Assembly (NCBI GenBank): GCA_965277795.1
Contig: OZ255840.1
Coordinates: 3,493,566 to 3,557,565 of the forward strand
From: Lapillicoccus sp.
GTDB lineage: Bacteria; Actinomycetota; Actinomycetes; Actinomycetales; Dermatophilaceae
DNA: 64,000 nucleotides
Direction of reading: 5' to 3'
Positions 1 through 64,000 of the stretch are shown piece by piece (within the stretch, counting starts at the first letter, position 1; the number at the start of each line of letters is the position of its first letter). Under the pieces are notes generated by a model. That model worked only from the letters and a program-made list of their open reading frames with translations. It ran no database searches and was not told where the DNA came from. The position numbers were made by a program, and so were the translations under genes.

Positions 1-2109
1 CATCTCCTGCTCGCCTCCCAGCGCCTGGAGGAGGGTCGGCTGCGCGGCCTCGACAGCCACCTGTCCTACCGAATCGGTCTGCGCACCTTCTCCGCCGCCG
101 AGTCCCGCAGCGTGATCGGCGTCGGCGATGCATACGAGCTGCCGGCAGTTCCCGGGCTGGGGTTCCTCAAGCCCGACCAGTCGTCCCTCTGGCGGTTCAA
201 GGCCGCCTATGTCTCCGGTCCGCCCAAGACGCGCGGCCACAACGCGGCAGCCGGGTCCACCACGGCCCGGCGCGAGGCCCTGGCGTTCATCCCCGGGGAG
301 GTGGTCTCTCGCCTCGAAGCCGAGGTGGTCGAGAGGGCGGGCCTGGGGTCCGAGGCGCTCGCGCCGCAGGAGAGGCGCAGCGTCTTCGACCTGTCCGTCG
401 CCGCCATGACCGGCCACGGGCCGGCGGCGCATCAGGTGTGGCTGGCCCCGCTGGACGTCCCAGACACCTTCGACCAGCTGTTGCCCGACCTCGCCGTCGA
501 CACCGAGCTCGGTCTCGTGTCGCGCTCCTGGCGTTCGCGGGGCCCACTGCGGTTCCCGCTGGGCACCGTCGACATGCCGCGCGAGCAGAAGCGCGACACT
601 CTCCCGGCGGACCTGTCCGGTGCAGCCGGTCACGTGGCCGTCGTCGGTGCTCCCCGCTCCGGCAAGTCGACGCTGCTGCGCAGCATCGTCACCGGGCTGG
701 CGTTGACCCACACGCCGCGCGAGGTGCAGTTCTACGTCCTCGACTTCGGCGGCGGCAGCTTCACCGGGCTGCGCGACCTCCCGCACATCTCCGGCATCGG
801 GACCCGGTCCGAACCGGACGTCGTGACCCGCATCGTCGCCGAGGTCAGCAGCGTCGTCGACGCCAGGGAGCAGTACTTCCGCGCCAACGGGATCGACACC
901 ATCGAGACATACCGCACCCGGCGAGCGATCGGAGAGGTCGACGACGGCTGGGGTGACGTCTTCCTCGTGGTCGACGGCTGGAGCACGATCCGCTCTGACT
1001 TCGACGAGATCGAGCCCGAGCTGCAGGTTCTGGCCCAGCGCAGCCTGACGTTCGGGGTGCACCTCGTCACGAGCACCACCCGCTGGATGGACTACCGCTC
1101 CGGCATCCGCGACATCCTCGGCACCCGGTTCGAGCTGCGGCTCGGCGACGTCATGGACTCCGAGATCGACCGCAAGCTCGCCCAGAACATCCCGACCGAC
1201 CGCCCGGGCCGGGGCATCGTGCAGGCGAAGTACCACTTCCTCAGCGCACTGCCCCGCATCGACGGAGACGGTAATGCCGGCTCCCTCGGTGCCGGTGTGC
1301 AAAAGATGGTCACAGCCATCCGCGACGCCTGGCAGGGCGCACCCGGGCCCAAGCTGCGGCTACTGCCGACCAGGATCACCCTCGAGCAGGTCCGCGAGAT
1401 GGCCCCGGACTCCAGGCAGGTCCTGCTGGGGATCAACGAGCGTTCCCTCGCCCCAACGGCCTTGAACGCCGCCCGCGACCCGCACCTGCTCGTCTTCGGC
1501 GACGGCCAGTCCGGCAAGTCCTCCCTGCTCCGGTCCTACATGAGCGAGGTCACCCGCCTCTACTCCCCGGACAAGGCGCAGCTGTTCATGGTGGACTACC
1601 GCCGCGCCAACCTCGGGGAGTTCCCCGACGAATGGGTCGCGGACTACGCGACCAACGCCGACACGGCCGCCGCCCTCGCCGGCGGGCTGGCGGAGTTCCT
1701 GCGTGAGCGGTTGCCGGGGGCCGACGTCACGCCCGAGCAGCTGCGCAACCGGTCGTGGTGGGAGGGCAAGGAGGCCTTCGTCGTCGTGGACGACTACGAG
1801 CTCGTCGCCACGAGCATGGGCAACCCTCTCGAACCCTTGCTCCCGTTGCTGGCTCAGGCCGTCGACATCGGGCTGCACCTGGTCGTCGCCCGTCGCAGCG
1901 GCGGCGCGGGCCGGATGTACGACAACCTGGTCACGACGCTGCGCGACCTCGCGCAACCCGGGATCGTGCTGAGCGGCGACCCCGCCGAGGGCGCCCTCGT
2001 CGGGCAGCTCCGGGCAGTTCCGGCGGTGCCCGGCCGGGGCCGGATGCTCACCCGGGACGGCTACAACCTCATCCAGGTCGGCTGGACGCCCTCGGCCCAC
2101 GGCGGTTGA
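1..2109 (+). CDS. eccC: Type VII secretion FtsK/SpoIIIE-family ATPase EccC, C-terminal portion (5' end lies outside window)
   Basis: Reading frame is open from nt 1 (HLLLASQRLEEGRLRGLDSHLSYRIGLRTFSAAESRSVIGVGDAYELP...). Two Walker-A modules (GAPRSGKSTLLRS and GDGQSGKSSLLRS) in a tandem FtsK-like ATPase arrangement typical of EccC/EssC. Stop at 2107-2109. Confidence 0.8.
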   Translation, partial: HLLLASQRLEEGRLRGLDSHLSYRIGLRTFSAAESRSVIGVGDAYELPAVPGLGFLKPDQSSLWRFKAAYVSGPPKTRGHNAAAGSTTARREALAFIPGEVVSRLEAEVVERAGLGSEALAPQERRSVFDLSVAAMTGHGPAAHQVWLAPLDVPDTFDQLLPDLAVDTELGLVSRSWRSRGPLRFPLGTVDMPREQKRDTLPADLSGAAGHVAVVGAPRSGKSTLLRSIVTGLALTHTPREVQFYVLDFGGGSFTGLRDLPHISGIGTRSEPDVVTRIVAEVSSVVDAREQYFRANGIDTIETYRTRRAIGEVDDGWGDVFLVVDGWSTIRSDFDEIEPELQVLAQRSLTFGVHLVTSTTRWMDYRSGIRDILGTRFELRLGDVMDSEIDRKLAQNIPTDRPGRGIVQAKYHFLSALPRIDGDGNAGSLGAGVQKMVTAIRDAWQGAPGPKLRLLPTRITLEQVREMAPDSRQVLLGINERSLAPTALNAARDPHLLVFGDGQSGKSSLLRSYMSEVTRLYSPDKAQLFMVDYRRANLGEFPDEWVADYATNADTAAALAGGLAEFLRERLPGADVTPEQLRNRSWWEGKEAFVVVDDYELVATSMGNPLEPLLPLLAQAVDIGLHLVVARRSGGAGRMYDNLVTTLRDLAQPGIVLSGDPAEGALVGQLRAVPAVPGRGRMLTRDGYNLIQVGWTPSAHGG

Positions 2110-2248
2110 CGCGCCGCGCGTTGAGCAGGCCCCGAAGCCGCGGCTTCGAGGGGCTCAACCCCGCGACTCGACGCTGCGTCAGGCCACTCGACGCCCCCTA
2201 CATCGGGGGGCCGGTGGCCCGACGCTGCATCGAGTCGGGGTTCCGCGA

Positions 2249-2773
2249 TCAGGTGCGGGGGGCGTCCTGCGGGGCGCCGGTCCCCGTGGTGGGTGTCGAC
2301 TCGGCCGGCTGGGTGTGGGCCCGGCGGTTCCAACCGGCGGTCCCACGCTGCCACCAGCCCCTTTTGAAACCGACCACGACGACCGCCACGATGGCGATGA
2401 AGGGCCACGGTCCGGCGTGGTGCAGCCCGGCGTCGCGACCGAACACGTCCGGGATGACCGACAGGGCGGTGACGACCAGCAGAACGATGGACGACGCCTC
2501 GCCGCCGCGAAGAGCGCGCTCGAGCCGGATCCGTCCCTGAGCGTCCGGCAGCATCAGCCAGGCGAGCAGGTACAGCGGAACGCCGACGGTCACAACGGCG
2601 AGGGCCACCAAGGCCAGGCGGACGATCGCTCGGGAGACGCCGAGCCGTTCGGCGATGCCCCCGCTGACGCCGGCGATCGCACGGTCCTGGGACCGGATGA
2701 TCGGGCTGCGTCGAAGGGTGGCGAAGAACCGGTCGAGGGCCGGCGTCGGGGTGGAGGCGGGTGTCGTTGTCAT
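2249..2773 (-). CDS. PspC domain-containing membrane protein
   Basis: IAGVSGGIAERLGVSRAIVRLALVALAVV matches PspC N-terminal domain. TM segments follow. Start moved to the internal ATG (MTTTPAS...). Confidence 0.7.
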   Translation of the reverse strand: MTTTPASTPTPALDRFFATLRRSPIIRSQDRAIAGVSGGIAERLGVSRAIVRLALVALAVVTVGVPLYLLAWLMLPDAQGRIRLERALRGGEASSIVLLVVTALSVIPDVFGRDAGLHHAGPWPFIAIVAVVVVGFKRGWWQRGTAGWNRRAHTQPAESTPTTGTGAPQDAPRT

Positions 2774-2852
2774 GCACTCATCGTGAGCCGCGCCGGCCCG
2801 CAGCACAGTGCGGATCGTCCCTGACCAGACCCTGAACCGACCCTGAGCGCCC

Positions 2853-3476
2853 TCAGCGGGTCACGGCGGAATCGACCTGGGGACGGTACCCACCACGCAG
2901 GGCGGCCAGCGTCGTCAGTGGCGTGAGGACGTCGACATCGCCGCGTTGCGGCGCCGGCCTTCCGACGGCATACCCCTCGGGTGTCCATGGGATGATCCTG
3001 TTGCCCCACAACAGGTTTGGGGCTCCATCGACCAACACAAAGGCGCCGTCGGGCAGATCGTGCCAGGCGAGCCGACGCGCGTTCTGACGGGAGGTCCGCG
3101 GCACCAGGCGCTCTTGGTGGAGCCGGTGGTCGAGCGCCTTGGCGGCGAGCATCGCGGTGCCGCCCTCCGTCTGCGCGACGGCGGCGCGGAAACCCTGGTA
3201 TGCCTCCCGCCGACACAGCGCGCACGGCCGGTGTCCGGCGGCCAGGGCCACGGCCTCGTCGTGGAAGAACAGCGGCGTGTAATGGTGCGGCTCCCACTGC
3301 CGTGCGCGCCAACCCCGGAAGGAGAGCTCGCAGATGATCCAGAGCGAGCTGGCGTGGTGCCGCACGATGTGCCCGGTGTCGTCGTGCAGGATGCCGCGGT
3401 TGCCCATCCAGGCTCCGCGCAGAGCGATACCCGTGACCTCCCCGGTCGGCGTGACCCGGTTCGGACGCGGGCTCAC
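2853..3476 (-). CDS. Conserved hypothetical protein
   Basis: 207-aa ORF with 4-nt overlap (ATGA) with the upstream epimerase gene, so translationally coupled. No family recognised from sequence. Confidence 0.45.
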   Translation of the reverse strand: MSPRPNRVTPTGEVTGIALRGAWMGNRGILHDDTGHIVRHHASSLWIICELSFRGWRARQWEPHHYTPLFFHDEAVALAAGHRPCALCRREAYQGFRAAVAQTEGGTAMLAAKALDHRLHQERLVPRTSRQNARRLAWHDLPDGAFVLVDGAPNLLWGNRIIPWTPEGYAVGRPAPQRGDVDVLTPLTTLAALRGGYRPQVDSAVTR

Positions 3477-4318
3477 GCCCGCCAGCCGTGCTCCGGAGCG
3501 AATCCGATCAGTTGACGGGCGCGAGCGTTGGACAGGAGTGTCTCGTGGCCAACCAGCTCGTGACGCACCTCGACCCCGGGAAAGACGGCGGCCATCAGGT
3601 CAGCAGAGGTGCGCTCCATCAGCGTGTCGTCGTTGGCGATGATGAGGTTGACGGAGCCGGTGGTGTCGGCCTCCAGCGCGTTGCGGCAGGCCGCCGCAGC
3701 GTCCCGGACGTCGATGTAGCCCCACAGGTTCCAGACGCGAGCCATCGGGTCGTCCTGGAACGACGGGACCCGCGCGTAGTCGGCCTCGAGGAAGATGTTG
3801 GACAGGCGCAGCCCGACGAACGGGATGCCCGACCACCGGGAGACCTGCTCAGCCATCGTCTCGGTAACTACCTTGGACAGCGCATAGGTCGACTCCGGAT
3901 GCGGGAAGTGGTCCTCGTCGACAGGTGCGTAGTGGGGCGGGCTGTCGGGACCGAACGCCAGGCCGAGCGTCGTCTCGCTGGACGCCCAGACGACTCGCTT
4001 GAGCCCGAGCTGTTGCGCCGCAAGGAAAATATGCGCGTTCATCGACACGTTGTCGGTCAATGTCTTTGCTGGAGTACGCAGCCCAGGCGCAGGGATGTTC
4101 GCGAGGTGTACGACGGCGTCTGCGCCGGCCAGGAGCTCGACAACCTGTCCGTGGTCGGTCAGATCGGCCCGGATGTAGTCCCCCTCGAAGCCGTCCGGCA
4201 TCGGCGCAGTGTCACTGGCGGTCACCTCATAGCCGTGTGCGGCGAGGTCGGCGGCGGCCGCGCTGCCTGCCTTGCCCGCGGCACCGGTGACGACGACATC
4301 TCTCAGCGTTGGGGTCAT
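3473..4318 (-). CDS. NAD-dependent epimerase/dehydratase family protein (extended SDR)
   Basis: N-terminal Rossmann motif VVVTGAAGKAGSAAAADL. YxxxK (YALSK) catalytic motif. Confidence 0.8.
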   Translation of the reverse strand: MTPTLRDVVVTGAAGKAGSAAAADLAAHGYEVTASDTAPMPDGFEGDYIRADLTDHGQVVELLAGADAVVHLANIPAPGLRTPAKTLTDNVSMNAHIFLAAQQLGLKRVVWASSETTLGLAFGPDSPPHYAPVDEDHFPHPESTYALSKVVTETMAEQVSRWSGIPFVGLRLSNIFLEADYARVPSFQDDPMARVWNLWGYIDVRDAAAACRNALEADTTGSVNLIIANDDTLMERTSADLMAAVFPGVEVRHELVGHETLLSNARARQLIGFAPEHGWRA

Positions 4319-4428
4319 CCCCGCATTATCGCGACATCGCCGGGTTGCTGGTCGGCGGCACCTTCAACGGGTTCACGACCCTCCGCGTGGTCGATCCCTC
4401 AACGTCGGTCCTGAGGCTGCGGGGTCGC

Positions 4429-5061
4429 TCAATGCTGAGCAGCCATGACAACCTTCGCCATCGCGATGTCGTGGGAGTAGTCGTCCCCGAGCTCAGCGTG
4501 CGTCGATCCCTTGACCTCGACGCACTTCGCGCCATCTTTGACCACAATCCCGATCTGGTAGCCGAAGGCGGCATCGCCTATCCCGGAGACGGAGGTGCCC
4601 GGTCCCTCGGCGTCCTGTAGTTGCGCATAGCAGTCATGGACCGAGATCACCGCCACTATCAGGTCGTAGATGTTGACCGGATCATCATGCTGCCCAGCGT
4701 TCTTGTATGTGCACTGGTCCCAGCCGGTCGTCACGTGCTGAAGACTCGCCCCCGCGTAGGTCACCTTGTTGATGGACGACGCCTGGGCCGGCGTCATCAG
4801 CGAGCACACGTCGCTCGCGCCACCTGCGGATACGTTCGGCGATACCTCCGGCGTGCTCGCCTGCGACTGGGCAGTGGACGCGTCGGTCGTGGTGTTTGTC
4901 GTGGTGGCGGTCGTGGTGTGCACGGCTCCGTTCGCGGCTCCCGTCGACAGGTTCGCCCCCGCGGGATCGCCGGAAGGTGTGTTCGATCCGCTCGAACAGC
5001 CGCAGAGGGTCAGGCTCACGGCCAGGAAGCCGCCGACCGCCAGCACCAGTATTCGTCGCAT
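4429..5061 (-). CDS. Secreted lipoprotein (DUF3558-like)
   Basis: Signal peptide plus lipobox LTLCGC. Thr/Ala-rich linker. Conserved Cys residues. Confidence 0.55.
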   Translation of the reverse strand: MRRILVLAVGGFLAVSLTLCGCSSGSNTPSGDPAGANLSTGAANGAVHTTTATTTNTTTDASTAQSQASTPEVSPNVSAGGASDVCSLMTPAQASSINKVTYAGASLQHVTTGWDQCTYKNAGQHDDPVNIYDLIVAVISVHDCYAQLQDAEGPGTSVSGIGDAAFGYQIGIVVKDGAKCVEVKGSTHAELGDDYSHDIAMAKVVMAAQH

Positions 5062-5463
5062 TCTCGCTCCTCAGACGTCAGACCCCGGTCGGACTACGGG
5101 GAGAGCTGAATGCCATCAGCCCGCCGTAACGCCTCGGTAATGCGCGGCCCGCGGCCCGCGGTGGGGGTATGGCTGAGGAACCTCGGTTCCCCGCGGGGCT
5201 CGACCAGCAGCCGCCGCCAGTAGCTGACGGCGAACGCTGGGAAAGGCGCATCCTGGACCAGGCGGGGTGTAGCGTCCAGGCAGGTCAGCAAGACCGGGTT
5301 CGGGAGAGTGCGGCCGTCCGCTGCTGCACTCGGAGAGCATGAGCTCGCGCCGGACGCCCTGGTGATCCCACGCGATCGGGAGACGCCACATGCCACGCCC
5401 CTCCATTCGATCGAACGTGGCTGCCCTGTTCGCCGGCATGGTGCGCCAGGTGCTGAGTACGCG

Positions 5464-6651
5464 GTGAACAACGATCTGGTGCTGGTCTTGGTGGTGGTGA
5501 CGGCGTTGGCGTTCGACTTCACCAACGGCTTTCACGACACTGGCAATGCGATGGCGACGTCGATCGCGACCGGCGCTCTGCCACCGAAGGTCGCGGTTGG
5601 TATGTCCGGCGTCTTGAACCTGGTCGGGGCCTTCCTGTCCTTCAGCGTCGCCGCAACGATCGCCAGCGGCCTGGTCGTCGCGCAGGTGGTGACGTTGACC
5701 GTCGTGTTCGCCGGGCTGGTGGGCGGTATCGCGTGGAACCTGGCCACCTGGTACCTAGGGATCCCGTCGAGCTCATCACACGCCCTGATCGGTGGGGTGA
5801 TCGGCTCGACGATCGCTGCCGCCGGACAGTCCGCAGTGCAGTGGCAGGGCCTGGTCTCCAAGGTCCTGCTCCCCGCGGTGTTGTCCCCCGCGATCGCTGG
5901 GGTGGTGGCCGCGACCGGGACGTACCTGGTGTACCGGGTCACCCGGGGCATTGACTCTGGAACGCGCAACCGCGGGTTCCGAATCGGCCAGATCGGCTCG
6001 GCTTCGATGGTGTCTCTGGCGCACGGGACGAACGACGCCCAGAAGACGATGGGCATCATCACCCTGGCTCTGATCGCGAACGGGTCGCTGGCCACCGGTG
6101 TCAAGGCTCCTACGTGGGTGATCGTCAGCTGCGCCGTCGCGATCAGCGCCGGCACGTATTTCGGCGGTTGGCGCGTCATCCGCACCCTGGGCAAGGGGCT
6201 GGTGGAGATCGACCCACCTCAGGGACTCACCGCGGAGACCGCATCCGGAGCGATCATCCTCATCTCCTCGCACTTCGGGTATGCCCTGTCGACCACTCAC
6301 GTCGCCACCGGCTCCATCCTGGGCAGCGGGGTCGGCAAGCGCGGCGCGGAGGTCCGCTGGCACGTCGCGAGGCGAATGGTCCTCGCCTGGTTGCTCACCC
6401 TGCCCGCGGCAGGAGCCGTCGGCGCCGCTGCCTATGGCATCACCGTTGTATTAGGAGAGACCGTCGGTGTGATCGTCCTGTTCGTGGGCCTCCTGGCTGG
6501 CGGTGCCGCGGTGTTTGCGGCTGCACGCCGGGACGCAGTCACCTCGGCCAACGTCAATGCCGACTGGGACGGCCGTGGTGCGCAGACGACCAGCCATACA
6601 CCGGGAGCCGTCCAGCCCTCGGAACCGTCGCAGACGGGACCAGGCGTATGA
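5464..6651 (+). CDS. pitA: Inorganic phosphate transporter, PiT family
   Basis: ALAFDFTNGFHDTGNAMATSIATGAL PHO4 signature, second repeat HGTNDAQKTMGII. Start assigned to in-frame GTG at 5464 (VNNDLVLVLVVV). The upstream 156 nt of the track ORF is not PiT-like. Confidence 0.85.
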   Translation: MNNDLVLVLVVVTALAFDFTNGFHDTGNAMATSIATGALPPKVAVGMSGVLNLVGAFLSFSVAATIASGLVVAQVVTLTVVFAGLVGGIAWNLATWYLGIPSSSSHALIGGVIGSTIAAAGQSAVQWQGLVSKVLLPAVLSPAIAGVVAATGTYLVYRVTRGIDSGTRNRGFRIGQIGSASMVSLAHGTNDAQKTMGIITLALIANGSLATGVKAPTWVIVSCAVAISAGTYFGGWRVIRTLGKGLVEIDPPQGLTAETASGAIILISSHFGYALSTTHVATGSILGSGVGKRGAEVRWHVARRMVLAWLLTLPAAGAVGAAAYGITVVLGETVGVIVLFVGLLAGGAAVFAAARRDAVTSANVNADWDGRGAQTTSHTPGAVQPSEPSQTGPGV

Positions 6652-6908
6652 ACTCCTGGATCAATGTCAGCGCTGTCGCCAGGGTGTTCGTCGTCGGTTT
6701 GCTTGCAGGTGCCGGGTTACCGGCCTTGTTCGCCATTGGCCTGCGCGCGCTGGCGCCCGCCGGAGCCGGGAACGGCACCGCTCCCGGCTCTCATACCCAG
6801 GGTCACGTTGCAGGCCGCCGGGTGGCCGGCATCGCTCTGTCCGTGGTCTGCTTCGTTATCATCCTGTTCTGCGCGGCCTTGGGCATCGCTTTGCTGATAA
6901 GGGGTTGA
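6648..6908 (+). CDS. Small membrane protein (2 TM), translationally coupled to pitA
   Basis: ATGA overlap with pitA stop. MNSWINVSAVARVFVVGLLAGAG... two hydrophobic helices. Confidence 0.5.
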   Translation: MNSWINVSAVARVFVVGLLAGAGLPALFAIGLRALAPAGAGNGTAPGSHTQGHVAGRRVAGIALSVVCFVIILFCAALGIALLIRG

Positions 6909-7210
6909 TGTCGATGGCGCTGGCGGGTTCCATTCAGTCCGTCGTGACGTTCCTGCGCAAGGGTTACCCGGACGGAGTCCCCGTCCACGACTATCAACCA
7001 TTGTTCGCGCTGCTGCGCCGCCAGCTCTCGCATGACGAGGTCGCCCTGGTAGCCGGCGAACTGGCCGCCACGGGCGACGCCGCCTCGGCCGACGCCATCG
7101 AGGCTGCCATCCGGAACGCCAGCACCGTCGTGCCCACCGACGCGGACATCGCTCGTGTCCAGGCACACCTCTCCGCGGGTGGCTCGGCCGTCACACCACC
7201 CGCCCAGTAG
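6908..7210 (+). CDS. DUF3349-like protein
   Basis: TGATG 1-nt overlap with upstream ORF. YPDGVPVHDYQPLFALLRRQLSHDEVALVAGEL resembles the actinobacterial DUF3349 signature. Confidence 0.5.
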   Translation: MSMALAGSIQSVVTFLRKGYPDGVPVHDYQPLFALLRRQLSHDEVALVAGELAATGDAASADAIEAAIRNASTVVPTDADIARVQAHLSAGGSAVTPPAQ

Positions 7211-7216
7211 CCCACC

Positions 7217-8941
7217 GTGGCAAAGATCAGCGACGCCGTTGGTCCGAGCGGGGACACTACTGGTGCCAAGGCTAATCACTTCCCCCTGCTGCAGGGCGTC
7301 TTGCCGCTCTCGATGCAACGCGTTCCCAGGGAGGCGTTAGCCGGACTGAGTCTCGCCGCGCTCGGCATACCTGAAGTCCTGGGTTACGCCCGCATCGCCG
7401 GCATGCCTGTCGTGACCGGCCTCTACACCATGCTCCTGCCGATGGCGGTCTTCGCGGTGCTGGGCTCCTCCCGTCACCTCGTCGTGGGCGCCGACTCCGC
7501 GACGGCGGCCATCTTGGCGGCGGGCGTCGCAGCCCTCGCGATTCCCGGGTCACCTCGATACGTGCAGCTCGTCGCTCTCGTTACGCTCGTCACCGGCGCG
7601 TTCCTGGTGATCGCACGGGTGGCTCGCCTCGGATTCTTGGCGAACTTCCTGTCCCGCACGGTCCTGGTCGGCTTCCTTTCGGGTGTCGGTTTGTCGGTGG
7701 CGATAGGGCAGCTGCCGGAACTGCTCGGCGTCACCGTCCACGCCGACAATGCCATCGGAAAGCTCATCGGTTCCGTAGCGGCAGTGCCGCGCGCGTCCCT
7801 AGCCACGGTAGGTGTGGCACTGGCCGTGCTGCTCGGTGTTCCGCTGCTCCGCAGGGTCGCCAAACGGGTTCCCGGAGCCCTGCTCGCCGTGACCGCCTCC
7901 ATCGTCGTCAGCGTGCTCTGGCACTTCCCCTCGCACGGAGTGGAGGTCATCGGCGATGTGCCCGGTGGCCTGCCCCCTCTGCAAGCTCCCACAGTCACCG
8001 CGCCGGACACCTCGGCGCTTGCGCTGACCGCGGTGTCGATGGCGGCGGTGATCCTGGCGCAGTCAGTCGCCACCGCCAGCGCCTACGCCAGCGCCTACAA
8101 CGAAGACCTCGACCCGAACGCCGACCTGCTCGCGCTCGGGGCGGCGAACGGAGTCGCCGCCTTCACCGGGAGCTTCGTCGTCAACGGCAGTCCGACCAAG
8201 ACCCAGATGGTGGACAGCGCCGGCGGCCGCACGCAGCTGGCGCAGCTGAGCTGTTGTGCCATCGTCCTGCTGGTTCTGCTGTTCGCCAGCGCCCCGCTGG
8301 CGAACCTTTCCGTCGCCGTGCTCGCGGCGGTCGTGTTCCTCATCGGGGTCGAGCTCGTCGATGTAAAAGGCCTCGCCGAAATCATGCGAGTCCGGCGCAT
8401 CGAGTTCGCGTTGGCTTTGCTCACAGCGGCGGCCGTTGTGGTCTTCGGTGTGGAGCAGGCCATCGTGCTCGCCATGGTCGCCTCGATAGTCGACCACCTG
8501 CGGCACGGCTACGCGCCGCGCACCCAGGTGCTGACGCGCCAGCCGGGCGGGCACTGGCTTGCAGTGACCGCAAGACCCGACGTGCGGACCCGAGAGGGTC
8601 TGGTGATCTACCGGTTCCCGTCCAGCCTCTACTACGCCAACGCGCACAAGCTCGCCGCCGACCTTGCCGCCTTCGCATCATCCACCGCTGCGCTCGACTG
8701 GTTCTGCATCGACTGCAGCGCGCTCAGCGACATCGACTTCACCGCTGCCCAGACCCTGCGCCGGGGGATCCGACGGTTCTCTGAGCAGCGCACAAGGGTC
8801 GTGTTCTCCGGCACCGATCCAGCCGTCCTCGAGCAGCTCACCGCGCACGGTTTCCTGCCACCCCTGAGTTCCGACTGCTATCCCACGCCAGGTGCCGTCC
8901 TCGACGCATACGAAGCAAGCAATCGACGCGAGCCGACATGA
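7217..8941 (+). CDS. SulP family inorganic anion transporter with C-terminal STAS domain
   Basis: GLSLAALGIPEVLGYARIAGMPVVTGLYT N-terminal SulP motif. Multiple TM segments. STAS domain (LVIYRFPSSLYYANA...). GTG start. Confidence 0.85.
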   Translation: MAKISDAVGPSGDTTGAKANHFPLLQGVLPLSMQRVPREALAGLSLAALGIPEVLGYARIAGMPVVTGLYTMLLPMAVFAVLGSSRHLVVGADSATAAILAAGVAALAIPGSPRYVQLVALVTLVTGAFLVIARVARLGFLANFLSRTVLVGFLSGVGLSVAIGQLPELLGVTVHADNAIGKLIGSVAAVPRASLATVGVALAVLLGVPLLRRVAKRVPGALLAVTASIVVSVLWHFPSHGVEVIGDVPGGLPPLQAPTVTAPDTSALALTAVSMAAVILAQSVATASAYASAYNEDLDPNADLLALGAANGVAAFTGSFVVNGSPTKTQMVDSAGGRTQLAQLSCCAIVLLVLLFASAPLANLSVAVLAAVVFLIGVELVDVKGLAEIMRVRRIEFALALLTAAAVVVFGVEQAIVLAMVASIVDHLRHGYAPRTQVLTRQPGGHWLAVTARPDVRTREGLVIYRFPSSLYYANAHKLAADLAAFASSTAALDWFCIDCSALSDIDFTAAQTLRRGIRRFSEQRTRVVFSGTDPAVLEQLTAHGFLPPLSSDCYPTPGAVLDAYEASNRREPT

Positions 8942-9616
8942 GGGGCGGGTATGCCGCTCGCAGCCGGGCGAGGTGATGCCGGCCGATGCTCTTGGGCGAC
9001 GCCGCGTCGGGCGGGAAACCAGCAGCTGGCCGAATCACCCAGGCGAGCCGGAGAGCAGCTCCGCACACACGCGGCGTTGTCCTCCGTGTCGTGCGCCGTG
9101 GACTGCACCCCCATGCGGGACGGCAAGGGCGCTAGGATGGAAACGCTGGAATCCCAGCAGGTCCGAAACGTTCCGGCCGTCCGCCGCCGGTCCCAGGAGC
9201 AGTCGCTCCGTCCCGGACGACCCGGTGATCGTCGTCCGTCAGGATCACCATGTACGCCGCCGCAACCGACCGCCGTTCCCCGCACCACGAGCGGCCGCCC
9301 CTCGCCAGCCGGCGCCGAGCTGCGGACCAGCTCCCGGAGCCGGCAACGGTTCTTTCCGGCCCCCCGGCCGACGCGGTGACCCCAGTCACGGAATCGCTCA
9401 GCTACGAGGCCTGGATCCGTGGAGACGGACTGCGCCCCGACTGACGGGCGCATCACGCCCCGCGACCTCGTATGCAGCGCCGAACACTCGTGAGGCACCA
9501 CCACCGCCTCGCTCGACGACGTCCCGAGTTCCTACCGGCTCGACCTGGCCTCCGGGACCGCCTCGCGAAACGGGATCGTCGAGCCAGATTGCCGCCGGCA
9601 CCGTTGACCTACAGAT

Positions 9617-9631
9617 CTGGTGGGCCCCGTG
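9617..9631. repeat. 15-bp direct repeat (target-site duplication) TGGTGGGCCCCGTGG, left copy
   Basis: Identical to 10994-11008, which is the 3' end (including CCA) of tRNA-Lys. Flanks the IS481-family element. Confidence 0.65.
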
Positions 9632-10993
9632 GTGTGCTGGTTCAGGACATCGCGGACAGGTGTCTCACGACATACCGGACTGATGTCTCCAGAGATCCCG
9701 GAATGAGGTGTCGCCCACGCTGAGTGTGCAGGTATGACATCTACCCGATTGCTGATCACCGTGATGGTGGCCGAGAACCGTCCGGTCCGTGAAGTGGCTG
9801 CGACCTATGGCGTCTCAACCTCGTGGCTCTACGAGCTGCTGGCCCGCTACCGCCTCGAGGGTGATGCGGCCTTCGAGCCCCGCTCCCGACGGCCCACCTC
9901 GAACCCGAAGGCGACCCCACTTGAGGTCGTGGAGCTGATCGTGCGGCTGCGCAAGGAACTAGCCGACGTCGGCCTGGACGCCGGCCCGGAGACGATCGTG
10001 TGGCACTTGGCCCACCACCACAACCTGACCGTGTCCCGGGCCACCGTAGCCCGGCAGCTGGCTGCTCGGGGGATGGTCATTCCCGCACCTAAGAAGCGCC
10101 CGAAGTCCTCTTACATCCGCTTCGAAGCCTCCATGCCGAACGAGTGCTGGCAATCCGACTTCACCCACTACCGGCTCACCCACCCCGCCGGCCGCCCCGG
10201 CCTCGACACCGAGGTCCTATCCTGGCTCGACGATTGCTCCCGGTTCGCCCTACGAATCACCGCCCACCACCGCGTCACCGGCCAGATCGTCCTCACCCAG
10301 TTCACCAAAACCGTTGCCGAACACGGGACCCCGGCCTCGACGTTGACCGACAACGGCATGGTGTTCACCACCCGCCTCGCCGGCGGCAAAGGCGGACGCA
10401 ACCACCTAGAAACCGAGCTACGTCGTCTGGGTGTGGTCCAAAAGAACGGCCGACCCTGGCACCCCCAGACCCAGGGCAAGGTCGAACGATTCCAACAGAC
10501 CATGAAGAAGTGGCTACGAGCCCAACCCGACCAGCCCGCCACCATCGCCGACCTTCAGACCCTGCTGGACACCTTCGCCGAGCAGTACAACCACCGACGC
10601 CCACACCGATCCCTGCCACACCAGGCCACCCCAGCGACCCGCTACACCACCGGACCCAAAGCCACCGTCGGTGACCGCGACAGCGACACCCACGACCGGA
10701 TACGTCGAGACCGCATCGACAAAACCGGCAAGATCACCCTGCGCCACGGCGGAACGCTCCACTCCATCGGCATCGGTCGAACCCACGCCCGAACCCGCGT
10801 CATCGTCCTGGTCCACGACCTCGAGATCCGCATCATCGACGCCACCACCGGCGAACTGCTGCGAGAACTCACACTCGACCCATCCAAGCGATACCAACCC
10901 ACCGGAAGACCACCCGGCCCCACCCGCTGAAAAACGGACGACCGAACCCACATCTCTTGGGTTCAGTCGTCCGCGATGTCCTGAGACATCACA
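9632..10993 (+). mobile_element. IS481-family insertion sequence (about 1.36 kb)
   Basis: Imperfect terminal inverted repeats TGTGCTGGTTCAGGACATCGCGGAC (left) and TGTGATGTCTCAGGACATCGCGGAC (right, reverse complement), 22/25 identical, beginning with TGT. Flanked by 15-bp direct repeats. Encodes a single DDE transposase. Confidence 0.75.
9734..10930 (+). CDS. IS481-family transposase (integrase-core DDE)
   Basis: N-terminal HTH. CWQSDFT...LDDCSRF...TDNG...NGRPWHPQTQGKVERF matches the rve-domain / IS481 signature. Confidence 0.9.
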   Translation: MTSTRLLITVMVAENRPVREVAATYGVSTSWLYELLARYRLEGDAAFEPRSRRPTSNPKATPLEVVELIVRLRKELADVGLDAGPETIVWHLAHHHNLTVSRATVARQLAARGMVIPAPKKRPKSSYIRFEASMPNECWQSDFTHYRLTHPAGRPGLDTEVLSWLDDCSRFALRITAHHRVTGQIVLTQFTKTVAEHGTPASTLTDNGMVFTTRLAGGKGGRNHLETELRRLGVVQKNGRPWHPQTQGKVERFQQTMKKWLRAQPDQPATIADLQTLLDTFAEQYNHRRPHRSLPHQATPATRYTTGPKATVGDRDSDTHDRIRRDRIDKTGKITLRHGGTLHSIGIGRTHARTRVIVLVHDLEIRIIDATTGELLRELTLDPSKRYQPTGRPPGPTR

Positions 10994-11069
10994 TGGTGGG
11001 CCCCGTGGGACTCGAACCCACAACCTACGGATTAAAAGTCCGCAGCTCTAACCATTGAGCTAGAGGCCC
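10994..11069 (-). tRNA. tRNA-Lys (anticodon TTT)
   Basis: Reverse complement GGGCCTCTAGCTCAATGGTTAGAGCTGCGGACTTTTAATCCGTAGGTTGTGGGTTCGAGTCCCACGGGGCCCACCA. Cloverleaf with anticodon loop CTTTTAA, T-loop GGTTCGAGTCC, encoded CCA. Confidence 0.9.
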
Positions 11070-11262
11070 CGCGACCATGAAGCGTACGGCAGGGCGCAAC
11101 ATGAACCGCCGTGTGACCCAGCGATCGCAGTGTAAGGCGGTTCCGCCACCGTGATCATGTGGAGGCCGTCGATGACTCGTTCGACGTTGCGTCCCAGTTT
11201 GACAGTGGCGGCGGCAGCGACGGCGCCTTCCTTGACTGGTTCCTCTCCCAGGCCGAGCGTCT

Positions 11263-11508
11263 TTGACGCGCAAGGATGCCCTCCCCGCGCTCGCCTTCCC
11301 CATCGTGTGGGTCGTCTACGCGTTGCTTCGCGGACCGAGCGCGCGGGACCCATACACGCATACGGACTACTGGTACCCCTGCCCCTTCTTTAACCCCGTG
11401 ACGTCCGCCGGCGGCTACGTCAGCGTCTCGGTTTACATCGTCGGTATCGCGCTCGTCGTCGTCCTGGTGGCCGTCGGACTCGCCTCGACGGCACGGCAGC
11501 GACAATAG
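11263..11508 (+). pseudogene. Pr6Pr-family membrane protein, C-terminal fragment (probable remnant)
   Basis: DYWYPCPFFNPVTSAGGYVSVSVYIVGIALVVVLVAVGL resembles the C-terminus of Pr6Pr/FAR-17a-like proteins. The N-terminal two-thirds are absent and an upstream piece sits in another frame. Confidence 0.3.
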
Positions 11509-11513
11509 TCCCT

Positions 11514-12482
11514 ATGGACTACGTCAAGCTAGGGTCGAGTGGACTGGGCTTCTCGCGAATCACATTGGGATGCATGAGTTTTGGTGAACCCCGCCGGGGT
11601 CCGCACGAATGGACGCTCGACGAAGATGCGTCCCGACCCCTGATCCGACAAGCCCTCGAGGCGGGGATCACCTTCTTCGACACCGCGAATGTCTACTCCG
11701 CCGGAAGCAGTGAGGAGATCGTCGGGCGGGCTCTGGCCGAGCACGGCCACCGCGACGAGATCGTCATCGCCACCAAGGTCAACGGCCGGATGTTCGACGG
11801 CCCCAACGGGGCGGGCCTGTCGCGCAAGGCGATCCTCTCGGCCATCGACGCCAGTCTGACCCGGCTCGGCACGGACTACGTCGACCTCTACCAGATCCAC
11901 CGCTGGGACCCGAACACGCCGATCGAGGAGACGCTCGAGGCATTGCACGACGTGGTCCAGGCCGGCAAGGCGCGCTACATCGGTGCCTCCTCGATGTATG
12001 CCTGGCAGTTCTCCAAGGCGCAGCACCTGGCCCGCGCTCACGGCTGGACACCGTTCCGCTCCATGCAGGACCACTACAACCTCCTCAACCGTGAGGAGGA
12101 GCGAGAGATGTTCCCGCTCTGCGCGGACGAAGGTGTCGGCGTCATCCCGTGGAGCCCACTGGCTCGCGGCCGGCTGACACGCATGTGGGGCACGACGACG
12201 AGCCGCAGCGAGGCCGACGAGTTCGGCAAGACGCTCTACGATGACGGCGACCGAGCCGTCGTCGACGCGGTCGGGCAGGTCGCTGACGGCCGGGGCATAC
12301 CGCGCGCCCAGGTCGCGCTCGCCTGGGTCCTGCGCAACCCGGTCGTCACAGCCCCGATCGTCGGCGCGACCAGGGCGTCGCACATCGCGGACGCGGTGGC
12401 AGCGCTCGACGTCGAGCTCACCGACGACGAGGTGGCCATCTTGGACAAGGGTTACCGCCCGCACGGTCCCGCGGGATTCTGA
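11514..12482 (+). CDS. Aldo/keto reductase
   Basis: GCMSFG...ITFFDTANVYS...GASS AKR signatures over full length. Confidence 0.9.
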   Translation: MDYVKLGSSGLGFSRITLGCMSFGEPRRGPHEWTLDEDASRPLIRQALEAGITFFDTANVYSAGSSEEIVGRALAEHGHRDEIVIATKVNGRMFDGPNGAGLSRKAILSAIDASLTRLGTDYVDLYQIHRWDPNTPIEETLEALHDVVQAGKARYIGASSMYAWQFSKAQHLARAHGWTPFRSMQDHYNLLNREEEREMFPLCADEGVGVIPWSPLARGRLTRMWGTTTSRSEADEFGKTLYDDGDRAVVDAVGQVADGRGIPRAQVALAWVLRNPVVTAPIVGATRASHIADAVAALDVELTDDEVAILDKGYRPHGPAGF

Positions 12483-12485
12483 CCC

Positions 12486-12911
12486 TCAGTCAACCTCGGA
12501 GTAGGCCCAACCGGACCACCGGCCGACGTACGCTCGGATGACCGGCCCGGTCGGCGAGTCTCCATGGTACTGAGGGTATTTCGCGACCAGCGCGTCCACG
12601 GCCGTATGCCAGGCCTGCCCCCCCTCGACCACCTCGGCTCGCGCGTCCACGCGGACCCACCACAACGCGGACCAGTCGTCGGCATAGTGGTCCACGATGA
12701 AACCCACCGCCGGGTTCTCGCCGATGTTGCGCAATCGACGCAGCCGCACAGTCGTCTTGGGCTTGTGGTCCACCGCGACCACGATGACGTCGTCCAGCAC
12801 CGCGAACGTCACCGGAACCAGATGCGGTGTGCCGGCGGTGTCGACCGTCCCCAGTCGCGCCACCGGGCTGGCAGTGAACCTCGCGCGGCAAACCTGCTCG
12901 TCCAACGTCAC
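12486..12911 (-). CDS. PPOX-class F420-dependent enzyme / pyridoxamine 5'-phosphate oxidase family
   Basis: Split-barrel FMN/F420-binding fold motifs (LGTVDTAGTPHLVPVTF...). Confidence 0.7.
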   Translation of the reverse strand: MTLDEQVCRARFTASPVARLGTVDTAGTPHLVPVTFAVLDDVIVVAVDHKPKTTVRLRRLRNIGENPAVGFIVDHYADDWSALWWVRVDARAEVVEGGQAWHTAVDALVAKYPQYHGDSPTGPVIRAYVGRWSGWAYSEVD

Positions 12912-12950
12912 CGGCCCAGCATCCCGCAGCGCGCGGCGGCAGGCGGCGGT

Positions 12951-13349
12951 TCAGCGACCACCCATGGCGCGCACCTTGCCCGGCGCGATCGTCATGATGA
13001 CGCGCACCTGGTCACGCCCTCCGTACCAGGGATAAGGCCCACCGGTGTAACGCTGCGACAGCGCGTCGATGTGCTCTGCACCGCCCTCGGTTGTCGTCCC
13101 GGCCACCCGACCGCGGACCTCGAAGTACCGCGTCGGGTGCGCGGCGTCGCAGACGACGACGTTGACGCGCGGGTCCCGGGCGACGTTTCGGAGCTTCTGA
13201 AAGCCCTGCACCGTGTTGATGACGACGTTCTCGCCGTCTGTGTCGACCCATGTCTCGGTCGTCTGGGGCATCCCGTCGGGCATCAGGGTCGTGACGAAAC
13301 ACAGGCTGGGTGAGGACAGCAGGTCGAGAAGCTCTGGAGGAAGGGTCAC
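12951..13349 (-). CDS. PPOX-class F420-dependent oxidoreductase (Rv1155-like)
   Basis: LSSPSLCFVTTLMPDGMPQTTETWV...NTVQGFQKLRNVARDPRVNVVV typical of this family. Paralog of the adjacent gene. Confidence 0.7.
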   Translation of the reverse strand: MTLPPELLDLLSSPSLCFVTTLMPDGMPQTTETWVDTDGENVVINTVQGFQKLRNVARDPRVNVVVCDAAHPTRYFEVRGRVAGTTTEGGAEHIDALSQRYTGGPYPWYGGRDQVRVIMTIAPGKVRAMGGR

Positions 13350-13379
13350 CCCTCCATCATGCGGGCTGTCGCACCAGCC

Positions 13380-14012
13380 TCAGAACGGCAACCAGGACGG
13401 TAGCTCCACTCCAAACAGCTGCACGGCCATCGTCGCGGCGAAGACCAGACAGATCGCCCCACCTATGCGTCGGATGAGCGACAACCGCAACCGGCTCAGC
13501 AGCGCACGACCGATGATCGCCGCAAGCCCCGCCACCAACCCGAGGGCGAGGAACGCACCGAGACCGACGCTCAGCGGCGACCCGCCCTTCGCGACGAAAC
13601 CGGCGGTCGCCAGCTGGGTCAGGTCACCCCATTCCGCCACGAAGAGGATGAGGAAGCTCGCGCTGATCGCCCGCCAGGACGAGCTGTCCGGCTCCGTCGA
13701 CCCGCCGTACCTCTTCTCCGTCTCCTCCTCCTCGGCGTCCGCCTCGGACGCGCCGCGGATCAACAGCACACCAGCCACGAGGAACAGGACGGCGACGACG
13801 GCGTGGACCGGCTGTTCCGGCAACCGGCTGATCAGACCCCCGAAGGCCACCGCGATCACCGTCTGAACGAGGAATGCCGCGGTCACACCGATCCACACGA
13901 GCACCGGCCGATATCGGGTCGCGAGCACGAGGGTGGCAATGAACGTCTTGTCCGGAAGCTCAACGACGAAGACCGTGACGAAGACCGTGGACATCAGAGC
14001 GAAGTTCATCAA
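13380..14012 (-). CDS. GDT1/UPF0016 (TMEM165) family cation transporter
   Basis: Two E-x-G-D-(K/L)-T repeats (ELPDKT and EWGDLT) in a 6-TM duplicated topology. Confidence 0.8.
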   Translation of the reverse strand: MMNFALMSTVFVTVFVVELPDKTFIATLVLATRYRPVLVWIGVTAAFLVQTVIAVAFGGLISRLPEQPVHAVVAVLFLVAGVLLIRGASEADAEEEETEKRYGGSTEPDSSSWRAISASFLILFVAEWGDLTQLATAGFVAKGGSPLSVGLGAFLALGLVAGLAAIIGRALLSRLRLSLIRRIGGAICLVFAATMAVQLFGVELPSWLPF

Positions 14013-14131
14013 CGTTGAATTCTAGTCAGCGATGACACGGCCCTCGGTATGCGGTCCAGCCGCCGGTTCTCCCCTATCCTGTCCGCTGAAGCGGCGCGGG
14101 GGGCCTGACGCAACGAAGGGCCAGACAACGC

Positions 14132-14815
14132 ATGAACGACGAGGTCAAGCACGAGCGACGGCGCAACGTCGCGATCGTCGCGGCAGTCCTGATCATCGGT
14201 GTCGGCATGGTCGCTGCCATGTTCGGGGTCGTGAGGTCCATGACGTCGCCGACTGTGGCACTCAGCGCCGTCTCGACGCCGAGCGCCACCGACTCGACGT
14301 CGGCCACGACGGCGACCCCGGTCCCGTCGACCTCGTCGTTCACCCCACCGGCACCCAGCTGGGTGGGCGCCACGACGCTCAGCCTCCCCCCGGCTGCCCA
14401 ACCGACACTGACCGATCCTGTGCCGGGCCAGACTGCCGACCCCGACCCGGACGCCACCGTCGTGTCGACCACCCCGGGAGGCCAGCCGTCCCTACCGCAG
14501 CCGACCTCCGGGACAAGTGCGACCCAGCCCAGCGAGTTGACCCAGCCGACCCAGCCGATCCAGCCGACCCAGCCGACCGTGGCCGCGGTGAGCAACGTCA
14601 CCCTCTCCTGCTCCAAGAGCGGCAGCAAGAAGATCGCGGCCCGGCTCACGTTTACCACGACGGCGCAGGTGACCGTCGCGATCTCGGCCGGCGGCACCGT
14701 CAATCGGCAGCAGGTCGGCACTGGTGACGCGAGCGTCGAAGCATCGGGCAAGGGCCCGGCGTTCTGCGCCGCTGTCGTCGACGGCCAGCCGGTGGGGCCG
14801 ATCCCCGCAAGCTGA
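14132..14815 (+). CDS. Membrane-anchored Ser/Thr/Pro-rich protein with in-frame TQP repeats
   Basis: N-terminal TM helix. Low-complexity STP region. (CCCAGCCGA)x4 tandem at 14541-14576 encoding TQPTQPIQPTQPT. Confidence 0.5.
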   Translation: MNDEVKHERRRNVAIVAAVLIIGVGMVAAMFGVVRSMTSPTVALSAVSTPSATDSTSATTATPVPSTSSFTPPAPSWVGATTLSLPPAAQPTLTDPVPGQTADPDPDATVVSTTPGGQPSLPQPTSGTSATQPSELTQPTQPIQPTQPTVAAVSNVTLSCSKSGSKKIAARLTFTTTAQVTVAISAGGTVNRQQVGTGDASVEASGKGPAFCAAVVDGQPVGPIPAS

Positions 14816-14840
14816 GTCCCCGAACTGAGGCACCTGCAGA

Positions 14841-14867
14841 CGGAACGTTCCGTGGTGCCGACGGGTC
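14841..14867 (+). promoter_or_regulatory. Candidate ECF-type promoter GGAAC-N17/18-GTCT upstream of the sigma-factor gene
   Basis: GGAACgttccgtggtgccgacgGGTCTgtc, about 95 nt upstream of the GTG start. ECF sigma genes are commonly autoregulated from GGAAC-type -35 elements. Confidence 0.35.
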
Positions 14868-14960
14868 TGTCAGTGTCAAGGAGGCGTTGAGGAGGCGTTG
14901 AGGAGACAGCGCGGACGCAGCGTCTCCCTGCGACCGGGCCACGGAGATGGAGGTGACATC

Positions 14961-15494
14961 GTGGCGGTGACGCGTGACGAGGCATTCATGGACTTCGTCC
15001 GGGACCGGTCCCACGCGCTGCGCCGCACCGCCTATCTGCTCTGCGGGGACTGGGCCTCCGGAGACGATCTGGTCCAGGAGTCGCTCGCCAAGGTCTACGT
15101 CGCCTGGCCGAGGATCGCCGCGCCGCAGGCGGTCGAGAGCTACACGCGGACGACCATGCTGCGCACGTACCTCAACCAGCGCCGCAGGCTCGGGCGCGAG
15201 GTCGTCCTGGCGGCCGTGCCCGAGAACCCCGTCGACGACCGTGACGCGGCACTGACCGTCACCTTGTCGGCCCTGCTCGCGCAGCTGCCCCCCAAGCAGC
15301 GCGCCGTCCTCGTCCTCCGGTTCTACCAGGACCTCAGCGTCCCTCAGATCGCGGCCGAGCTCGAGATCCCCGAGGGGACCGTCAAGAGCCAGCTCTCGCG
15401 CGGACTGGCCAGTATGCGTACCCGCCTCGCGGACCCGCCGTCCCAGAAGCCTGCTGCAAAAGAAGGCAAACCCGAAAGAGAAGTGACGTCATGA
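14961..15494 (+). CDS. ECF-subfamily RNA polymerase sigma-70 factor (SigE-like)
   Basis: Region 2 (DLVQESLAKVYVAW) and region 4 (LPPKQRAVLVLRFYQDLSVPQIAAELEIPEGTVKSQLSRG). Start set to GTG 14961, preceded by GGAGGTG. Confidence 0.8.
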   Translation: MAVTRDEAFMDFVRDRSHALRRTAYLLCGDWASGDDLVQESLAKVYVAWPRIAAPQAVESYTRTTMLRTYLNQRRRLGREVVLAAVPENPVDDRDAALTVTLSALLAQLPPKQRAVLVLRFYQDLSVPQIAAELEIPEGTVKSQLSRGLASMRTRLADPPSQKPAAKEGKPEREVTS

Positions 15495-16072
15495 CCTCGC
15501 AGCCGCCCAGTCTCGAGGACCTCCTGCGCGAGCGCCTGCACGCGGTGGACGAGCTCACCCCTCCGGACACGCACTTCGAGGCGCGGGCGCTGCGAGCCGG
15601 CCGCGCGCGAGCGAACCGCCGCAGGTCGTGGGCCCGCGGTCTGGTCGGTGTTGCCGCAGCTGCTGCCATCGGGGTGTTCGTCGTCCCTTCCGTGCTGCGG
15701 TCCAGCGTGAGCAGCGGCGGCAGCGCCGCCAGCTCCGCCGAGGCAGCAGCCACCGCCACCAAGGCCGGCCCCGACGGTCCGTTGCAGCAACCGCGGAGCC
15801 AGCCCGGGGGCGACGTGACCTTGACGTTGCCGGTCGGCACCACCCCGTTCGACTGGCGTTCCGCCGCCGGTGAGGCTCGCCTGGCCCAGCTGCGCGCATC
15901 ACTGGCCGGCCCGCAGTTTGCCGCCTCGCACACCTCGGTGCGCATCGACGACTCGGCCTCGCCGTCCCGCCTGGTGGTGCGGATGGGCACCTACGAGGCC
16001 GGCGTCATCGCACTCGTCACCGATGCCTTCCCGGCGGGGTCGCCCATCGTCTTCAGTGTCGCCGCCCGGTGA
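15491..16072 (+). CDS. Putative membrane-anchored anti-sigma factor
   Basis: ATGA overlap with sigma gene stop. Single TM (LVGVAAAAAIGVFVVPSVL) after a short cytoplasmic N-terminus. This is the typical ECF partner architecture. Confidence 0.55.
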   Translation: MTSQPPSLEDLLRERLHAVDELTPPDTHFEARALRAGRARANRRRSWARGLVGVAAAAAIGVFVVPSVLRSSVSSGGSAASSAEAAATATKAGPDGPLQQPRSQPGGDVTLTLPVGTTPFDWRSAAGEARLAQLRASLAGPQFAASHTSVRIDDSASPSRLVVRMGTYEAGVIALVTDAFPAGSPIVFSVAAR

Positions 16073-16087
16073 TGCCAGACTGACGAG

Positions 16088-17140
16088 GTGCTCCTGATCC
16101 AGCCGCTGACGGCCCCGGTCACTCCCGTGGACGCGTTGCGCCGCATCGCGTTTCTGCTCGAACGCTCCCGGGCCGGGACCTATCGCGTCGAGGCGTTCCG
16201 CAACGCGGCCAAGGTCGTGGTCACGCTGTCGCAGCAGGAGCTGCGCGAACGCGCTGACCAGGGCACCCTCAAGGACCTGCCAGGCGTCGGCGACTCGACC
16301 GCCGCAGTTGTCAGGCAGGCCGTCGGAGGGACCCTGCCCGCATACCTGGGGTCGTTGCAGGACAAGGAGTCGGCCCCGCTGACCCGAGGTGGAACCGAAC
16401 TGTATGCAGCGCTTGTCGGCGACCTGCACAGCCACTCCGAGTGGAGCGACGGCGGCTCGCCGATCGACGAGATGGTCCTGACCGCGGTCGAGCTGGGTCA
16501 GGAGTACCTGGCGTTGACCGACCACTCCCCCCGGCTGCGGATAGCGAACGGGTTGTCGGTCGAGCGCCTGACCAAGCAGCTCACGGTGGTCGACGCGATC
16601 AACGACTCGCTCGGCGACCGGTTCCGGCTGCTCAAGGGGATCGAGGTCGACATCCTCGACGAGGGCGAGCTCGACCAGACACCGGAGATGCTCGGCAAGC
16701 TCGACGTCGTCACGGCCTCGGTCCACTCCAAGCTCGCCATGAACGCCGCCCCGATGACCCGCAGGATGGTCACCGCCGTCCGCAACCCGCGCGTCAACGT
16801 CCTCGGCCACTGCACGGGCCGGCTGGTCACCGGTGGGCGAGGCAAGCGGGCGCAGTCGTCGTTCGACGCGAAGGCCGTCTTCGAGGCATGCATCCAGGGC
16901 AACACCGCGGTCGAGATCAACTCCCGGCCCGAGCGCGAGGACCCGCCCGACGAGCTGATCACCATGGCGCTGGAGCTCGGCTGCCTGTTCACCATCGACT
17001 CCGACGCGCACGCGCCGGGGCAGCTGGACTTCAAGGCGTACGGCTGCGAGCGCGCCGATCGGCTCGGGGTGCCGGCCGAGCGGATCGTCACCACCTGGCC
17101 GGTCGAACGGGTCCTCGAGTGGACCTCTCGCGGACGCTGA
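16088..17140 (+). CDS. PHP-domain phosphoesterase with N-terminal HhH region (PolX-family C-terminal-like)
   Basis: HhH (LKDLPGVGDSTAAVV). PHP motifs GDLHSHSEWSDGG ... TDHS ... GIEVDI ... SVH ... DSDAH. Confidence 0.75.
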   Translation: MLLIQPLTAPVTPVDALRRIAFLLERSRAGTYRVEAFRNAAKVVVTLSQQELRERADQGTLKDLPGVGDSTAAVVRQAVGGTLPAYLGSLQDKESAPLTRGGTELYAALVGDLHSHSEWSDGGSPIDEMVLTAVELGQEYLALTDHSPRLRIANGLSVERLTKQLTVVDAINDSLGDRFRLLKGIEVDILDEGELDQTPEMLGKLDVVTASVHSKLAMNAAPMTRRMVTAVRNPRVNVLGHCTGRLVTGGRGKRAQSSFDAKAVFEACIQGNTAVEINSRPEREDPPDELITMALELGCLFTIDSDAHAPGQLDFKAYGCERADRLGVPAERIVTTWPVERVLEWTSRGR

Positions 17141-17199
17141 GCGATTTGGCCGGCCCGGTGGCATCGCCTATGCTTTCGGACGTTCCTCGACGGATCCGG

Positions 17200-17271
17200 G
17201 TCCCCATCGTCTAGCGGCCTAGGACTCCGCCCTTTCACGGCGGCAGCACGGGTTCGAATCCCGTTGGGGAT
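17200..17271 (+). tRNA. tRNA-Glu (anticodon TTC)
   Basis: GTCCCCATCGTCTAGCGGCCTAGGACTCCGCCCTTTCACGGCGGCAGCACGGGTTCGAATCCCGTTGGGGATA. Anticodon loop CTTTCAC. No encoded CCA. Confidence 0.85.
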
Positions 17272-17301
17272 ACGCACGTTCAGCATCACCTGCACCACCT
17301 A

Positions 17302-17375
17302 GGCCCCGTAGCGCAGTTGGTTAGCGCGCCGCCCTGTCACGGCGGAGGTCGCCGGTTCGAGCCCGGTCGGGGTCG
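17302..17375 (+). tRNA. tRNA-Asp (anticodon GTC)
   Basis: GGCCCCGTAGCGCAGTTGGTTAGCGCGCCGCCCTGTCACGGCGGAGGTCGCCGGTTCGAGCCCGGTCGGGGTCG. Anticodon loop CTGTCAC. Confidence 0.85.
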
Positions 17376-17479
17376 CTCGAGACCGAAGGCCCGCCACCCC
17401 ACGAGATGGCGGGCCTTCGGCATACGTCGGGGTCACGCGGACAGAGGGTTGCGTTGGGTATCCGCCCTGCCCGCCCGCG

Positions 17480-17833
17480 TCACGCGCTGGTGACGATCTC
17501 GGCCACTACGAGAGCGCCGAGGAGCAGCACCTGCCCGCCGAGCAGCGCGGAGTGCACGCCCGCGGGCCAGGGTGCGCGGCGACGGCCGGCGACTCCCGTC
17601 CGGCGGCGGTAGTGCCGTTGCGACGTCACGAACACCACGGCCGCGTGTCCGAGCCCGGTGACGAGCACGAACACCGCCACCCACCCGACAGTGGCGAAGG
17701 TCAGCCGCGCGACGACGGCACTCACCCCGGCCAAGGACAGAGCCGACCGCTGCCACGCCAGGGCGGTACGTTCGGGCTGCAGGCCCGGGTCGCGCGGGAG
17801 CTCGCCGCGCTCGGTGCCGGCAGCCTCACTCAT
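17480..17833 (-). CDS. DUF202 (YidH-family) membrane protein
   Basis: ERTALAWQRSALSLAGVSAVV DUF202 signature. 2-3 TM. Confidence 0.65.
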   Translation of the reverse strand: MSEAAGTERGELPRDPGLQPERTALAWQRSALSLAGVSAVVARLTFATVGWVAVFVLVTGLGHAAVVFVTSQRHYRRRTGVAGRRRAPWPAGVHSALLGGQVLLLGALVVAEIVTSA

Positions 17834-17837
17834 GGGG

Positions 17838-18197
17838 TCACGCGAACGTGACGAGGATGAGCACCACCAGCGCGGCGACCACGACGGCGGCGGCCAGGAA
17901 CGCGCTGATCACCGAGCCGGGCAGCTTGGCTCCTCGACGCATCGCCCGCTCAGACCGCGCCCAGCGCAGCCACCCCACGCTGACCGACACCATGGCCACG
18001 AGGATCAAGAACAGCGACAAGACCCGTCGGGCGGTCGGATGGAGGCCGAGGGGCAGCGCCTGGATAGCCACGCCCCCGGCCAGCAGGGCGAGCGCGGTGC
18101 GCACCCACGCCAGATAGGTCCGCTCGTTGGCGAATGAGAAGCGCGGGTCGGGCTCGTCACCCTCGTCGTAGACCCAGCCGGGCCAGCGCCTCTCCAC
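17838..18197 (-). CDS. DUF202 (YidH-family) membrane protein, paralog
   Basis: FANERTYLAWVRTALALLAGGVAI signature. Start set to in-frame GTG (VERRWPGWVYDEGD...). The upstream part of the track ORF is not supported. Confidence 0.55.
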   Translation of the reverse strand: MERRWPGWVYDEGDEPDPRFSFANERTYLAWVRTALALLAGGVAIQALPLGLHPTARRVLSLFLILVAMVSVSVGWLRWARSERAMRRGAKLPGSVISAFLAAAVVVAALVVLILVTFA

Positions 18198-18202
18198 GCC
18201 CC

Positions 18203-18227
18203 GAGTATGCCTCGCACGGGCATACTC
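18203..18227. promoter_or_regulatory. Perfect 9-bp inverted repeat GAGTATGCC-N7-GGCATACTC in a 36-bp divergent intergenic region
   Basis: Lies between the start of the DUF202 gene (minus) and the NYN gene (plus). Candidate shared operator or hairpin. Confidence 0.35.
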
Positions 18228-18233
18228 GGCCCT

Positions 18234-18803
18234 ATGAGTCCCACGTCGTCCACGACCTACCTGCTCGTCGACGGCGAGAACATCGACGCGACGTTGGGCA
18301 TCCACGTGCTCGGCCACCGTCCACAGCCGGACGAGCGGCCGCGGTGGGACCGGATCCGCGAGTTCGCCGCCTCGGTGTGGGGGCAGCCGGTCAAGGCGCT
18401 CTTCTTCCTCAACGCCAGCAACGGGCAGATGCCCATGTCGTTCGTCCAGGCGCTGCTGGCGATGGACTTCCGACCGATCCCGCTGGCCGGGTCGAGCACC
18501 GAGAAGGTCGTCGACATCGGCATCCAGCGCACCCTCGACGCCATCGCGGCGGCGGGTGGGGGCGACGTGCTCCTGGCCAGTCATGACGCCGACTTCGCCC
18601 CGCACCTCGGGCGGCTTGCCCGGTCCGGCCGGCGGGTTGGGGTGCTGGGCCTGCGCGAGTACGTCAGCGCCGACCTGGTTGCCCTGGGTGAGGACGGCCT
18701 CGAGGTGTTCGACCTCGAGGACCGCGTCGGCGCGTTCACCACCCCGTTGCCTCGGGTCCGGATCATCCCGCTCGCCGAGTTCGACCCGACGCGGTACCTC
18801 TGA
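18234..18803 (+). CDS. NYN-domain (LabA/DUF88-like, PIN-related) protein
   Basis: TYLLVDGENIDATLG ... VLLASHDADFAPHLGRL matches the NYN ribonuclease-like fold. Start at ATG 18234. Confidence 0.7.
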   Translation: MSPTSSTTYLLVDGENIDATLGIHVLGHRPQPDERPRWDRIREFAASVWGQPVKALFFLNASNGQMPMSFVQALLAMDFRPIPLAGSSTEKVVDIGIQRTLDAIAAAGGGDVLLASHDADFAPHLGRLARSGRRVGVLGLREYVSADLVALGEDGLEVFDLEDRVGAFTTPLPRVRIIPLAEFDPTRYL

Positions 18804-18849
18804 GCGAGGTCACGAGAGACGGCTGCTCCGGGTCGGCGGCTGCCCGTTG

Positions 18850-19140
18850 TCAGGAACGGACCAGGCGAGCGATCGCCTCGGAGGCTTCCCGGACCTTCTC
18901 GTCCGCCTCGGGGCCGCCGCGCCGCGCGGCGTCGACGACACAATGCGCCAGGTGCTCGTCCAGCAGCTCGAGCGAGAACGACTGGAGCGCCTTGGTCGCC
19001 GCGGAGACCTGGGTGAGGATGTCGATGCAGTACTTGTCGTCCGCGACCATCCCCTGCAGGCCGCGCACCTGACCTTCGATGCGCCGCAGCCGCTTGAGGT
19101 GGGCGGTCTTGGTGTCGTGGTAACCGAACGTCTCGCTCAT
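18850..19140 (-). CDS. csoR: CsoR/RcnR-family metal-sensing transcriptional repressor
   Basis: HLKRLRRIEGQVRGLQGMV...KYCIDILTQ...HLAHCV. Carries the Cys-His-Cys Cu(I) ligand set of CsoR. Confidence 0.85.
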   Translation of the reverse strand: MSETFGYHDTKTAHLKRLRRIEGQVRGLQGMVADDKYCIDILTQVSAATKALQSFSLELLDEHLAHCVVDAARRGGPEADEKVREASEAIARLVRS

Positions 19141-19150
19141 CCCTCAACCT

Positions 19151-19165
19151 TACCCCCTGGGGGTA
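19151..19165. promoter_or_regulatory. CsoR-type operator, perfect palindrome TACCCCCTGGGGGTA
   Basis: 10 bp upstream of csoR start codon. Matches the GC-rich TACCC-N-GGGTA CsoR box consensus known from Mycobacterium and Bacillus. Confidence 0.6.
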
Positions 19166-19411
19166 TGCCTTGGGCTCAGGCTGCGACACCCGCGCCGAGC
19201 GCACGGCCGGCCTCGCGGGCGGAGGTGGCGGCGCCGCGTTGCATCTCGGCAGCCAGGTCGGTGAATCGGGGATGGCGTAGGTCGAGCAGGCTGCTCCTCG
19301 ACACGTGCAGGCGGTCCGTCGGTTCGTCATCGACCCGCTGACCGCCACCCAGCTCACGGCCCTCACGACGGCGGGCCGCCGGATCGTCGCCGGGCTCGAT
19401 GAGCCGTCCGG

Positions 19412-20263
19412 TCAGGAGTAGGTGTAGAAGCCCCGGCCGGTCTTGCGACCCAGCAGCCCGGCGTCGACCATCCGGCTGAGCAGCGGCGGCGCGGCATACA
19501 GGGGTTCCTTGAACTCCTCGTAGAGCGACTCGGCGACCGCCTTGGTGGTGTCGAGGCCGATCAGGTCCGCGAGCGCGAGCGGACCCTGGGGGTGCGCGGC
19601 GCCGCGGACGAGGCCCGCGTCGATGTCCTCGGCGGTCGCGAAGCCGGACTCGAGCATCCGGATCGCGCTGAGGACAAAGGGGATCAGCAACGCGTTGACG
19701 ACGAAACCGGCGCGGTCCTGCGAGTCGATGGCGTGCTTGCCGAGGGTGTCCTGAACGAAGGTCCGCGCAGCCTCGGTCGTCGACTCCTCGGTCAGGAGGC
19801 TGGGGATCAGCTCGACCAGTGAGAGCACCGGGACAGGGTTGAAGAAGTGGATGCCGAGGACGTGGCCGGGGCGTGCGGTGGCGACGGCCAGCTTCGTGAT
19901 CGGGATCGATGAGGTGTTCGAGGCGAGGATCGCGTCGGGCGAGGTGACGATCTCGTCGAGCCGGCGGAAGAGCGCGACCTTGGCCTGCTCGTTCTCGACG
20001 ATCGCCTCGACGACCAGGTCGCGGTCGGCGAGATCGTGCAGGTCGGTCGTGACCCTGACGCGGGCGAGAACGGCCTGCGCGTTGTCCAGCTTCCCGCGTT
20101 CCTGGGCGCGGTGCAGTGACGTGGCGAGCCGAGCCCGCCCGGCCCCGACGGCCTCCTCGCTGGACTCGACGACGACCACGTCGAGCTCGGCCCGGGCGCA
20201 GACCTCCGCGATCCCCGCTCCCATGAGGCCGCAGCCGACGACTCCGACATTCGTGATGCTCAC
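19412..20263 (-). CDS. 3-hydroxyacyl-CoA / 3-hydroxybutyryl-CoA dehydrogenase
   Basis: VGVVGCGLMGAGIAEV Rossmann motif plus C-terminal 3HCDH domain. Start set to GTG (VSITNVGVVG). An ATG 81 nt upstream is an alternative. Confidence 0.8.
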   Translation of the reverse strand: MSITNVGVVGCGLMGAGIAEVCARAELDVVVVESSEEAVGAGRARLATSLHRAQERGKLDNAQAVLARVRVTTDLHDLADRDLVVEAIVENEQAKVALFRRLDEIVTSPDAILASNTSSIPITKLAVATARPGHVLGIHFFNPVPVLSLVELIPSLLTEESTTEAARTFVQDTLGKHAIDSQDRAGFVVNALLIPFVLSAIRMLESGFATAEDIDAGLVRGAAHPQGPLALADLIGLDTTKAVAESLYEEFKEPLYAAPPLLSRMVDAGLLGRKTGRGFYTYS

Positions 20264-20328
20264 CCGGGGATCGTAGGCGGTAGCGGCGTTCGCGGAATGC
20301 GGGCTGTGTGGACCCGGTTGCCGCCCGT

Positions 20329-21159
20329 ATGACACAGAAGACATGGTTCATCACCGGCACGTCACGTGGCTTCGGGCGCGAATGGGCCGAGGCCGCGCTC
20401 GACCGCGGCGACCGAGTGGCCGCCACGGCCCGGGACATCTCCACCCTGGACGACCTGGTCGAGAAGTACGGCGACGCGATCCTGCCGATCCAGCTGGACG
20501 TCACCGACCGGGCCGCCGACTTCGCAGCGGTGCAGCAGGCATACGAGAAGTTCGGCCGGCTCGACGTGGTGGTCAACAACGCCGGGTACGGGCATTTCGG
20601 GTTCATCGAGGAGGTGACCGAGCAGGAGGCTCGCGCGCAGATCGAGACCAACCTGTTCGGGGCGCTGTGGGTGACCCAAGCGGCGCTGCCCTATCTGCGC
20701 GAACAGGGATCGGGGCACATCATCCAGGTCTCGTCGATCGGCGGGATCACGGCATTCCCGGGGATCGGGCTCTACCACGCGTCGAAATGGGGACTCGAAG
20801 GATTCACCCAGGCGCTGGCCGGGGAGGTTGCCGGGTTCGGCGTCCACGTGACGCTCGTCGAACCCGGTGGGTTCTCGACGGACTGGTCCGGTTCGTCTGC
20901 GGCACGCTCCGAGCCGGTCGAGGCATACAACGAGGTGCGAGAGGCGATGACGAAGCGTCGTGAAGCGGCGGCGACGGGTGCCGGACCCGGTGACCCGCAC
21001 GCCTCCGCCGCCGCGATCCTGCGCGTCGTGGACGCCGACGAGCCGCCGCTGCGGGTGTTCTTCGGAGCGTCACCGCTGGGGACGGCGAAGGACGACTACG
21101 CGTCGCGGATCGCGCTGTGGGACAAGTGGGACGACGTGTCGAAGCTCGCCCAGGGCTGA
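20329..21159 (+). CDS. SDR family oxidoreductase
   Basis: TWFITGTSRGFGREWA (TGxxxGxG) ... NNAG ... YHASK. Confidence 0.85.
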   Translation: MTQKTWFITGTSRGFGREWAEAALDRGDRVAATARDISTLDDLVEKYGDAILPIQLDVTDRAADFAAVQQAYEKFGRLDVVVNNAGYGHFGFIEEVTEQEARAQIETNLFGALWVTQAALPYLREQGSGHIIQVSSIGGITAFPGIGLYHASKWGLEGFTQALAGEVAGFGVHVTLVEPGGFSTDWSGSSAARSEPVEAYNEVREAMTKRREAAATGAGPGDPHASAAAILRVVDADEPPLRVFFGASPLGTAKDDYASRIALWDKWDDVSKLAQG

Positions 21160-21273
21160 GCCTCGTGGCGGGGTGAAGCCGCCTGACAGACTGAGCGCGC
21201 GAACACCTCACTCGACCTCCCTGCGACGCGGCGGACACGGCGTCACCGCGTCCGCAGGGTTGCCCTCGCGCTG

Positions 21274-22458
21274 GTGTTAATCCTGCTGGCGGGACTGGTC
21301 GTCGTGATGGCGACCGTCCCGGCGGCCAGCCCACGCCGACTGGCCGCCGGGGTCGCGGAGGCCGGCGACGCCTCGTTCTACACTCCACCACCCTTTGTCG
21401 CGGCTCCGCCGGGGACGGTGGTGCGGTCCGAGAGATTGGGGAGCGCGCCCAACGGCGCCGTTGCGTGGCGGGTGCTCTATCACTCGACCGATGCGTTCGG
21501 CGCAGACATCGTGGTGTCGGGGGTGGTGGTCGCGCCCTCCGGCCCAGCGCCTGCCGGAGGGCGGGTCGTCGTGGGGTGGGGTCATCCGACGACGGGCGCG
21601 GTCGCACGCTGCGCGCCGTCGAACGGGATCGACCCGTTCGTCCTGATCGAGGGTTCGCTCGCACTGCTTCGTGCTGGCTATGTCATCGCAGCGGCGGACT
21701 ATCCGGGGCTGGGGGTAGCTGGACAGAGCTCGTACCTCGTGGGAGCCAGCGAGGCGCACAGCGTGCTCGACTCGGTCCGCGCGGCGCGGTCGCTGGTCGC
21801 CGGCGCAGGGCCGGCCACCGTGCTGTGGGGACACTCGCAGGGCGGTCAGGCCGTGCTCTTCGCTGGTCAGCTGGCCCGCTCGTATGCGCCGGAGCTGCGC
21901 GTGCGCGCCGCCGCTGTCGCCGCCCCGGCAGCTGAGCTCGGGACGTTGCTCAAGGACGACATCGGGGACATCTCGGGAGTGACGATCGGGTCCTACGCGT
22001 TTGCGGCATACAGCTCGGTCTATGCCTCCCGCTATCCCGGGTTGTCGCTGTCGTCGATCCTCACGCCGGCCGGCGCGGCGGCTACGCCCGCCATGGCCGG
22101 CCTCTGCTTGTTCGGGCAGATGCCCACCATCCACTCTCTGGCGCGACCGCTGGTCGGTGGCTATCTATCGGCCAACCCAGCCACCACCCCACCGTGGTCG
22201 CAGCTGCTGGCCGAGAACACCCCCGGCTCTGCTCCACTCGGAGTGCCGTTGTTCGTGGCCCAGGGCCTGAAAGACACGCTGGTCCGACCGGCCGCCACGT
22301 CGACGTATGTGGCCCGCGTATGCGCGGCCGGCGAGCATGTGGTCTTCCGGCAGTACCCGAACGACGACCACGGCTCGGTTGCCAACACCGCGGTCCCGGA
22401 CGTGCTTCCGTTCTTCGCTGCCACGCTGGCGGGGGCCGCCCCGGGATCGACCTGCTGA
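21274..22458 (+). CDS. Secretory lipase (LIP family) with signal peptide
   Basis: N-terminal hydrophobic signal. GHSQGG nucleophile elbow. Conserved D and H downstream. Confidence 0.7.
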   Translation: MLILLAGLVVVMATVPAASPRRLAAGVAEAGDASFYTPPPFVAAPPGTVVRSERLGSAPNGAVAWRVLYHSTDAFGADIVVSGVVVAPSGPAPAGGRVVVGWGHPTTGAVARCAPSNGIDPFVLIEGSLALLRAGYVIAAADYPGLGVAGQSSYLVGASEAHSVLDSVRAARSLVAGAGPATVLWGHSQGGQAVLFAGQLARSYAPELRVRAAAVAAPAAELGTLLKDDIGDISGVTIGSYAFAAYSSVYASRYPGLSLSSILTPAGAAATPAMAGLCLFGQMPTIHSLARPLVGGYLSANPATTPPWSQLLAENTPGSAPLGVPLFVAQGLKDTLVRPAATSTYVARVCAAGEHVVFRQYPNDDHGSVANTAVPDVLPFFAATLAGAAPGSTC

Positions 22459-22528
22459 GCCGTCCTGTCGGGGTGTGACGCTTGGGTATAGTGAGCGCTC
22501 GCCGGAGCGACCCGGCGCAGATCAATAA

Positions 22529-22602
22529 GGCCAGGTAGCTCAGTTGGTACGAGCGTCCGACTGAAAATCGGAAGGTCGGCGGTTCGACCCCGCCCCTGGC
22601 CA
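22529..22602 (+). tRNA. tRNA-Phe (anticodon GAA)
   Basis: GGCCAGGTAGCTCAGTTGGTACGAGCGTCCGACTGAAAATCGGAAGGTCGGCGGTTCGACCCCGCCCCTGGCCA. Anticodon loop CTGAAAA. Confidence 0.9.
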
Positions 22603-22717
22603 CCTCCCAAAACCGCAGGTCAGCCGCACGTCAGATGAGCCGCGTACCTGGACGAGAACCCGCGCGTCGGACGACGATGGGCCGAGACGTGCCGGCGCAA
22701 CATGCGTCTGCACCTCG

Positions 22718-23446
22718 GTGACCTCCTCGTTCTGCCGAGCTCGCAGATCCGCGCCCCCCAAGAATCCGTGCGCCATCCCGGGAGCCGGGCACCTCAAGGC
22801 GGCGGAGAGGCCCACCGCTACGCCCGAGCAGGTCGCCCAGCTCATCGAGGCGATCACGCCGCGATACCGGGCGGCCGTGGTGCTGGCCGCCCGGTGTGGT
22901 CTGCGCCGCGGGGAGGTCTGCGGCTTGCGGGTCACCGACGTCAACCTCGAGGAGGGCACGGTGCGCGTGCACAAGAACTGGGTGGAGCTGCTGCAGGCGC
23001 CGGTGCGGTTCGAGAAGGACCCGAAGACCGACGCCGGGAAGCGAACGGTGAACATCCCGCCGCACGTGATGCCGCTGCTGGAGTACCACCTGCGCACGTA
23101 TGCCGGCCCGGAGTTCTTCAACGTCGGGCTCGACGGTTACCGGGCGCGGGGGGACACGATCTACCAGGCCTTCGTACGCGCCCGGCATGAGGTCGGGATC
23201 AACATGACCTTCCACGACCTGCGGCACACCGGGCAGACCATGGCCGCGGCCGCCGGCGCCAACCTGGCCGACCTCATACGCCGGCTCGGGCACTCCTCGT
23301 CGGTGGCCGCGCTGCGCTACCTGCACCCCGTCGAGGGCTGGGACAAGGAGATCCGCCCAAAACCTCTCCCGGATGGCGCAGACCCCGTCGTTGACCCACC
23401 TGTACCGCCGCCGTCGACCAGGCCGCCCAATGGCCCATCGAACTAG
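22718..23446 (+). pseudogene. Tyrosine recombinase (phage integrase), N-terminally truncated; catalytic domain only
   Basis: Linker TPEQVAQLIEAI, box I GLRRGEV, box II HDLRHTGQT...LGHSSSVAALRYLH (R..HxxR..Y present). The arm- and core-binding domains are absent. Only about 190 nt separate it from the tRNA-Phe 3' end. Confidence 0.7.
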
Positions 23447-23688
23447 GCGAAGGGCGCCAGGACCATGCCAGCTGATCCTCCGCCTGGGGTCTCCAGGATT
23501 CTCGAACGCCCGTACAAAAATGCTTGAGACATGACACTGTGCAGACCCAAATGCAACACAACCGGGCTTAGTGTTACATTGTGGATTTGAGCCTGTTCGG
23601 AAGCGAGAGCTCCGGACACCTTGAGCGAATCTCTAGGACGGACCCGAGGACCCGCTCGTGAGAGCACGCCGCCTTCATACCTGACCCC

Positions 23689-24792
23689 TTGCCTGACCTC
23701 ATGCCCTCACTGTCGGCACAAACCGTCCTGCGGTTGGGCGACGCTCGGGCGGCGCTCGCCGCCCTCGACAGCACCGCACGCCAGCTGCGCAACCCGAGCG
23801 TATTCAGGCAGCCCTCCCTGCGCCTCGAGGCACAGAGCACGTCGGCGTTAGAGGGGACGTACGAACCCCTCAGGGCAGTCCTGACCGCCGATCCCGAGGA
23901 ACACCAATCAGTCGGAATGCGCGAAGTCCTCAACTACGTGACGACTGCTGAGTTCGCGTTCCAATGGCTGTCCGACGACCGGCCGATCACCCTGGGTCTC
24001 CTAGCGGAGCTGCAGAAGCGGCTCGTCGTCGGCACAGCCGCAGACACGCCATCCGCCGGTGACGTGAGAGACATCCAAGTCGTCATCGGCAATCGTCCTG
24101 GGGAGCCCGTGCAGAGCGCTCGGTTTGTTCCGCACCCTCCCGGCGACGAGCTGAAGCGCCGACTTCGGGATCTCGTGGACTGGGTCCAAGACGGACACGC
24201 TGGATCAGTTGATCCCGTCGTAGGCGCCGCGATGGCGCACTACGCCTTCGAGACCCTCCATCCATTCAACGACGGGAACGGCCGGATCGGGCGGCTCCTG
24301 GTGGTCATGCAGCTCTACGGGTCAGGCACCCTGAGCGAGCCGACCTTGACGGTGTCCCCCTGGTTCGAAGCCCGACGCCAGGAGTACTACGACCGGCTCC
24401 TTGCGGTGAGTACCAACTCCCGCTGGGACGAGTGGATCCGGTTCTTCGCCGAGGGCCTAGCCGCCTCGGCCAGTTCCACCCGTTCGACGATGCTCGCCCT
24501 GGTCGACGCCCAGATCTTGCTACGTGAGCAGGTCCGCACTTCACCTCTCAGAGCAGATACCGCCCAGGCGGTGGTCGAGTTCGCCATGGAGCATCTCGTC
24601 TTCACCGTCAGGGAGGTGCAGGCGGCAGTCGCCGTCTCGTATCCCCGGGCGAACAAGCTCGTCGCGGACCTCGTCGACCTCGGGGTCCTTTCAGCCCTGG
24701 ACCCCGAGGGCGTCTACCGGAGACGGTTCTACGCTCCATTGGCGCTCAACGCCTTGACCGGGACAGAGGGCCGCGGAGACCATGAGGAATAG
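23689..24792 (+). CDS. Fic/DOC family protein (class II, intramolecular inhibitory helix)
   Basis: HPFNDGNGRIGR Fic motif. N-terminal TSALEG inhibitory motif ((S/T)xxxE(G/N)). Confidence 0.85.
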   Translation: MPDLMPSLSAQTVLRLGDARAALAALDSTARQLRNPSVFRQPSLRLEAQSTSALEGTYEPLRAVLTADPEEHQSVGMREVLNYVTTAEFAFQWLSDDRPITLGLLAELQKRLVVGTAADTPSAGDVRDIQVVIGNRPGEPVQSARFVPHPPGDELKRRLRDLVDWVQDGHAGSVDPVVGAAMAHYAFETLHPFNDGNGRIGRLLVVMQLYGSGTLSEPTLTVSPWFEARRQEYYDRLLAVSTNSRWDEWIRFFAEGLAASASSTRSTMLALVDAQILLREQVRTSPLRADTAQAVVEFAMEHLVFTVREVQAAVAVSYPRANKLVADLVDLGVLSALDPEGVYRRRFYAPLALNALTGTEGRGDHEE

Positions 24793-24826
24793 AGCGTCAG
24801 TTGTGCGCAGGAGTCCCGCGTGCCAA

Positions 24827-26000
24827 GCAGCAACTAGTGGTGTGTCCCGCAAATAACTAGCGGTATTGTTGGTATTCTTGTCGTATGAGCGCACCCGCGG
24901 CCCCGCCGTTGCCGATGTCAGAGAGTCAGCGGGCCACCTTGGAGCAGTTGTCCCGGTCCCAGTCCGCGGCGCATCGGCAGGTGCAGCGCGCCAAGGCGTT
25001 GCTGCTGGCGGCGGATGGGGTTGCCAACACACGGATCTCGGCGCAGGTCGGGGTGACGCCGGTGACGGTGCGGGCCTGGCGTGAGCGGTTCGAACAGGAG
25101 GGGCTGGCGAAGCTGGGTCAGGTCCGGGCGGGACGCGGGCGCAAGGAGAGCATCACCCAGGAGCAGGTCCGCGCGATCGTGCACGACACGTTGCACACCA
25201 CGCCGAAGGGTCAGACGCATTGGTCGTGTCGCATGATGGCCAAGCACGCCGGGGTGAGTTCCTCTACGGTGCAACGGGTCTGGCACGACCTCGGGATCAA
25301 GCCACACCGCCTCGACACGTTCAAGGTCTCGAACGACCCGGCCTTCGAGGAGAAGCTGACTGACGTGGTCGGGCTCTACCTGGACCCGCCGGAGAAGGCG
25401 GTGGTGCTGTGCGTGGACGAGAAGTCTCAGGTGCAGGCGTTGGACCGTACCCAGCCTTCGCTGCCGATGGTCAAGGGTCGTGGTGCGACGATGACCCACG
25501 ACTACAAGCGCAACGGCACGACCACGCTGTTCGCCGCCCTGAACGTGCTCACCGGGCAGGTCACGGGGCGCTGCTTCGACCGGCACCGGCACGACGAGTT
25601 TCTCAAGTTCCTGGCGGTCATCGACACCGAAGTGCCCCAGGGCCAGGCGGTCCACGTGATCCTGGACAACTACGGCACGCACAAGCACGCTGACGTGAGG
25701 CGCTGGCTGGGTCGGCACCAGCGGTTCCACCTGCACTTCATCCCGACCTCCTCGTCCTGGCTGAACCAGGTCGAACGGTGGTTCCGTGACCTGGACGGCA
25801 AGGCGCTGCGTCGAGGCAGTTTCAACTCGGTGCCTGACCTGATCGCCGCGATCGAGGACTACCTGCAGGCCAACAACGATGACCCCGCCCCGTTCGTGTG
25901 GACCGCGACCGCCGAGTCGATCCTGGCCAAGGTCACCCGCGCCCGCCGCAAACTCGAGGAAGTAGTTAATCAATGATGAGACGGACCACTAGCTGCTACA
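24827..26000 (+). mobile_element. IS630-family insertion sequence (about 1.17 kb)
   Basis: Terminal inverted repeats about 12-18 bp (AGCAACTAGTGG... / ...CCACTAGCTGCT). Single transposase ORF. Size is typical of IS630/Tc1-mariner-type IS. Confidence 0.6.
24885..25976 (+). CDS. IS630-family transposase
   Basis: N-terminal HTH (helix-turn-helix_38-like). DDE region VLCVDEKSQVQALDRT...VILDNYGTHKH...WLNQVERWF. Confidence 0.9.
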   Translation: MSAPAAPPLPMSESQRATLEQLSRSQSAAHRQVQRAKALLLAADGVANTRISAQVGVTPVTVRAWRERFEQEGLAKLGQVRAGRGRKESITQEQVRAIVHDTLHTTPKGQTHWSCRMMAKHAGVSSSTVQRVWHDLGIKPHRLDTFKVSNDPAFEEKLTDVVGLYLDPPEKAVVLCVDEKSQVQALDRTQPSLPMVKGRGATMTHDYKRNGTTTLFAALNVLTGQVTGRCFDRHRHDEFLKFLAVIDTEVPQGQAVHVILDNYGTHKHADVRRWLGRHQRFHLHFIPTSSSWLNQVERWFRDLDGKALRRGSFNSVPDLIAAIEDYLQANNDDPAPFVWTATAESILAKVTRARRKLEEVVNQ

Positions 26001-26080
26001 CCTACGGGTCGTCCAAATGAACTTCACAAGTGCTGCGCGATGAACTCGCGTGTCTCGCGATCGGTCGAGTAGATGCCGAC

Positions 26081-27907
26081 TCAGAGCATCCCGCGGGTGA
26101 GAAGCACCTTGTAGACGTTGCGGATCAGCCGATCCACGTCGGCATCCGTGACCTGCGTCCTGCGCGTCAGGACCGGGTCTCTGCTGGCGGCTCGGTCGGC
26201 GACCCACCGGTCCCCTCGTCGCACCAGGTCCGGCCCGATGATGACGCCGGCGTAGTCGTACTCGAAGCCCTGAGCCGTGTAGATGCAGCCGACCTGCGCG
26301 AACCCCGCCGGGTCGCTGGCCCACAGGGCCGCCGGTGGCGCGCCGCCTGTGGCCCTGTCGCCCTTGAGGTTCCACGGGCGCGACCAGTCACCGATCTTGA
26401 CGTCGTCGACGAGGGAGCCGTCCGCTCGCGGGCTGCTCCATCGCCAGCAGAAACCAGCGGTGATGCGGGCGCCGTAGCCCTCGGCCTGCCGGCTCTGCAG
26501 CCAACCGTCGAGCTCAAAAGGGGAGTCCATGAGCTCGACGGCATAGCTCGCCTCGTCGTCGGTCCATGGTCGGGGCCCGCCGGGTCGCAGATCCAGAAGT
26601 CTTTCGACCCAGTCGATGAACTCGAGGGATCCGCCGCAGCGGAACTGCGCGTCGAGGTCGATGTGAGTGACGGCGATGCCGCGGTCTTCGGCGGCTGTGG
26701 TGATGTCGCGGACGGTTCCCATCTCGCCGGGCCGGACGACCTGGTTCTCGTCCAGCAAGAACACCGGGACGCGTGCGGCGAAAAGCAGCTCTTCGACCTG
26801 TGACCGGCCGGTGCGCATCGACGACCGAGTGAAGCGGTTGGCCGAGGTCTCCCGGATGCGGTGGGCCTCGTCCAGGATGAGGCACTCGATCTCGTTCGGC
26901 GCCGCAGCCATGAAGGAGTTGAAGTACTGGAAGGCCCGCCGCACTCGGGGGGCACCGCGGGCGGCGACCTTGCGCAGCGTGGTCGTGAACGACTGTGACC
27001 CGGTGGCGTGGATGACCGTGCGGCCCTGTCTCGCCAGCTCGCCGAACAGCGAGAGCGCGATGACACTCTTGCCACTCCCCGGGCCGCCGGAGACCACGAC
27101 TGCCGTCTTCGTATTGCTCTCCCGCGCTTTCGCGACCGCGTGCAGCACCGTGTTGTAGGCGTCCCGCTGCTCGTCCAGCAGGACGAACATCTCCCGCCGT
27201 TGCACCTCCTCGGCGGCCAGCTGCATCAGCTGCTTCGACGGCACGATCCGGCTCGACAGGAGCTCGTCGGCAGCATCGGCTCCCGATGCGGGCGTGAAGA
27301 ACGACCGGAGGTATGCGGCCAGTTCACCGCGGTGCTGTCCCGTGAACAGCCTGACGCGGGAATCGAATCCGCCGCTGAGGAGATCTCGAACACCGTCGTC
27401 ACTGGCGTTATGCAGATAGGCGACGCCGGCAACCTCGCGACGGCGCTCGTTCAGCGTGGCGGTGAAGTCAGTCAGGTACTCGCAGTAGCCACGGACCTGG
27501 TCCAGCGGATGGCTAACGGGTCGGCTGCCGTAGCTGGGAACCGTGACCAGCACATCGCTGTCCTCATACCGGTTCGCTTGGCTCCACTGCTTCATCTCGA
27601 CGACGAGGTATGCGGGTCTCCCGGTACGTGAGGAGACGCCCGCCAGGACGACATCCGCGCGTTTGCTCGTGAGCGGCAACCGGTACTCGATCATCATCTC
27701 GACACCGCCGCGACCGGCTCCCACGAGATCCGCGGCGAGAACCGGCAGGCTCATGCCCCACGACCTCCGCTCGCCGGGAGACGGACGCTGACCGGTGTGA
27801 TGCACCATCTGGTCGGCGAGCATCTCCTCCAGGCGCGCCTCCAGCGCGGAGAACCCCTCGGCGGACTGACGCGACAACGAGGACAACGAGTAGCTCCCGG
27901 GCAGCAC
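26081..27907 (-). CDS. DUF2075/Schlafen-like P-loop ATPase with N-terminal nuclease-like domain
   Basis: Walker A VVSGGPGSGKSV, Walker B LILDEAH, motif VI-like KVLLTRG. DUF2075-typical GFCWRWS and CIYTAQGFEYDYAGVIIGPD. N-terminal DVVLAG...YLVVEMKQW region resembles a PD-(D/E)xK fold. An in-frame TGA is followed by 18 more in-frame codons (VGIYSTDRETREFIAQHL). Confidence 0.7.
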   Translation of the reverse strand: MLPGSYSLSSLSRQSAEGFSALEARLEEMLADQMVHHTGQRPSPGERRSWGMSLPVLAADLVGAGRGGVEMMIEYRLPLTSKRADVVLAGVSSRTGRPAYLVVEMKQWSQANRYEDSDVLVTVPSYGSRPVSHPLDQVRGYCEYLTDFTATLNERRREVAGVAYLHNASDDGVRDLLSGGFDSRVRLFTGQHRGELAAYLRSFFTPASGADAADELLSSRIVPSKQLMQLAAEEVQRREMFVLLDEQRDAYNTVLHAVAKARESNTKTAVVVSGGPGSGKSVIALSLFGELARQGRTVIHATGSQSFTTTLRKVAARGAPRVRRAFQYFNSFMAAAPNEIECLILDEAHRIRETSANRFTRSSMRTGRSQVEELLFAARVPVFLLDENQVVRPGEMGTVRDITTAAEDRGIAVTHIDLDAQFRCGGSLEFIDWVERLLDLRPGGPRPWTDDEASYAVELMDSPFELDGWLQSRQAEGYGARITAGFCWRWSSPRADGSLVDDVKIGDWSRPWNLKGDRATGGAPPAALWASDPAGFAQVGCIYTAQGFEYDYAGVIIGPDLVRRGDRWVADRAASRDPVLTRRTQVTDADVDRLIRNVYKVLLTRGML

Positions 27908-29275
27908 GACTGGCGTGCGGGGGGAGCATGTCCTTCGAGGGAAGCTCGTCGATCCGCGATAACGCTTGGGACTCTACGGGGCGGCTAGGGGAATCGCACG
28001 ACGGACACCCTACTTCTTTAAGCTCCGGCTTCAGGGAAGCATTGATGCAGCGCCACCGAGCCGAAGGCTCGATACCATGCGATGCGTGGCCTGGTGGTGG
28101 AATAGCCATTCTCTTGGCGGATTCTTACTTTCTGATCGTCCCGCTATGGAATGGGTAAAAATTCGCAAGATGCCGCGCTTTCGGGGTACTTTCAGGGGGA
28201 TAGACGGGGGACGTCCGCAAACGTGAACGGGTGCCTAATTGTGTGCCCACCGTCTTGGCGCGCGAACAACAGGGGCATGGAATAAGCGATCAGTACAAGC
28301 CGGGTGATGTAGTCAATGGTCATCGGTTGACCCTGGACAACCGCTGGGTACCGGTCACCGGAGAAGAACCGACCGGAGGCGCACCATTCCGACCCACCAC
28401 GGCACTCCCGAGTCCGACCTCGACCGTGACAACAGGCGCCACAGGTACCGCGCCATCGACGCAGCGACCTGGCGCAAAGCGCAGGTGGCTCCTGCCGGTG
28501 GCGGTTGACATCGTCGCTTTCCTGATCGGTCTACTGGCTGGGAGTGCGGGAGAGTGCTCATCCACGCCAACTGCTGCGGCCGGTTCGACTCCTGCCTCGA
28601 AAGTGACGGTGACCGCCCCGGCATCGGGCGGAAACTCGACGGCAACTTGCGGGTTTGACCGGTGTCGAGCAACCGGGCCCGGGCCGACAGTTTCGCGGGG
28701 ACGTCGACGACGTACTCACCGTCGGCGAGCAGCCGCTAGGCCAGCGGTCGGCCGACACCGTTGCTGCCCCAGGTTGCCCAGACCCGCTCGGGCCAGGCCC
28801 GCACCCTGTTTGCAAGTCGCGGCGTAGCCGGTCTTGTCGGTGGAGAATCGTCCCGTCGCCAGCACGCTCTCGTGAGTATCGACGACCTCGATCGTCACCG
28901 ACAGCTGTGAGGATCGACCCCGATGAACACCGTCGCGATGTCGCCACCTCGTCATCGTCGTCGTGGATCAGCAGGGATCGCGAGGCGGGCCTTGCCGTTA
29001 CGAGCAGGGGCAGTCCCCCTGGAGCCACACCTCGTCACGGCACCCAGCGGGATGCAAACCGAAACAGAGCCACGCCCATCATGCTGGTGGGCAGCCGCGA
29101 GAAGAGCAGCCCACCGGGCCCCGGGAACCGGGTCTGGCCGGACACCGGTCCTGCCGACAATCTTCTAAAAGCCGCGAGCCGGGTTGGGCTCGGCGGTTTC
29201 TTGAGCCACCAACGCTCTTGCTCGGCGTCGAGGCCGTAAGTAGATGGATCTGTCTACACAAGTTATCGTTGTGTT

Positions 29276-29473
29276 ATGGGCGAGACAACGACGATCCGCA
29301 TCAGCAGGGACACTCATGCGCGGGTGACGCGCCTGGCGGCCGAACGCCACGAAACGATCGATGAGACGGTGAGCAAGGCCATCCGCGCCCTCCGCCAGGA
29401 CGCCATGTCGCGGGACCTCGCTGCAGAGCTCACCGAGGATGAGACGGCGTGGCTTGATGCTGACGCCGGGTGA
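29276..29473 (+). CDS. Type II antitoxin (RHH/CopG-like, MazE analogue)
   Basis: 65 aa with a ribbon-helix-helix-like N-terminus (TTIRISRDTHARVTRLAAE). Overlaps the toxin start by 17 nt. Confidence 0.6.
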   Translation: MGETTTIRISRDTHARVTRLAAERHETIDETVSKAIRALRQDAMSRDLAAELTEDETAWLDADAG

Positions 29474-29795
29474 CGTCGTCGAACTCGACCTCGGCATGCC
29501 CGCCGGTAGCGAGGCCGGACTCCGTCGCCCGGTCATCGTCGTGACAGCCGCCCGGATCCTGAGAGGCGGACCCAACGTCGTGCAGGTCGTGCCGTTGACT
29601 CCAACGATCCGCACGAGCAGCACCGAGGTCCTGATCGACCCCGATGAGGACAACCGGCTTGTGACGCGTTCCTCGGCGCAGTGCCAGCACGTGCGATCTG
29701 TGGCCACGACTCGGATTCAGGAGCGCACCGGCAATGTCGGCCCCGTGGTCCTCAACGAGGTCCGCGAGACACTGGCGCTGCTGTTGGACGTATAG
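29457..29795 (+). CDS. MazF/PemK-family endoribonuclease toxin
   Basis: LTPGDVVELDLGMPAGSEAGLRRPVIVVT... matches the PemK/MazF signature. Confidence 0.8.
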   Translation: MLTPGDVVELDLGMPAGSEAGLRRPVIVVTAARILRGGPNVVQVVPLTPTIRTSSTEVLIDPDEDNRLVTRSSAQCQHVRSVATTRIQERTGNVGPVVLNEVRETLALLLDV

Positions 29796-29893
29796 CGTCG
29801 CGCGAGCATCAGGGGATCACCCGAATGCGACTCCCTCGAAGCACGAACGCGCACCGGCAGTCGCGTCACTCCCGCCGCGTAGTTCCGCACGTG

Positions 29894-30202
29894 TTACTCG
29901 GAGAACGGGTCCGTGACCGCGAGCCCGGCTGCGTTGGAGAAGTCTCTGACATTGCGAGGGGCCAGCTCGTAGTGGTCGGCGAGGCAGATGCCAGCGATCT
30001 GACCATCAGCCAGCGCCATCGGGTGACCGGAGGTTTCGGCCATCACCAGGAGCGCGGGCGTCTCTCGCCCGGCGAGCAGGTCGTAGACGACTACAGAGTC
30101 CGAGTAGGCCTCCGGTAGTCGTGCCCACCGGTCTTCCAGGTCCCGCCACCGACGCCCTACTGGGAGCCGCCCGAGCCCCCGTTCAATCTCCTCGACCGTC
30201 AC
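29894..30202 (-). pseudogene. vapC: VapC/FitB-like PIN-domain toxin, 5' end disrupted
   Basis: C-terminal two-thirds of a PIN toxin (VVTVEEIERGLGRLPVGRR...ADGQIAGICLADHYELAPRNVRDF...VTDPF). The frame extends upstream only to DPVVLEWAESIG and then meets a stop. The canonical N-terminal (M)xLDTxV segment with the first catalytic Asp is not in frame. Confidence 0.6.
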
Positions 30203-30213
30203 GACGCAGATAG

Positions 30214-30462
30214 TCAGGTCCGACGCGCCGATCGATTCCGCCCATTCGAGAACGACGGGATCAGAGCTACCTCAAGATCGACCCGGCCGGACTCGGTCAT
30301 TGAGTCGTGAAGGGACAACAGGAAGTTCCGCTCGGGACGGTTCACGACGGCGTCCAATATCGCCCGCACTCCGGCCTCTACCGACCGGCCGTGCTCGGCG
30401 GCCCGTCCTCGCAGCCGAGCGTGCGTGCGCTCGTCCAGCTGCCTGATTGTCAACGTGCTCAT
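30214..30462 (-). CDS. vapB: VapB/FitA-like RHH antitoxin
   Basis: MSTLTIRQLDERTHARLRGRAAEHGRSVEAGVRAILDAV (RHH). C-terminal GRVDLEVALIP toxin-binding-like tail. Start at internal ATG 30462. Confidence 0.65.
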   Translation of the reverse strand: MSTLTIRQLDERTHARLRGRAAEHGRSVEAGVRAILDAVVNRPERNFLLSLHDSMTESGRVDLEVALIPSFSNGRNRSARRT

Positions 30463-30670
30463 AGCGCGCCTCCTCCTATGACAGCAATGCCGGCACAACG
30501 TGATGAAGCGTCCTCCTCGGGTATGTCCGCCGCGAGCAGGCGCACCCCGCCCTTGGAGCGTCCGGCGGGGTGATCGACTGCCGTAGCATCGAAGCCGTGG
30601 CGCCGCTTGGAGCATGGCTAGTGGTCCTTTGCGGGGTGCCCTCCCCCTCGGTCAACGATCGGAGCTCATT

Positions 30671-31072
30671 GTGAAGTTTGCTTCAACCCGCCTCATGACC
30701 GACGACGTGCAGCGCCTTGTGGACTTCTATGAGTTGGTGACCGGACGGCGCTTCGAGTGGCCGAACCCGGCCTTCGCCGAGCTGGTGACACCGGGAGCGG
30801 GAGCCTTGGCCATCGGAAGCAGCGAGACGCTTCCCTTGTTCGCTGGCACCGGCTTGACCGCCGCTGACAACACCAGCGCCATCATCGAGTTCCAGGTCGA
30901 AGGCGTCGACGCCCACCGGGCCAGGATCGGAGACCAGGCACAGGTGGTTCAAGAACCAGTCACCCTGCCGTGGGGCAATCGTGCCTTCATGCTCGTTGAC
31001 CCCGACGGCAACCGGGTCAACCTGTACGAACCATTCACAGAAGAGGCGAAAGCGCGTTTCACCGACAGATGA
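30671..31072 (+). CDS. VOC-family (glyoxalase/bleomycin-resistance/dioxygenase fold) protein
   Basis: Two beta-alpha-beta-beta-beta modules. Start set to GTG preceded by GGAG. Confidence 0.7.
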   Translation: MKFASTRLMTDDVQRLVDFYELVTGRRFEWPNPAFAELVTPGAGALAIGSSETLPLFAGTGLTAADNTSAIIEFQVEGVDAHRARIGDQAQVVQEPVTLPWGNRAFMLVDPDGNRVNLYEPFTEEAKARFTDR

Positions 31073-31439
31073 CTCACCGAACGCGAGCGGTACCCACCAA
31101 ATCAAACGGGTAGGTGCCGAACGAGTCGCCAGCGACGAGTTGAGTCTTTACGCCGCGACGCGGTGCTGGCGCGGTGGTCCTCACGTTCCGCTTTGTCTTC
31201 GCGGGGGCTACCCGAAGTCCCGCCACCGAGACGGCTGATCCCGACGCGTGTCCCACCGCCACCATGTCATCGTCTCGTCGCAGCTCGGCGATGACCCTCG
31301 CCTCGAGTGTCTGTTGGGACATCTCCTCCGCCCACGCACAGGACCTCCCGGAAACGGCCTCCAAGGTCACGTGCTTGGGCCAAGGGGCGCCCGCACCGTC
31401 GCAGGACGTTCTCAGGTCACGGCGACGGCAGCCGGACCG

Positions 31440-32561
31440 TCAGCCACGGGCCTTGGCAATCGCCCTGAGTGCGTCCTGCCAGCCGGTCATGTAGGCGGCA
31501 CTGCCCCAGCCGGGACCGCGCTCCTCATGACCTCGACGTGTCCAATCGATGGCGTCGTCCCAACCGCGGAGGTACACGTCGTCATCGCGTCCGCCGAAAT
31601 ATGCCGGGCCTGCGACGGGACGAGGCACGCAGTCGAGGATGGTCATTTCGACCGCTGCAGCCCGTTGTCGCGTGCGGTCGGTGCCAGGGACCTGTGAGGG
31701 GGTGACACGGTCAGGCGCGACCACGGCCGTCCGGCGACCAGACGTCACGTCTCTGAAGGCCTTCGTGGCACCGCGGCTCACCGTCGCCGCGATCGTGGAG
31801 ACCGGGCCCGGCACGACGTCCTTCTCAGTGATCGAGGTCCGCGAGCGAGCCTCCGACGACCGTCGGTCTAGACCGAACGCGTCAGCAGCCATGTCACCGA
31901 GAAGTTCGAGGTTCCCTTGACCCAGAGCGCTGAGGGGATCGACAGATCCTTCGACCTGCTCGATCAGCACGACCGCGGGGGCGGCATCCTGCGGAATACC
32001 CGCGGCGTCCCGTGGACCCGGCAAGGGGGCGTCCTGCGGATCCGTGGGGCCTTGACGGGTGGTGTGCACAGGCGTGTCGTCCGTGCCGCGCCCGGGTTGC
32101 CCAGATGGCGCGTCGATGACCTCGGTCCGTTCCGCGCGGAGTTTCTTGTGGCTCGACACGAGGTCGTCCAGGTCGACACTGCCGATCACCGAGTGCAGGG
32201 ATCTCTGCGCCAAACGAGAGAGCGCGGAATGCTGGGCTCTAAGGTCGTCGGCAGCCGGGCCGTCGTCGATCACGCGGAAGTAGACCACCGCCTCGACTCT
32301 CACAGACCGGTTGTCCTTCGTCATGCACTCGTCCGCCGGGAGGCCGAGCGTCATGACCTGCTGCCGACTGACCGTGGTACCCCGCTCGCCCACAGGTGCC
32401 GACCTGTGGAGCACAGACACCCCGCCCGGGTCCTCGACCCAGGGCAGGCGGGCGGCGGCACCGCTTTGGTCCTGCCGGGCCGAAGCGACCGACAGGACGG
32501 CCGCGATGCAGACGCGAAACAACAGCACGGCAATGACGATGAGGAGAATAATGACGCCCAC
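31440..32561 (-). CDS. SPFH/band-7 domain membrane protein with atypical C-terminal half
   Basis: N-terminal TM plus band-7 core (VMTLGLPADECMTKDNRSVRVEAVVYFRVID...LRAQHSALSRLAQRSLHSVIGSVDLDDLVS). The canonical downstream band-7 motifs are not seen. Confidence 0.5.
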   Translation of the reverse strand: MGVIILLIVIAVLLFRVCIAAVLSVASARQDQSGAAARLPWVEDPGGVSVLHRSAPVGERGTTVSRQQVMTLGLPADECMTKDNRSVRVEAVVYFRVIDDGPAADDLRAQHSALSRLAQRSLHSVIGSVDLDDLVSSHKKLRAERTEVIDAPSGQPGRGTDDTPVHTTRQGPTDPQDAPLPGPRDAAGIPQDAAPAVVLIEQVEGSVDPLSALGQGNLELLGDMAADAFGLDRRSSEARSRTSITEKDVVPGPVSTIAATVSRGATKAFRDVTSGRRTAVVAPDRVTPSQVPGTDRTRQRAAAVEMTILDCVPRPVAGPAYFGGRDDDVYLRGWDDAIDWTRRGHEERGPGWGSAAYMTGWQDALRAIAKARG

Positions 32562-32741
32562 CTGCCCAACTCGCTTGTATGGGTGCGGGGTCGGTGGCGC
32601 AGATACCCGGGCCTACAGAAGCCCTCGCCCACCAAGGATACGTCAATCCGTCGACTCGCCACGTGTTCTTGCAGGTTCACAACGCGCGAGACTGATCTGG
32701 GCTAGTCCAGAGCTGGTCGGTGAACGCCTACAGTCGGACCC

Positions 32742-35700
32742 GTGGGTCTTGCCGTGCACGTCGACACGCGCACGGACCTTCTCGCGGACGCGCTGGGCGG
32801 GCTCCTCCGAACGCCGGTCGGTGGCGTGCTTTCCCGCGAGCTGGTCGTCGTGCCCGCCAAGGGTGTCGAACGCTGGCTCACGCAGCGCCTCTCGCACGTG
32901 CTCGGTGTCGACGACCGCGGCAACGGCGTATGCGCGGGGGTCGACTTCGTGCGTCCGGCCTCGCTGATCGGGCTGCTCACGGCCACCGACGACGCAGACC
33001 CCTGGGACCCCGAACGGCTTGTCTGGCGGGTCCTCTCGGTCGTCGACGCGAGCATGGACGCGCCCTGGTGCGACGCGCTCGCCCGGCATCTCGGCAAGGG
33101 GCGTGACGGTGAGGAGTACGAGCTGCGCCAAGAACGGCGGTGGACGGTTGCCCGCCGGATCGCCGGCCTCTTCGCCTCGTATGCGCGGGACCGGCCCCGC
33201 ATGCTGCAGGAGTGGGCTCTGCAAAGGGTCGGGGGCGAGGACGGAGACGGCGCAGGTGGGCAGGTCGATCCTGATCTGGGCTGGCAGCCCGAGCTCTGGC
33301 GCCGCGTCGCCGCGATCGTCGACGGCCCCACGCCCGTCCAGCGGCACCGCGACACGGTCGACGCAATCACGGGCGGTGCGCCGATTGCGTTGCCTGAGCG
33401 GCTGTCGCTGTTCGGCTACACCCGGCTCGCGATCAGCGAGCTCGAGCTGGTCGCCGCCGTCGCCGAGGTCCGTGAGGTCCACCTGTGGCTGCCGGTGCCC
33501 TCCCCCGCGTCCTGGGACGCGCTCGCCAGGATGGTCACCGGCGGGCCAGTCAAACGGCGTGAGGACCCGGCCGTCGAGGCCGTCCGGCACCCGCTGTCGG
33601 CCGCGCTCGGCCGCGACGTCCGCGAGCTGCAGCGGGCGCTCACCCTCGTGTCGAATGACCCAGCCAAGCAACAGATCTCAACCGTCGACCCGTCGCCGAG
33701 CACCCTCCTCGGCTGGCTCAAGCACGACATCGCCACCGACACCATCCCCGACCGTGCAACCCGGACCAGCCGGGAAGTCGACGATGCCGACACCTCGGTC
33801 CAGGTGCATGCCACCCACGGGATCCCCCGCCAGGTCGAGGTCCTTCGCGACGTCCTCACCGGGCTGTTGCAGGACGACCCGACCCTCGAACCGCGCGACA
33901 TCATCGTCATGTGTCCGGACGTCGACGCCTATGCGCCAGCGATCACGGCGGCCTTCGGGCTCGGCTCAGTCATCGAGGGCGGACACCCCGGTCACCGACT
34001 GAGGGTCCAGCTCGCCGATCGCGCGCCACGCGCCACGAACCCGGTGCTCGCCGTCGCTGCCGACCTGGTCGGGATCGCCGCCGGGCGAGCCACACTGAGT
34101 GACGTCCTTGCGCTCGCTGCGTCTCCCCCCGTGCGATACCGGTTCGCGTTCACCGACGACGACCTCGCCACAGCCGAGAGCTGGGCCCGTCAAGCCGGGG
34201 TCCGCTGGGGGCTCAGCGGCCCCTTGCGTCGGGCATACAAGCTCGAGCATTTCGACCAGAACACCTGGCAGAGCGGCCTGGACCGGTTGCTGGCCGGTGT
34301 GGCGACAGCCGAGCACGATCTCCTGGTCGGCGAGGTCCTGCCTCTCGACGACGTCTCCAGCGCGGACATCGACCTGGCCGGCCGCCTGGCCGAGCTGGTC
34401 ACCCGGGTCCGCGCCTGCGTCGAACGGCTTCAGGACCCGGGTCCGGTTCGGGAGCGCCTCTCCGTCCTGCGCGACGCAGTGCTGTCCTTGAGCGACACAG
34501 CGCCCTCGGACGCCTGGCAGCTCGCCCAGTTCGAGCGCATGATGGCGCGCGTCGTTGTCGGTGTCGCGGCCCACGCCGACCCGGATACTCAGGTGCGCCT
34601 CACCGACCTGCGCGGCATGCTCGACGTCGAGGGTAGCGCCCGACCCACCCGCGCCAACTTCCGCACCGGCAACCTCACGGTCTGCACGATGGTCCCGATG
34701 AGGTCGGTGCCGCACCGCGTCGTGTGCCTGCTCGGGCTGGAGGACGGGACCTTCCCGCGGACCCAGAGCATTGACGGCGACGACGTGCTCGCCCGCGACC
34801 CGGTGACCGGCGAGCTCGACCTGCGCGGCCAGGACCGGCAGCTCCTGCTCGACGCCGTCATGGCCGCCACGGACAAGCTCGTCCTGCTCTACACGGCGGC
34901 ACACCCCGGCACCGGCCAGGAACGGCCCCCTTCGGTCCCTCTCGGCGAGCTGATGGACGCCCTCGACGCCACCGCCGCGGCAACCGTCAGAGACCACATC
35001 CTCGTCAGACATCCGTTGCAAAGCAACGACGTTCGCAACGTGACCCCCGGTTTGCTCCTGGGCGGCCGGCCGTTCAGCTTCGACCCGGCAGCGCTGAGGG
35101 GCGCCCGAGCCGCCGCCCAACCGACCGCAGAGCCGACGCCATTCCTCGACGCTCCCCTCAGCGCCAAAAGGGGATCGACCGTCGTCAGCCTCACAGACCT
35201 ACAGTCGTTCTACGCCAACCCCGCCCGGGCGTTCCTGCGCCAACGGCTTGACGTGGCCGCACCCGGTGACGCCGACGAAGCGGACGAGGGTATGCCGGTG
35301 GACCCGAATGCGTTGGGGCAGTGGACCGTCGGCGACCGCATCCTGCGTCGACTGTTGTCTGGCGTGTCGCCCGAGACGGTCTTCTACGGTGAGGTCCGTC
35401 GAGGCGACCTCCCGCCGGGCATCCTCGGCGAGCGGATCCTCAGCGAGGTCGGCGGTCGCGCGGCTCGGATCATCCAGGCCACGGACGCCATACGGTCCGC
35501 ACCCGTTGAGGCCGTGTCGGTCGACGTCGCGCTGAGTGACGGACGCCGTCTGGTGGGAACGGTCCCCGACGTGCGGGGCGCACAGATAGTTCGCGTGGGG
35601 TATTCCTCCGTCCGACCTCGTCGCCGGCTCACGACGTGGGTGGACCTGGTCTGCCTGGCCGCGAACAACCCCACGCAGGCGTGGACGGCGATCGCGGTAG

Positions 35701-36101
35701 GGAGGCAGGGCACGGGCGTGCGAGCCGCCCGGTATGGGTCGATCGACAAGAGTGCGCTCGGACTCCTTGACGACCTTGTGACCGTCTATGACAGGGGAAT
35801 GCGCGAGCCGCTGCCGCTGCCCGTCACAACGTCGTCGACGTGGGCCGAAGCGGTGCACCGGGGAAAGCCACCGGACCGGGCTGCTCGAACAGCATGGGAA
35901 GGCAAGGACTTCGCCGACATCTTCGCCGAGAACCGCGATGCCGCCTTCAGCGCGGTGTTCGGGCTGCACAGCCCTTGGGAGCGGATCTCCGGGACCCCAA
36001 GCCCCGGCGAGGACCCGACGCGACAGCGCAGTCGTCTCGGCGCATACGCCGTACGCACGTGGGAGCCGCTGCTGCAACGCGAGCGGCTGGGGGCGCTGTG
36101 A
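32742..36101 (+). CDS. recC: Exodeoxyribonuclease V gamma subunit
   Basis: About 1119 aa with RecC-like N-terminus (leading helicase-like fold). Operon with recB/recD, stop overlaps recB start (GTGA). Confidence 0.85.
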   Translation: MGLAVHVDTRTDLLADALGGLLRTPVGGVLSRELVVVPAKGVERWLTQRLSHVLGVDDRGNGVCAGVDFVRPASLIGLLTATDDADPWDPERLVWRVLSVVDASMDAPWCDALARHLGKGRDGEEYELRQERRWTVARRIAGLFASYARDRPRMLQEWALQRVGGEDGDGAGGQVDPDLGWQPELWRRVAAIVDGPTPVQRHRDTVDAITGGAPIALPERLSLFGYTRLAISELELVAAVAEVREVHLWLPVPSPASWDALARMVTGGPVKRREDPAVEAVRHPLSAALGRDVRELQRALTLVSNDPAKQQISTVDPSPSTLLGWLKHDIATDTIPDRATRTSREVDDADTSVQVHATHGIPRQVEVLRDVLTGLLQDDPTLEPRDIIVMCPDVDAYAPAITAAFGLGSVIEGGHPGHRLRVQLADRAPRATNPVLAVAADLVGIAAGRATLSDVLALAASPPVRYRFAFTDDDLATAESWARQAGVRWGLSGPLRRAYKLEHFDQNTWQSGLDRLLAGVATAEHDLLVGEVLPLDDVSSADIDLAGRLAELVTRVRACVERLQDPGPVRERLSVLRDAVLSLSDTAPSDAWQLAQFERMMARVVVGVAAHADPDTQVRLTDLRGMLDVEGSARPTRANFRTGNLTVCTMVPMRSVPHRVVCLLGLEDGTFPRTQSIDGDDVLARDPVTGELDLRGQDRQLLLDAVMAATDKLVLLYTAAHPGTGQERPPSVPLGELMDALDATAAATVRDHILVRHPLQSNDVRNVTPGLLLGGRPFSFDPAALRGARAAAQPTAEPTPFLDAPLSAKRGSTVVSLTDLQSFYANPARAFLRQRLDVAAPGDADEADEGMPVDPNALGQWTVGDRILRRLLSGVSPETVFYGEVRRGDLPPGILGERILSEVGGRAARIIQATDAIRSAPVEAVSVDVALSDGRRLVGTVPDVRGAQIVRVGYSSVRPRRRLTTWVDLVCLAANNPTQAWTAIAVGRQGTGVRAARYGSIDKSALGLLDDLVTVYDRGMREPLPLPVTTSSTWAEAVHRGKPPDRAARTAWEGKDFADIFAENRDAAFSAVFGLHSPWERISGTPSPGEDPTRQRSRLGAYAVRTWEPLLQRERLGAL

Positions 36102-39100
36102 CCATGGAGGTCTTCGACGTCACCGGCCCGCTCCCGACCGGGACGACGCTGCTCGAGGCCAGCGCGGGGACCGGCAAGACGTGGACCATCTCGTCGCTGG
36201 TGACCCGATACGTCGCCGAGGGACACTGCCGACTGGACGAGCTCCTGGTCGTCACCTTCGGTCGGGCCGCCAGCGAGGAGCTGCGCCTGCGGGTCCGCGA
36301 ACAGCTGGTCGCCGCGGAGCACGCGCTGACCGCCGCCGACCCCCCCGATCCCACCGACCCCGCCGACCCCGCCGACCCCGCCGACCCCGCCGACCCCGCC
36401 GACCCCGCCGACCCCGCCGACCCTGACAACCCTGACAACGCCGACAGTCGCGCCAGTCGCCTCACAGAGGCAGATCCGCGCATCCAACCCTTGCTGGGTC
36501 AGCTTCTCGCCGGCGGCCCTCACGAGGTCGCCGCGCGACATGCGCGAGTCCGGGAGGCCCTGGCGACCTTCGACGGCGCCACCATCGCCACCACCCACCA
36601 GTTCTGTCAGCTGGTGCTGACCGGTTTGGGTATCGCCGGTGACACCGACGCCAGTGCTCGCCTCGTCGAGGACCTGGATGACCTCGTCAACCAGGTCGTG
36701 GACGACCTCTATGTGCGCGGCTTTGCCGGGCAGACAACGCAGCCGGAGTTCAGCCGCTCCGAGGCCGGAGCGATCGCCGCAACCGCCACCGTTGACCCGC
36801 AGGCACAGCTGGAGCCGGGCACCGTGAACCGAGACACGGTCGGCGGGCGGCGAGTGTCCTTCGCGCGGGCGGTGCGCGAGGAGTTCGACCGTCGCAAACG
36901 CCGGCTCGGGGTTCTCAGCTATGACGACCTGCTGGGCCAGCTCGCCGACGCGCTTGCGGACGAGGCTGCGCCGGCGCGAAGCCGGATGCGGCAGCGATGG
37001 CGCGTCGTGCTCGTCGACGAGTTCCAGGACACCGACCCGGTGCAGTGGCAAGTGCTCGACCGGGCCTTCACCGGCCACGCGACCATGGTGCTCATCGGGG
37101 ACCCGAAACAGGCGATCTACGCGTTCCGGGGCGGCGACGTGGTCACCTACCTCGCCGCCGCGCGGTCGGCTGTCCATCGCGCCACGCTCTCGGTGAACCA
37201 CCGCAGCGACGCCCCGCTCGTCGAGGGCCTGCAGGCTCTGCTCGGTGACGCGGAGCTGGGTGACCCCGAGATCATCGCGCACCCGGTCACCGCCTCTCGG
37301 AAGGGATCTCGACTCTGCGGCGCGCCCCACCCGGAGCCGTTCCGCCTGCGCGTCGTCGACCGGGCAGCGCTCGGCGCCCCCGCCGACGAAGGTCTTCCCG
37401 TGTCTCGACTGCGGCACGTCGTCGCGCAGGACGTGGCGGACGACATCGCCCAGCTGCTGCGCTCGGGCGCCACCTTTGACGGTCGACGTCTGCAGCCACG
37501 AGACGTCGCCGTCCTGGCCGACACCCGCCCCAAGCTGTTCGAGGTGGCCGCCGCACTCGAGAGGCTCGGGATCGAGGCGGTTCTCGTCGGGGCGGGTACC
37601 GTGCTCGGCGCACCGGCGGGACGCGCTTGGCTCACCCTTCTCGATGCGATGGCGCAGCCGCACCGTTCGACCCTTGTCCGGGCGGCCTCGTTGACACCGT
37701 TCCTCGGGCGGTCTGCCGGCTCTCTCGACGCAGCGGGTGACACCGCGACCGCCGAGGACGCGGAGACCGTCCGCGGCTGGGCGGACGCGCTGCGACAACG
37801 AGGTCCAGCCGCTGTACTCGAGCTCGCGAGCGGGGACGGTCGACTGGCCGATCGCGTGCTCCGTCAGCCGGACGGGTCACGCCTGCTCACTGATCTTCGA
37901 CACACAGCAGAGCTGCTTGCTGAGGCCGCCGAAGAAGGCCATGCGTCAGCCGGTGCGCTGGCCGCCTGGCTCGCCCGGCAGCGAGCCCAAGACCTGACGG
38001 TTGTGTCGACGGACCGGGCTCGGCGGCTGGACAGCGATGCGTCCGCCGTCCAACTGCTGACCATCCACGCGAGCAAGGGCCTGCAGTTTCCGGTGGTGTA
38101 TGCGCCGTCGCTGAGCGATCTCTACGCGCGACGGGGCGATCACCCGCTTTACCACAACCAGGACGGGGTGCGCTGCGTCGACGTCAGCGGCCACGGTGGT
38201 ATGCGCGAGGCCAGCGAGCGGGCCGCCCAGGAGGACTCTGGAGAGGAGCTGCGCAAACTGTACGTCGCGCTTACCCGTGCCCAGTCGCAGCTCGTGGCCT
38301 GGTGGGCTCCCAGCTCACACAACACCAGCACCTCTGCGTTGCATCGGGTGATCTTCGGGCGTCGCCCAGGTGGAGCGCAGGTCCCGCCGTCCGCTCCCGT
38401 CCGCGACGACGCGGATGTCCGGCGGATCACCGCCGCCTGGCAGGAGGCGGGCGCCTTTGCGGTGGAACCGTGCCTTGCGGACCGACAGGCCTACCGGCCG
38501 GGTTCGACCGAAGCCGCCAGTCTCGCGATCCGCCACTTCACGCGCTCGCTGGACCGAGCCTGGACCCGGACGTCGTACACCGCCCTCGCTCACGCGGCAG
38601 CGGAGACCGGGGCTCGGGGCCCCGACGCGTTACGTTCGGTGACCGAGCCCGAAGACCCACCACGCGAGGACGAACCACCGCTGGCCGGTTCCGGCGCGCA
38701 CCCGGACGCCGATCGCCCTCGGGTGTTGTCGCCGATGGCCGACCTCCCCGTCGGGGCCACCTTCGGGTCGCTGGTCCACGCCGTTCTCGAGCACGCCGAC
38801 CCGGACCAGTCCGGCGACGCCGCCGCCTGGCGGGCGCAGCTGCTGCGGCTCGTCGACGAGCAACGGGTCTGGTGGCCGGTCGACCTCGACCGCGAGCTCC
38901 TGACGACGGCTCTGGTGACTGCCTGCGACACACCGCTCGGGCCGTTGGCCCGGGACGTCACTCTTCGTTCGGTCGGGCGCGACGACCGGCTGACCGAGCT
39001 CGCTTTCGAGCTGCCACTAGGTGGAGGGGACAAACGGTCGCCGACGGTCACCGCTGCGTTGCTGCGCGACATGGCACACCTATGGCGCGAGCACGTCCCG

Positions 39101-39580
39101 AACGACGACCCGCTGGCCGGATACGCCGACACCCTCGACCATCCTGCATACGAGCAGATCCTCAGTGGCTATCTGTCCGGTTCGCTCGACCTCGTGTTCG
39201 GTGTCGGTGACCCGGAGCATCGTCGATACCTCGTGGCCGACTACAAGACCACGTGGGTCGGCGACCACGACGGCCCGCACTACGCCGACGCATACCATCC
39301 GGGACGTCTGTCGGAGGCAATGTCCCGGACGAGCTACCCGTTGCAAGCGCTGGTGTACTCCGTTGCGCTGCATCGGTTCCTGCGCTGGCGGCAGCCCGGG
39401 TACCAGTTCGGCGACCACTTCGGCGGGGTGCTCTACCTCTATCTACGCGGGATGTGCGGCCCGGCCACCCCGGCCACCTCGGTCGGTGACGGACACCCGT
39501 ACGGCGTATTCGCCTGGCAGCCCACCGAGATGCTCGTCGAGGGGGTCTCGCAGCTGTTCGGGGGACGGGAGGCCGGATGA
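36098..39580 (+). CDS. recB: Exodeoxyribonuclease V beta subunit (UvrD-like helicase plus C-terminal PD-(D/E)xK nuclease)
   Basis: Motif I EASAGTGKTWTI. Motif II VLVDEFQDTDP. C-terminal nuclease motif LVADYKTT. Contains an in-frame (DPA)n repeat. Confidence 0.9.
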   Translation: MTMEVFDVTGPLPTGTTLLEASAGTGKTWTISSLVTRYVAEGHCRLDELLVVTFGRAASEELRLRVREQLVAAEHALTAADPPDPTDPADPADPADPADPADPADPADPDNPDNADSRASRLTEADPRIQPLLGQLLAGGPHEVAARHARVREALATFDGATIATTHQFCQLVLTGLGIAGDTDASARLVEDLDDLVNQVVDDLYVRGFAGQTTQPEFSRSEAGAIAATATVDPQAQLEPGTVNRDTVGGRRVSFARAVREEFDRRKRRLGVLSYDDLLGQLADALADEAAPARSRMRQRWRVVLVDEFQDTDPVQWQVLDRAFTGHATMVLIGDPKQAIYAFRGGDVVTYLAAARSAVHRATLSVNHRSDAPLVEGLQALLGDAELGDPEIIAHPVTASRKGSRLCGAPHPEPFRLRVVDRAALGAPADEGLPVSRLRHVVAQDVADDIAQLLRSGATFDGRRLQPRDVAVLADTRPKLFEVAAALERLGIEAVLVGAGTVLGAPAGRAWLTLLDAMAQPHRSTLVRAASLTPFLGRSAGSLDAAGDTATAEDAETVRGWADALRQRGPAAVLELASGDGRLADRVLRQPDGSRLLTDLRHTAELLAEAAEEGHASAGALAAWLARQRAQDLTVVSTDRARRLDSDASAVQLLTIHASKGLQFPVVYAPSLSDLYARRGDHPLYHNQDGVRCVDVSGHGGMREASERAAQEDSGEELRKLYVALTRAQSQLVAWWAPSSHNTSTSALHRVIFGRRPGGAQVPPSAPVRDDADVRRITAAWQEAGAFAVEPCLADRQAYRPGSTEAASLAIRHFTRSLDRAWTRTSYTALAHAAAETGARGPDALRSVTEPEDPPREDEPPLAGSGAHPDADRPRVLSPMADLPVGATFGSLVHAVLEHADPDQSGDAAAWRAQLLRLVDEQRVWWPVDLDRELLTTALVTACDTPLGPLARDVTLRSVGRDDRLTELAFELPLGGGDKRSPTVTAALLRDMAHLWREHVPNDDPLAGYADTLDHPAYEQILSGYLSGSLDLVFGVGDPEHRRYLVADYKTTWVGDHDGPHYADAYHPGRLSEAMSRTSYPLQALVYSVALHRFLRWRQPGYQFGDHFGGVLYLYLRGMCGPATPATSVGDGHPYGVFAWQPTEMLVEGVSQLFGGREAG
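36343..36438 (+). repeat. In-frame tandem repeat (GACCCCGCC)x7 with degenerate flanks, encoding (DPA)n in the RecB linker
   Basis: Seven perfect 9-bp copies at 36355-36417, flanked by CCCGATCCCACC and GACCCTGACAACCCTGACAAC variants. Confidence 0.85.
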
Positions 39581-41307
39581 CCACCGACGAGCTCCGGCCG
39601 GCGCACCACCGCGACACGGACGTCCACGCGACCGGCATGTTGCGCACCTTCAACCGAGCAGGAGCGCTGACCGCCGCTGACACGCATGTCGCCACCCGAG
39701 TGGGGGCTGCCGTGGGCGAGAGCGACGAGACGGTGCTTCTGGCTGTGGCGCTCGCCGTTCGCGCCGCCCGCCAGGGCTCGGTATGCGTCGACCTCGCCTC
39801 ACTCCCGGCGACCGACGGTCTCGACTGGCCCGACACCGAGGCCTGGGTGGCCGCGGTGACCAAGAGCAGGGTTGCGGGGCAGGGTGTCATCCACTACGAG
39901 CTCGGGCGGCTCTATCTGGACCGCTACTGGCGCGAGGAATGTCAAGTCGTCGACGACCTTGCCGCGCGTGCCGCCCTGCCGGTCACGGTCGACCCGTCAA
40001 GGCTTCGAACGGCGCTCGACGAGTCCTTCCCGGGTGACGCATATCGGGAACAGCGGGACGCCGCCGAGGTCTGCTGCACGCACCGGACGAGCATCGTCAC
40101 CGGTGGCCCGGGCACGGGCAAGACGACCACCATCGCGCGGCTGGTCGCCACGCTGGTCGCCGTCGAGGGCGGCCGGCTGCGCATTGCCCTGGCCGCACCG
40201 ACCGGGAAGGCCGCCGCGCGCATCTCCCAGGCCGTGCACGCCGAGGCGGCAAAGTCTGACTTCGGTGTCAGGGCAGGAGCTTTCGTCGGCTCGCTCACCG
40301 CGTCCACGCTGCACCGGCTCCTTGGTTGGCGCCCTGACAGCCGATCCAGGTTTCGTCACGACCGCACGAACCCGCTTCCGTACGACGTCGTGGTCGTGGA
40401 CGAGACGTCGATGGTCTCGCTGACCCTGCTGGCTCGACTGCTGGAGGCCATGCCACCGCAGGCCCGCCTCGTGCTGGTCGGTGACGCCGACCAGCTGACC
40501 TCGGTCGAGGCCGGCGCGGTCCTGCGCGACCTCGTCGATGGTCTGGGGCCGAGAAGCGACTCGGTGGCGCACCTCACGACGAGCCATCGTTTCCGCGGCG
40601 CCATCGCGGAGCTCGCTGACGCCGTCCGCGCCGGCGACGCGCAGGCGGCTCTCGAGGTCCTCGACGGCGGCGACCCGAGTGCCTCGCTCGTCGACGATAT
40701 CCAGCCCTTTGTCCTGCCATCCGTGCTCGCGCTGCACGAGGGCGCCGAACGAGGTGATCGAGTAGCGGCGCTGGGTGAGCTCAGCAGGCACCAGCTGCTC
40801 TGCGCCCACAACACCGGGCCGTTCGGGGCTCGATGGTGGAACCGGCAGCTGGCGACCTGGTTGGCGCAGACGCTTGGTGTCGACTACCTGCCCGGCCGTT
40901 ACCCCGGACTACCCCTTCTCGTGACCGAGAACGACTACACCCTGGGCCTGTTCAACGGTGACACCGGCGTCGTCGTGCGTTCACCGTCGAACGACGGCCT
41001 GTATGCGCTGCTGGCCGACGGGCTGTCCGAAGCAGGGCGAGAGCTGCACCTCAACCGGCTCGCGAACGTCTCTGCCGCGCACGCCATGACCGTGCACCGG
41101 GCACAGGGCAGCCAGTACGAGGCGGTCTCGGTCGTGCTGCCCGAGCCAGGCTCACCCCTGCTGACCCGGGAGCTGTTCTACACCGCCGTCACCCGCGCGC
41201 GGCACACGGTCCGGATCCTCGGGTCGCGCGAGGCCGTGACCGTCGCAATCCGGCAGCGGGCAGCCAGAGCCACCGGCCTCGCCGATCGGTTGCGCTCACA
41301 AGAATGA
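39577..41307 (+). CDS. recD: Exodeoxyribonuclease V alpha subunit
   Basis: ATGA overlap with recB. Walker A VTGGPGTGKTTT. SF1 helicase motifs. Confidence 0.9.
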   Translation: MTTDELRPAHHRDTDVHATGMLRTFNRAGALTAADTHVATRVGAAVGESDETVLLAVALAVRAARQGSVCVDLASLPATDGLDWPDTEAWVAAVTKSRVAGQGVIHYELGRLYLDRYWREECQVVDDLAARAALPVTVDPSRLRTALDESFPGDAYREQRDAAEVCCTHRTSIVTGGPGTGKTTTIARLVATLVAVEGGRLRIALAAPTGKAAARISQAVHAEAAKSDFGVRAGAFVGSLTASTLHRLLGWRPDSRSRFRHDRTNPLPYDVVVVDETSMVSLTLLARLLEAMPPQARLVLVGDADQLTSVEAGAVLRDLVDGLGPRSDSVAHLTTSHRFRGAIAELADAVRAGDAQAALEVLDGGDPSASLVDDIQPFVLPSVLALHEGAERGDRVAALGELSRHQLLCAHNTGPFGARWWNRQLATWLAQTLGVDYLPGRYPGLPLLVTENDYTLGLFNGDTGVVVRSPSNDGLYALLADGLSEAGRELHLNRLANVSAAHAMTVHRAQGSQYEAVSVVLPEPGSPLLTRELFYTAVTRARHTVRILGSREAVTVAIRQRAARATGLADRLRSQE

Positions 41308-41385
41308 GCCGTCGGCTTCGGCAGACGCCGGCACGGGCGTAACCACAGGAGCGCCGACCTCGAACGTGCTGGAGGAACCGCGATC

Positions 41386-42882
41386 GTGTCCGACCACCCA
41401 ACTATGCTCGCCGAAACCACGGTAGGGGGTCCCATGCTGACGTTCGACGAGCTCACCGAGCTGCGCGACCGCCACGCCTCCTGGCGCCTGCTTCGCGCCA
41501 CCAACGCCCCGCTCGTGATCAGCTTCCTGTCCCGCGTCTTCGTCGAGGAGAACGTCCGGCTGATCACCCAAGCCGAGCTCGCATCCCGCCTCGACGACGA
41601 GCTGCACGCCCTGCGCACCTCCCGTGGCGAGGATGCGTTCCCCAGGTCCGCGGCCGCATACATCGCCGAGTGGGCGTCCAACGACGCCGGCTGGCTGCGG
41701 CTCTACTACACCCAGACGAGCGACGAGCCGCACGTCGACGCCACCCCGGCGCTCGAGAAGGCCGCGGCGTGGCTCGAGAGCCTGCGCGAGCGCTCCTTCG
41801 TCGGCACGGAGTCCCGGCTCAACACCGTGGTGGACCTGCTCCGACAGATCGTCCAGGGCGCCGACGCCGACCCCGACCGTCGGCTCGCGCAGCTGCGCGC
41901 CGAGCGTGCTCGACTGGACCAGAGGATCGCCCGCGCCGAGGACGGCCAGATCGACGTGCTCGACCCGACGGCACAGCGCGACCGCTACCAGCAGTTCAGC
42001 GCGACGGCCCGTGACCTGTTGTCCGACTTCCGAGAGGTCGAGGTCAAGTTCCGCGCGCTCGACAGAGAGATGCGCGAGACCATCGCGGGCTGGTCCGGCG
42101 CCAAGGGCGAGCTGCTCGACCATGTCCTCGGTGACCGCAACGCCATCTCCGACTCCGACCAGGGCCGCAGTTTTCACGCGTTCTACGACTTCCTGCTGTC
42201 TGCTGACCGTCAGGACGAGCTCGCCCACCTGCTCGACTCCGTCCATCGGCTCGGCTCCATCGAGGCCGACCCGCGAGTGCGGCGGATCGACCACGACTGG
42301 CTGGCCGCGGCAGACCGGACGCAGGCGACCGTACGCCTCTTGTCCGACCAGCTGCGACGGTTCCTCGACGACACCGCATGGCTCGAGAACCAGCGCGTCA
42401 TGGACCTCCTGCGCAGCATCGAGGCATCCTCGATCGCCCTGCGGGACAGGCGCGTTGCGCTCAACCTGGATCTCGACGCGATCCGGCCCGAGATATCGCT
42501 TCCCTTCGAGCGACCCCTCTATGCCCTACCTGCCCCGTCCGAGATCGACAGCAGCATCGGCGAGTCCGACGAGAGTGTCGAGACGGGTGCGCTGTTCGGC
42601 CAGGACCACATCGACCACCAGCGCATCGTCGCCCACATCAACGCCGCCCTCGCTCACCGCAGCCAGATCGCGCTGTCCGAGCTGCTGGCCAGCCAGCCCC
42701 TCGACCACGGCCTGGCCGAGCTCGTCGCCTACCTCGGCGTCTCCGACGACGGGGTCGACCTGGTCTTCGACGACGCGGCCCGGGCGCGGGTGGCCTGGCG
42801 CGATGACCAGGGTGCCGGTCGTCAAGCCGACGCTCCCACCGTCATCTACGTCCGACGCGAACCCGCCCAGAGCACGACATGA
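41386..42882 (+). CDS. jetA: Wadjet JetA / MksF-like kleisin subunit (DUF3375)
   Basis: About 498 aa. Coiled-coil-rich. N-terminal TFDELTELRDRHASWRLLRATNAPLVISFL typical of DUF3375. First gene of a four-gene operon. GTG start, alternative ATGs at 41404 and 41434. Confidence 0.75.
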   Translation: MSDHPTMLAETTVGGPMLTFDELTELRDRHASWRLLRATNAPLVISFLSRVFVEENVRLITQAELASRLDDELHALRTSRGEDAFPRSAAAYIAEWASNDAGWLRLYYTQTSDEPHVDATPALEKAAAWLESLRERSFVGTESRLNTVVDLLRQIVQGADADPDRRLAQLRAERARLDQRIARAEDGQIDVLDPTAQRDRYQQFSATARDLLSDFREVEVKFRALDREMRETIAGWSGAKGELLDHVLGDRNAISDSDQGRSFHAFYDFLLSADRQDELAHLLDSVHRLGSIEADPRVRRIDHDWLAAADRTQATVRLLSDQLRRFLDDTAWLENQRVMDLLRSIEASSIALRDRRVALNLDLDAIRPEISLPFERPLYALPAPSEIDSSIGESDESVETGALFGQDHIDHQRIVAHINAALAHRSQIALSELLASQPLDHGLAELVAYLGVSDDGVDLVFDDAARARVAWRDDQGAGRQADAPTVIYVRREPAQSTT

Positions 42883-42892
42883 GCAGCACCCG

Positions 42893-43537
42893 ATGACGAG
42901 CGCCATCGGCGCCATCGGCGCCATCGGCACCATCGGTGCTGTCGACCCTGCCGCCGCGGAGGCCATGGAGGTTTCCCGGGTCGTCATCTCGCTGCTCAAA
43001 GGCGTCGTCTACCAGAGTGAGAGCGCCCAGGTCTGGGCTCTGATGCGCCGGTATCAGGCCCGGGTCACCGACCATATGGCCGTCATGGGCCTCGACCTGG
43101 TCATCGACGAGGCCGAAGGTTTTGCCCATCTTCGTCAGGCCACCTTCGACGAAGCGAGCATCCCCCGTCTGGTCCCCCGGCACCGCCTCTCGTTCCGGGT
43201 GAGCCTGCTCCTGGCGCTGTTGCGCAAGAGACTCGCGGAGTTCGACGCCACCAGCAGCGATACCCGGCTGATCATCACCCGCGACCAGATCGCCCAGCTC
43301 CTGAGGGTGCACCTCCCGGACAGCGCCAACGAGGTCCGGCTCCTCGGCGATGTCGACCTGCTGATCGGCAAGGTCGACGAGCTGGGCTTCCTGCGGAAGG
43401 TCAAGGGCCAGGAAGCCACCTTCGAGGTGCGGCGCATCGTCAAGGCGTACATCGACGTGCAGTGGCTGGCCGACTTCGACGCGCGTCTGCAGGACTATCT
43501 CGACAGTCTGGATGAGGGCGGTGAACCCGATGGATGA
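42893..43537 (+). CDS. jetB: Wadjet JetB / MksE-like subunit (DUF4194)
   Basis: 215 aa, size and position typical of JetB. N-terminus carries an AIGAIGAIGTIGA repeat. Confidence 0.7.
   Translation: MTSAIGAIGAIGTIGAVDPAAAEAMEVSRVVISLLKGVVYQSESAQVWALMRRYQARVTDHMAVMGLDLVIDEAEGFAHLRQATFDEASIPRLVPRHRLSFRVSLLLALLRKRLAEFDATSSDTRLIITRDQIAQLLRVHLPDSANEVRLLGDVDLLIGKVDELGFLRKVKGQEATFEVRRIVKAYIDVQWLADFDARLQDYLDSLDEGGEPDG
42902..42937 (+). repeat. In-frame 9-bp tandem repeat (GCCATCGGC)x3 plus a variant, encoding AIGAIGAIGTIG at the JetB N-terminus
   Basis: gccatcggcgccatcggcgccatcggcaccatcggt read directly. Confidence 0.85.
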
Positions 43538-46500
43538 GCTGCCGCTGGACGATGTCATCGGCATTCCCGGGTTCCGGCTGGACCACGTCGAGCTGCTCGG
43601 CTGGGGGACTTTCGACCGGTCTGTCTGGCGCTTCGACCTCGACGGACACACGTCCCTGCTCACCGGTGACATCGGGTCTGGCAAGTCGACCCTGGTCGAC
43701 GCGGTCACGACGCTGTTCCTGCCCGCGCAGCTCATCTCCTACAACAAGGCCGCCGGAGCCGAGACACGCGAACGCAGCCTGCGGTCCTACGTCCTCGGCT
43801 ACTACAAGTCCGAGCGCAGCGAGACCACCGGCGTCTCCCGGCCGGTCGGCCTTCGCGACCACCGGTCGCACTCGGCCGTCCTCGCCGTCTTCCGCAACGA
43901 GCGCCTGGGCACCAACGTGACGTTGGCCCAAGTGTTCTGGATGCCGGACGACCACAGTGGGCAGCCCAAGCGCTTCTACCTCGTCACCGAGAGCGACATC
44001 TCCATCTCGCCCGACCTCAGTGACTTCGGCAGCGACATCAAGGTGCTCCGGAAGCGTCTGCGCGACAGAGGGATCACACTGCATGACGACTTCCCCGACT
44101 ACGCCAAGGCGTTTCGCCGAGCGCTCGGTATCCCGTCCGACCAGGCCATGAAGCTGTTCCACCAGACCGTGTCGATGAAATCGGTGGGCAACCTCAACGA
44201 CTTCGTCCGGGCGCACATGCTGGAGCCCTTCGACGCGGCGAGCGACGTGCGGGCGCTGATCGACCACTTCGAGGACCTGACCGCAGCCCACGACTCGGTG
44301 ACCAAGGCTCGCGCCCAGCTCGCCACGCTCGAGCCCATCGTTGCGGCGTGCGACGATGTCGACCGGTTCGAGGCTGAGCTCGACCACGTCGGCGAACAGC
44401 AACGAGCCCTGCGGTACGCCGGTGCTCGCCTCAGCCACGACCTGCTCGAGATCGAGGCCGAGACGCTCGCCGCCCGCGAGCTCGACACCCGGACGGCTAT
44501 CGAGTCCACCCGATCCGAGATCCAGAGTCTGGCCGATCAGGAACAGGGACTGCGCGACGCCAAGGCCGGCCATGCGGGTGGACGGGTCGGAGCCCTCGAG
44601 AAGGAGAGGGACGGCTACGCCGCAGACGCCGAGCAGCGCTCCAAACGTCATCGTGCCCTCAACGACGACCTGACCACGGCCGGCCTCGACGCCTTGGCCG
44701 ACCCGGCTCGGTTCGACGCGGTTCGCGAGGAAGCCGCGCAGTCCCAAGCACGTCTCGACACACAGACCCGCGTGGCGCGAACCCAGCTCGTCGACCTCGA
44801 GGTGGCTCGACGCGACCTCGCCGCCGAAGCAGGCCTGGTCAGCGAGGAGATCCGCAGCCTCCAGCAACGCCACTCCAGTATCCCGCTCGAACAGCTGACC
44901 CTACGGCAGCGGCTCTGCGCCGACCTGGGCCTGGTCGAGACCGAGCTGCCCTTCGTCGGCGAGCTCGTCCAGGTTCGCGACGGTGACGAACGCTGGCGCG
45001 GTGCAGCCGAGCGGGTCTTGCACGGCTTCGCTCTCTCGCTCATCGTCGACGCCGGCCTCTACCGCGACGTCTCTCGCTGGGTCGACGGACGGCACCTCGG
45101 CGCCCGTGTCGTCTACCACCGCGTCGACGCCACCGCCCGTCACCTGTCGAGCGCCCCGACGCCGGGCACCCTCGCTGCCAAGCTCGAGCTGAAATCCGGC
45201 CCGTATGCCGCCTGGCTGGCCAGCGAGCTCCAGTCGAGGGCGGCCCACGAGTGCGTCGAGGACCCGGCCGATTTTGCCCGCGCGCACCGGGCGGTGACCG
45301 TCAACGGGCAGGTCAAGTCGGGCAGCTTCCACGAGAAGGACGACCGCAAGCGGATCGACGACCGTTCACGGTACGTCCTCGGGTGGGACAACACCACGAA
45401 GAAGAACGCGCTGATCGAGCGGGCAACAGCGTTGCAGGACAAGGTGGCCGGCACCGACAAGGCGCGGCGCGATGTTGAAGATCTCGTGGCGACGTATGCG
45501 TCACGTAGTTATGCACTGACCCGGGTCCTGACCGTCGACGACGTGCGCGACGTCAACTGGTGGGAAAGCGTCGCACGCGCCGAGGAGGCACGTCGCGAGC
45601 TGGCACTCTTGCACGACGCCTCGACGGAGCTGGCGGCGATCGAGCGACAGCTCGGTGTCGTCGAGAGCGAGCGGGCCGCGAAGGAGTCGACGCGCAGTGA
45701 TCTCGACCAGCAGCTCGGTGCCGTCCGCAGCCGGCTACACCAGGTGATCGAGGCCCGGGACCAGGCCCTCGAGACGGTGCGAGGCATCCCCGACACTCTC
45801 GAGCTGGCGGTCACCGCGGCGGCCGAGATCTTGAGACGCACCGGCGTCAGCCGTGCCGACCGGGTCACAGACGAGGTAGAGCTGCTGCGCGCCGACCTTG
45901 CCGTGCGATCCCAGTCCCTCGAGAGCCGACGAGGCACGGCGCGGTCCCGAGCCGAGCGTGGGATGAGCGCGTTCCGGCAGGCCTACCCGGCCGAGACGAG
46001 CGAGATGGACGCGAGCATCGACGTGGCTGGCGACTACCGGATGTTCCGTGAGCGGGTCGCCCGTGACGACCTGCCCCGTTTCGAGCAGAACTTCAAGAGG
46101 CTCCTCAACCAGAACGCCATCCGCGAGATTGCCGGGTTCCAGGCCCGCCTCAACCACCAGGCCGACGAGATCACCCAGCGGGTTGCGACGATCAACGCGT
46201 CCCTTCGGGACATCGACTACAACACCGACCGGTTCATCCGGCTCGAAGCGCTGCCGACGCCGTTCCTCGAGATCAAGGAGTTCCGTGCCGACCTGCGAGC
46301 GTGCACGCAGGGCGCCCTACTCGGGGATGCGGACGACGAGCTTTACTCGGAACGCAAGTTCGAACAGGTACGGGGCATCATCGCGCGGTTCCGCGGGCGC
46401 GAGGGGTTCGCCGAGCACGACCGCGCCTGGACCGTGCGCGTCACCGATGTGCGCAACTGGTTCGTCTTCAACGCCTCCGAACGCTGGCGCGAGACCAACG

Positions 46501-46934
46501 AGGAGCATGAGGTCTATGCCGACTCTGACGGCAAGTCGGGCGGGCAGAAGGAGAAGCTCGCCTACACGATCCTGGCCGCCTCGCTGGCCTACCAGTTCGG
46601 GCTCGACGCGACCGACCCCGCTGCCAGGACGTTCCGGTTCGCCGTGATCGACGAGGCGTTCGGCCGGGGTTCCGACGACTCGACCCGGTTCGCACTGCGT
46701 CTGTTCGCGCGGCTCGGACTCCAGCTGCTGGTCGTCACCCCGATGCAGAAGGTGCACACCATCGAACCGTTCGTGCAGCGAGTCGGCTTCGTCGACAACC
46801 CGAGTGGAGCATCGTCGCGACTGCACACGCTGACGATCTCCGAGTACCAGTTCCAGCGCGACCGCGCGACGGCCGAACGGCGGGGCAGACCCGACGAGCA
46901 GACGGGCCTGCTTGGCTTGGCCGCGAGCTCGTAG
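43530..46934 (+). CDS. jetC: Wadjet JetC / MksB-like SMC-family ATPase
   Basis: N-terminal FRLDHVELLGWGTFD...LLTGDIGSGKSTLVDAVTTLF (Walker A). Long coiled coils. C-terminal ABC signature/Walker B (SGGQKEKLAYTILAASL...RFAVIDEAF). Start ATG overlaps jetB stop (ATGGATGA). Confidence 0.85.
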   Translation: MDELPLDDVIGIPGFRLDHVELLGWGTFDRSVWRFDLDGHTSLLTGDIGSGKSTLVDAVTTLFLPAQLISYNKAAGAETRERSLRSYVLGYYKSERSETTGVSRPVGLRDHRSHSAVLAVFRNERLGTNVTLAQVFWMPDDHSGQPKRFYLVTESDISISPDLSDFGSDIKVLRKRLRDRGITLHDDFPDYAKAFRRALGIPSDQAMKLFHQTVSMKSVGNLNDFVRAHMLEPFDAASDVRALIDHFEDLTAAHDSVTKARAQLATLEPIVAACDDVDRFEAELDHVGEQQRALRYAGARLSHDLLEIEAETLAARELDTRTAIESTRSEIQSLADQEQGLRDAKAGHAGGRVGALEKERDGYAADAEQRSKRHRALNDDLTTAGLDALADPARFDAVREEAAQSQARLDTQTRVARTQLVDLEVARRDLAAEAGLVSEEIRSLQQRHSSIPLEQLTLRQRLCADLGLVETELPFVGELVQVRDGDERWRGAAERVLHGFALSLIVDAGLYRDVSRWVDGRHLGARVVYHRVDATARHLSSAPTPGTLAAKLELKSGPYAAWLASELQSRAAHECVEDPADFARAHRAVTVNGQVKSGSFHEKDDRKRIDDRSRYVLGWDNTTKKNALIERATALQDKVAGTDKARRDVEDLVATYASRSYALTRVLTVDDVRDVNWWESVARAEEARRELALLHDASTELAAIERQLGVVESERAAKESTRSDLDQQLGAVRSRLHQVIEARDQALETVRGIPDTLELAVTAAAEILRRTGVSRADRVTDEVELLRADLAVRSQSLESRRGTARSRAERGMSAFRQAYPAETSEMDASIDVAGDYRMFRERVARDDLPRFEQNFKRLLNQNAIREIAGFQARLNHQADEITQRVATINASLRDIDYNTDRFIRLEALPTPFLEIKEFRADLRACTQGALLGDADDELYSERKFEQVRGIIARFRGREGFAEHDRAWTVRVTDVRNWFVFNASERWRETNEEHEVYADSDGKSGGQKEKLAYTILAASLAYQFGLDATDPAARTFRFAVIDEAFGRGSDDSTRFALRLFARLGLQLLVVTPMQKVHTIEPFVQRVGFVDNPSGASSRLHTLTISEYQFQRDRATAERRGRPDEQTGLLGLAASS

Positions 46935-46938
46935 TCCC

Positions 46939-48165
46939 GTGAGCCCCGTTGTTCCCTCTGCGTGGTCCACGCTCCACGACATCCGGACCGCGCTGCAGCG
47001 CCGGTGGGACAAGGGCGAGCTGCTCACCTGGGTCGCATCGGGTGAACCGTGGACGGCAGTGCGGGTCCCCCTGCGCGGACCGAGCGCGCGCGAGCTGTCA
47101 GAGCAGTTCGGGCCGGTTCAGGACTGGTCCAGCACCCTGGCGCAGGACGCGGCGGGCCGGGCGCACAGGCGACGAGGCGGTGAACGGCTGCCGGCGTTCC
47201 GCATCGAACGCCGCACCGTCGGCGGTCGTCTGGTCGGGTCGAACGCCGTCCCCGTGGCCGCGTGGTTCGACTCACCCGACCAGGTCTGGTCGCTGCTGGG
47301 TTTGCAGTCCGACGTCGACGCGTACACCGCGTTGCTCGACTTCACCCGCGGGAGTGACGCACTCCTAGGCCAGTGGGCCGCGAGGAAACCCCTCACCGTG
47401 CTCGCCCACCGGTCAGACTGGGTGCAGGTGGTCGAGACGGTCCTGTGGCTCCACCCGCGGCGCGGCACCGCGGCCTACCTCCGCGAGATCGACGTCCCCG
47501 GTGTCGACACAAAGTTCATCGAGGCGCGCCGGGGTCTGCTGGGTGATCTTCTCGACGCCCTGTCGCCGGACGACGTCAACGGGTCACGCTTGTCAGCAAG
47601 GCATTTCGCTCGCCGCTACGGTTTCGCCGAGAAGCCGCGGATGATCCGGATGCGTTCGCTCGACGGGCTGCCCCTGTTCGGCGCGGTCTCCGACGCGGTG
47701 GTCCGCGTGGAGGAGCTCGCTCGCACCGAGATCGAGTGCGAGAAGCTGCTGGTCGTCGAGAACGAGGTGACGTTCCTGGCTCTCCCGGTGATCCCGAACG
47801 TTCTCGCGGTCTTCGGAGCCGGCTTCGACGTGCTGCGCCTCGGCCGGGTCCCGTGGGTCGCGGACCGCACGGTCATCTATTGGGGTGACATCGACACTCA
47901 CGGTTTCGTGATCCTCGACCGGCTGCGCGGCGTGCTTCCGCGCGTCGACAGTGCGCTGATGGACTTGGAGACGTTGCTGTCCCACCGAACACAATGGGTT
48001 CGGGAGCCCACCCCGTCCCGCGAGATCCTCACGCGACTCACGCCGGTCGAGTCCGACGTGTATGCCGCGCTGGCAACGGATGCGCTCGGACCGGCAGTCC
48101 GGCTGGAGCAGGAGCGGGTCAGCTTCACCACCGCCGAGTCTGTTCTTCGCGCCCGGCTGGGGTGA
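46939..48165 (+). CDS. jetD: Wadjet JetD / MksG-like Toprim (topoisomerase VI-A-like) nuclease subunit
   Basis: N-terminal DUF3322-like region (LQRRWDKGELL). C-terminal Toprim LVVENEVTFLAL...VIYWGDIDTHGFVILDRLR. Start GTG 46939, alternative TTG 46912. Confidence 0.8.
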   Translation: MSPVVPSAWSTLHDIRTALQRRWDKGELLTWVASGEPWTAVRVPLRGPSARELSEQFGPVQDWSSTLAQDAAGRAHRRRGGERLPAFRIERRTVGGRLVGSNAVPVAAWFDSPDQVWSLLGLQSDVDAYTALLDFTRGSDALLGQWAARKPLTVLAHRSDWVQVVETVLWLHPRRGTAAYLREIDVPGVDTKFIEARRGLLGDLLDALSPDDVNGSRLSARHFARRYGFAEKPRMIRMRSLDGLPLFGAVSDAVVRVEELARTEIECEKLLVVENEVTFLALPVIPNVLAVFGAGFDVLRLGRVPWVADRTVIYWGDIDTHGFVILDRLRGVLPRVDSALMDLETLLSHRTQWVREPTPSREILTRLTPVESDVYAALATDALGPAVRLEQERVSFTTAESVLRARLG

Positions 48166-48580
48166 CCTCAACCGCAGACATCGCAGTAGCCAGGCACGGG
48201 CATGTTCAAGAAACACCTCGGACAGATCTCTGCCTCGATGCGCGAGTTCCGTTGGCCACCTCGAGAGACAGGGTCATAGGCAGGCAGCTCGAGGGGCGCA
48301 GGCACCGGTCTCGACCATAGCGGACCTCAACAACGGCAAGACCGGCCGCGGCCTCGTCCGATCTGCTTCACCAACCTCGGTCTGCGGCGCCCTCGATTGC
48401 CAGCCTGGGACCCCCGCGAATGCGCCGCGGCAGACGAGGCGAATGCCCAGGGTCCGAGATCGGCAGCCGGAACTTCTCGACGGACGAGGTCGAGTACGAG
48501 CGGGCAGTGCTCTGCGTCAGCGCGACCGCATGACCATGCCAGCGCAGCGCAGATTGGACGACCCCTCCCGTCGGAACCCG

Positions 48581-48609
48581 TTGACACGGGCTCATGTCAT
48601 GTCTATGGT
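48581..48609 (+). promoter_or_regulatory. Near-consensus housekeeping promoter TTGACA-N17-TATGGT
   Basis: TTGACAcgggctcatgtcatgtcTATGGT lies within an unusually AT-rich 80-nt stretch about 125 nt upstream of the polyol dehydrogenase start. Confidence 0.4.
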
Positions 48610-48734
48610 TCTCTTCACACCCAGAGTGCGGTACCTATCATAAAGTTAACTTAGCGCGGCGTGGCGCGGGTGTCGCGAGGCTGCCGATGAGACGACCGGA
48701 CCCACACGCATGGTCGTCGGATGGGATGCCGAAT

Positions 48735-49769
48735 ATGCGCGCAGTCGTCTTTGCGGCCGAGGGCAGGCTGGCCCTGGAGGATCGCCCCGAACCGTCGCCC
48801 GGCCCGAAGGAGGTGGTTGTCGAAACTGCTGCTGTCGGGATCTGCGGCACAGACGCCCACGTCTTCGACGGTGAGTTCGAGGGCACGGTGTTTCCGCTCG
48901 TCCCGGGACACGAGGCGACCGGCACCGTGGTGGCGATCGGTTCCGAGGTCAGCGGCAGTGGGAACCCGGTCTGCGTCGGTGACCACGTCGCCGTGAACCC
49001 AAGCACCACGTGCGGGGAGTGCGAATTCTGTCTCAACGGTCACCAGAACCTCTGCCGGTCGTGGAACGGACTCGGGGTGGTTGCCTCCGACGGCGCGGCG
49101 CAGGAACGGTTCGTGGCTCCGTTGGCCAACGTCTACCGGCTGCGGCCCGAAACTGACCTGCATCAGGCCGCGCTGATTGAGCCGCTCGCCTGCTCCATCC
49201 GGGGCTGGGACGTCCTACCTCGCCGGATCGGTGATCACGTCCTCGTCTACGGCTCGGGGACGATGGGCCTGATCATGGCGCAGCTCGCTCCTCGGGCCGG
49301 GGCGGCTTCGGTGACCATCATCGACCTGAACGACGACCGACTCACGGCCGCGGAGGCGGTCGGCATCGAACACCGTCACACCAGCGCCGACGCGGCTCCG
49401 CGCACGCAGTGGGACGTCGTCATCGACTGCACCGGTAACGCCAAGGCGATCGAGGACGGCCTAGGCCGGGTCAAGGCGGGCGGCTTCTTCCAACACTTCG
49501 GGGTCGCCCCCGCGGAGGCCATAGCCGGCTACTCACCCTTCCGGATCTACCGCGACGAGATTTCCATCGTCGGGACGATGGCTGTTCTCAACTCGTTCGG
49601 TCGAGCCGTGGAGATGTTCGAGGCCGGGGTGATCAGGCCCGGACCGATGATCAGCCACTCCTTCACCCTCGACGACTACGCGGCAGCCCTGGAGATGTTC
49701 CGCCGGGGGACGGGCCGAAAGCTGCAGATCCGTCCGAACGACTCCGAGTCACGGGTCTTCACGTCATGA
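48735..49769 (+). CDS. Zinc-dependent medium-chain dehydrogenase (polyol/tetritol or threonine dehydrogenase-like)
   Basis: GICGTDAHVF...GHEATG. Structural Zn ligands CGECEFC. Rossmann GSGTMG. Start at internal ATG (MRAVVFAAEG). Confidence 0.8.
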   Translation: MRAVVFAAEGRLALEDRPEPSPGPKEVVVETAAVGICGTDAHVFDGEFEGTVFPLVPGHEATGTVVAIGSEVSGSGNPVCVGDHVAVNPSTTCGECEFCLNGHQNLCRSWNGLGVVASDGAAQERFVAPLANVYRLRPETDLHQAALIEPLACSIRGWDVLPRRIGDHVLVYGSGTMGLIMAQLAPRAGAASVTIIDLNDDRLTAAEAVGIEHRHTSADAAPRTQWDVVIDCTGNAKAIEDGLGRVKAGGFFQHFGVAPAEAIAGYSPFRIYRDEISIVGTMAVLNSFGRAVEMFEAGVIRPGPMISHSFTLDDYAAALEMFRRGTGRKLQIRPNDSESRVFTS

Positions 49770-50443
49770 GCGTCGCCCTGGAGACCGGCAGCTCTGAGTC
49801 ACGTCACCCCCAGGTGGGGAGGCTTTCGGACCGGACACGGACCTTGGCTCGCATCGGCGTCCCCCTCCTCATCCTCGTGGCCATGGCCTTCGGTACGAAG
49901 GTCGTCAGTTTGAACGACGCTGCCACCGCCGGGCCCAAGGTCTTCGACCCGGTGACCTACGGGAAGACGGAGTTCCCCAAGGTCCAGGAGGCCGTCACCA
50001 AGAAGGCCGTGCCCGCGGAGGTCCTCGCCAAGGCTCTCGCGGCCGACCCCGCTGCGGCAGCGAAGCAGTACGGCGTGCAGGGGGGCACGGGGCCGCTGTT
50101 CCCGGTGAGCCTAACTGGGACCATGGGCGCGGGGCAGTCGGGGATCTACGCCGTCACCGTAGCGGGTGTCCCATCCACCCTCATCATCCGCGTGCAGACC
50201 GGTCCCGCCATCAACGGAACGGACCTGAGGGACGCCACAGGGACGATCACCTTCGGCCAGTTCACCAACCAGATCGACTACCAGAACGCCGCGTCGGCCC
50301 TGAACACGCAGATGAAGCAGCAGGTCCTGACCCCACTCGGCACGGCCACGCTCACCGGCAAGAAGGTCACCCTGGTTGGCGCATTCCAGCTCATCAACCC
50401 CAACGGCTGGCTCATCACGCCGGTGAAGTTGACCGTCTCATGA
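49766..50443 (+). CDS. DUF2291-like periplasmic/lipo-protein associated with sugar ABC transporter
   Basis: ATGA-coupled to the dehydrogenase. TM/signal segment IGVPLLILVAMAF. Sits upstream of a two-domain sugar ABC ATPase, as DUF2291 usually does. Confidence 0.5.
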   Translation: MSVALETGSSESRHPQVGRLSDRTRTLARIGVPLLILVAMAFGTKVVSLNDAATAGPKVFDPVTYGKTEFPKVQEAVTKKAVPAEVLAKALAADPAAAAKQYGVQGGTGPLFPVSLTGTMGAGQSGIYAVTVAGVPSTLIIRVQTGPAINGTDLRDATGTITFGQFTNQIDYQNAASALNTQMKQQVLTPLGTATLTGKKVTLVGAFQLINPNGWLITPVKLTVS

Positions 50444-51993
50444 CCAGCGTCGAGGCAATGTCCATCGACGAGCCAGGCCCGGGCTCGGTCGTTCTGAGCG
50501 CTCGCAACGTCGTCAAGACGTACGGCGGCACGCAGGCCCTCAAGGGCGTCGACTTCGACATCACCCGCGGCACGGTGACGACCCTTTTCGGGGAGAACGG
50601 CGCCGGCAAGTCCACGCTGATGAAGATCCTTTCCGGCGTGGAGAGCCCCACATCGGGGGAGATCGTCCTCGACGGTGAGCCCGTGGTGTTCGGCTCGACC
50701 GTGGAGGCCCGTGACCGGGGGATCTCGATCATCCACCAGGAGCTGAGCCTCGCCCCCAACCTGTCCGTGCGCGACAACATCTTCATGGGTCGTGAGCTGC
50801 GCACCTCAAGAGGGAGCGTCGACTTCGCCGAGGAGGCCCGCCAGACCCGGGCCATTCTCACCGAGCTGGAAGAGGAGATCGATCCCCTGACCCCGGTCTC
50901 CGCGCTTCGTCTCGGCCAGCAGCAGATCGTCGAGATCGCCCGGGCCCTGTCCGTCAACGCCCGCATCCTCATCATGGACGAGCCCACCTCCGCACTCAGC
51001 GCCTCCGAGGTGGAGATTCTCTTCAAGGTCATCCACGACCTGACCTCCCGGGGCGTCTCCATCGTCTACATCTCCCACCACCTCGAGGAGGCACTGCAGA
51101 TCACCGACCACGCGGTCGTGCTGCGCGACGGGTCGATCACCGCAACGGCGGCTGCCCGCGACATCGACCTGGAGTGGGTGGTGCGGCAGATGGTCGGGGC
51201 GAACTTCGACCTCGGAGAGCCCCCTCCCCGGTCTGACACCGCCAAGGTCGCCCTCTCGATCGTCGACGTCAGTGTCGCCGACGTACGCAACCCGGACCGC
51301 TTCGTCGTCGACGGCATCAGCCTCGACGTGCGCGCCGGCGAGGTCGTGTGCCTCTACGGCCTCATGGGAGCCGGCCGTACCGAGCTCCTCGAGGCCGTCG
51401 CCGGACGGGTGCCGGTCGCGTCGGGGACAGTCCTGCTCGAGGGACAGGACATCACGCGACTGAGCATCGCGCAGCGCATCGCGCGGGGTCTGGGGCTGGT
51501 TCCCGAGGACCGTCAACGCGACGGCCTCGTCCAGACCATGTCGGTCGGTCGAAACATGTCACTGGCCAGCATCACGTCCTTCGTGCGCGGGCTCTTCGTC
51601 GCCGGATCCCGGGAGCGGACGCTCGTCGAGCAGTCCATCGACGCGGTGCACGTCAAGACGGCCGGTGGCGCCGCCGCGATCGGGTCCCTGTCCGGCGGCA
51701 ACCAGCAGAAGGTGGTCATCGGCAAGATCCTCGCGACCAACCCCGACGTGATCCTCCTCGACGAGCCCAGCCGCGGTATCGACGTCGGCGCCAAAGGCGA
51801 GGTGTTCCGCCTCCTCGCGGAGCGGGCCCAGACCGGCCTGGCCGTCGTCTACTCCACCTCCGAGGTGGGCGAGTGCCTGAGCATCGCCCACCGCATCGTC
51901 GTGATGCGCCGCGGGCGCATCTCGGCCGAATTCCCAGCCGACACCACCAAAGAAGCGATCATGGCCGCCTCGGGCGAAGCCGTGGTCGTGTGA
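50440..51993 (+). CDS. Sugar ABC transporter ATP-binding protein (tandem ATPase domains, RbsA/MglA-like)
   Basis: Two Walker A motifs (GENGAGKST and GLMGAGRTE), two LSGGQQ signatures. Confidence 0.9.
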   Translation: MTSVEAMSIDEPGPGSVVLSARNVVKTYGGTQALKGVDFDITRGTVTTLFGENGAGKSTLMKILSGVESPTSGEIVLDGEPVVFGSTVEARDRGISIIHQELSLAPNLSVRDNIFMGRELRTSRGSVDFAEEARQTRAILTELEEEIDPLTPVSALRLGQQQIVEIARALSVNARILIMDEPTSALSASEVEILFKVIHDLTSRGVSIVYISHHLEEALQITDHAVVLRDGSITATAAARDIDLEWVVRQMVGANFDLGEPPPRSDTAKVALSIVDVSVADVRNPDRFVVDGISLDVRAGEVVCLYGLMGAGRTELLEAVAGRVPVASGTVLLEGQDITRLSIAQRIARGLGLVPEDRQRDGLVQTMSVGRNMSLASITSFVRGLFVAGSRERTLVEQSIDAVHVKTAGGAAAIGSLSGGNQQKVVIGKILATNPDVILLDEPSRGIDVGAKGEVFRLLAERAQTGLAVVYSTSEVGECLSIAHRIVVMRRGRISAEFPADTTKEAIMAASGEAVVV

Positions 51994-52009
51994 CCCGGAA
52001 CAGGACCAC

Positions 52010-53182
52010 GTGCAGATGACTACCACCACTCGGAACCCCGCTGCGCCGACCACCGAGCCACCGACGCGTCGGCCAAAGCTCAACATCGGCCGTCTCCTGC
52101 TAGAGGGTCGGGCGTTCTTCGCCCTCCTCGCGGTCATCATCATCTTCTCCCTCCTCTCCCCCAACTACCTCACCGTCAGCAACATCCTGACGATGTCCTC
52201 GCACGTCGCGGTCTATGCCCTGCTGGCGATCGGGATGCTCCTGGTCATCCTCAACGGCGGCATCGACCTGTCCGTCGGCTCGACGCTAGGGCTGTCCGGC
52301 GTCGTCGCCGGTTTCCTCATGCAGGGGGTCAAGATCCCTCCCTTCGGGGTGGCGCTCTTCCCGTCTGTGTGGGTGGTGGTCGTCCTGTGCTGCCTCGTGG
52401 GCGCCTTGATCGGGCTGGTCAACGGCACACTGGTGGCACGGTTCAGGGTTGCGTCGTTCGTCGCCACCTTGGGCATGCTCTACGTGGTCCGGGGCGTGGC
52501 GCTGCTGATGACCAACGGTCTGACCTACAACGATCTCAGCGGCCAGCCGGAACTCGGCAATACCGGCTTCAACTGGTTGGGCTTCAACAAGCTGATCGGT
52601 GTCCCCATCGGCGTCCTGGTGATGATCGTCGTAGCGGTCCTCGCCAGCCTCCTGCTGACCCGCACCGTCTTCGGCCGCTGGCTGTACGCCTCCGGCGGCA
52701 ACGAACGTGCGGCCGAGCTGTCGGGGGTGCCCGTCAAGAAGGTCCAGGTCTGGGTCTACGTCATCTCGGGCGTCTGCGCGGCCCTCGCCGGTCTCATCCT
52801 CTCCTCGGAGCTCACCTCGGCTGGCCCCACCGCTGGCACATCCTACGAACTGACCGCCATCGCCGCCGTCGTCATCGGAGGGGCCGCCCTCACCGGAGGA
52901 CGCGGGAACGTGCGCGGCACCCTCCTCGGAGCGTTCGTCATCGGCTTCCTGTCCGACGGCCTCGTCATCATCGGTGTCTCGGCCTACTGGCAGACGGTCT
53001 TCACCGGAGCCGTCATCGTGCTCGCCGTCCTCCTTAACTCGGTGCAGTACGGCCGACGCCGCCGCACCCGCAAGAACGCCACGCCCTCCCCCGGTGAGGG
53101 CGCCACTCCCGACACCTCCCCCGGTACCCACCCGAACGACGACTCGAAGACCTCCACCCCATCCCGCACCTCACCCCGGTGA
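52010..53182 (+). CDS. Sugar ABC transporter permease (RbsC/branched-chain permease fold)
   Basis: Multiple TM helices. Conserved GGIDLSVG and ELTAIAAVVIGG motifs. Pro/Thr-rich C-terminal tail. Confidence 0.85.
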   Translation: MQMTTTTRNPAAPTTEPPTRRPKLNIGRLLLEGRAFFALLAVIIIFSLLSPNYLTVSNILTMSSHVAVYALLAIGMLLVILNGGIDLSVGSTLGLSGVVAGFLMQGVKIPPFGVALFPSVWVVVVLCCLVGALIGLVNGTLVARFRVASFVATLGMLYVVRGVALLMTNGLTYNDLSGQPELGNTGFNWLGFNKLIGVPIGVLVMIVVAVLASLLLTRTVFGRWLYASGGNERAAELSGVPVKKVQVWVYVISGVCAALAGLILSSELTSAGPTAGTSYELTAIAAVVIGGAALTGGRGNVRGTLLGAFVIGFLSDGLVIIGVSAYWQTVFTGAVIVLAVLLNSVQYGRRRRTRKNATPSPGEGATPDTSPGTHPNDDSKTSTPSRTSPR

Positions 53183-53211
53183 AGCACCCCCACCCCTTGG
53201 AAGGACCACCC

Positions 53212-54213
53212 ATGTCACGCAGAACTCTTGCGCTTCTTGCCGCATTCGCCACCGTCGGAATGAGCGTCTCCGCCTGCTCCTCGAGCTCGACCCCCTCACC
53301 CGGGGCCGGCGGTACCGGCGGTGCGGCCAGCGGCTCCGCGGGAGGCTTGATCACGATCATCGTCAACGACCCCGCCAACCCGTACTGGCAGACGGAGGGC
53401 ACCGTCGCCGCCGCGGAGGCCAAGACCCTCGGCTACACCGCCAACGTCGCCGCCTCCAAGGGCGACACCAACACCGAGAGCACCCTGATCGACACCGCCA
53501 TCACCAACAAGTCGGTGGCGATCATCCTCGACCCGGCCAATGCCAGCGGCTCGGTCGGCGCCGTCAAGAAGGCCAACGCCGCCAACATCCCGGTCATCCT
53601 CGTCAACGCCGAGATCAACCAAGAGGGCCTCGCGAAGGCCCAGCTCGTCTCGAACAACGCCCAGGGCGCGGCTATCGGCGCCCAGCAGTGGGTCAAAGAC
53701 GTGGGCGAGAAGGGGAACTACGTGGAGCTCCTCGGAGCCCCTTCCGACAACAACGCCGCCACCCGCTCCAACGGGTACCTGACCGTCCTCAGCCAGTACC
53801 CGACGCTGACGGAGGTCGGCAAGGAGGTCGCGAACTGGGACCGCACCCAGGGGCACGACAAAATGCAGACCCTCCTGCAGGCCCACCCGGATATCGCCGG
53901 CGTCATCTCCGGCAACGACGAGATGGCGCTCGGCGCGATCACCGCGCTCAAGCAGGCGGGCAAGCTCGCCCAGGTCAAGGTCGGCGGCTTCGACGGCTCT
54001 CCCGACGCGGTCACCGCCGTCAAGGCGGGTGAGTTGCAGTACACCGTTTTGCAGCCGGTCGCCACTTTCGCCAAGAAGGCCGTCCAGCAGGCGGATTCGT
54101 TCCTGAAGACCGGCAAGACCGGCGCGGACACGGAGAAGCAGGCCTTCGACTGCATCCTCGTCACCACGGCCAACGCGGGCAACTTCACCGGACCGTTCAC
54201 GCTCAAGCAATAG
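53212..54213 (+). CDS. Sugar ABC transporter substrate-binding lipoprotein (RbsB-like periplasmic binding fold)
   Basis: Signal peptide plus lipobox (VSACSS). Type I periplasmic binding fold motifs. Start at internal ATG (MSRRTL). Confidence 0.85.
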   Translation: MSRRTLALLAAFATVGMSVSACSSSSTPSPGAGGTGGAASGSAGGLITIIVNDPANPYWQTEGTVAAAEAKTLGYTANVAASKGDTNTESTLIDTAITNKSVAIILDPANASGSVGAVKKANAANIPVILVNAEINQEGLAKAQLVSNNAQGAAIGAQQWVKDVGEKGNYVELLGAPSDNNAATRSNGYLTVLSQYPTLTEVGKEVANWDRTQGHDKMQTLLQAHPDIAGVISGNDEMALGAITALKQAGKLAQVKVGGFDGSPDAVTAVKAGELQYTVLQPVATFAKKAVQQADSFLKTGKTGADTEKQAFDCILVTTANAGNFTGPFTLKQ

Positions 54214-54337
54214 CCAGCCTCGTGGTCGGGCGCTCGTTGACCTGGCCTGCCTTCTCGGCGCACGGAATCCGACCAGTTCGGTCGTCGCCCCGAGAATCCC
54301 TCCGGACCCCACCGGCCACCCTCTAAGGAGGTCCACC

Positions 54338-56194
54338 ATGAGCTACCTAGTCAACGACCCAGACACCTTCACCCAGGAGATGACCGACGGCTTCGTCGCG
54401 GTGCACGCTGACATCGTGCGGCGCGTCAAGGGAGGGGTCTGCCGCGCGGCCCCGACCCTGGAGGGTCAGGTGGCCGTCGTCATCGGCGGCGGTTCCGGAC
54501 ACTACCCAGCCTTCGCCGGTTTGGTAGGTCCCGGGTTGGCGCACGGCGCGGCGATGGGCCACGTCTTCGCCTCCCCCTCAGCCCACCAGGTGTACGAGGT
54601 GGCGAAGGCCGCCGCCTCCGACTCCGGCGTCCTGCTCAGCTACGGCAACTATGCGGGCGACGTCCTCAACTTCGACGCCGCGCAGGAACGTCTGCGCGCC
54701 GACGGGATCCCAACGCGAACGGTCGTCGTCACCGACGACATCTCCAGCGCCGGTCCAGACCACAGGGAGCTGCGCCGAGGAGTCGCCGGCGACCTCCCGG
54801 TCTTCCGAGCCGCCGCATGGGCTGCGGAGGAGGGTCGAACCCTCGACGAGACCTGGGCCGTCGCTCATCGGGCCAACGAGCAGACCCGCACCCTCGGCGT
54901 CGCCTTCTCCGGCTGCACCCTGCCGGGTGCGAAGGCGCCACTGTTCACCGTGCCGGCCGGCCGGATGGCCGTAGGGATGGGCATCCACGGCGAGCCCGGC
55001 ATCGAGGAACGGGATATCCCCACGGCCCGCGAGCTCGCGAACGAGCTCGTCGACCGACTCCTCGACGAGGCTCCGCAGACCGTCTCCCGCGGTCAGGGAG
55101 ACCAGCGAAACAGCGGTAGTCGCGTCGCTGTCATCGTCAACGGTCTCGGCTCGGTCAAGGCCGAGGAGCTCTTCGTCGTCTACCGGCAGGTAGCAGAGCG
55201 GCTCGAGGCCGCAGGGCTCACGATCGTCCAGCCTGAGGTCGGCGAGTTCGCCACGAGCTTCGAGATGGCGGGTCTGTCGCTCACCATCATGTGGCTGGAC
55301 GCGGAGTTGGAGCGAGCGTGGACCTCGCCCGCCTCGACCGCCGCATACCGACGAAGCCGACGGGAAGCGCCGGACGGGCCCACAGAGCCACACTTCCGAC
55401 CGGATCGGTCGACCAAGTCGCATGCGCCGACACCGCCACCGCCACCGCCACCGACACGGACACCGACACCGACACCGACACCGCCACGGACCTCGCCGCC
55501 GGGCACGCGGGCAGCCACCACACCAGCGGCGTCCGTGGCCTCTCGGGCCGCAGCCGGCCGGCTCGCCGACTGCGTTCGTGCGATGCGCGCGACGATAACC
55601 GAGAACGTGGACATGCTGGGCCAGCTCGACACCGTCGCCGGGGACGGGGACCACGGCATCGGCATGCAACGGGGCGTCACGGCCGCCGCGTCCGCCGCGG
55701 ACGAGACGGCGGCCTCAGGAGCGGGGCCACGGGCCACCTTGGGCGCTGCCGCCGACGCCTGGGCTGACAATGCGGGTGGCACCTCGGGGGCCCTGTGGGG
55801 TCTCGGGCTGCGGGCTCTCGCGGACCGCTTCTCCGACGACCTCCGCCCCTCGGCGGCGAGCATCGTCGACGGGGTAGCCGATGCGCGCGACGCCGTCATC
55901 CACGCCGGCAAGGCCCACTTGGGTGACAAGACTCTCCTCGACGCACTCATCCCGTTCAGCGAGAGCCTCGCGTCGGCCGTAGCCGGTGGCAGCCAGCTCC
56001 CGGAGGCATGGACGGCTGCCGCTGAGACGGCTACCGTCGCGGCAGCATCCACCGCCGACCTGCTCCCCCACATCGGACGCGCTCGAGCCCACGCCCAGCG
56101 CAGCGTCGGAACTCCGGATCCCGGCGCCGTGTCCTTCGCCCTGATCGTCACCGCCATCGCTCCCCTCGTGACCAGCAGAAAGGACTCAGCATGA
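54338..56194 (+). CDS. Dihydroxyacetone/erythrulose kinase family protein (fused DhaK-DhaL, ATP-dependent)
   Basis: DhaK motifs ([20 protein letters not shown]). DhaL C-terminal domain (GDGDHG). Pro/Thr-rich interdomain linker encoded by (ACCGAC)n. Confidence 0.85.
55425..55495 (+). repeat. Hexanucleotide tandem repeats (CCGCCA)n / (ACCGAC)n encoding the [17 protein letters not shown] linker of the DAK-family kinase
   Basis: ccgccaccgccaccgccaccgacacggacaccgacaccgacaccgacaccgccacg read directly. Confidence 0.8.
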
Positions 56195-56670
56195 CGACGA
56201 AACCCAGGATTCGTGTCGTGGTCGGGTCGGACTCGGCCGGCTTCGACTACAAGGAGGCCCTGCGAAGGGACCTCGAGGCGAACGCGGACGTCGAGCTCGT
56301 CGCCGACGTCGGTGTCGGTGCCGCCGAGGACGAGCAGACGGCTTACCCGTCCGTGGCCATCGCCGCAGCGCAGATGGTGGCCGACGGGCGGGCCGACCGC
56401 GCCCTGCTCCTCTGTGGCACCGGCCTGGGGGTCGCCATCGCCGCTAACAAGGTCCCCGGCGTTCGCGCGGTGACCGCCCACGACAGCTTCTCGGTCGAGC
56501 GGTCCGTCCTCAGCAACAACGCCCAGGTGCTGACCTTCGGGCAGCGGGTCATCGGCCTCGAGCTCGCCCGCCGGTTGGCCAGGGAGTGGCTGACGTACGA
56601 GTTCGACGAGTCCTCCGGCTCGGCGTCCAAGGTCGCCGCGATCAGCGAGTATGAACACACCAGGCACTGA
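56191..56670 (+). CDS. RpiB/LacA/LacB-family sugar-phosphate isomerase (candidate D-erythrulose-4-phosphate isomerase)
   Basis: [18 protein letters not shown]...[21 protein letters not shown] RpiB signature. ATGA overlap with upstream kinase. Confidence 0.85.
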
Positions 56671-57490
56671 CGAGGCCCAGCTCTCGCCTCGCGGGACTAC
56701 GCCCCCACCCACCCTGATCGCCGTCAGCCTGAAACTTTATTTCGACGTCCCGCGAACCCGCACGTGGTGCGAGCAGGTCGCCTCTCTTGCCTCGACCCAC
56801 CCGGCCATCACGACCGGCGCGACGGAGCTCGTTGTCCTGCCCTCCCTGCCCGCCTTACCTGTGGCGACCGCAGCGCTTGCGGGTTCTCCGGTCCGGCTCG
56901 GCGCGCAAGATCTCTTCCACGAAGACCGCGGTGCCTTCACCGGGGCCACCAGCGGCGCCGACCTCCGGAGGGTCGGGTGCACCTACGTCGAGGTCGGCCA
57001 TTTCGAGAGGCGCACGCTTTTCGGTGAAGACGACCGGACCGTCGCCCTCAAGACCCGTGCGGCCTGGCGCAACAAGCTGACCCCCATCCTCTGCATCGGG
57101 GAACTCAGCAACGGATCGCTCGACGAAAGTGTTACCAGCTGTGTCCACCAGCTCCAGTCCGCCTTAGGGACCCACCTCTACACCGACCCCCACACCGACC
57201 TCGACCTCCCGTCTCGAAGGCTCGTCCTGGCGTATGAACCGTCGTGGGCGATCGGTGGGTCCGAGCCGGCTGCGCCCGACCATGTCGTGGCTGTGGCGCG
57301 TGAGGTGCGCCTCTGGCTCGCGGACCATTGTCCCTCCATCCCCACACGCATCATCTACGGAGGAAGCGCGGGAGTCGGTCTGCTCACCGACCTCGGAACC
57401 GCCGTCGACGGGCTGTTCCTCGGGCGGTTCGCCCACGACATCACCGGATTGAGCAAAATTCTGGACGAGACCGTTCACGAGCCCGCTTGA
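56651..57490 (+). CDS. Triose-phosphate isomerase family protein (TpiA2-like, candidate erythrulose-phosphate isomerase)
   Basis: TIM-barrel motifs [13 protein letters not shown] and IIYGGS. 20-nt overlap with rpiB-like gene. N-terminal extension relative to canonical TpiA. Confidence 0.8.
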
Positions 57491-57590
57491 CCTAGACTGG
57501 GCCGGCCCTGAGCGGGAGCAGGTCATCCGCCCGGACCCGCACTGTAACTTCACCTGTCTCTGCACGCGAAGGCGAGTTGACCACACCATC

Positions 57591-58430
57591 ATGAGCGCGG
57601 TGTCGGGAGACGCACGACGCCCCCGCCAGGTCGACAGACAGGCGAGGATAGTCGAGGCTGTCATGGCCGACGGCACCATCAGGATCGAGCGGCTGGCCGC
57701 AATGTTCGACATCAGCCTGATGACGGTGCACCGCGACCTCAACGAGCTGGCAAGTCGGGGGATCCTCCGTAAGAGCCGAGGAGTGGCCACGGCCACCTCC
57801 ACCATCCTCGTTGAGTCCAGTGACGTCTACCGACTGAGCCACCAGGCCAAGGAAAAGGAAGCCCTCGCTCTCGCCGCCACCGAGCTGGTGGAACCCGGTC
57901 AGGTCATCATCCTCGACGACTCGACGACGGTCCTGCGGATGGCCCCCCACCTCGAGAGCAAGGCCCCGCTCACCGTCGTGACCAACGTCCTCACCCTGAT
58001 GAGCGAGCTGCGCGGGACCAAAGGCCTCACCCTGATCGGTATCGGCGGGCAGTATTACAGCTGGTGCAACGCGTTCATGGGACCCCTGACGACGCAGGCG
58101 CTGTCGGAGCTGCACGCCGACACCGTCTTCCTCTCGACTTCAGCGATCACCCGCGACGTCGCGTTCCACCAGGTCACCGAGACCATCGCGACCAAGCGAG
58201 CCATGCTCAACTCGGCCAACCACAAGGTCCTGGTGGTCGACCACACGAAATTCGATCGGCAGGCGCTATATGCGCTCGCACCCCTGACGGCCTTCGACAC
58301 CGTCGTGGTCGACGACGCCACACCTATGGCGGACATCGAGCGCATGAGGAGCAAGGACATCCACGTCATCGTGGCCCCCACCATGGCCACGGCACGCCGA
58401 GCACGTCACAAAACCAGCACCACGACCTGA
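57591..58430 (+). CDS. DeoR/GlpR-family transcriptional regulator
   Basis: N-terminal HTH (IERLAAMFDISLMTVHRDLNELASRGILRK). C-terminal DeoR sugar-binding domain. Confidence 0.85.
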   Translation: MSAVSGDARRPRQVDRQARIVEAVMADGTIRIERLAAMFDISLMTVHRDLNELASRGILRKSRGVATATSTILVESSDVYRLSHQAKEKEALALAATELVEPGQVIILDDSTTVLRMAPHLESKAPLTVVTNVLTLMSELRGTKGLTLIGIGGQYYSWCNAFMGPLTTQALSELHADTVFLSTSAITRDVAFHQVTETIATKRAMLNSANHKVLVVDHTKFDRQALYALAPLTAFDTVVVDDATPMADIERMRSKDIHVIVAPTMATARRARHKTSTTT

Positions 58431-58614
58431 GGCGACCAGTCACCGCAGGGTCCCCTCTGCGGCTTCCGGCGAAGGCTGTCGATGCTGCGCCGGGTCGTGC
58501 TCCCCCTGTGGGCGCGCTCCGCCAGTTTCCGTGCGGCCGTCACCGTGTCAGCGGTCACCGGACCAGCATCCCCCATCACGTCCTCTCGGACCGACGCGCG
58601 CCCGAAGGCGCACC

Positions 58615-61600
58615 TCAGAGCGAGATCGTGTCCGCGTAGACCAGGCGCGGCACCTGGATGGGGGGCGCCCCCGGGTCGGTCTGCTCCAGGTCGTCGGCGT
58701 CCAGCAGCTCGTGCTCCTCGACCAGCACTCGCCAGCTCGAAGGACCACCAGGAGTCCGTAGGGGCGGCACACCGGCGGCGTCGCCCGCAGGCGTACCCGC
58801 CTCCGCGGGTAGCTTGACCTCCCCCGTCCACGTCGCTTTGAAGGAAGGTCCATCCGTCACCGACACCGCCCGGATCTCCGCGGTCGTCCACGTCTGCCAG
58901 CCCAGGTCGCCCGCTCCCGCAGGCATGCTCTGCACGGAGATCCGCACGGTACGCGTCTGACGCAGCCGCCCGGCGAGGATGCCCGCCTGGCCTGTCGGAG
59001 TGTCACCGGTGATCTGCTCGTCCGGGCCGAGGGCGTCGAGGCTGGCGTTGGGGTTGCCAGGCAGACGCAGGTACGACACGGTCCCCGACAGCGTGACCTG
59101 GACGCGGCCCGGGTCGAGCCGGCTCACGGTCACCATCCGGGTCGGCAGCGGCTGCGCCCATGACGTCAACGCGATGGGCGACAGCTCATACCCGCTCAGC
59201 GAGCTGGGCTGGTACCGCACGACCGCGAGCCTGACGAACGGCCACAGCGTCGGCCCGTCCTCCATGGCCACGTCGACGAACCAGCGTTTCGTGTCAGTGT
59301 CGTACTCCGGAACGTATCCGTATACCCCTGCGATCGGCGCCCCGCGCACATCGACGAGGGGCAACGCTTCGGCAATGGCAACCGGGCGAGCCGCCTCGGG
59401 AGTGATCGGCATCGAGCCCTGAGAGACCGTCCGTAGCAACAGCTCTCGGAACTGGACCAACGGCGGGTTGGTCGCCCCCGTGAGGCCCGGCACCGGCCCA
59501 CCCAAGGCCGCGATCGGATCGGCCCCCCACAGGCTGGTCGCAGCGTCGGGTGCCTGCAGCGCCTTCAGCCGCTGCTGCCCCGGATGATCGGGGTCCGGCT
59601 CGAAGGGGTTGAAGACCAGGACACCCAGCAGCTCGCCGTCGCCGGAGGAGAACCACGGACGCTCGAGCCAGATGCGTATGCCGGACCGGCGGGTCTGTCT
59701 GACCGCGAACGGCTCGGCGGGTTCGACCTGTTTCTCCCAGCGCAGCAGCGGCACGGTGTCGACCACGTGGACCGCGGCAGGCCGGGCACTGCTCTTGATG
59801 TCGAGGGTGACCGGTTCCCCTGCCAAAGTTGGGTCGTCGTCCGCGGGAACGTCGGCGGCGTCGAAGAACTCTCGGTATCGAGTCGTTCCACTTGGCGTGT
59901 AGGTCACGACGCGGTGGTGCGTGTCGGGAAACTTCTGGATGGCGGCGTGTAGACCGATGCTCCCCTCGGCGAGGTCGACGCCCGGGACGCCCGTCCCGAA
60001 AGGCAGGAAGTCGATCAGGCTGAGCAGCCCGGCCCGCTCGGTCTCCGCTACCGGTGAGTTGACGACGATGTCGTTCCGCGCGAGCACCGTCGGCCCGGCG
60101 GTCGACAGCTCGTCGGCCGTCTCCGTCCACGTGGCCCGGACCAGAAGCCGGTCAGTGCTGGCCCCGTGCAGGTCGACGACACCCGCCAGCGCGAGCACCC
60201 CACGCCCCGGGGGTCGCATCGCGACGGTGAGGGCGGTGATCTGCGGCGGCCGGACCGGCTGAGGTACGGCATGCACCAGCCGCAGTCCGGTCGAGGGAGT
60301 GAGCCACCAGGTCCACCCCGAGGATGCGGCACGCAGCAGTGCCACGGCCGCAGCCAGGTCGTCCTGGGACGCACCCCCGTCGCCGTCCGGGTCGATCGTG
60401 CTCGCATAGTGGGAGCGCCAGAGACCGAAACGAGCCAGGTCGTCGATGCGGATCGAGCTCGACAGCCAAGCGCGCACCTGCTCGCCCCGCGGCACCGTGA
60501 CGTGCACCTCGTGGCCGTCCACCCGGGCCTGCAGCGTCGCGCCCGGGTCGGTGCTGCGATCGAGAACGACACGCAGCGGTTGGACGCTGGGCCACCCTCC
60601 CGGATAGGGGACCGTCACCGACTGGAGCACTCGAGGTTCGGGGAGCGTGTGCGGCGCGCCGGCCTCGTAGAAGACCAGCGTCGCCCCGGACGCGTACGGG
60701 TCGGGCAGGTATGGCAGGCGCAGACCGTCTGTGTCGTGAACGACGTACTGCCCCTCCCCCAGGGCGATGCCCCGGTGGTCGGTGATCTCATCAAGGGTCA
60801 CGGCGGTCGCAGGGTCGGCTCCCGGGCGCGAGACGAGAGCGATCCCCGGCTGCACGACGGGCGCGTTCGGGTCGTCGAGGTTGGGGGCGAGTTTGTCCAG
60901 CAACGTGCCGCGTTCGACGAGGGCCGTCCGGTATGCCTCGGCAACCGCTGCGCCGTCGGCGGTCCCGATCGCCGCGTCGAACCGACCTGCGGTCTCGGCC
61001 TCCATCTGGGTCGCCTTGGGCGGTGCGACGTGGCGCTCCGACGTCGACAGGTCGTCGCCGGCGGTAGGGGTGGCGGCGGCGTTGAACGACCGGACCACCA
61101 GTCGGGACAGCTGCTCGCCCGTGCCCAAGGTCGTCCGGGCGACGATCGCGGGGAACGGCACCGGGTCCCAGCGGAGGTAAGGCCGCGGGGCGGTCACGGT
61201 CCGGTTGCGCAGAAAGATCGGCGGTACGGCGGGTCGTGCGTCACCGGGCACAGCACCCTCTGCGCCGACCGAGCCGTCAGTGCCGTCAGCGCCCTCAGAG
61301 CCCTCAGAGCCCTCAGAGCCGTCACTGTCCTCGGCCCCGGCAGCGTCGTCGATGTCCTCGGCCCCGCCGGCGGCGAGCTCCGCGAGGATCACCGGGTCCA
61401 CGTGCAGCTGAGGGCGAACGCGCCAGGGCCGGTCTGCTGACGCGAAATGCCGGACCGCCTCAGACACCCGCTGGAAATCGTCCAGTCGCGCACCCGAGGT
61501 TCCCACAGAAGAGCCAGCACCAGCCGAACGTTGTGCGAGCACCGTTGCCACACCGAGCATCTGGGCGAAGGTGTGGTCTGCTCCGTCGTCACCGGTGCGC

Positions 61601-63741
61601 AGCGGCTCCGGCAGCGCCTCTGCACCCCCCAGGTCAGGCGTCTCGCCCTCTGCGTTGTCTGCACCCTCCGAGGCAGCACCCGACCCTCCACCAAGATGAG
61701 CCAGCACGGCCGGGCGAAGAGACTCGGCGAGGCTGCTCGCGTCACGCCGGGCGTATGACTGCCGAAGTTCAGCCAGATGCTGTCCTGCTGCCGCGACCTC
61801 CCGCTCCCCGATTGCCCGCGGACCAGCCAGAGGTGGCAGGCCGAGGGGAGGCCGGCCGACCCACGGGAGCGTGACCTGCGGCACCGTGTTGCCTGCGAGG
61901 TCAACACCGAGGATGCGGAACGCATATGTCGTCCCGTAGCGCAGCCGGGGAAGGGACCCGGGCTCGACGCGGGTGTGCGTGTGGATGCCGCCCGCCGACG
62001 TGTCACCGTTCGCATCCTCACCACGGTCGACGACAGCTTCGGTGCTGCCGTCCGGGCCAGGGGGCTCGACGTGGACGATGACCTTGCCCGGTCGCGGCGC
62101 CGAGAGGCTCCACCCGTCCCAGCCTGCGACGACCTCGTGGATGTAGTAACCGTTGGTGGTGTCACCAGGAGCGCGGTTCAGCGCCGACAGCTGGAGGAAA
62201 CCGACGTCTTCGGCGTCATCGAGCACCGGCTCGCCGCCCACGCCGGTCACGGTCACCCGCCGTCGGTGCAGGCTGTGCCACGCCTTGGACACGTCGTCCC
62301 AGACCTCGACACGGATCCCACGAACCAGGTCATCGAACTGCAGCTCGCGCGACCCGTCATCTGCTGCAAGCGCTTCTGCCGCAGCCACTCTCGAGCGCGT
62401 CGCGTCGGCTCGGTCGACCCGGGCCACGGCGAACCCGGTTGATCGCAGCGTGCCCGGTGCAGACGTGGCGGGGTCACCGTTGGCTTCCGAGGCATACTGG
62501 CGGACCAAACCGCGCAGGTGCTGGTCGAGCTTGAGCCCGGAAGCGTCGGGGTCGAGGTCGAGGACGCGCCAGTCGTCGCTTCCGAGCGGGAGCGCACCGC
62601 CGATCCACTCGGTCGACGAGACGGCCCTGAAGACACCCCGGCGCGACAGGACGCTCGTGCGGCGAGGGGGGAGCACGGTCAGGTCTGCACCTTCGGGCAG
62701 GGTGATGCTCACGCTCACCCAGGTCGCACCGCTGAGCAGTGCGGAGGGGTTCGGGTCGTCCACGACGACGTCGACCGCCAGCCCGAGTCGCCGTAACAGG
62801 GCTGGGGTGGACCCGAACCCACCTACTCGGGCGTGGAAGTCGCGGTCGGGCACCGCCAGTCGCGGGGTTGGAGGTGCCTGAGGGTCGGGCTCACGGCGGG
62901 GGGCCTGCTGTGGCTGCTCGGGACGTTCGTAGTAGCGCCGCATGGCATGCGCGTCTGCCAACAGCTGCAGCTGAGGGTCGGCTGACAGGTCCGTGCCGAC
63001 GAGTGTGTCCAGCCGCTGCGTCAACCGGGTGTCCCCGTCGGGATCACCCAGCAGGACCTCGATCGGGGACGGCGTGTCGGTGAACGTCGTGCCATAGGCC
63101 GGCAGCGGGACAGGGACGTCTCCCGGACGGTCGGTGGGGCTCTCGGTGAGCGGACCGATCGTCGTGATGGCGTTGCGGCTGCGTTCACCAAGGATCACGG
63201 TAGCCCGACGCGCGCGTTCGCTCTCGCCCTCACGCAGCTGCCCGACCACTGATGACTGGTCGATCTCGCTCACCCGGTCGAGCAGGGCGGCGACCACCGG
63301 GTTCTGCGCGACACCCGGCGGCAGGGTCGGGGCCGCCGTCAGCGCAGAGATGTGCAGGTCGAGCGCATGGTCGCTCATCCGGTGGGCAGGGTTGGAGTGC
63401 CAGACCTCCTGCGACAACGCAGGAGTGGGGAACCCGGCCACCGGAACCGTCGCGGGAAGGCAGGCCGCCCAGGCCGTGGCGTCCGCGACCGGCGACGAGA
63501 CGACGCGCAGGGGGATCGCCCGCGCCGGATCCACCGACGTGGTGAGCGTCAACATGCTGCCCGCCAGCGTTGTGACCCAGTCGGTCACCGCCGGGAAGTC
63601 GCCGAGCACCGGAACCCGGTCGGGGTCGTCCGGTGGGGGTGGGTCAGGAACCAGCTTGTGGGTGAGAAAGACGGTGAGGTGGAAGGGCGCGTCTGCGTCC
63701 AGCGAGTGTGGCAGCGACGTGGCAAGGACAGTCGCGGTCAC
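58615..63741 (-). CDS. Large (1708 aa) hypothetical protein with acidic in-frame repeats
   Basis: Single uninterrupted ORF. GTG start preceded by GAGGAG. GC3-consistent codon usage. No recognisable domain from sequence. Contains (GCCCTCAGA)n encoding SEGSEGSEG. Confidence 0.6.
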   Translation of the reverse strand: MTATVLATSLPHSLDADAPFHLTVFLTHKLVPDPPPPDDPDRVPVLGDFPAVTDWVTTLAGSMLTLTTSVDPARAIPLRVVSSPVADATAWAACLPATVPVAGFPTPALSQEVWHSNPAHRMSDHALDLHISALTAAPTLPPGVAQNPVVAALLDRVSEIDQSSVVGQLREGESERARRATVILGERSRNAITTIGPLTESPTDRPGDVPVPLPAYGTTFTDTPSPIEVLLGDPDGDTRLTQRLDTLVGTDLSADPQLQLLADAHAMRRYYERPEQPQQAPRREPDPQAPPTPRLAVPDRDFHARVGGFGSTPALLRRLGLAVDVVVDDPNPSALLSGATWVSVSITLPEGADLTVLPPRRTSVLSRRGVFRAVSSTEWIGGALPLGSDDWRVLDLDPDASGLKLDQHLRGLVRQYASEANGDPATSAPGTLRSTGFAVARVDRADATRSRVAAAEALAADDGSRELQFDDLVRGIRVEVWDDVSKAWHSLHRRRVTVTGVGGEPVLDDAEDVGFLQLSALNRAPGDTTNGYYIHEVVAGWDGWSLSAPRPGKVIVHVEPPGPDGSTEAVVDRGEDANGDTSAGGIHTHTRVEPGSLPRLRYGTTYAFRILGVDLAGNTVPQVTLPWVGRPPLGLPPLAGPRAIGEREVAAAGQHLAELRQSYARRDASSLAESLRPAVLAHLGGGSGAASEGADNAEGETPDLGGAEALPEPLRTGDDGADHTFAQMLGVATVLAQRSAGAGSSVGTSGARLDDFQRVSEAVRHFASADRPWRVRPQLHVDPVILAELAAGGAEDIDDAAGAEDSDGSEGSEGSEGADGTDGSVGAEGAVPGDARPAVPPIFLRNRTVTAPRPYLRWDPVPFPAIVARTTLGTGEQLSRLVVRSFNAAATPTAGDDLSTSERHVAPPKATQMEAETAGRFDAAIGTADGAAVAEAYRTALVERGTLLDKLAPNLDDPNAPVVQPGIALVSRPGADPATAVTLDEITDHRGIALGEGQYVVHDTDGLRLPYLPDPYASGATLVFYEAGAPHTLPEPRVLQSVTVPYPGGWPSVQPLRVVLDRSTDPGATLQARVDGHEVHVTVPRGEQVRAWLSSSIRIDDLARFGLWRSHYASTIDPDGDGGASQDDLAAAVALLRAASSGWTWWLTPSTGLRLVHAVPQPVRPPQITALTVAMRPPGRGVLALAGVVDLHGASTDRLLVRATWTETADELSTAGPTVLARNDIVVNSPVAETERAGLLSLIDFLPFGTGVPGVDLAEGSIGLHAAIQKFPDTHHRVVTYTPSGTTRYREFFDAADVPADDDPTLAGEPVTLDIKSSARPAAVHVVDTVPLLRWEKQVEPAEPFAVRQTRRSGIRIWLERPWFSSGDGELLGVLVFNPFEPDPDHPGQQRLKALQAPDAATSLWGADPIAALGGPVPGLTGATNPPLVQFRELLLRTVSQGSMPITPEAARPVAIAEALPLVDVRGAPIAGVYGYVPEYDTDTKRWFVDVAMEDGPTLWPFVRLAVVRYQPSSLSGYELSPIALTSWAQPLPTRMVTVSRLDPGRVQVTLSGTVSYLRLPGNPNASLDALGPDEQITGDTPTGQAGILAGRLRQTRTVRISVQSMPAGAGDLGWQTWTTAEIRAVSVTDGPSFKATWTGEVKLPAEAGTPAGDAAGVPPLRTPGGPSSWRVLVEEHELLDADDLEQTDPGAPPIQVPRLVYADTISL
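61274..61326 (-). repeat. 9-bp tandem repeat (GCCCTCAGA)x3 with GCCGTCAG(T/C) variants, in frame within the 1708-aa gene
   Basis: gccgtcagtgccgtcagcgccctcagagccctcagagccctcagagccgtcact encodes the SDGSEGSEGSEGADGTDG acidic tract. Confidence 0.8.
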
Positions 63742-63789
63742 GATTCGCTCCTCGGGTTGTCAGGGCTGAGACAGGTGTGAGTCATGGCG

Positions 63790-64000
63790 TCACGGGGTGG
63801 GTACGGGAGCCGGCAACGGGGCGAACGCGTCGCAGTAGTCGGCCCAGTCGGAGTTCGTGCCGTCCGCGGACGGAGGCATGATCTGGATCATCGTCGGGTC
63901 ACCCTTGGAACCGGCCAGCCGGCGCTCGCAGCTGACCTCGACGGACGCGGAGAAGAACAGCACCTCGACCTCGATGACGAGTGAGGCGCGTCCGATCAGC
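63790..64000 (-). CDS. Hypothetical protein, 3' portion (5' end outside window), immediately upstream of and co-directional with the 1708-aa gene
   Basis: Open frame ...LVIEVEVLFFSASVEVSCERRLAGSKGDPTMIQIMPPSADGTNSDWADYCDAFAPLPAPVPTP with a stop 46 nt before the large gene start. Confidence 0.4.
   Translation of the reverse strand, partial: LIGRASLVIEVEVLFFSASVEVSCERRLAGSKGDPTMIQIMPPSADGTNSDWADYCDAFAPLPAPVPTP

What the first reader, a model, noticed from the sequence alone, without database searches (positions are those of the whole stretch)
22529..32700. Decayed genomic islet anchored at tRNA-Phe: truncated integrase, Fic, IS630, nuclease-ATPase, two TA modules
Immediately 3' of tRNA-Phe(GAA) lies a tyrosine-recombinase gene that retains only its catalytic domain. 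About 10 kb of accessory-type cargo follows: a class-II Fic AMP-transferase-like protein, an IS630-family IS, a DUF2075 ATPase with N-terminal nuclease-like domain, a degenerate AT-richer stretch, a mazEF-like pair, a vapBC pair with a broken toxin, a VOC enzyme, and an SPFH protein. Core recBCD begins right after. This is the signature of an old tRNA-integrated element undergoing reductive decay. I could not find a convincing attR copy of the tRNA-Phe 3' end.
Basis: partly seen in the sequence, partly recalled or inferred. Interest (0 to 1): 0.6.

Follow-up and report, generated by a model that had tools for sequence, protein, structure and literature searches.

The report
Decayed mobile-element remnant at tRNA-Phe

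Summary
The window comes from a ~70% GC actinobacterium close to Lapillicoccus (Intrasporangiaceae).

**Boundaries.** Synteny with the closest genome breaks exactly at the last base of tRNA-Phe (22604). It resumes 20 nt before recC (32722). A 98%-identical metagenome relative shares only 31156 onward, so 22605-31155 differs even within the species.

**Origin.** Metagenome relatives carry the intact version: xis, a 381-aa integrase, a SoFic-type Fic, a nuclease-DUF2075 (Nhi-like) helicase and an HTH regulator. An attR copy of the tRNA-Phe 3' half follows, upstream of recC.

**Lesions in the window copy:**
- Everything from the tRNA terminator to integrase codon ~74 is gone.
- The integrase has a further 116-nt frameshifting deletion.
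- No attR remains.
- Fic has a TGA at codon 27.
- The helicase has a TGA 20 codons early.
- The vapC toxin lacks its N-terminus.
- An IS110 fragment fills the "degenerate stretch".

An IS630 (TA duplication), mazEF, a VOC gene and the SPFH gene look intact.

Low dN/dS (0.07-0.09) against relatives suggests the lesions are recent. This is an ordinary decaying tRNA-integrated island, so interest is low.

The parts
22529..22604 (+). tRNA-Phe(GAA), intact. This is the integration target (attL side). Synteny with L001 ends exactly at 22604.
22605..22641 (+). Residual post-tRNA sequence. 22605-22622 match the sequence that follows the attR copy in L081/L084. The stretch keeps only the left arm (aaaaccgcaggtca) of the terminator hairpin seen there. 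The left breakpoint of the deletion lies at about 22630-22641.
22642..22757 (+). Integrase remnant, part 1. It covers codons ~75-112 of the 381-aa homologue and is out of frame with part 2. Codons 1-74, xis and everything further left are deleted.
22757..23446 (+). Integrase remnant, part 2. It covers codons 151-381 (catalytic domain) and follows a 116-nt frameshifting internal deletion. The C-terminal tail has two compensating frameshifts.
23581..24792 (+). SoFic-type class II Fic gene. TGG has become TGA at 23659-23661, which is codon 27 of the 403-aa homologues. A 363-367 aa product is possible if translation restarts at TTG 23689 or ATG 23701.
24837..25989 (+). Intact IS630-family insertion sequence, 1153 bp, with a 363-aa transposase. 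TA target duplication at 24835-36 and 25990-91. The site is empty in L098 and L081.
26024..27907 (-). Nhi-like gene: an N-terminal PD-(D/E)xK-fold domain plus a DUF2075/SLFN-g3 helicase. A premature TGA at 26081-26083 removes the last 20 codons, which are still readable in frame.
27986..28645 (.). Stretch with no recognisable coding content and no match in any fetched locus. Homology to the L081-type element ends at 27985.
28646..29175 (-). IS110-family remnant. Transposase codons 7-101 lie at 28646-28930 with in-frame stops and frameshifts, followed by the upstream IS end.
29276..29795 (+). mazEF-like pair: a 65-aa RHH antitoxin (29276-29473) and a PemK/MazF toxin (29439-29795). Both reading frames are open.
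29894..30462 (-). fitAB/vapBC-like pair. The FitA-type RHH antitoxin (30214-30462) has its 3' end fused out of frame onto a PIN toxin fragment (29894-30271). The fragment lacks about the first 20 residues, including the first catalytic Asp.
30614..31072 (+). VOC/glyoxalase-family gene, frame open.
31156..32722 (-). Segment shared with the 98%-identical relative L100 but absent from L001, L081 and L099. It holds an intact atypical SPFH/Band_7 gene at 31440-32561. 32722 is the right edge of the between-species variable region, and recC starts at 32742.

Best explanation
**What it is.** This is the immobilised remnant of an integrative element that entered the 3' half of tRNA-Phe through a phiRv2-like tyrosine integrase.

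**Intact form.** Relatives show the order: left-hand cargo, xis, int, (244-aa gene), SoFic-type Fic, nuclease-DUF2075 helicase, HTH regulator, attR. The cargo between int and attR is of the phage-defence type.

**What happened in the window lineage.**
- One deletion removed everything from the middle of the tRNA terminator to integrase codon ~74. That took out the promoter, xis and all left-hand cargo.
- A 116-nt deletion then frameshifted the integrase.
- The right end, including attR, was replaced or lost.

With no working integrase, no xis and no attR, the element cannot excise. It now decays in place:
- nonsense codons in Fic and DUF2075;
- an IS630 insertion;
- an IS110 fragment;
- a 5'-deleted vapC.

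**Shown:** boundaries, homology to intact elements, attR in relatives, and each lesion.

**Inferred:**
- the order of events;
- that attP carries the tRNA 3' half plus terminator;
- that mazEF, vapBC and VOC were cargo of this or a neighbouring element;
- that Fic and DUF2075 served in phage defence.
For: **Boundaries**
- L001 synteny stops at 22604 and resumes at 32722.
- L100 (recC dS 0.024) shares only 31156 onward.

**Intact relatives**
- L081/L082 carry xis, a 381-aa int, a 244-aa gene, Fic, the SLFN-g3 helicase and HTH_3, followed by recC and recB.
- A 65-nt copy of tRNA-Phe positions 22558-22622 lies at L081 12646-12710 and L084 3388-3452, at 95-97% identity.

**Lesions**
- Integrase mapping by tblastn; the 116-nt gap relative to L108 and L081.
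- Fic TGA.
- DUF2075 TGA.
- IS630 TA duplication and empty sites in relatives.
- IS110 remnant.
- vapC truncation.

**Other support**
- No attR in the window.
- GC is 65.6% against about 70% in the flanks.
- PADLOC SoFic E = 4.6e-79; the helicase gives weak PDC-S41, Nhi and AbiO hits.
- The helicase N-terminal domain has a nuclease fold.
- SoFic and Nhi-like proteins are published phage-defence genes.
Against: - No relative with both attL and attR on one contig was recovered, so the full element and the size of the left-hand deletion are unknown.
- In L081 about 5 kb of cargo lies between int and attR. In Intrasporangium calvum the related integrase sits at the element's very end. The Fic-DUF2075 block could therefore be the remains of an older, separate element in a tandem array.
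- The 18 nt after the tRNA match the flank of attR in L081. That fits an attP-borne terminator but does not prove it.
- mazEF, vapBC and VOC have no counterpart in any fetched locus, so their link to the element rests only on position and GC content.
- If the window is a long-read assembly, the small frameshifts could be sequencing errors. The large deletions could not, and the two nonsense codons are single-base substitutions rather than indels.
Confidence: 0.8

Rival explanations
1. **Accretion of several elements.** The interval holds remains of two or more elements that integrated one after another at tRNA-Phe. The integrase remnant would come from one element. Fic-DUF2075 would come from an older one, and mazEF/vapBC/VOC from a third.
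For: - In I. calvum the related integrase lies at the extreme right end of an ICE-like element, and a second integrase 3' fragment follows directly.
- L108 has xis-int with different DNA downstream and no Fic.
- Synonymous divergence between the window and L081 is 0.40 for int but 0.70-0.85 for DUF2075 and Fic, which suggests a mosaic history.
- The 27986-31155 part has no match in L081-type elements.
Against: - No att copy lies between int and Fic in any of L081, L098, L099 or the window (one search shows 29 nt between int and the 244-aa gene in L081).
- The int-Fic junction is conserved in four independent contigs.
Confidence: 0.3
2. **Apparent decay is partly an assembly artefact.** The frameshifts and stop codons would be sequencing errors in a metagenome or long-read assembly, and the element would really be more intact.
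For: - Related contigs from long-read metagenomes (L098, L099, L100) show many fragmented genes.
- The two compensating frameshifts in the integrase tail are the kind of change that indel errors produce.
Against: - The main lesions are structural. They include loss of more than 220 nt of the int 5' end plus xis, a 116-nt deletion, absence of attR, and a 5'-deleted vapC.
- Two lesions are base substitutions that create TGA.
- Flanking core genes (recC, recB, and the genes called just upstream of tRNA-Phe) read as uninterrupted open frames with complete domain matches.
Confidence: 0.07
3. **Domesticated, still-functional defence islet.** The lesions would be tolerated. Fic would restart at TTG/ATG 23689/23701, and the helicase would work without its last 20 residues. 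The host would keep the immobilised cargo for phage defence.
For: - dN/dS is 0.07-0.09 for Fic and DUF2075 against L081.
- The catalytic and inhibitory motifs of Fic are intact.
- The helicase is 97% complete and its nuclease triad is conserved.
- int-Fic-DUF2075 persists next to recC in several lineages.
Against: - Pairwise dN/dS mostly reflects history before the lesions. For Fic it rises to 0.20 against the closest copy, L098.
- The 36 N-terminal Fic residues and the helicase tail are conserved in homologues, so losing them probably has a cost.
- L100 has reduced DUF2075 to an inverted fragment, which argues against strong retention.
Confidence: 0.2

Closest known systems
tRNA-integrated genomic islands and integrative elements of Actinomycetota, with phiRv2-like or AICE/ICE-type tyrosine integrases
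   Same: - Sits at the 3' end of a tRNA gene.
- Carries a tyrosine integrase with PF26003+PF00589 architecture in intact relatives, preceded by an HTH_17 excisionase.
- attR is a direct repeat running from the anticodon loop to the tRNA 3' end.
- GC content is lower than the host's, and presence varies among relatives.
   Different: - The window copy has no attR, no xis and only a broken integrase.
- No replication or transfer genes were seen in the part of the related elements that could be read. The I. calvum relative, by contrast, has a T4 coupling protein and a primase.
SoFic single-gene phage-defence system (Millman et al. 2022), a class II Fic AMPylase
   Same: - Full-length match to the PADLOC SoFic model (E = 4.6e-79).
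- N-terminal inhibitory motif TSALEG.
- Fic motif HPFNDGNGRIGR.
   Different: - Scores well below the NCBIfam equivalog cut-off (114.6 against 550 bits), so it is a distant relative.
- The window copy has a stop at codon 27.
- No defence activity has been tested.
Nhi and Nhi-like nuclease-helicase immunity proteins (Bari et al. 2022; Millman et al. 2022)
   Same: Same domain order: an N-terminal PD-(D/E)xK-type nuclease followed by a DUF2075 SF1 helicase, encoded as a single gene on mobile or variable DNA.
   Different: - Only weak, partial sequence similarity to the PADLOC Nhi model (E = 2.8e-8, helicase part only).
- The best PADLOC hit is the candidate family PDC-S41.
- The window copy ends 20 residues early.
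SSV-type archaeal integration, in which attP lies inside int and integration splits the gene
   Same: A 5'-truncated integrase gene lies directly next to the tRNA gene.
   Different: - The integrase is intact in the integrated relatives L081/L082.
- No tRNA-like sequence lies inside the int gene.
- The truncation here is therefore a deletion, not a split caused by integration.

Membership tests
tRNA-integrated genomic island / integrative element | Inserted at the 3' end of a tRNA gene, with the breakpoint at the tRNA relative to genomes that lack it | tested here: met
   L001 synteny ends at 22604, the last base of tRNA-Phe.
tRNA-integrated genomic island / integrative element | Site-specific recombinase gene | tested here: met
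   Present only as a remnant: PF00589 alone, with codons 1-74 and about 113-150 missing. Intact 381-aa copies occur in relatives.
tRNA-integrated genomic island / integrative element | Flanking direct repeats (attL/attR) derived from the tRNA 3' part | tested here: not met
   The window has no second copy. Relatives L081/L082/L084 have one, 65 nt long at 95-97% identity. The window copy is therefore a degraded member.
tRNA-integrated genomic island / integrative element | Variable presence among close relatives, and atypical composition | tested here: met
   Absent in L001 and different in the 98%-identical L100. GC is 65.6% against about 70%.
SoFic (class II Fic) defence protein | Fic motif HxFx(D/E)GNGRxxR and an N-terminal inhibitory (S/T)xxxE(G/N) motif | tested here: met
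   HPFNDGNGRIGR and TSALEG are both in the translation. PADLOC SoFic E = 4.6e-79.
SoFic (class II Fic) defence protein | Reaches the curated equivalog score (NF046030) | tested here: not met
   114.6 bits against a cut-off of 550.
SoFic (class II Fic) defence protein | Uninterrupted reading frame | tested here: not met
   TGA at 23659-23661, which is codon 27 of the 403-aa homologues.
SoFic (class II Fic) defence protein | Protects against phage | not testable with these tools
   Requires an infection assay.
Nhi-like nuclease-helicase | N-terminal PD-(D/E)xK nuclease domain | tested here: met
Nhi-like nuclease-helicase | C-terminal DUF2075 (PF09848) helicase domain | tested here: met
   PF09848 E = 5.1e-81. 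A premature stop removes the last 20 residues.
Nhi-like nuclease-helicase | Sequence membership in the Nhi family itself | tested here: inconclusive
   PADLOC Nhi E = 2.8e-8 over the helicase part only. The best hit is PDC-S41 at 4.8e-15.
IS630 family | DDE_3 transposase that reaches the NCBIfam cut-off, TA target duplication, terminal inverted repeats | tested here: met
   NF033545 scores 279 bits against a cut-off of 100. TA is present on both sides, and L098 has an empty site with a single TA. The terminal repeats are short (GTGGT..GTC).
VapBC/FitAB toxin-antitoxin | Complete PIN domain, including the N-terminal catalytic Asp | tested here: not met
   The fragment aligns to FitB residues 21-137 of 139, and no DTNV-type N-terminus occurs in any frame.
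MazEF toxin-antitoxin | PemK/MazF toxin preceded by a small antitoxin gene | tested here: met
   PF02452 E = 1.1e-16. A 65-aa RHH-like ORF overlaps the toxin start.
SSV-type split integrase | attP lies inside the int ORF, so the integrated form carries a split int | tested here: not met
   The integrase is intact in the integrated L081/L082, and the only tRNA-like match there is attR.

The most novel reading that the evidence does not exclude
After immobilisation the remnant was domesticated. The host would keep the N-terminally shortened SoFic and the slightly truncated nuclease-DUF2075 helicase as a fixed defence locus next to recBCD. The open 242-codon catalytic-domain reading frame of the integrase, possibly transcribed by read-through from tRNA-Phe now that the terminator hairpin is destroyed, might also be retained for some function.
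Probability: 0.08. Interest if true: 0.45.

Novelty: new member of a known kind. Interest (0 to 1): 0.2.

Why it matters
This is mainly useful as annotation. It marks 22605-31155 (and up to 32722 between species) as horizontally acquired, non-core DNA. It also flags the integrase, Fic, DUF2075, vapC and IS110 reading frames as pseudogenes or truncated genes.

It gives a clear worked example of how a tRNA-integrated island carrying defence-type genes becomes locked in place and decays. The example is unusually well documented, because intact and differently decayed versions exist in related metagenome contigs.

It does not open a new biological question. The only mildly interesting points are the repeated int-SoFic-Nhi-like cargo next to recBCD in this lineage and the uncharacterised left-hand cargo of the intact relatives.

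Tried and rejected
- **attR in the window.** blastn-short with the tRNA plus flank, and a pattern search for the right arm of the terminator with 3 mismatches, found nothing.
- **Exact-sequence look-ups** of the window's IS630 transposase, VOC and MazF are not on record, so the source genome was not identified.
- **Genome scan with the lipase gene** returned 80 loci, but of the 14 best checked for tRNAs only L001 shows the tRNA-Phe synteny. The others are paralogues or distant hits without a tRNA-Phe.
- **Metagenome scan with the RecC N-terminus** gave few close relatives, and none had both att sites on one contig.
- **Viral contig scan with the intact integrase** gave only hits of 23-31% identity. 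PHROGs hits on the neighbouring genes were limited to HTH regulators and methyltransferase fragments. There is no support for a prophage.
- **SSV-type split integrase** was rejected, because the integrase is intact in integrated relatives.
- **PDB sequence search** with the DUF2075 N-domain found nothing. A fold search was needed instead.
- **Pfam on ten ORFs** in 27.5-29.4 kb and 31.07-31.37 kb found nothing.
- **Rfam** over 21-34 kb found only the tRNA.
- **Promoter and terminator scan** was uninformative.
- **First dN/dS run for Fic** was invalid because the stop codon shifted the codon mapping. It was redone.

Full report
**1. The observation**

ARAGORN finds tRNA-Phe(GAA) at 22529-22604, and Rfam agrees at 70.6 bits. 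The genome has about 70% GC. I picked real genes with a GC3 frame filter and confirmed them with Pfam, NCBIfam and PADLOC.

- an integrase frame with only the catalytic domain PF00589 (22565-23446);
- Fic_N+Fic (23689-24792);
- an IS630 transposase (24885-25976);
- a DUF2075/SLFN-g3 helicase (26081-27907, minus strand);
- a low-GC stretch (63% over 27986-29275);
- an RHH antitoxin plus PemK/MazF (29276-29795);
- a FitA-type RHH followed by a PIN fragment (29894-30462, minus strand);
- a VOC gene (30614-31072);
- a Band_7/SPFH gene (31440-32561, minus strand);
- recC from 32742, followed by recB.

GC is 65.6% across 22605-31155, against 69.8% and 70.4% in the flanks. The 64 kb contains no second copy of the tRNA-Phe 3' end.

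**2. Boundaries from relatives**

A genome scan with the lipase gene upstream of tRNA-Phe found one syntenic genome, a Lapillicoccus sp. MAG (Intrasporangiaceae).
- It is collinear with the window at 83-90% nucleotide identity through tRNA-Lys, tRNA-Glu, tRNA-Asp and the lipase gene.
- The alignment stops at window 22604, the last base of tRNA-Phe, and resumes at 32722, 20 nt before the recC start.
- In between, L001 has 2.8 kb of unrelated DNA with a membrane protein and no integrase.

A metagenome contig (L100) is 98% identical to the window from 31156 to 42323 (recC dS 0.024).
- To the left of 31156 its content is different.
- That content includes an inverted DUF2075 fragment and a piece of the element's left part.

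The interval is therefore variable between species up to 32722 and within the species up to 31156.

**3. What the island came from**

The closest integrase homologues are 370-381 aa and carry PF26003 plus PF00589. P0002 (79% identical) sits on a 90-kb metagenome contig (L081/L082). The order there is: two large uncharacterised genes, a 110-aa gene, an HTH_17 excisionase, the 381-aa integrase, a 244-aa gene, Fic, the SLFN-g3 helicase, an HTH_3 regulator, then recC and recB.

The window aligns to this contig piece by piece:

| Segment | Identity to L081 |
|---|---|
| int | 88-91% |
| Fic | 82% |
| helicase | 85% |
| recC | 76% |

L081 12646-12710 is a 65-nt, 95%-identical copy of window 22558-22622. 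That covers the tRNA-Phe from its anticodon loop to its 3' end plus 18 nt. L084, from another sample, has the same copy at 97%. In L081 a perfect hairpin terminator follows it. The window keeps only the left arm of that hairpin after its tRNA.

**4. The lesions in the window copy**

(a) *Integrase.*
- tblastn of P0002 shows codons ~75-112 at 22642-22757 in one frame and codons 151-381 from 22757 in another.
- The missing piece is 116 nt, and it is present in L108 and L081.
- Codons 1-74, xis and everything further left are absent.
- The remnant starts about 37 nt after the tRNA.
- The C-terminal tail has two compensating frameshifts.

(b) *The 244-aa gene* is cleanly absent.

(c) *Fic.* TGG has become TGA at 23659-23661, codon 27 of the 403-aa homologues. 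Their N-termini are conserved between L081 and L098. A restart at 23689 or 23701 would give a protein lacking 36-40 residues.

(d) *IS630.* A 1153-bp insertion at 24837-25989 with a TA duplication. L098 and L081 have the empty site.

(e) *DUF2075.* A TGA replaces the Gly codon in ...TRGML|GVGIYSTDRETREFIAQQL. The last 20 codons remain readable in frame.

(f) *Loss of homology.* Homology to the element ends at 27985. The HTH_3 gene and attR are missing.

(g) *IS110.* 28646-29175 is an IS110 remnant. Transposase codons 7-101 carry stops and frameshifts.

(h) *vapC.* The PIN fragment aligns to FitB residues 21-137 of 139. The antitoxin's 3' end runs out of frame into it, so a deletion removed the junction and the first catalytic Asp.

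Genes that look intact:
- IS630;
- mazEF;
- VOC;
- SPFH, which has full-length homologues of 379-387 aa.

**5. Nature of the cargo**

*Fic.* It matches the PADLOC SoFic model end to end (E = 4.6e-79). It has the class II inhibitory motif and an intact Fic motif.

*Helicase.* Its N-terminal 265 residues fold (pLDDT 80.7) into a restriction-endonuclease-like domain.
- D85, E104 and K106 are invariant.
- This is the Nhi / Nhi-like architecture.

SoFic and Nhi-like proteins are published single-gene phage-defence systems (10.1101/2022.05.11.491447 and 10.1101/776245).

Relatives carry further defence-type cargo to the left of int, namely AbiJ and methyltransferase fragments. Nothing indicates a prophage. 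A related integrase in Intrasporangium calvum closes an ICE-like element that has a T4 coupling protein and a primase.

**6. Timing**

Nei-Gojobori estimates:

| Gene | Comparison | dN/dS | dS |
|---|---|---|---|
| int catalytic part | window vs L081 | 0.07 | 0.40 |
| Fic | window vs L081 | 0.09 | 0.85 |
| DUF2075 | window vs L081 | 0.07 | 0.70 |
| recC | window vs L081 | 0.25 | 0.75 |
| Fic | window vs L098 | 0.20 | 0.13 |

The element genes were under purifying selection for most of their divergence, so the inactivating changes are probably recent. The lower dS of int points to a mosaic history.

**7. Mechanism**

My best reading (confidence 0.8) has three steps.
1. A tyrosine-integrase element integrated into the 3' half of tRNA-Phe. 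It supplied a replacement tRNA 3' half and terminator.
2. A deletion from the terminator into the integrase, together with loss of attR, locked the remainder in place.
3. The locked remainder is now being eroded by point mutations, small deletions and IS activity.

Rivals, with my confidence in each:
- accretion of several elements (0.3, partly compatible with the best reading);
- domestication of the defence genes (0.2);
- assembly artefact (0.07).

**8. Verdict**

- the degenerate stretch is an IS110 remnant;
- SPFH lies outside the strain-specific part;
- the decay is probably recent rather than old.

This is a new member of a well-known kind and of low general interest.

Noticed in passing
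L106 (Intrasporangium calvum CP002343) about 11140-11250: Directly after the intact 375-aa integrase that closes an ICE-like element lies a second fragment encoding the integrase 3' part (FHDLRHTG...LGHSS). This suggests repeated integration at the same site, leaving integrase stubs behind.
   Followed up: partly
window 31440-32561 (-): An atypical SPFH/Band_7 protein. Only residues ~34-144 of the 373-aa protein match the Pfam domain, and a long C-terminal extension follows. The family is small (46 hits in 5.8 billion proteins). It lies divergently next to recC only in the window and L100. In another Lapillicoccus MAG (L101) it sits in a different place.
   Followed up: partly
window 32722/32723: Homology to L001, L081 and L099 all starts at the same point, 20 nt before the recC start codon. 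The recC promoter region is therefore not conserved among these relatives.
   Followed up: no
L081 229-4295 (-): Two large adjacent genes (849 aa and 489 aa) lie in the left part of the intact element. The 489-aa product gives only a weak AAA_19 hit, and neither has a PHROGs hit. They may be an uncharacterised defence gene pair.
   Followed up: no
L100 11205-14070: The 98%-identical relative has an inverted DUF2075 fragment next to the SPFH gene, then a nucleotidyltransferase (NTP_transf_2) gene followed by an uncharacterised 134-aa gene (possibly a toxin-antitoxin pair; not tested). The same locus has decayed along a different path.
   Followed up: partly
window 27986-28645: About 660 nt at 63% GC with no Pfam hit, no RNA family hit and no similarity to any fetched locus.
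   Followed up: partly
window 22605-22641: The deletion destroyed the hairpin terminator after tRNA-Phe, so transcription may read through into the integrase remnant and Fic.
   Followed up: no
window 18138-18803 (+): A NYN-domain gene lies in the conserved core region between the tRNA-Glu/tRNA-Asp pair and tRNA-Phe. It is not part of the island.
   Followed up: no

Follow-up and report, generated by a model that had tools for sequence, protein, structure and literature searches.

Four co-directional genes lying directly downstream of recBCD in a Lapillicoccus-like actinobacterium raise the question of whether they encode an intact Wadjet system and, if so, whether the proximity of a second DNA-processing machine has functional meaning. 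The genes fall within a stretch of 64,000 nucleotides of contig OZ255840.1, here termed the window. It is very probable, judging from profile matches, alignments and comparative genomics, that the locus represents a complete, intact and typical type I Wadjet (JetABCD) on the chromosome of this organism, that its adjacency to recBCD is an accident of gene order and that a repeat within jetB is a slippage polymorphism.

Gene content and type assignment

The features of the locus and its immediate upstream neighborhood are as follows.

32742..41307, + strand: recC (32742-36101), recB (about 36098/36104-39580) and recD (39577-41307), outside the system
41308..41433, + strand: recD-jetA intergenic region, with a 32-nt block, TGTCCGACCACCCAACTATGCTCGCCGAAACC, followed by a GGGGG ribosome-binding stretch
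41434..42882, + strand: jetA, kleisin-like subunit (DUF3375), 482 aa from a conserved ATG
42893..43537, + strand: jetB, KITE/MukE-like subunit (DUF4194), 214 aa
42900..42946, + strand: in-frame 9-bp tandem repeat in the JetB N-terminal tail, AIG-AIG-AIG-TIG-AVD, five units of which the last two are degenerate
43530..46934, + strand: jetC, SMC/MukB-like ABC ATPase, 1134 aa
46939..48165, + strand: jetD, nuclease subunit with DUF3322 N-terminal and Toprim C-terminal domains, 408 aa, GTG start

The jet genes are free of frameshifts. They are tightly packed, as an earlier note made from the sequence had described, with jetA and jetB 10 nt apart, jetB and jetC overlapping by 8 nt (ATGGATGA) and jetC and jetD separated by 4 nt. 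The order A-B-C-D recurs in all 38 metagenomic loci that hold the four genes, and the exact proteins, of 482, 214, 1134, 408, and 576 aa, are already present in a public collection, lending the gene calls independent support. The note's identification of a four-gene type I Wadjet is upheld, all four families being matched near full length by both Pfam and PADLOC profiles. Its suggestion of subtype divergence is not, since every strong PADLOC match is to a type I model (JetX1), the remainder being faint JetD3 matches (2.4e-4 to 7e-3); in this respect the locus is unremarkable. The jet genes have a GC content of 0.67-0.69 against 0.70 in the flanks and a GC3 of 0.84-0.88, like other host genes, so that neither measure gives a compositional sign of recent transfer.

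Subunits and conserved motifs

JetA matches Pfam DUF3375 (PF11855) at 4.1e-135 (profile span 2-473/474), PADLOC JetA1 at 6.5e-191 (1-479/480) and the solved JetA chain 8q72_E at 2e-21. An open reading frame of 498 aa, the length previously proposed, does exist from a GTG at 41386 (41386-42882); however, the ATG at 41434 is most likely the true start. In relatives of ~89% identity (aligned loci L081-L084) the codon at 41386 is CTG, whereas the ATG and the GGGGG stretch directly 5' of it are kept, and JetA homologs are 480-490 aa in length, all of which favors the 482-aa product.

JetB is, as noted earlier, a small DUF4194-like protein, although its length had been overstated by one residue at 215 aa. 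It matches Pfam DUF4194 (PF13835) at 7.4e-42 (profile span 2-165/165), Pfam MksE at 1.2e-16, PADLOC JetB1 at 3.9e-81 and the solved JetB 9qxt_C at 8.8e-5, the last match beginning at residue 33. JetC has an E-value of 0 and 1336.8 bits against PADLOC JetC1 (profile span 16-1120/1123), Pfam matches to AAA_29 and SbcC_Walker_B, and an alignment to the solved JetC 8dk2_C at 2.5e-53 over residues 15-1113. Walker A (GSGKST, within the GDIGSGKST read in the translation), the ABC signature SGGQ and Walker B (VIDEAF) all fall in register with the solved protein, in agreement with its earlier description as an SMC/MukB-like ATPase with a C-terminal signature and Walker B; the long coiled-coil/hinge region is predicted from the end-to-end alignment.

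JetD, whose GTG start is kept in relatives, matches Pfam DUF3322 (PF11795) at 5.3e-41, JetD_C (PF09983) at 2.7e-48 and PADLOC JetD1 at 6.9e-124, and among solved structures MksG 8b7f (7.8e-22), JetD 8q72_M (2.2e-17) and 7til (1.3e-16). The C-terminal Toprim domain that had been read from the VVENEV and YWGDIDTHGF motifs, both present in the translation, aligns with these Toprim nucleases; in 8q72_M the counterpart of E274 is the E248A position, and that of GDIDTHG is GDMDSWG. The Toprim residues, comprising the catalytic Glu and DxD, are conserved.

By analogy with studied systems, the kleisin JetA and a dimer of the KITE protein JetB would bridge JetC dimers to form an SMC motor that loads onto DNA and extrudes loops with ATP. 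On small circular DNA (less than roughly 100 kb) the motor would extrude the whole circle and then stall, and the stalled complex would license a dimer of the Toprim nuclease JetD to cleave the two strands, linearizing the plasmid; the linear product would be left to cellular exonucleases such as RecBCD. JetABCD, for which MksBEFG and EptABCD are synonyms, restricts and cleaves circular DNA of up to ~100 kb (10.1101/2022.10.04.510915), and plasmid restriction through DNA cleavage has been described elsewhere (10.1101/2023.11.03.565488). An intact Wadjet would predict poor establishment of small circular plasmids in Lapillicoccus and its relatives, a point of relevance to their genetic manipulation.

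Comparison with characterized systems

Mycobacterium smegmatis EptABCD is an actinobacterial, chromosomal type I system, as is Corynebacterium glutamicum MksBEFG, and the window system resembles both in these respects, although its genomic context differs in that it adjoins recBCD. MksBEFG is directed against plasmids, and MksG is its executing nuclease (PMC10123090, PMC7083940); it is MksG (8b7f) that provides the best solved match to JetD, with clear alignment limited to the C-terminal Toprim domain. The type I Wadjets of E. coli GF4-3 and Pseudomonas aeruginosa (8as8, 8q72, 8dk1-3, 7til) consist of the same four subunits, encoded in identical order, and share the Walker A, signature, Walker B, Toprim Glu, and DxD motifs with the window proteins. 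In contrast, their JetB is about 250 aa long, and that of the window has a different N-terminal tail bearing the 9-bp repeat; the window sequences are also distant, belonging to a high-GC actinobacterial clade. Activity, size limit and expression of the operon we infer by homology. Identity to the experimentally studied proteins of E. coli, P. aeruginosa, and C. glutamicum is low (phmmer E-values between 1e-17 and 1e-53), so that features such as the reported polar localization of MksBEFG may not be shared.

The match of JetB to the MksE condensin family, together with the chromosomal position and host-like composition of the locus, could be taken to indicate a housekeeping MksBEF-type condensin that organizes the chromosome and has no part in defense. 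Such a role is exceedingly improbable, as the fourth gene encodes a full-length JetD/MksG nuclease with its Toprim residues intact, the best profiles are all defense-type JetX1 models, and the homologous C. glutamicum MksBEFG itself acts on plasmids through MksG (PMC10123090, PMC7083940). The MksBEF condensin has three genes and no nuclease, whereas the window has an intact JetD/MksG gene as a fourth. Public records list the closest relatives by domain name (DUF3375, DUF4194) and with unknown function; the appropriate label would be type I Wadjet (JetABCD/MksBEFG). Beyond annotation, the significance of the locus is slight.

Association with recBCD

The identity of the recBCD genes directly upstream of the operon is confirmed by NCBIfam models, with recC scoring 806.7 bits against TIGR01450 (cut-off 582.9) and recD 447.6 bits against TIGR01447 (cut-off 310.15). 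recB reached 688.3 bits against TIGR00609, marginally under the cut-off of 696.05; the match extends to the profile end, and the ORF scored was over-long, being extended too far at its N-terminus and carrying a (PAD)n insert of 33 aa. From the end of recD it is 78 nt to the GTG at 41386 and 126 nt to the ATG at 41434. The 32-nt block within this interval is invariant among relatives (alignment with L081-L084), and the intergenic region is probably jetA's own promoter and 5' UTR. A scan of 41000-48800 returned no terminators and promoter-like sites solely upstream of an ADH gene, so that the recD-jetA gap had neither, although the E. coli-type consensus of the promoter scan says little for an actinobacterium.

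The order recC-recB-recD-jetA-B-C-D is common to the Lapillicoccus sp. MAGs GCA_039935575, GCA_030853545, and GCA_030155745, whose JetA is 94-95% identical to that of the window, and to ENA ERZ26273096, which has 98.7% nucleotide identity to the window over 18.8 kb. The adjacency was found only in such close Lapillicoccus relatives (89-99% nucleotide identity), in which Rec and Jet proteins have diverged alike (85-93% and 85-94%, respectively), as fits co-inheritance. Outside Lapillicoccus, the nearest relatives of this recBCD are Nocardioidaceae proteins of only about 50% identity. A RecD scan of GTDB genomes retrieved 80 actinobacterial loci, and in 79 of these no jet gene lay within 10 kb; as the identity of their RecD proteins does not exceed 54%, the scan shows that the association is not general and does not document gain or loss at a single site. 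The 80th locus, from a Lapillicoccus MAG with RecD at 81% identity (L001), ends 142 nt past recD in a tail that matches neither the window nor L081-L084. recBCD was also missing upstream of jetA in all 40 metagenomic loci that had 2 kb or more of sequence on that side, and at 67-80% JetA identity jetABCD occupied four distinct contexts in the genome, recBCD being next to it in none; the cassette is autonomous.

The possibility that the two clusters constitute a selected, co-regulated seven-gene module, in which Wadjet linearizes a plasmid and co-expressed RecBCD destroys the product, must be weighed against this distribution. The gap between recD and jetA is just 78-126 nt and has no terminator-like site, two Lapillicoccus species lineages that are ~89% identical in nucleotide sequence both retain the adjacency, and RecBCD digests the products of Jet cleavage in vitro (10.1101/2022.10.04.510915). 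Against a module, the adjacency is absent from the 79 other recBCD loci, the 40 jetA loci and the four jetABCD contexts, RecBCD works on any linear DNA so that linkage is unnecessary, and the conserved 32-nt block and ribosome-binding site suggest that jetA has its own promoter. The ~89%-identical genomes, moreover, carry ~200 extra nt between recD and jetA that include, on the minus strand, a Phd/YefM-like ORF, so that an ORF of opposite orientation separates the clusters in the sister species. The window's species has lost this antisense ORF, which brings the clusters closer together and speaks for a module. That the loss fused them into a single read-through transcription unit, a lineage-specific cut-and-chew super-operon, is very unlikely; were it so, the Wadjet that linearizes plasmids and the RecBCD that degrades them would be co-expressed in stoichiometric amounts. 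A selected module, for its part, is very improbable on the balance of this evidence, retention in two species of one genus being in itself compatible with selection. The adjacency is therefore better regarded as a genus-level accident of gene order than as a conserved functional module; it is non-recurrent and should not be read as such a module, and the earlier proposal that the locus couples two DNA-end/plasmid surveillance machines finds no comparative support, the adjacency being confined to one genus.

Surroundings of the locus

Downstream of jetD the window contains a 10.2-kb sugar-catabolism cluster that is lacking from the ~89%-identical genomes. No further copy of the tRNA-Phe 3' end turned up in a search meant to delimit the upstream island and to show whether recBCD-jetABCD falls within it. 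A neighboring protein of 1,714 aa had nothing significant in Pfam, PADLOC, NCBIfam, or PDB sequence searches.

The tandem repeat of JetB

The N-terminal (AIG)n repeat of JetB is real, Tandem Repeats Finder placing it at 42900-42936 with a period of 9, 4.1 copies and 96% matches. The unusual character ascribed to it in the earlier note is not borne out: the repeat is species-specific, and the window contains four 9-bp repeats in all. The ~89%-identical relatives have just two units (TVD-TVD), a 27-bp difference, and lack the AIG expansion, while the repeat is identical in length in the 98.7%-identical genome. It is a species-specific, in-frame expansion from two to five units in an unconserved N-terminal tail and, as a probable replication-slippage length polymorphism in what is predicted to be a dispensable segment, is probably harmless.

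A longer repeat, (PAD)n in 11 copies, occurs in recB and is likewise missing from the ~89%-identical genomes.

Gene Structure and Family Identity

Seven co-directional plus-strand genes occupy 32.7–48.2 kb of the window (G+C about 68–70%), as read from the ORF list and from frames of high third-position G+C, and the last four are the jet genes:

41386–42882, plus strand, jetA (498 aa from GTG; 482 aa from ATG 41434)
42893–43537, plus strand, jetB (214 aa)
43530–46934, plus strand, jetC (1134 aa)
46939–48165, plus strand, jetD (408 aa, GTG start)

A 10-nt gap separates jetA from jetB, jetB and jetC overlap by 8 nt, and jetC and jetD lie 4 nt apart. Pfam searches recovered DUF3375 in JetA (4.1e-135), DUF4194 (7.4e-42) and MksE in JetB, AAA_29 and SbcC_Walker_B in JetC, and DUF3322 (5.3e-41) and JetD_C (2.7e-48) in JetD. 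PADLOC type I models matched all four proteins over nearly the whole profile (JetA1, 6.5e-191; JetB1, 3.9e-81; JetC1, 1336.8 bits; JetD1, 6.9e-124), the sole signal outside type I being a faint one to JetD3 (at least 2.4e-4). Among solved structures, JetA matches 8q72_E (2e-21), JetB 9qxt_C (8.8e-5), JetC, over residues 15–1113, 8dk2_C (2.5e-53), and JetD the Corynebacterium glutamicum MksG 8b7f (7.8e-22), Escherichia coli JetD 8q72_M (2.2e-17) and 7til (1.3e-16). The solved JetC Walker A (GSGKTT), signature (SGGEKEIIA) and Walker B (IILDEAF; VLDQAF in an E-to-Q mutant entry) pair with GSGKST, SGGQKEKLA and AVIDEAF, respectively; in JetD, the catalytic position mutated in the JetD(E248A) entry aligns with E274 and GDMDSWG pairs with GDIDTHG. 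The motifs GDIGSGKST, VVENEV and YWGDIDTHGF listed in the earlier note are all found in the translations, and its identification of a Wadjet system is borne out by profiles that recover type I families for all four ORFs, by the ABC signature of JetC and by the Toprim alignment of JetD. Judged from these matches, jetABCD is a complete and intact type I Wadjet, a textbook but uncharacterised member; public databases already contain its exact proteins.

The four tightly packed, co-directional ORFs had been described correctly, as had the lengths of JetC and JetD; JetB has 214 rather than 215 residues, and JetA most likely 482 rather than 498. The most likely jetA start is ATG 41434, since GTG 41386 is CTG in four relatives at about 89% nucleotide identity, which keep both the ATG and the GGGGG immediately 5′ of it, homologues are 480–490 aa long, and public gene calls hold the exact 482-aa product. 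That product lies on a 6.65-Mb contig, as do the exact 214-, 1134-, 408- and 576-aa products of jetB, jetC, jetD and recD. The recD gene ends at 41307, so that the 78-nt spacing first reported is right for GTG 41386 but becomes 126 nt to ATG 41434. Relatives keep the jetD GTG, which in them overlaps the jetC stop codon (GTGA).

By homology, the motor would consist of JetC dimers that JetA closes and to which JetB dimers bind, and it would extrude DNA loops at the expense of ATP. A DNA circle below about 100 kb would be extruded in full and the motor would stall, activating cleavage by the JetD Toprim dimer, and exonucleases would then clear the linear product (for homologous systems: 10.1101/2022.10.04.510915; 10.1101/2023.11.03.565488; PMC10123090).

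Adjacency to recBCD

The upstream genes match recC (TIGR01450, 806.7 bits), recB (TIGR00609, 688.3 bits, slightly below the curated 696) and recD (TIGR01447, 447.6 bits). The earlier note took their position to couple two surveillance machines. A Wadjet-to-RecBCD functional relay is plausible, since RecBCD degrades Jet-cleaved DNA in vitro (10.1101/2022.10.04.510915; 10.1101/2025.03.10.642339), and such a relay needs no gene linkage. Across 185,579 species genomes, the best 80 RecD loci with their 10-kb flanks were searched by tblastn for JetA–D; recC-recB-recD synteny was recovered throughout, and no jet gene was found in 79 of 79 loci other than a Lapillicoccus metagenome-assembled genome (MAG) whose locus ends 142 nt after recD. 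Starting from JetA, 80 loci from metagenomes (53–63% identity) show the A-B-C-D order wherever all four genes are present (38 of 38); 40 of the 80 extend 2 kb or more upstream of jetA, and none of these carries recB, recC or recD there. Closer JetA homologues occupy four distinct contexts in six loci, all without recBCD (metagenome contigs at 80% and 78%, a Terrabacter tumescens genome at 68%, and a 68% locus on a 508-kb contig).

The recC-recB-recD-jetA-B-C-D order is common to the nearest relatives only, namely three Lapillicoccus/Actinomycetota MAGs and one Logan contig (about 89–90% nucleotide identity) and one ENA contig (98.7%). Their Rec (85–93%) and Jet (85–94%) proteins are equally diverged, in keeping with the two clusters having come together once and been passed on vertically within the genus. 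None of these comparisons gave any sign of selection for linkage, and the proposed coupling is not upheld: on gene order, the adjacency is a genus-restricted coincidence.

Among the best 80 loci, the closest relatives of RecD, RecB and RecC are only about 50% identical and belong to Nocardioidaceae, not Dermatophilaceae/Intrasporangiaceae, the Lapillicoccus MAG (81%) excepted. For JetA, the nearest relatives beyond the genus come from Humibacillus, Intrasporangium and Terrabacter (66–70%). In this family recBCD may be the less typical element, possibly acquired.

In the relatives at about 89%, recD and jetA are separated by some 200 nt more than in the window, and this stretch encodes a small ORF of 54–65 aa on the minus strand (L081 8378–8542, L083 268–465, L084 2280–2477; window gap 41283–41386). 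In its 65-aa form the ORF has a match (4e-7) to the Phd/YefM antitoxin family, without a visible toxin partner; the window's species has lost it. Upstream of jetA, a block of 32 nt shows no variation in the alignment, which suggests a separate promoter for the jet genes.

Flanking Regions

Further upstream (22529–32600), tRNA-Phe leads into a lower-GC stretch (0.64–0.67), a tRNA-borne mobile/defence island that also encodes a glyoxalase and an SPFH protein:

22529–22604, tRNA-Phe, directly 5′ of the lower-GC DNA
22565–23446, tyrosine integrase
23662–24792, SoFic-type Fic defence protein (PADLOC, 8.2e-81)
24861–25976, IS630-type DDE_3 transposase
26081–27973, minus strand, Schlafen-group-3/DUF2075 helicase (weak PDC-S41/Nhi/AbiO matches)
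29373–29795, MazF/PemK toxin

A search for a second copy of the tRNA-Phe 3′ end, to place the island's right border, found none.

Downstream of jetD lie:

48293–58507, sugar/polyol catabolism cluster (10.2 kb; Zn-ADH, DUF2291, ABC ATPase, permease, binding protein, Dak1/Dak2 dihydroxyacetone kinase, RpiB, TIM, DeoR regulator)
58615–63759, minus strand, 1,714-aa ORF

The start of the cluster is also present in the 98.7% relative (L092), and merely about 310 nt occupy its position in L082 and L083 (about 89%), which marks it as a between-species indel. Searches of PDB sequences, Pfam, PADLOC and NCBIfam gave no significant match to the 1,714-aa ORF, whose codon bias is gene-like (GC3 0.82). Its counterpart in Lapillicoccus relatives has 1,683 aa, is 86% conserved and follows jetD almost immediately, in convergent orientation.

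In-Frame Tandem Repeats

The (AIG)n repeat of JetB is present as described (42900–42936; period 9, 4.1 copies, 96% matches) but is not unusual. The window reads MTSAIGAIGAIGTIGAVDPAAAE at this site, exactly 27 bp longer than the MTSTVDTVDPAAAE of the relatives at about 89%, which have two 9-bp units (ACCGTCGAC); the 98.7% relative matches the window in length here and differs from it by two point changes. The repeat precedes residue 20–33, the point from which every JetB profile and the solved JetB align, and a homologue at 71% identity has yet another N-terminal tail. Since the unit length is a multiple of three, gaining or losing copies cannot turn jetB off. Three further 9-bp arrays and one 6-bp array occur in the window:

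14520–14578, in-frame 9-bp repeat, 6.6 copies
36324–36423 (to 36439 with PDNPDN), plus strand, recB, 11-copy in-frame 9-bp CGCCGACCC, (PAD)n then PDNPDN
55427–55491, in-frame 6-bp repeat, 10.8 copies, Dak gene, threonine/aspartate-rich linker between Dak1 and Dak2
61271–61324, 9-bp repeat within the 1,714-aa ORF

With these other 9-bp arrays, in-frame 9-bp slippage repeats are a habit of this genome and not a JetB feature, and that of JetB is an ordinary in-frame polymorphism. The (PAD)n insert sits about 80 residues into RecB, past the Walker A motif GTGKT; being two units shorter in L092 and absent in L081 (about 89%), it is a fast-evolving VNTR within a helicase domain.
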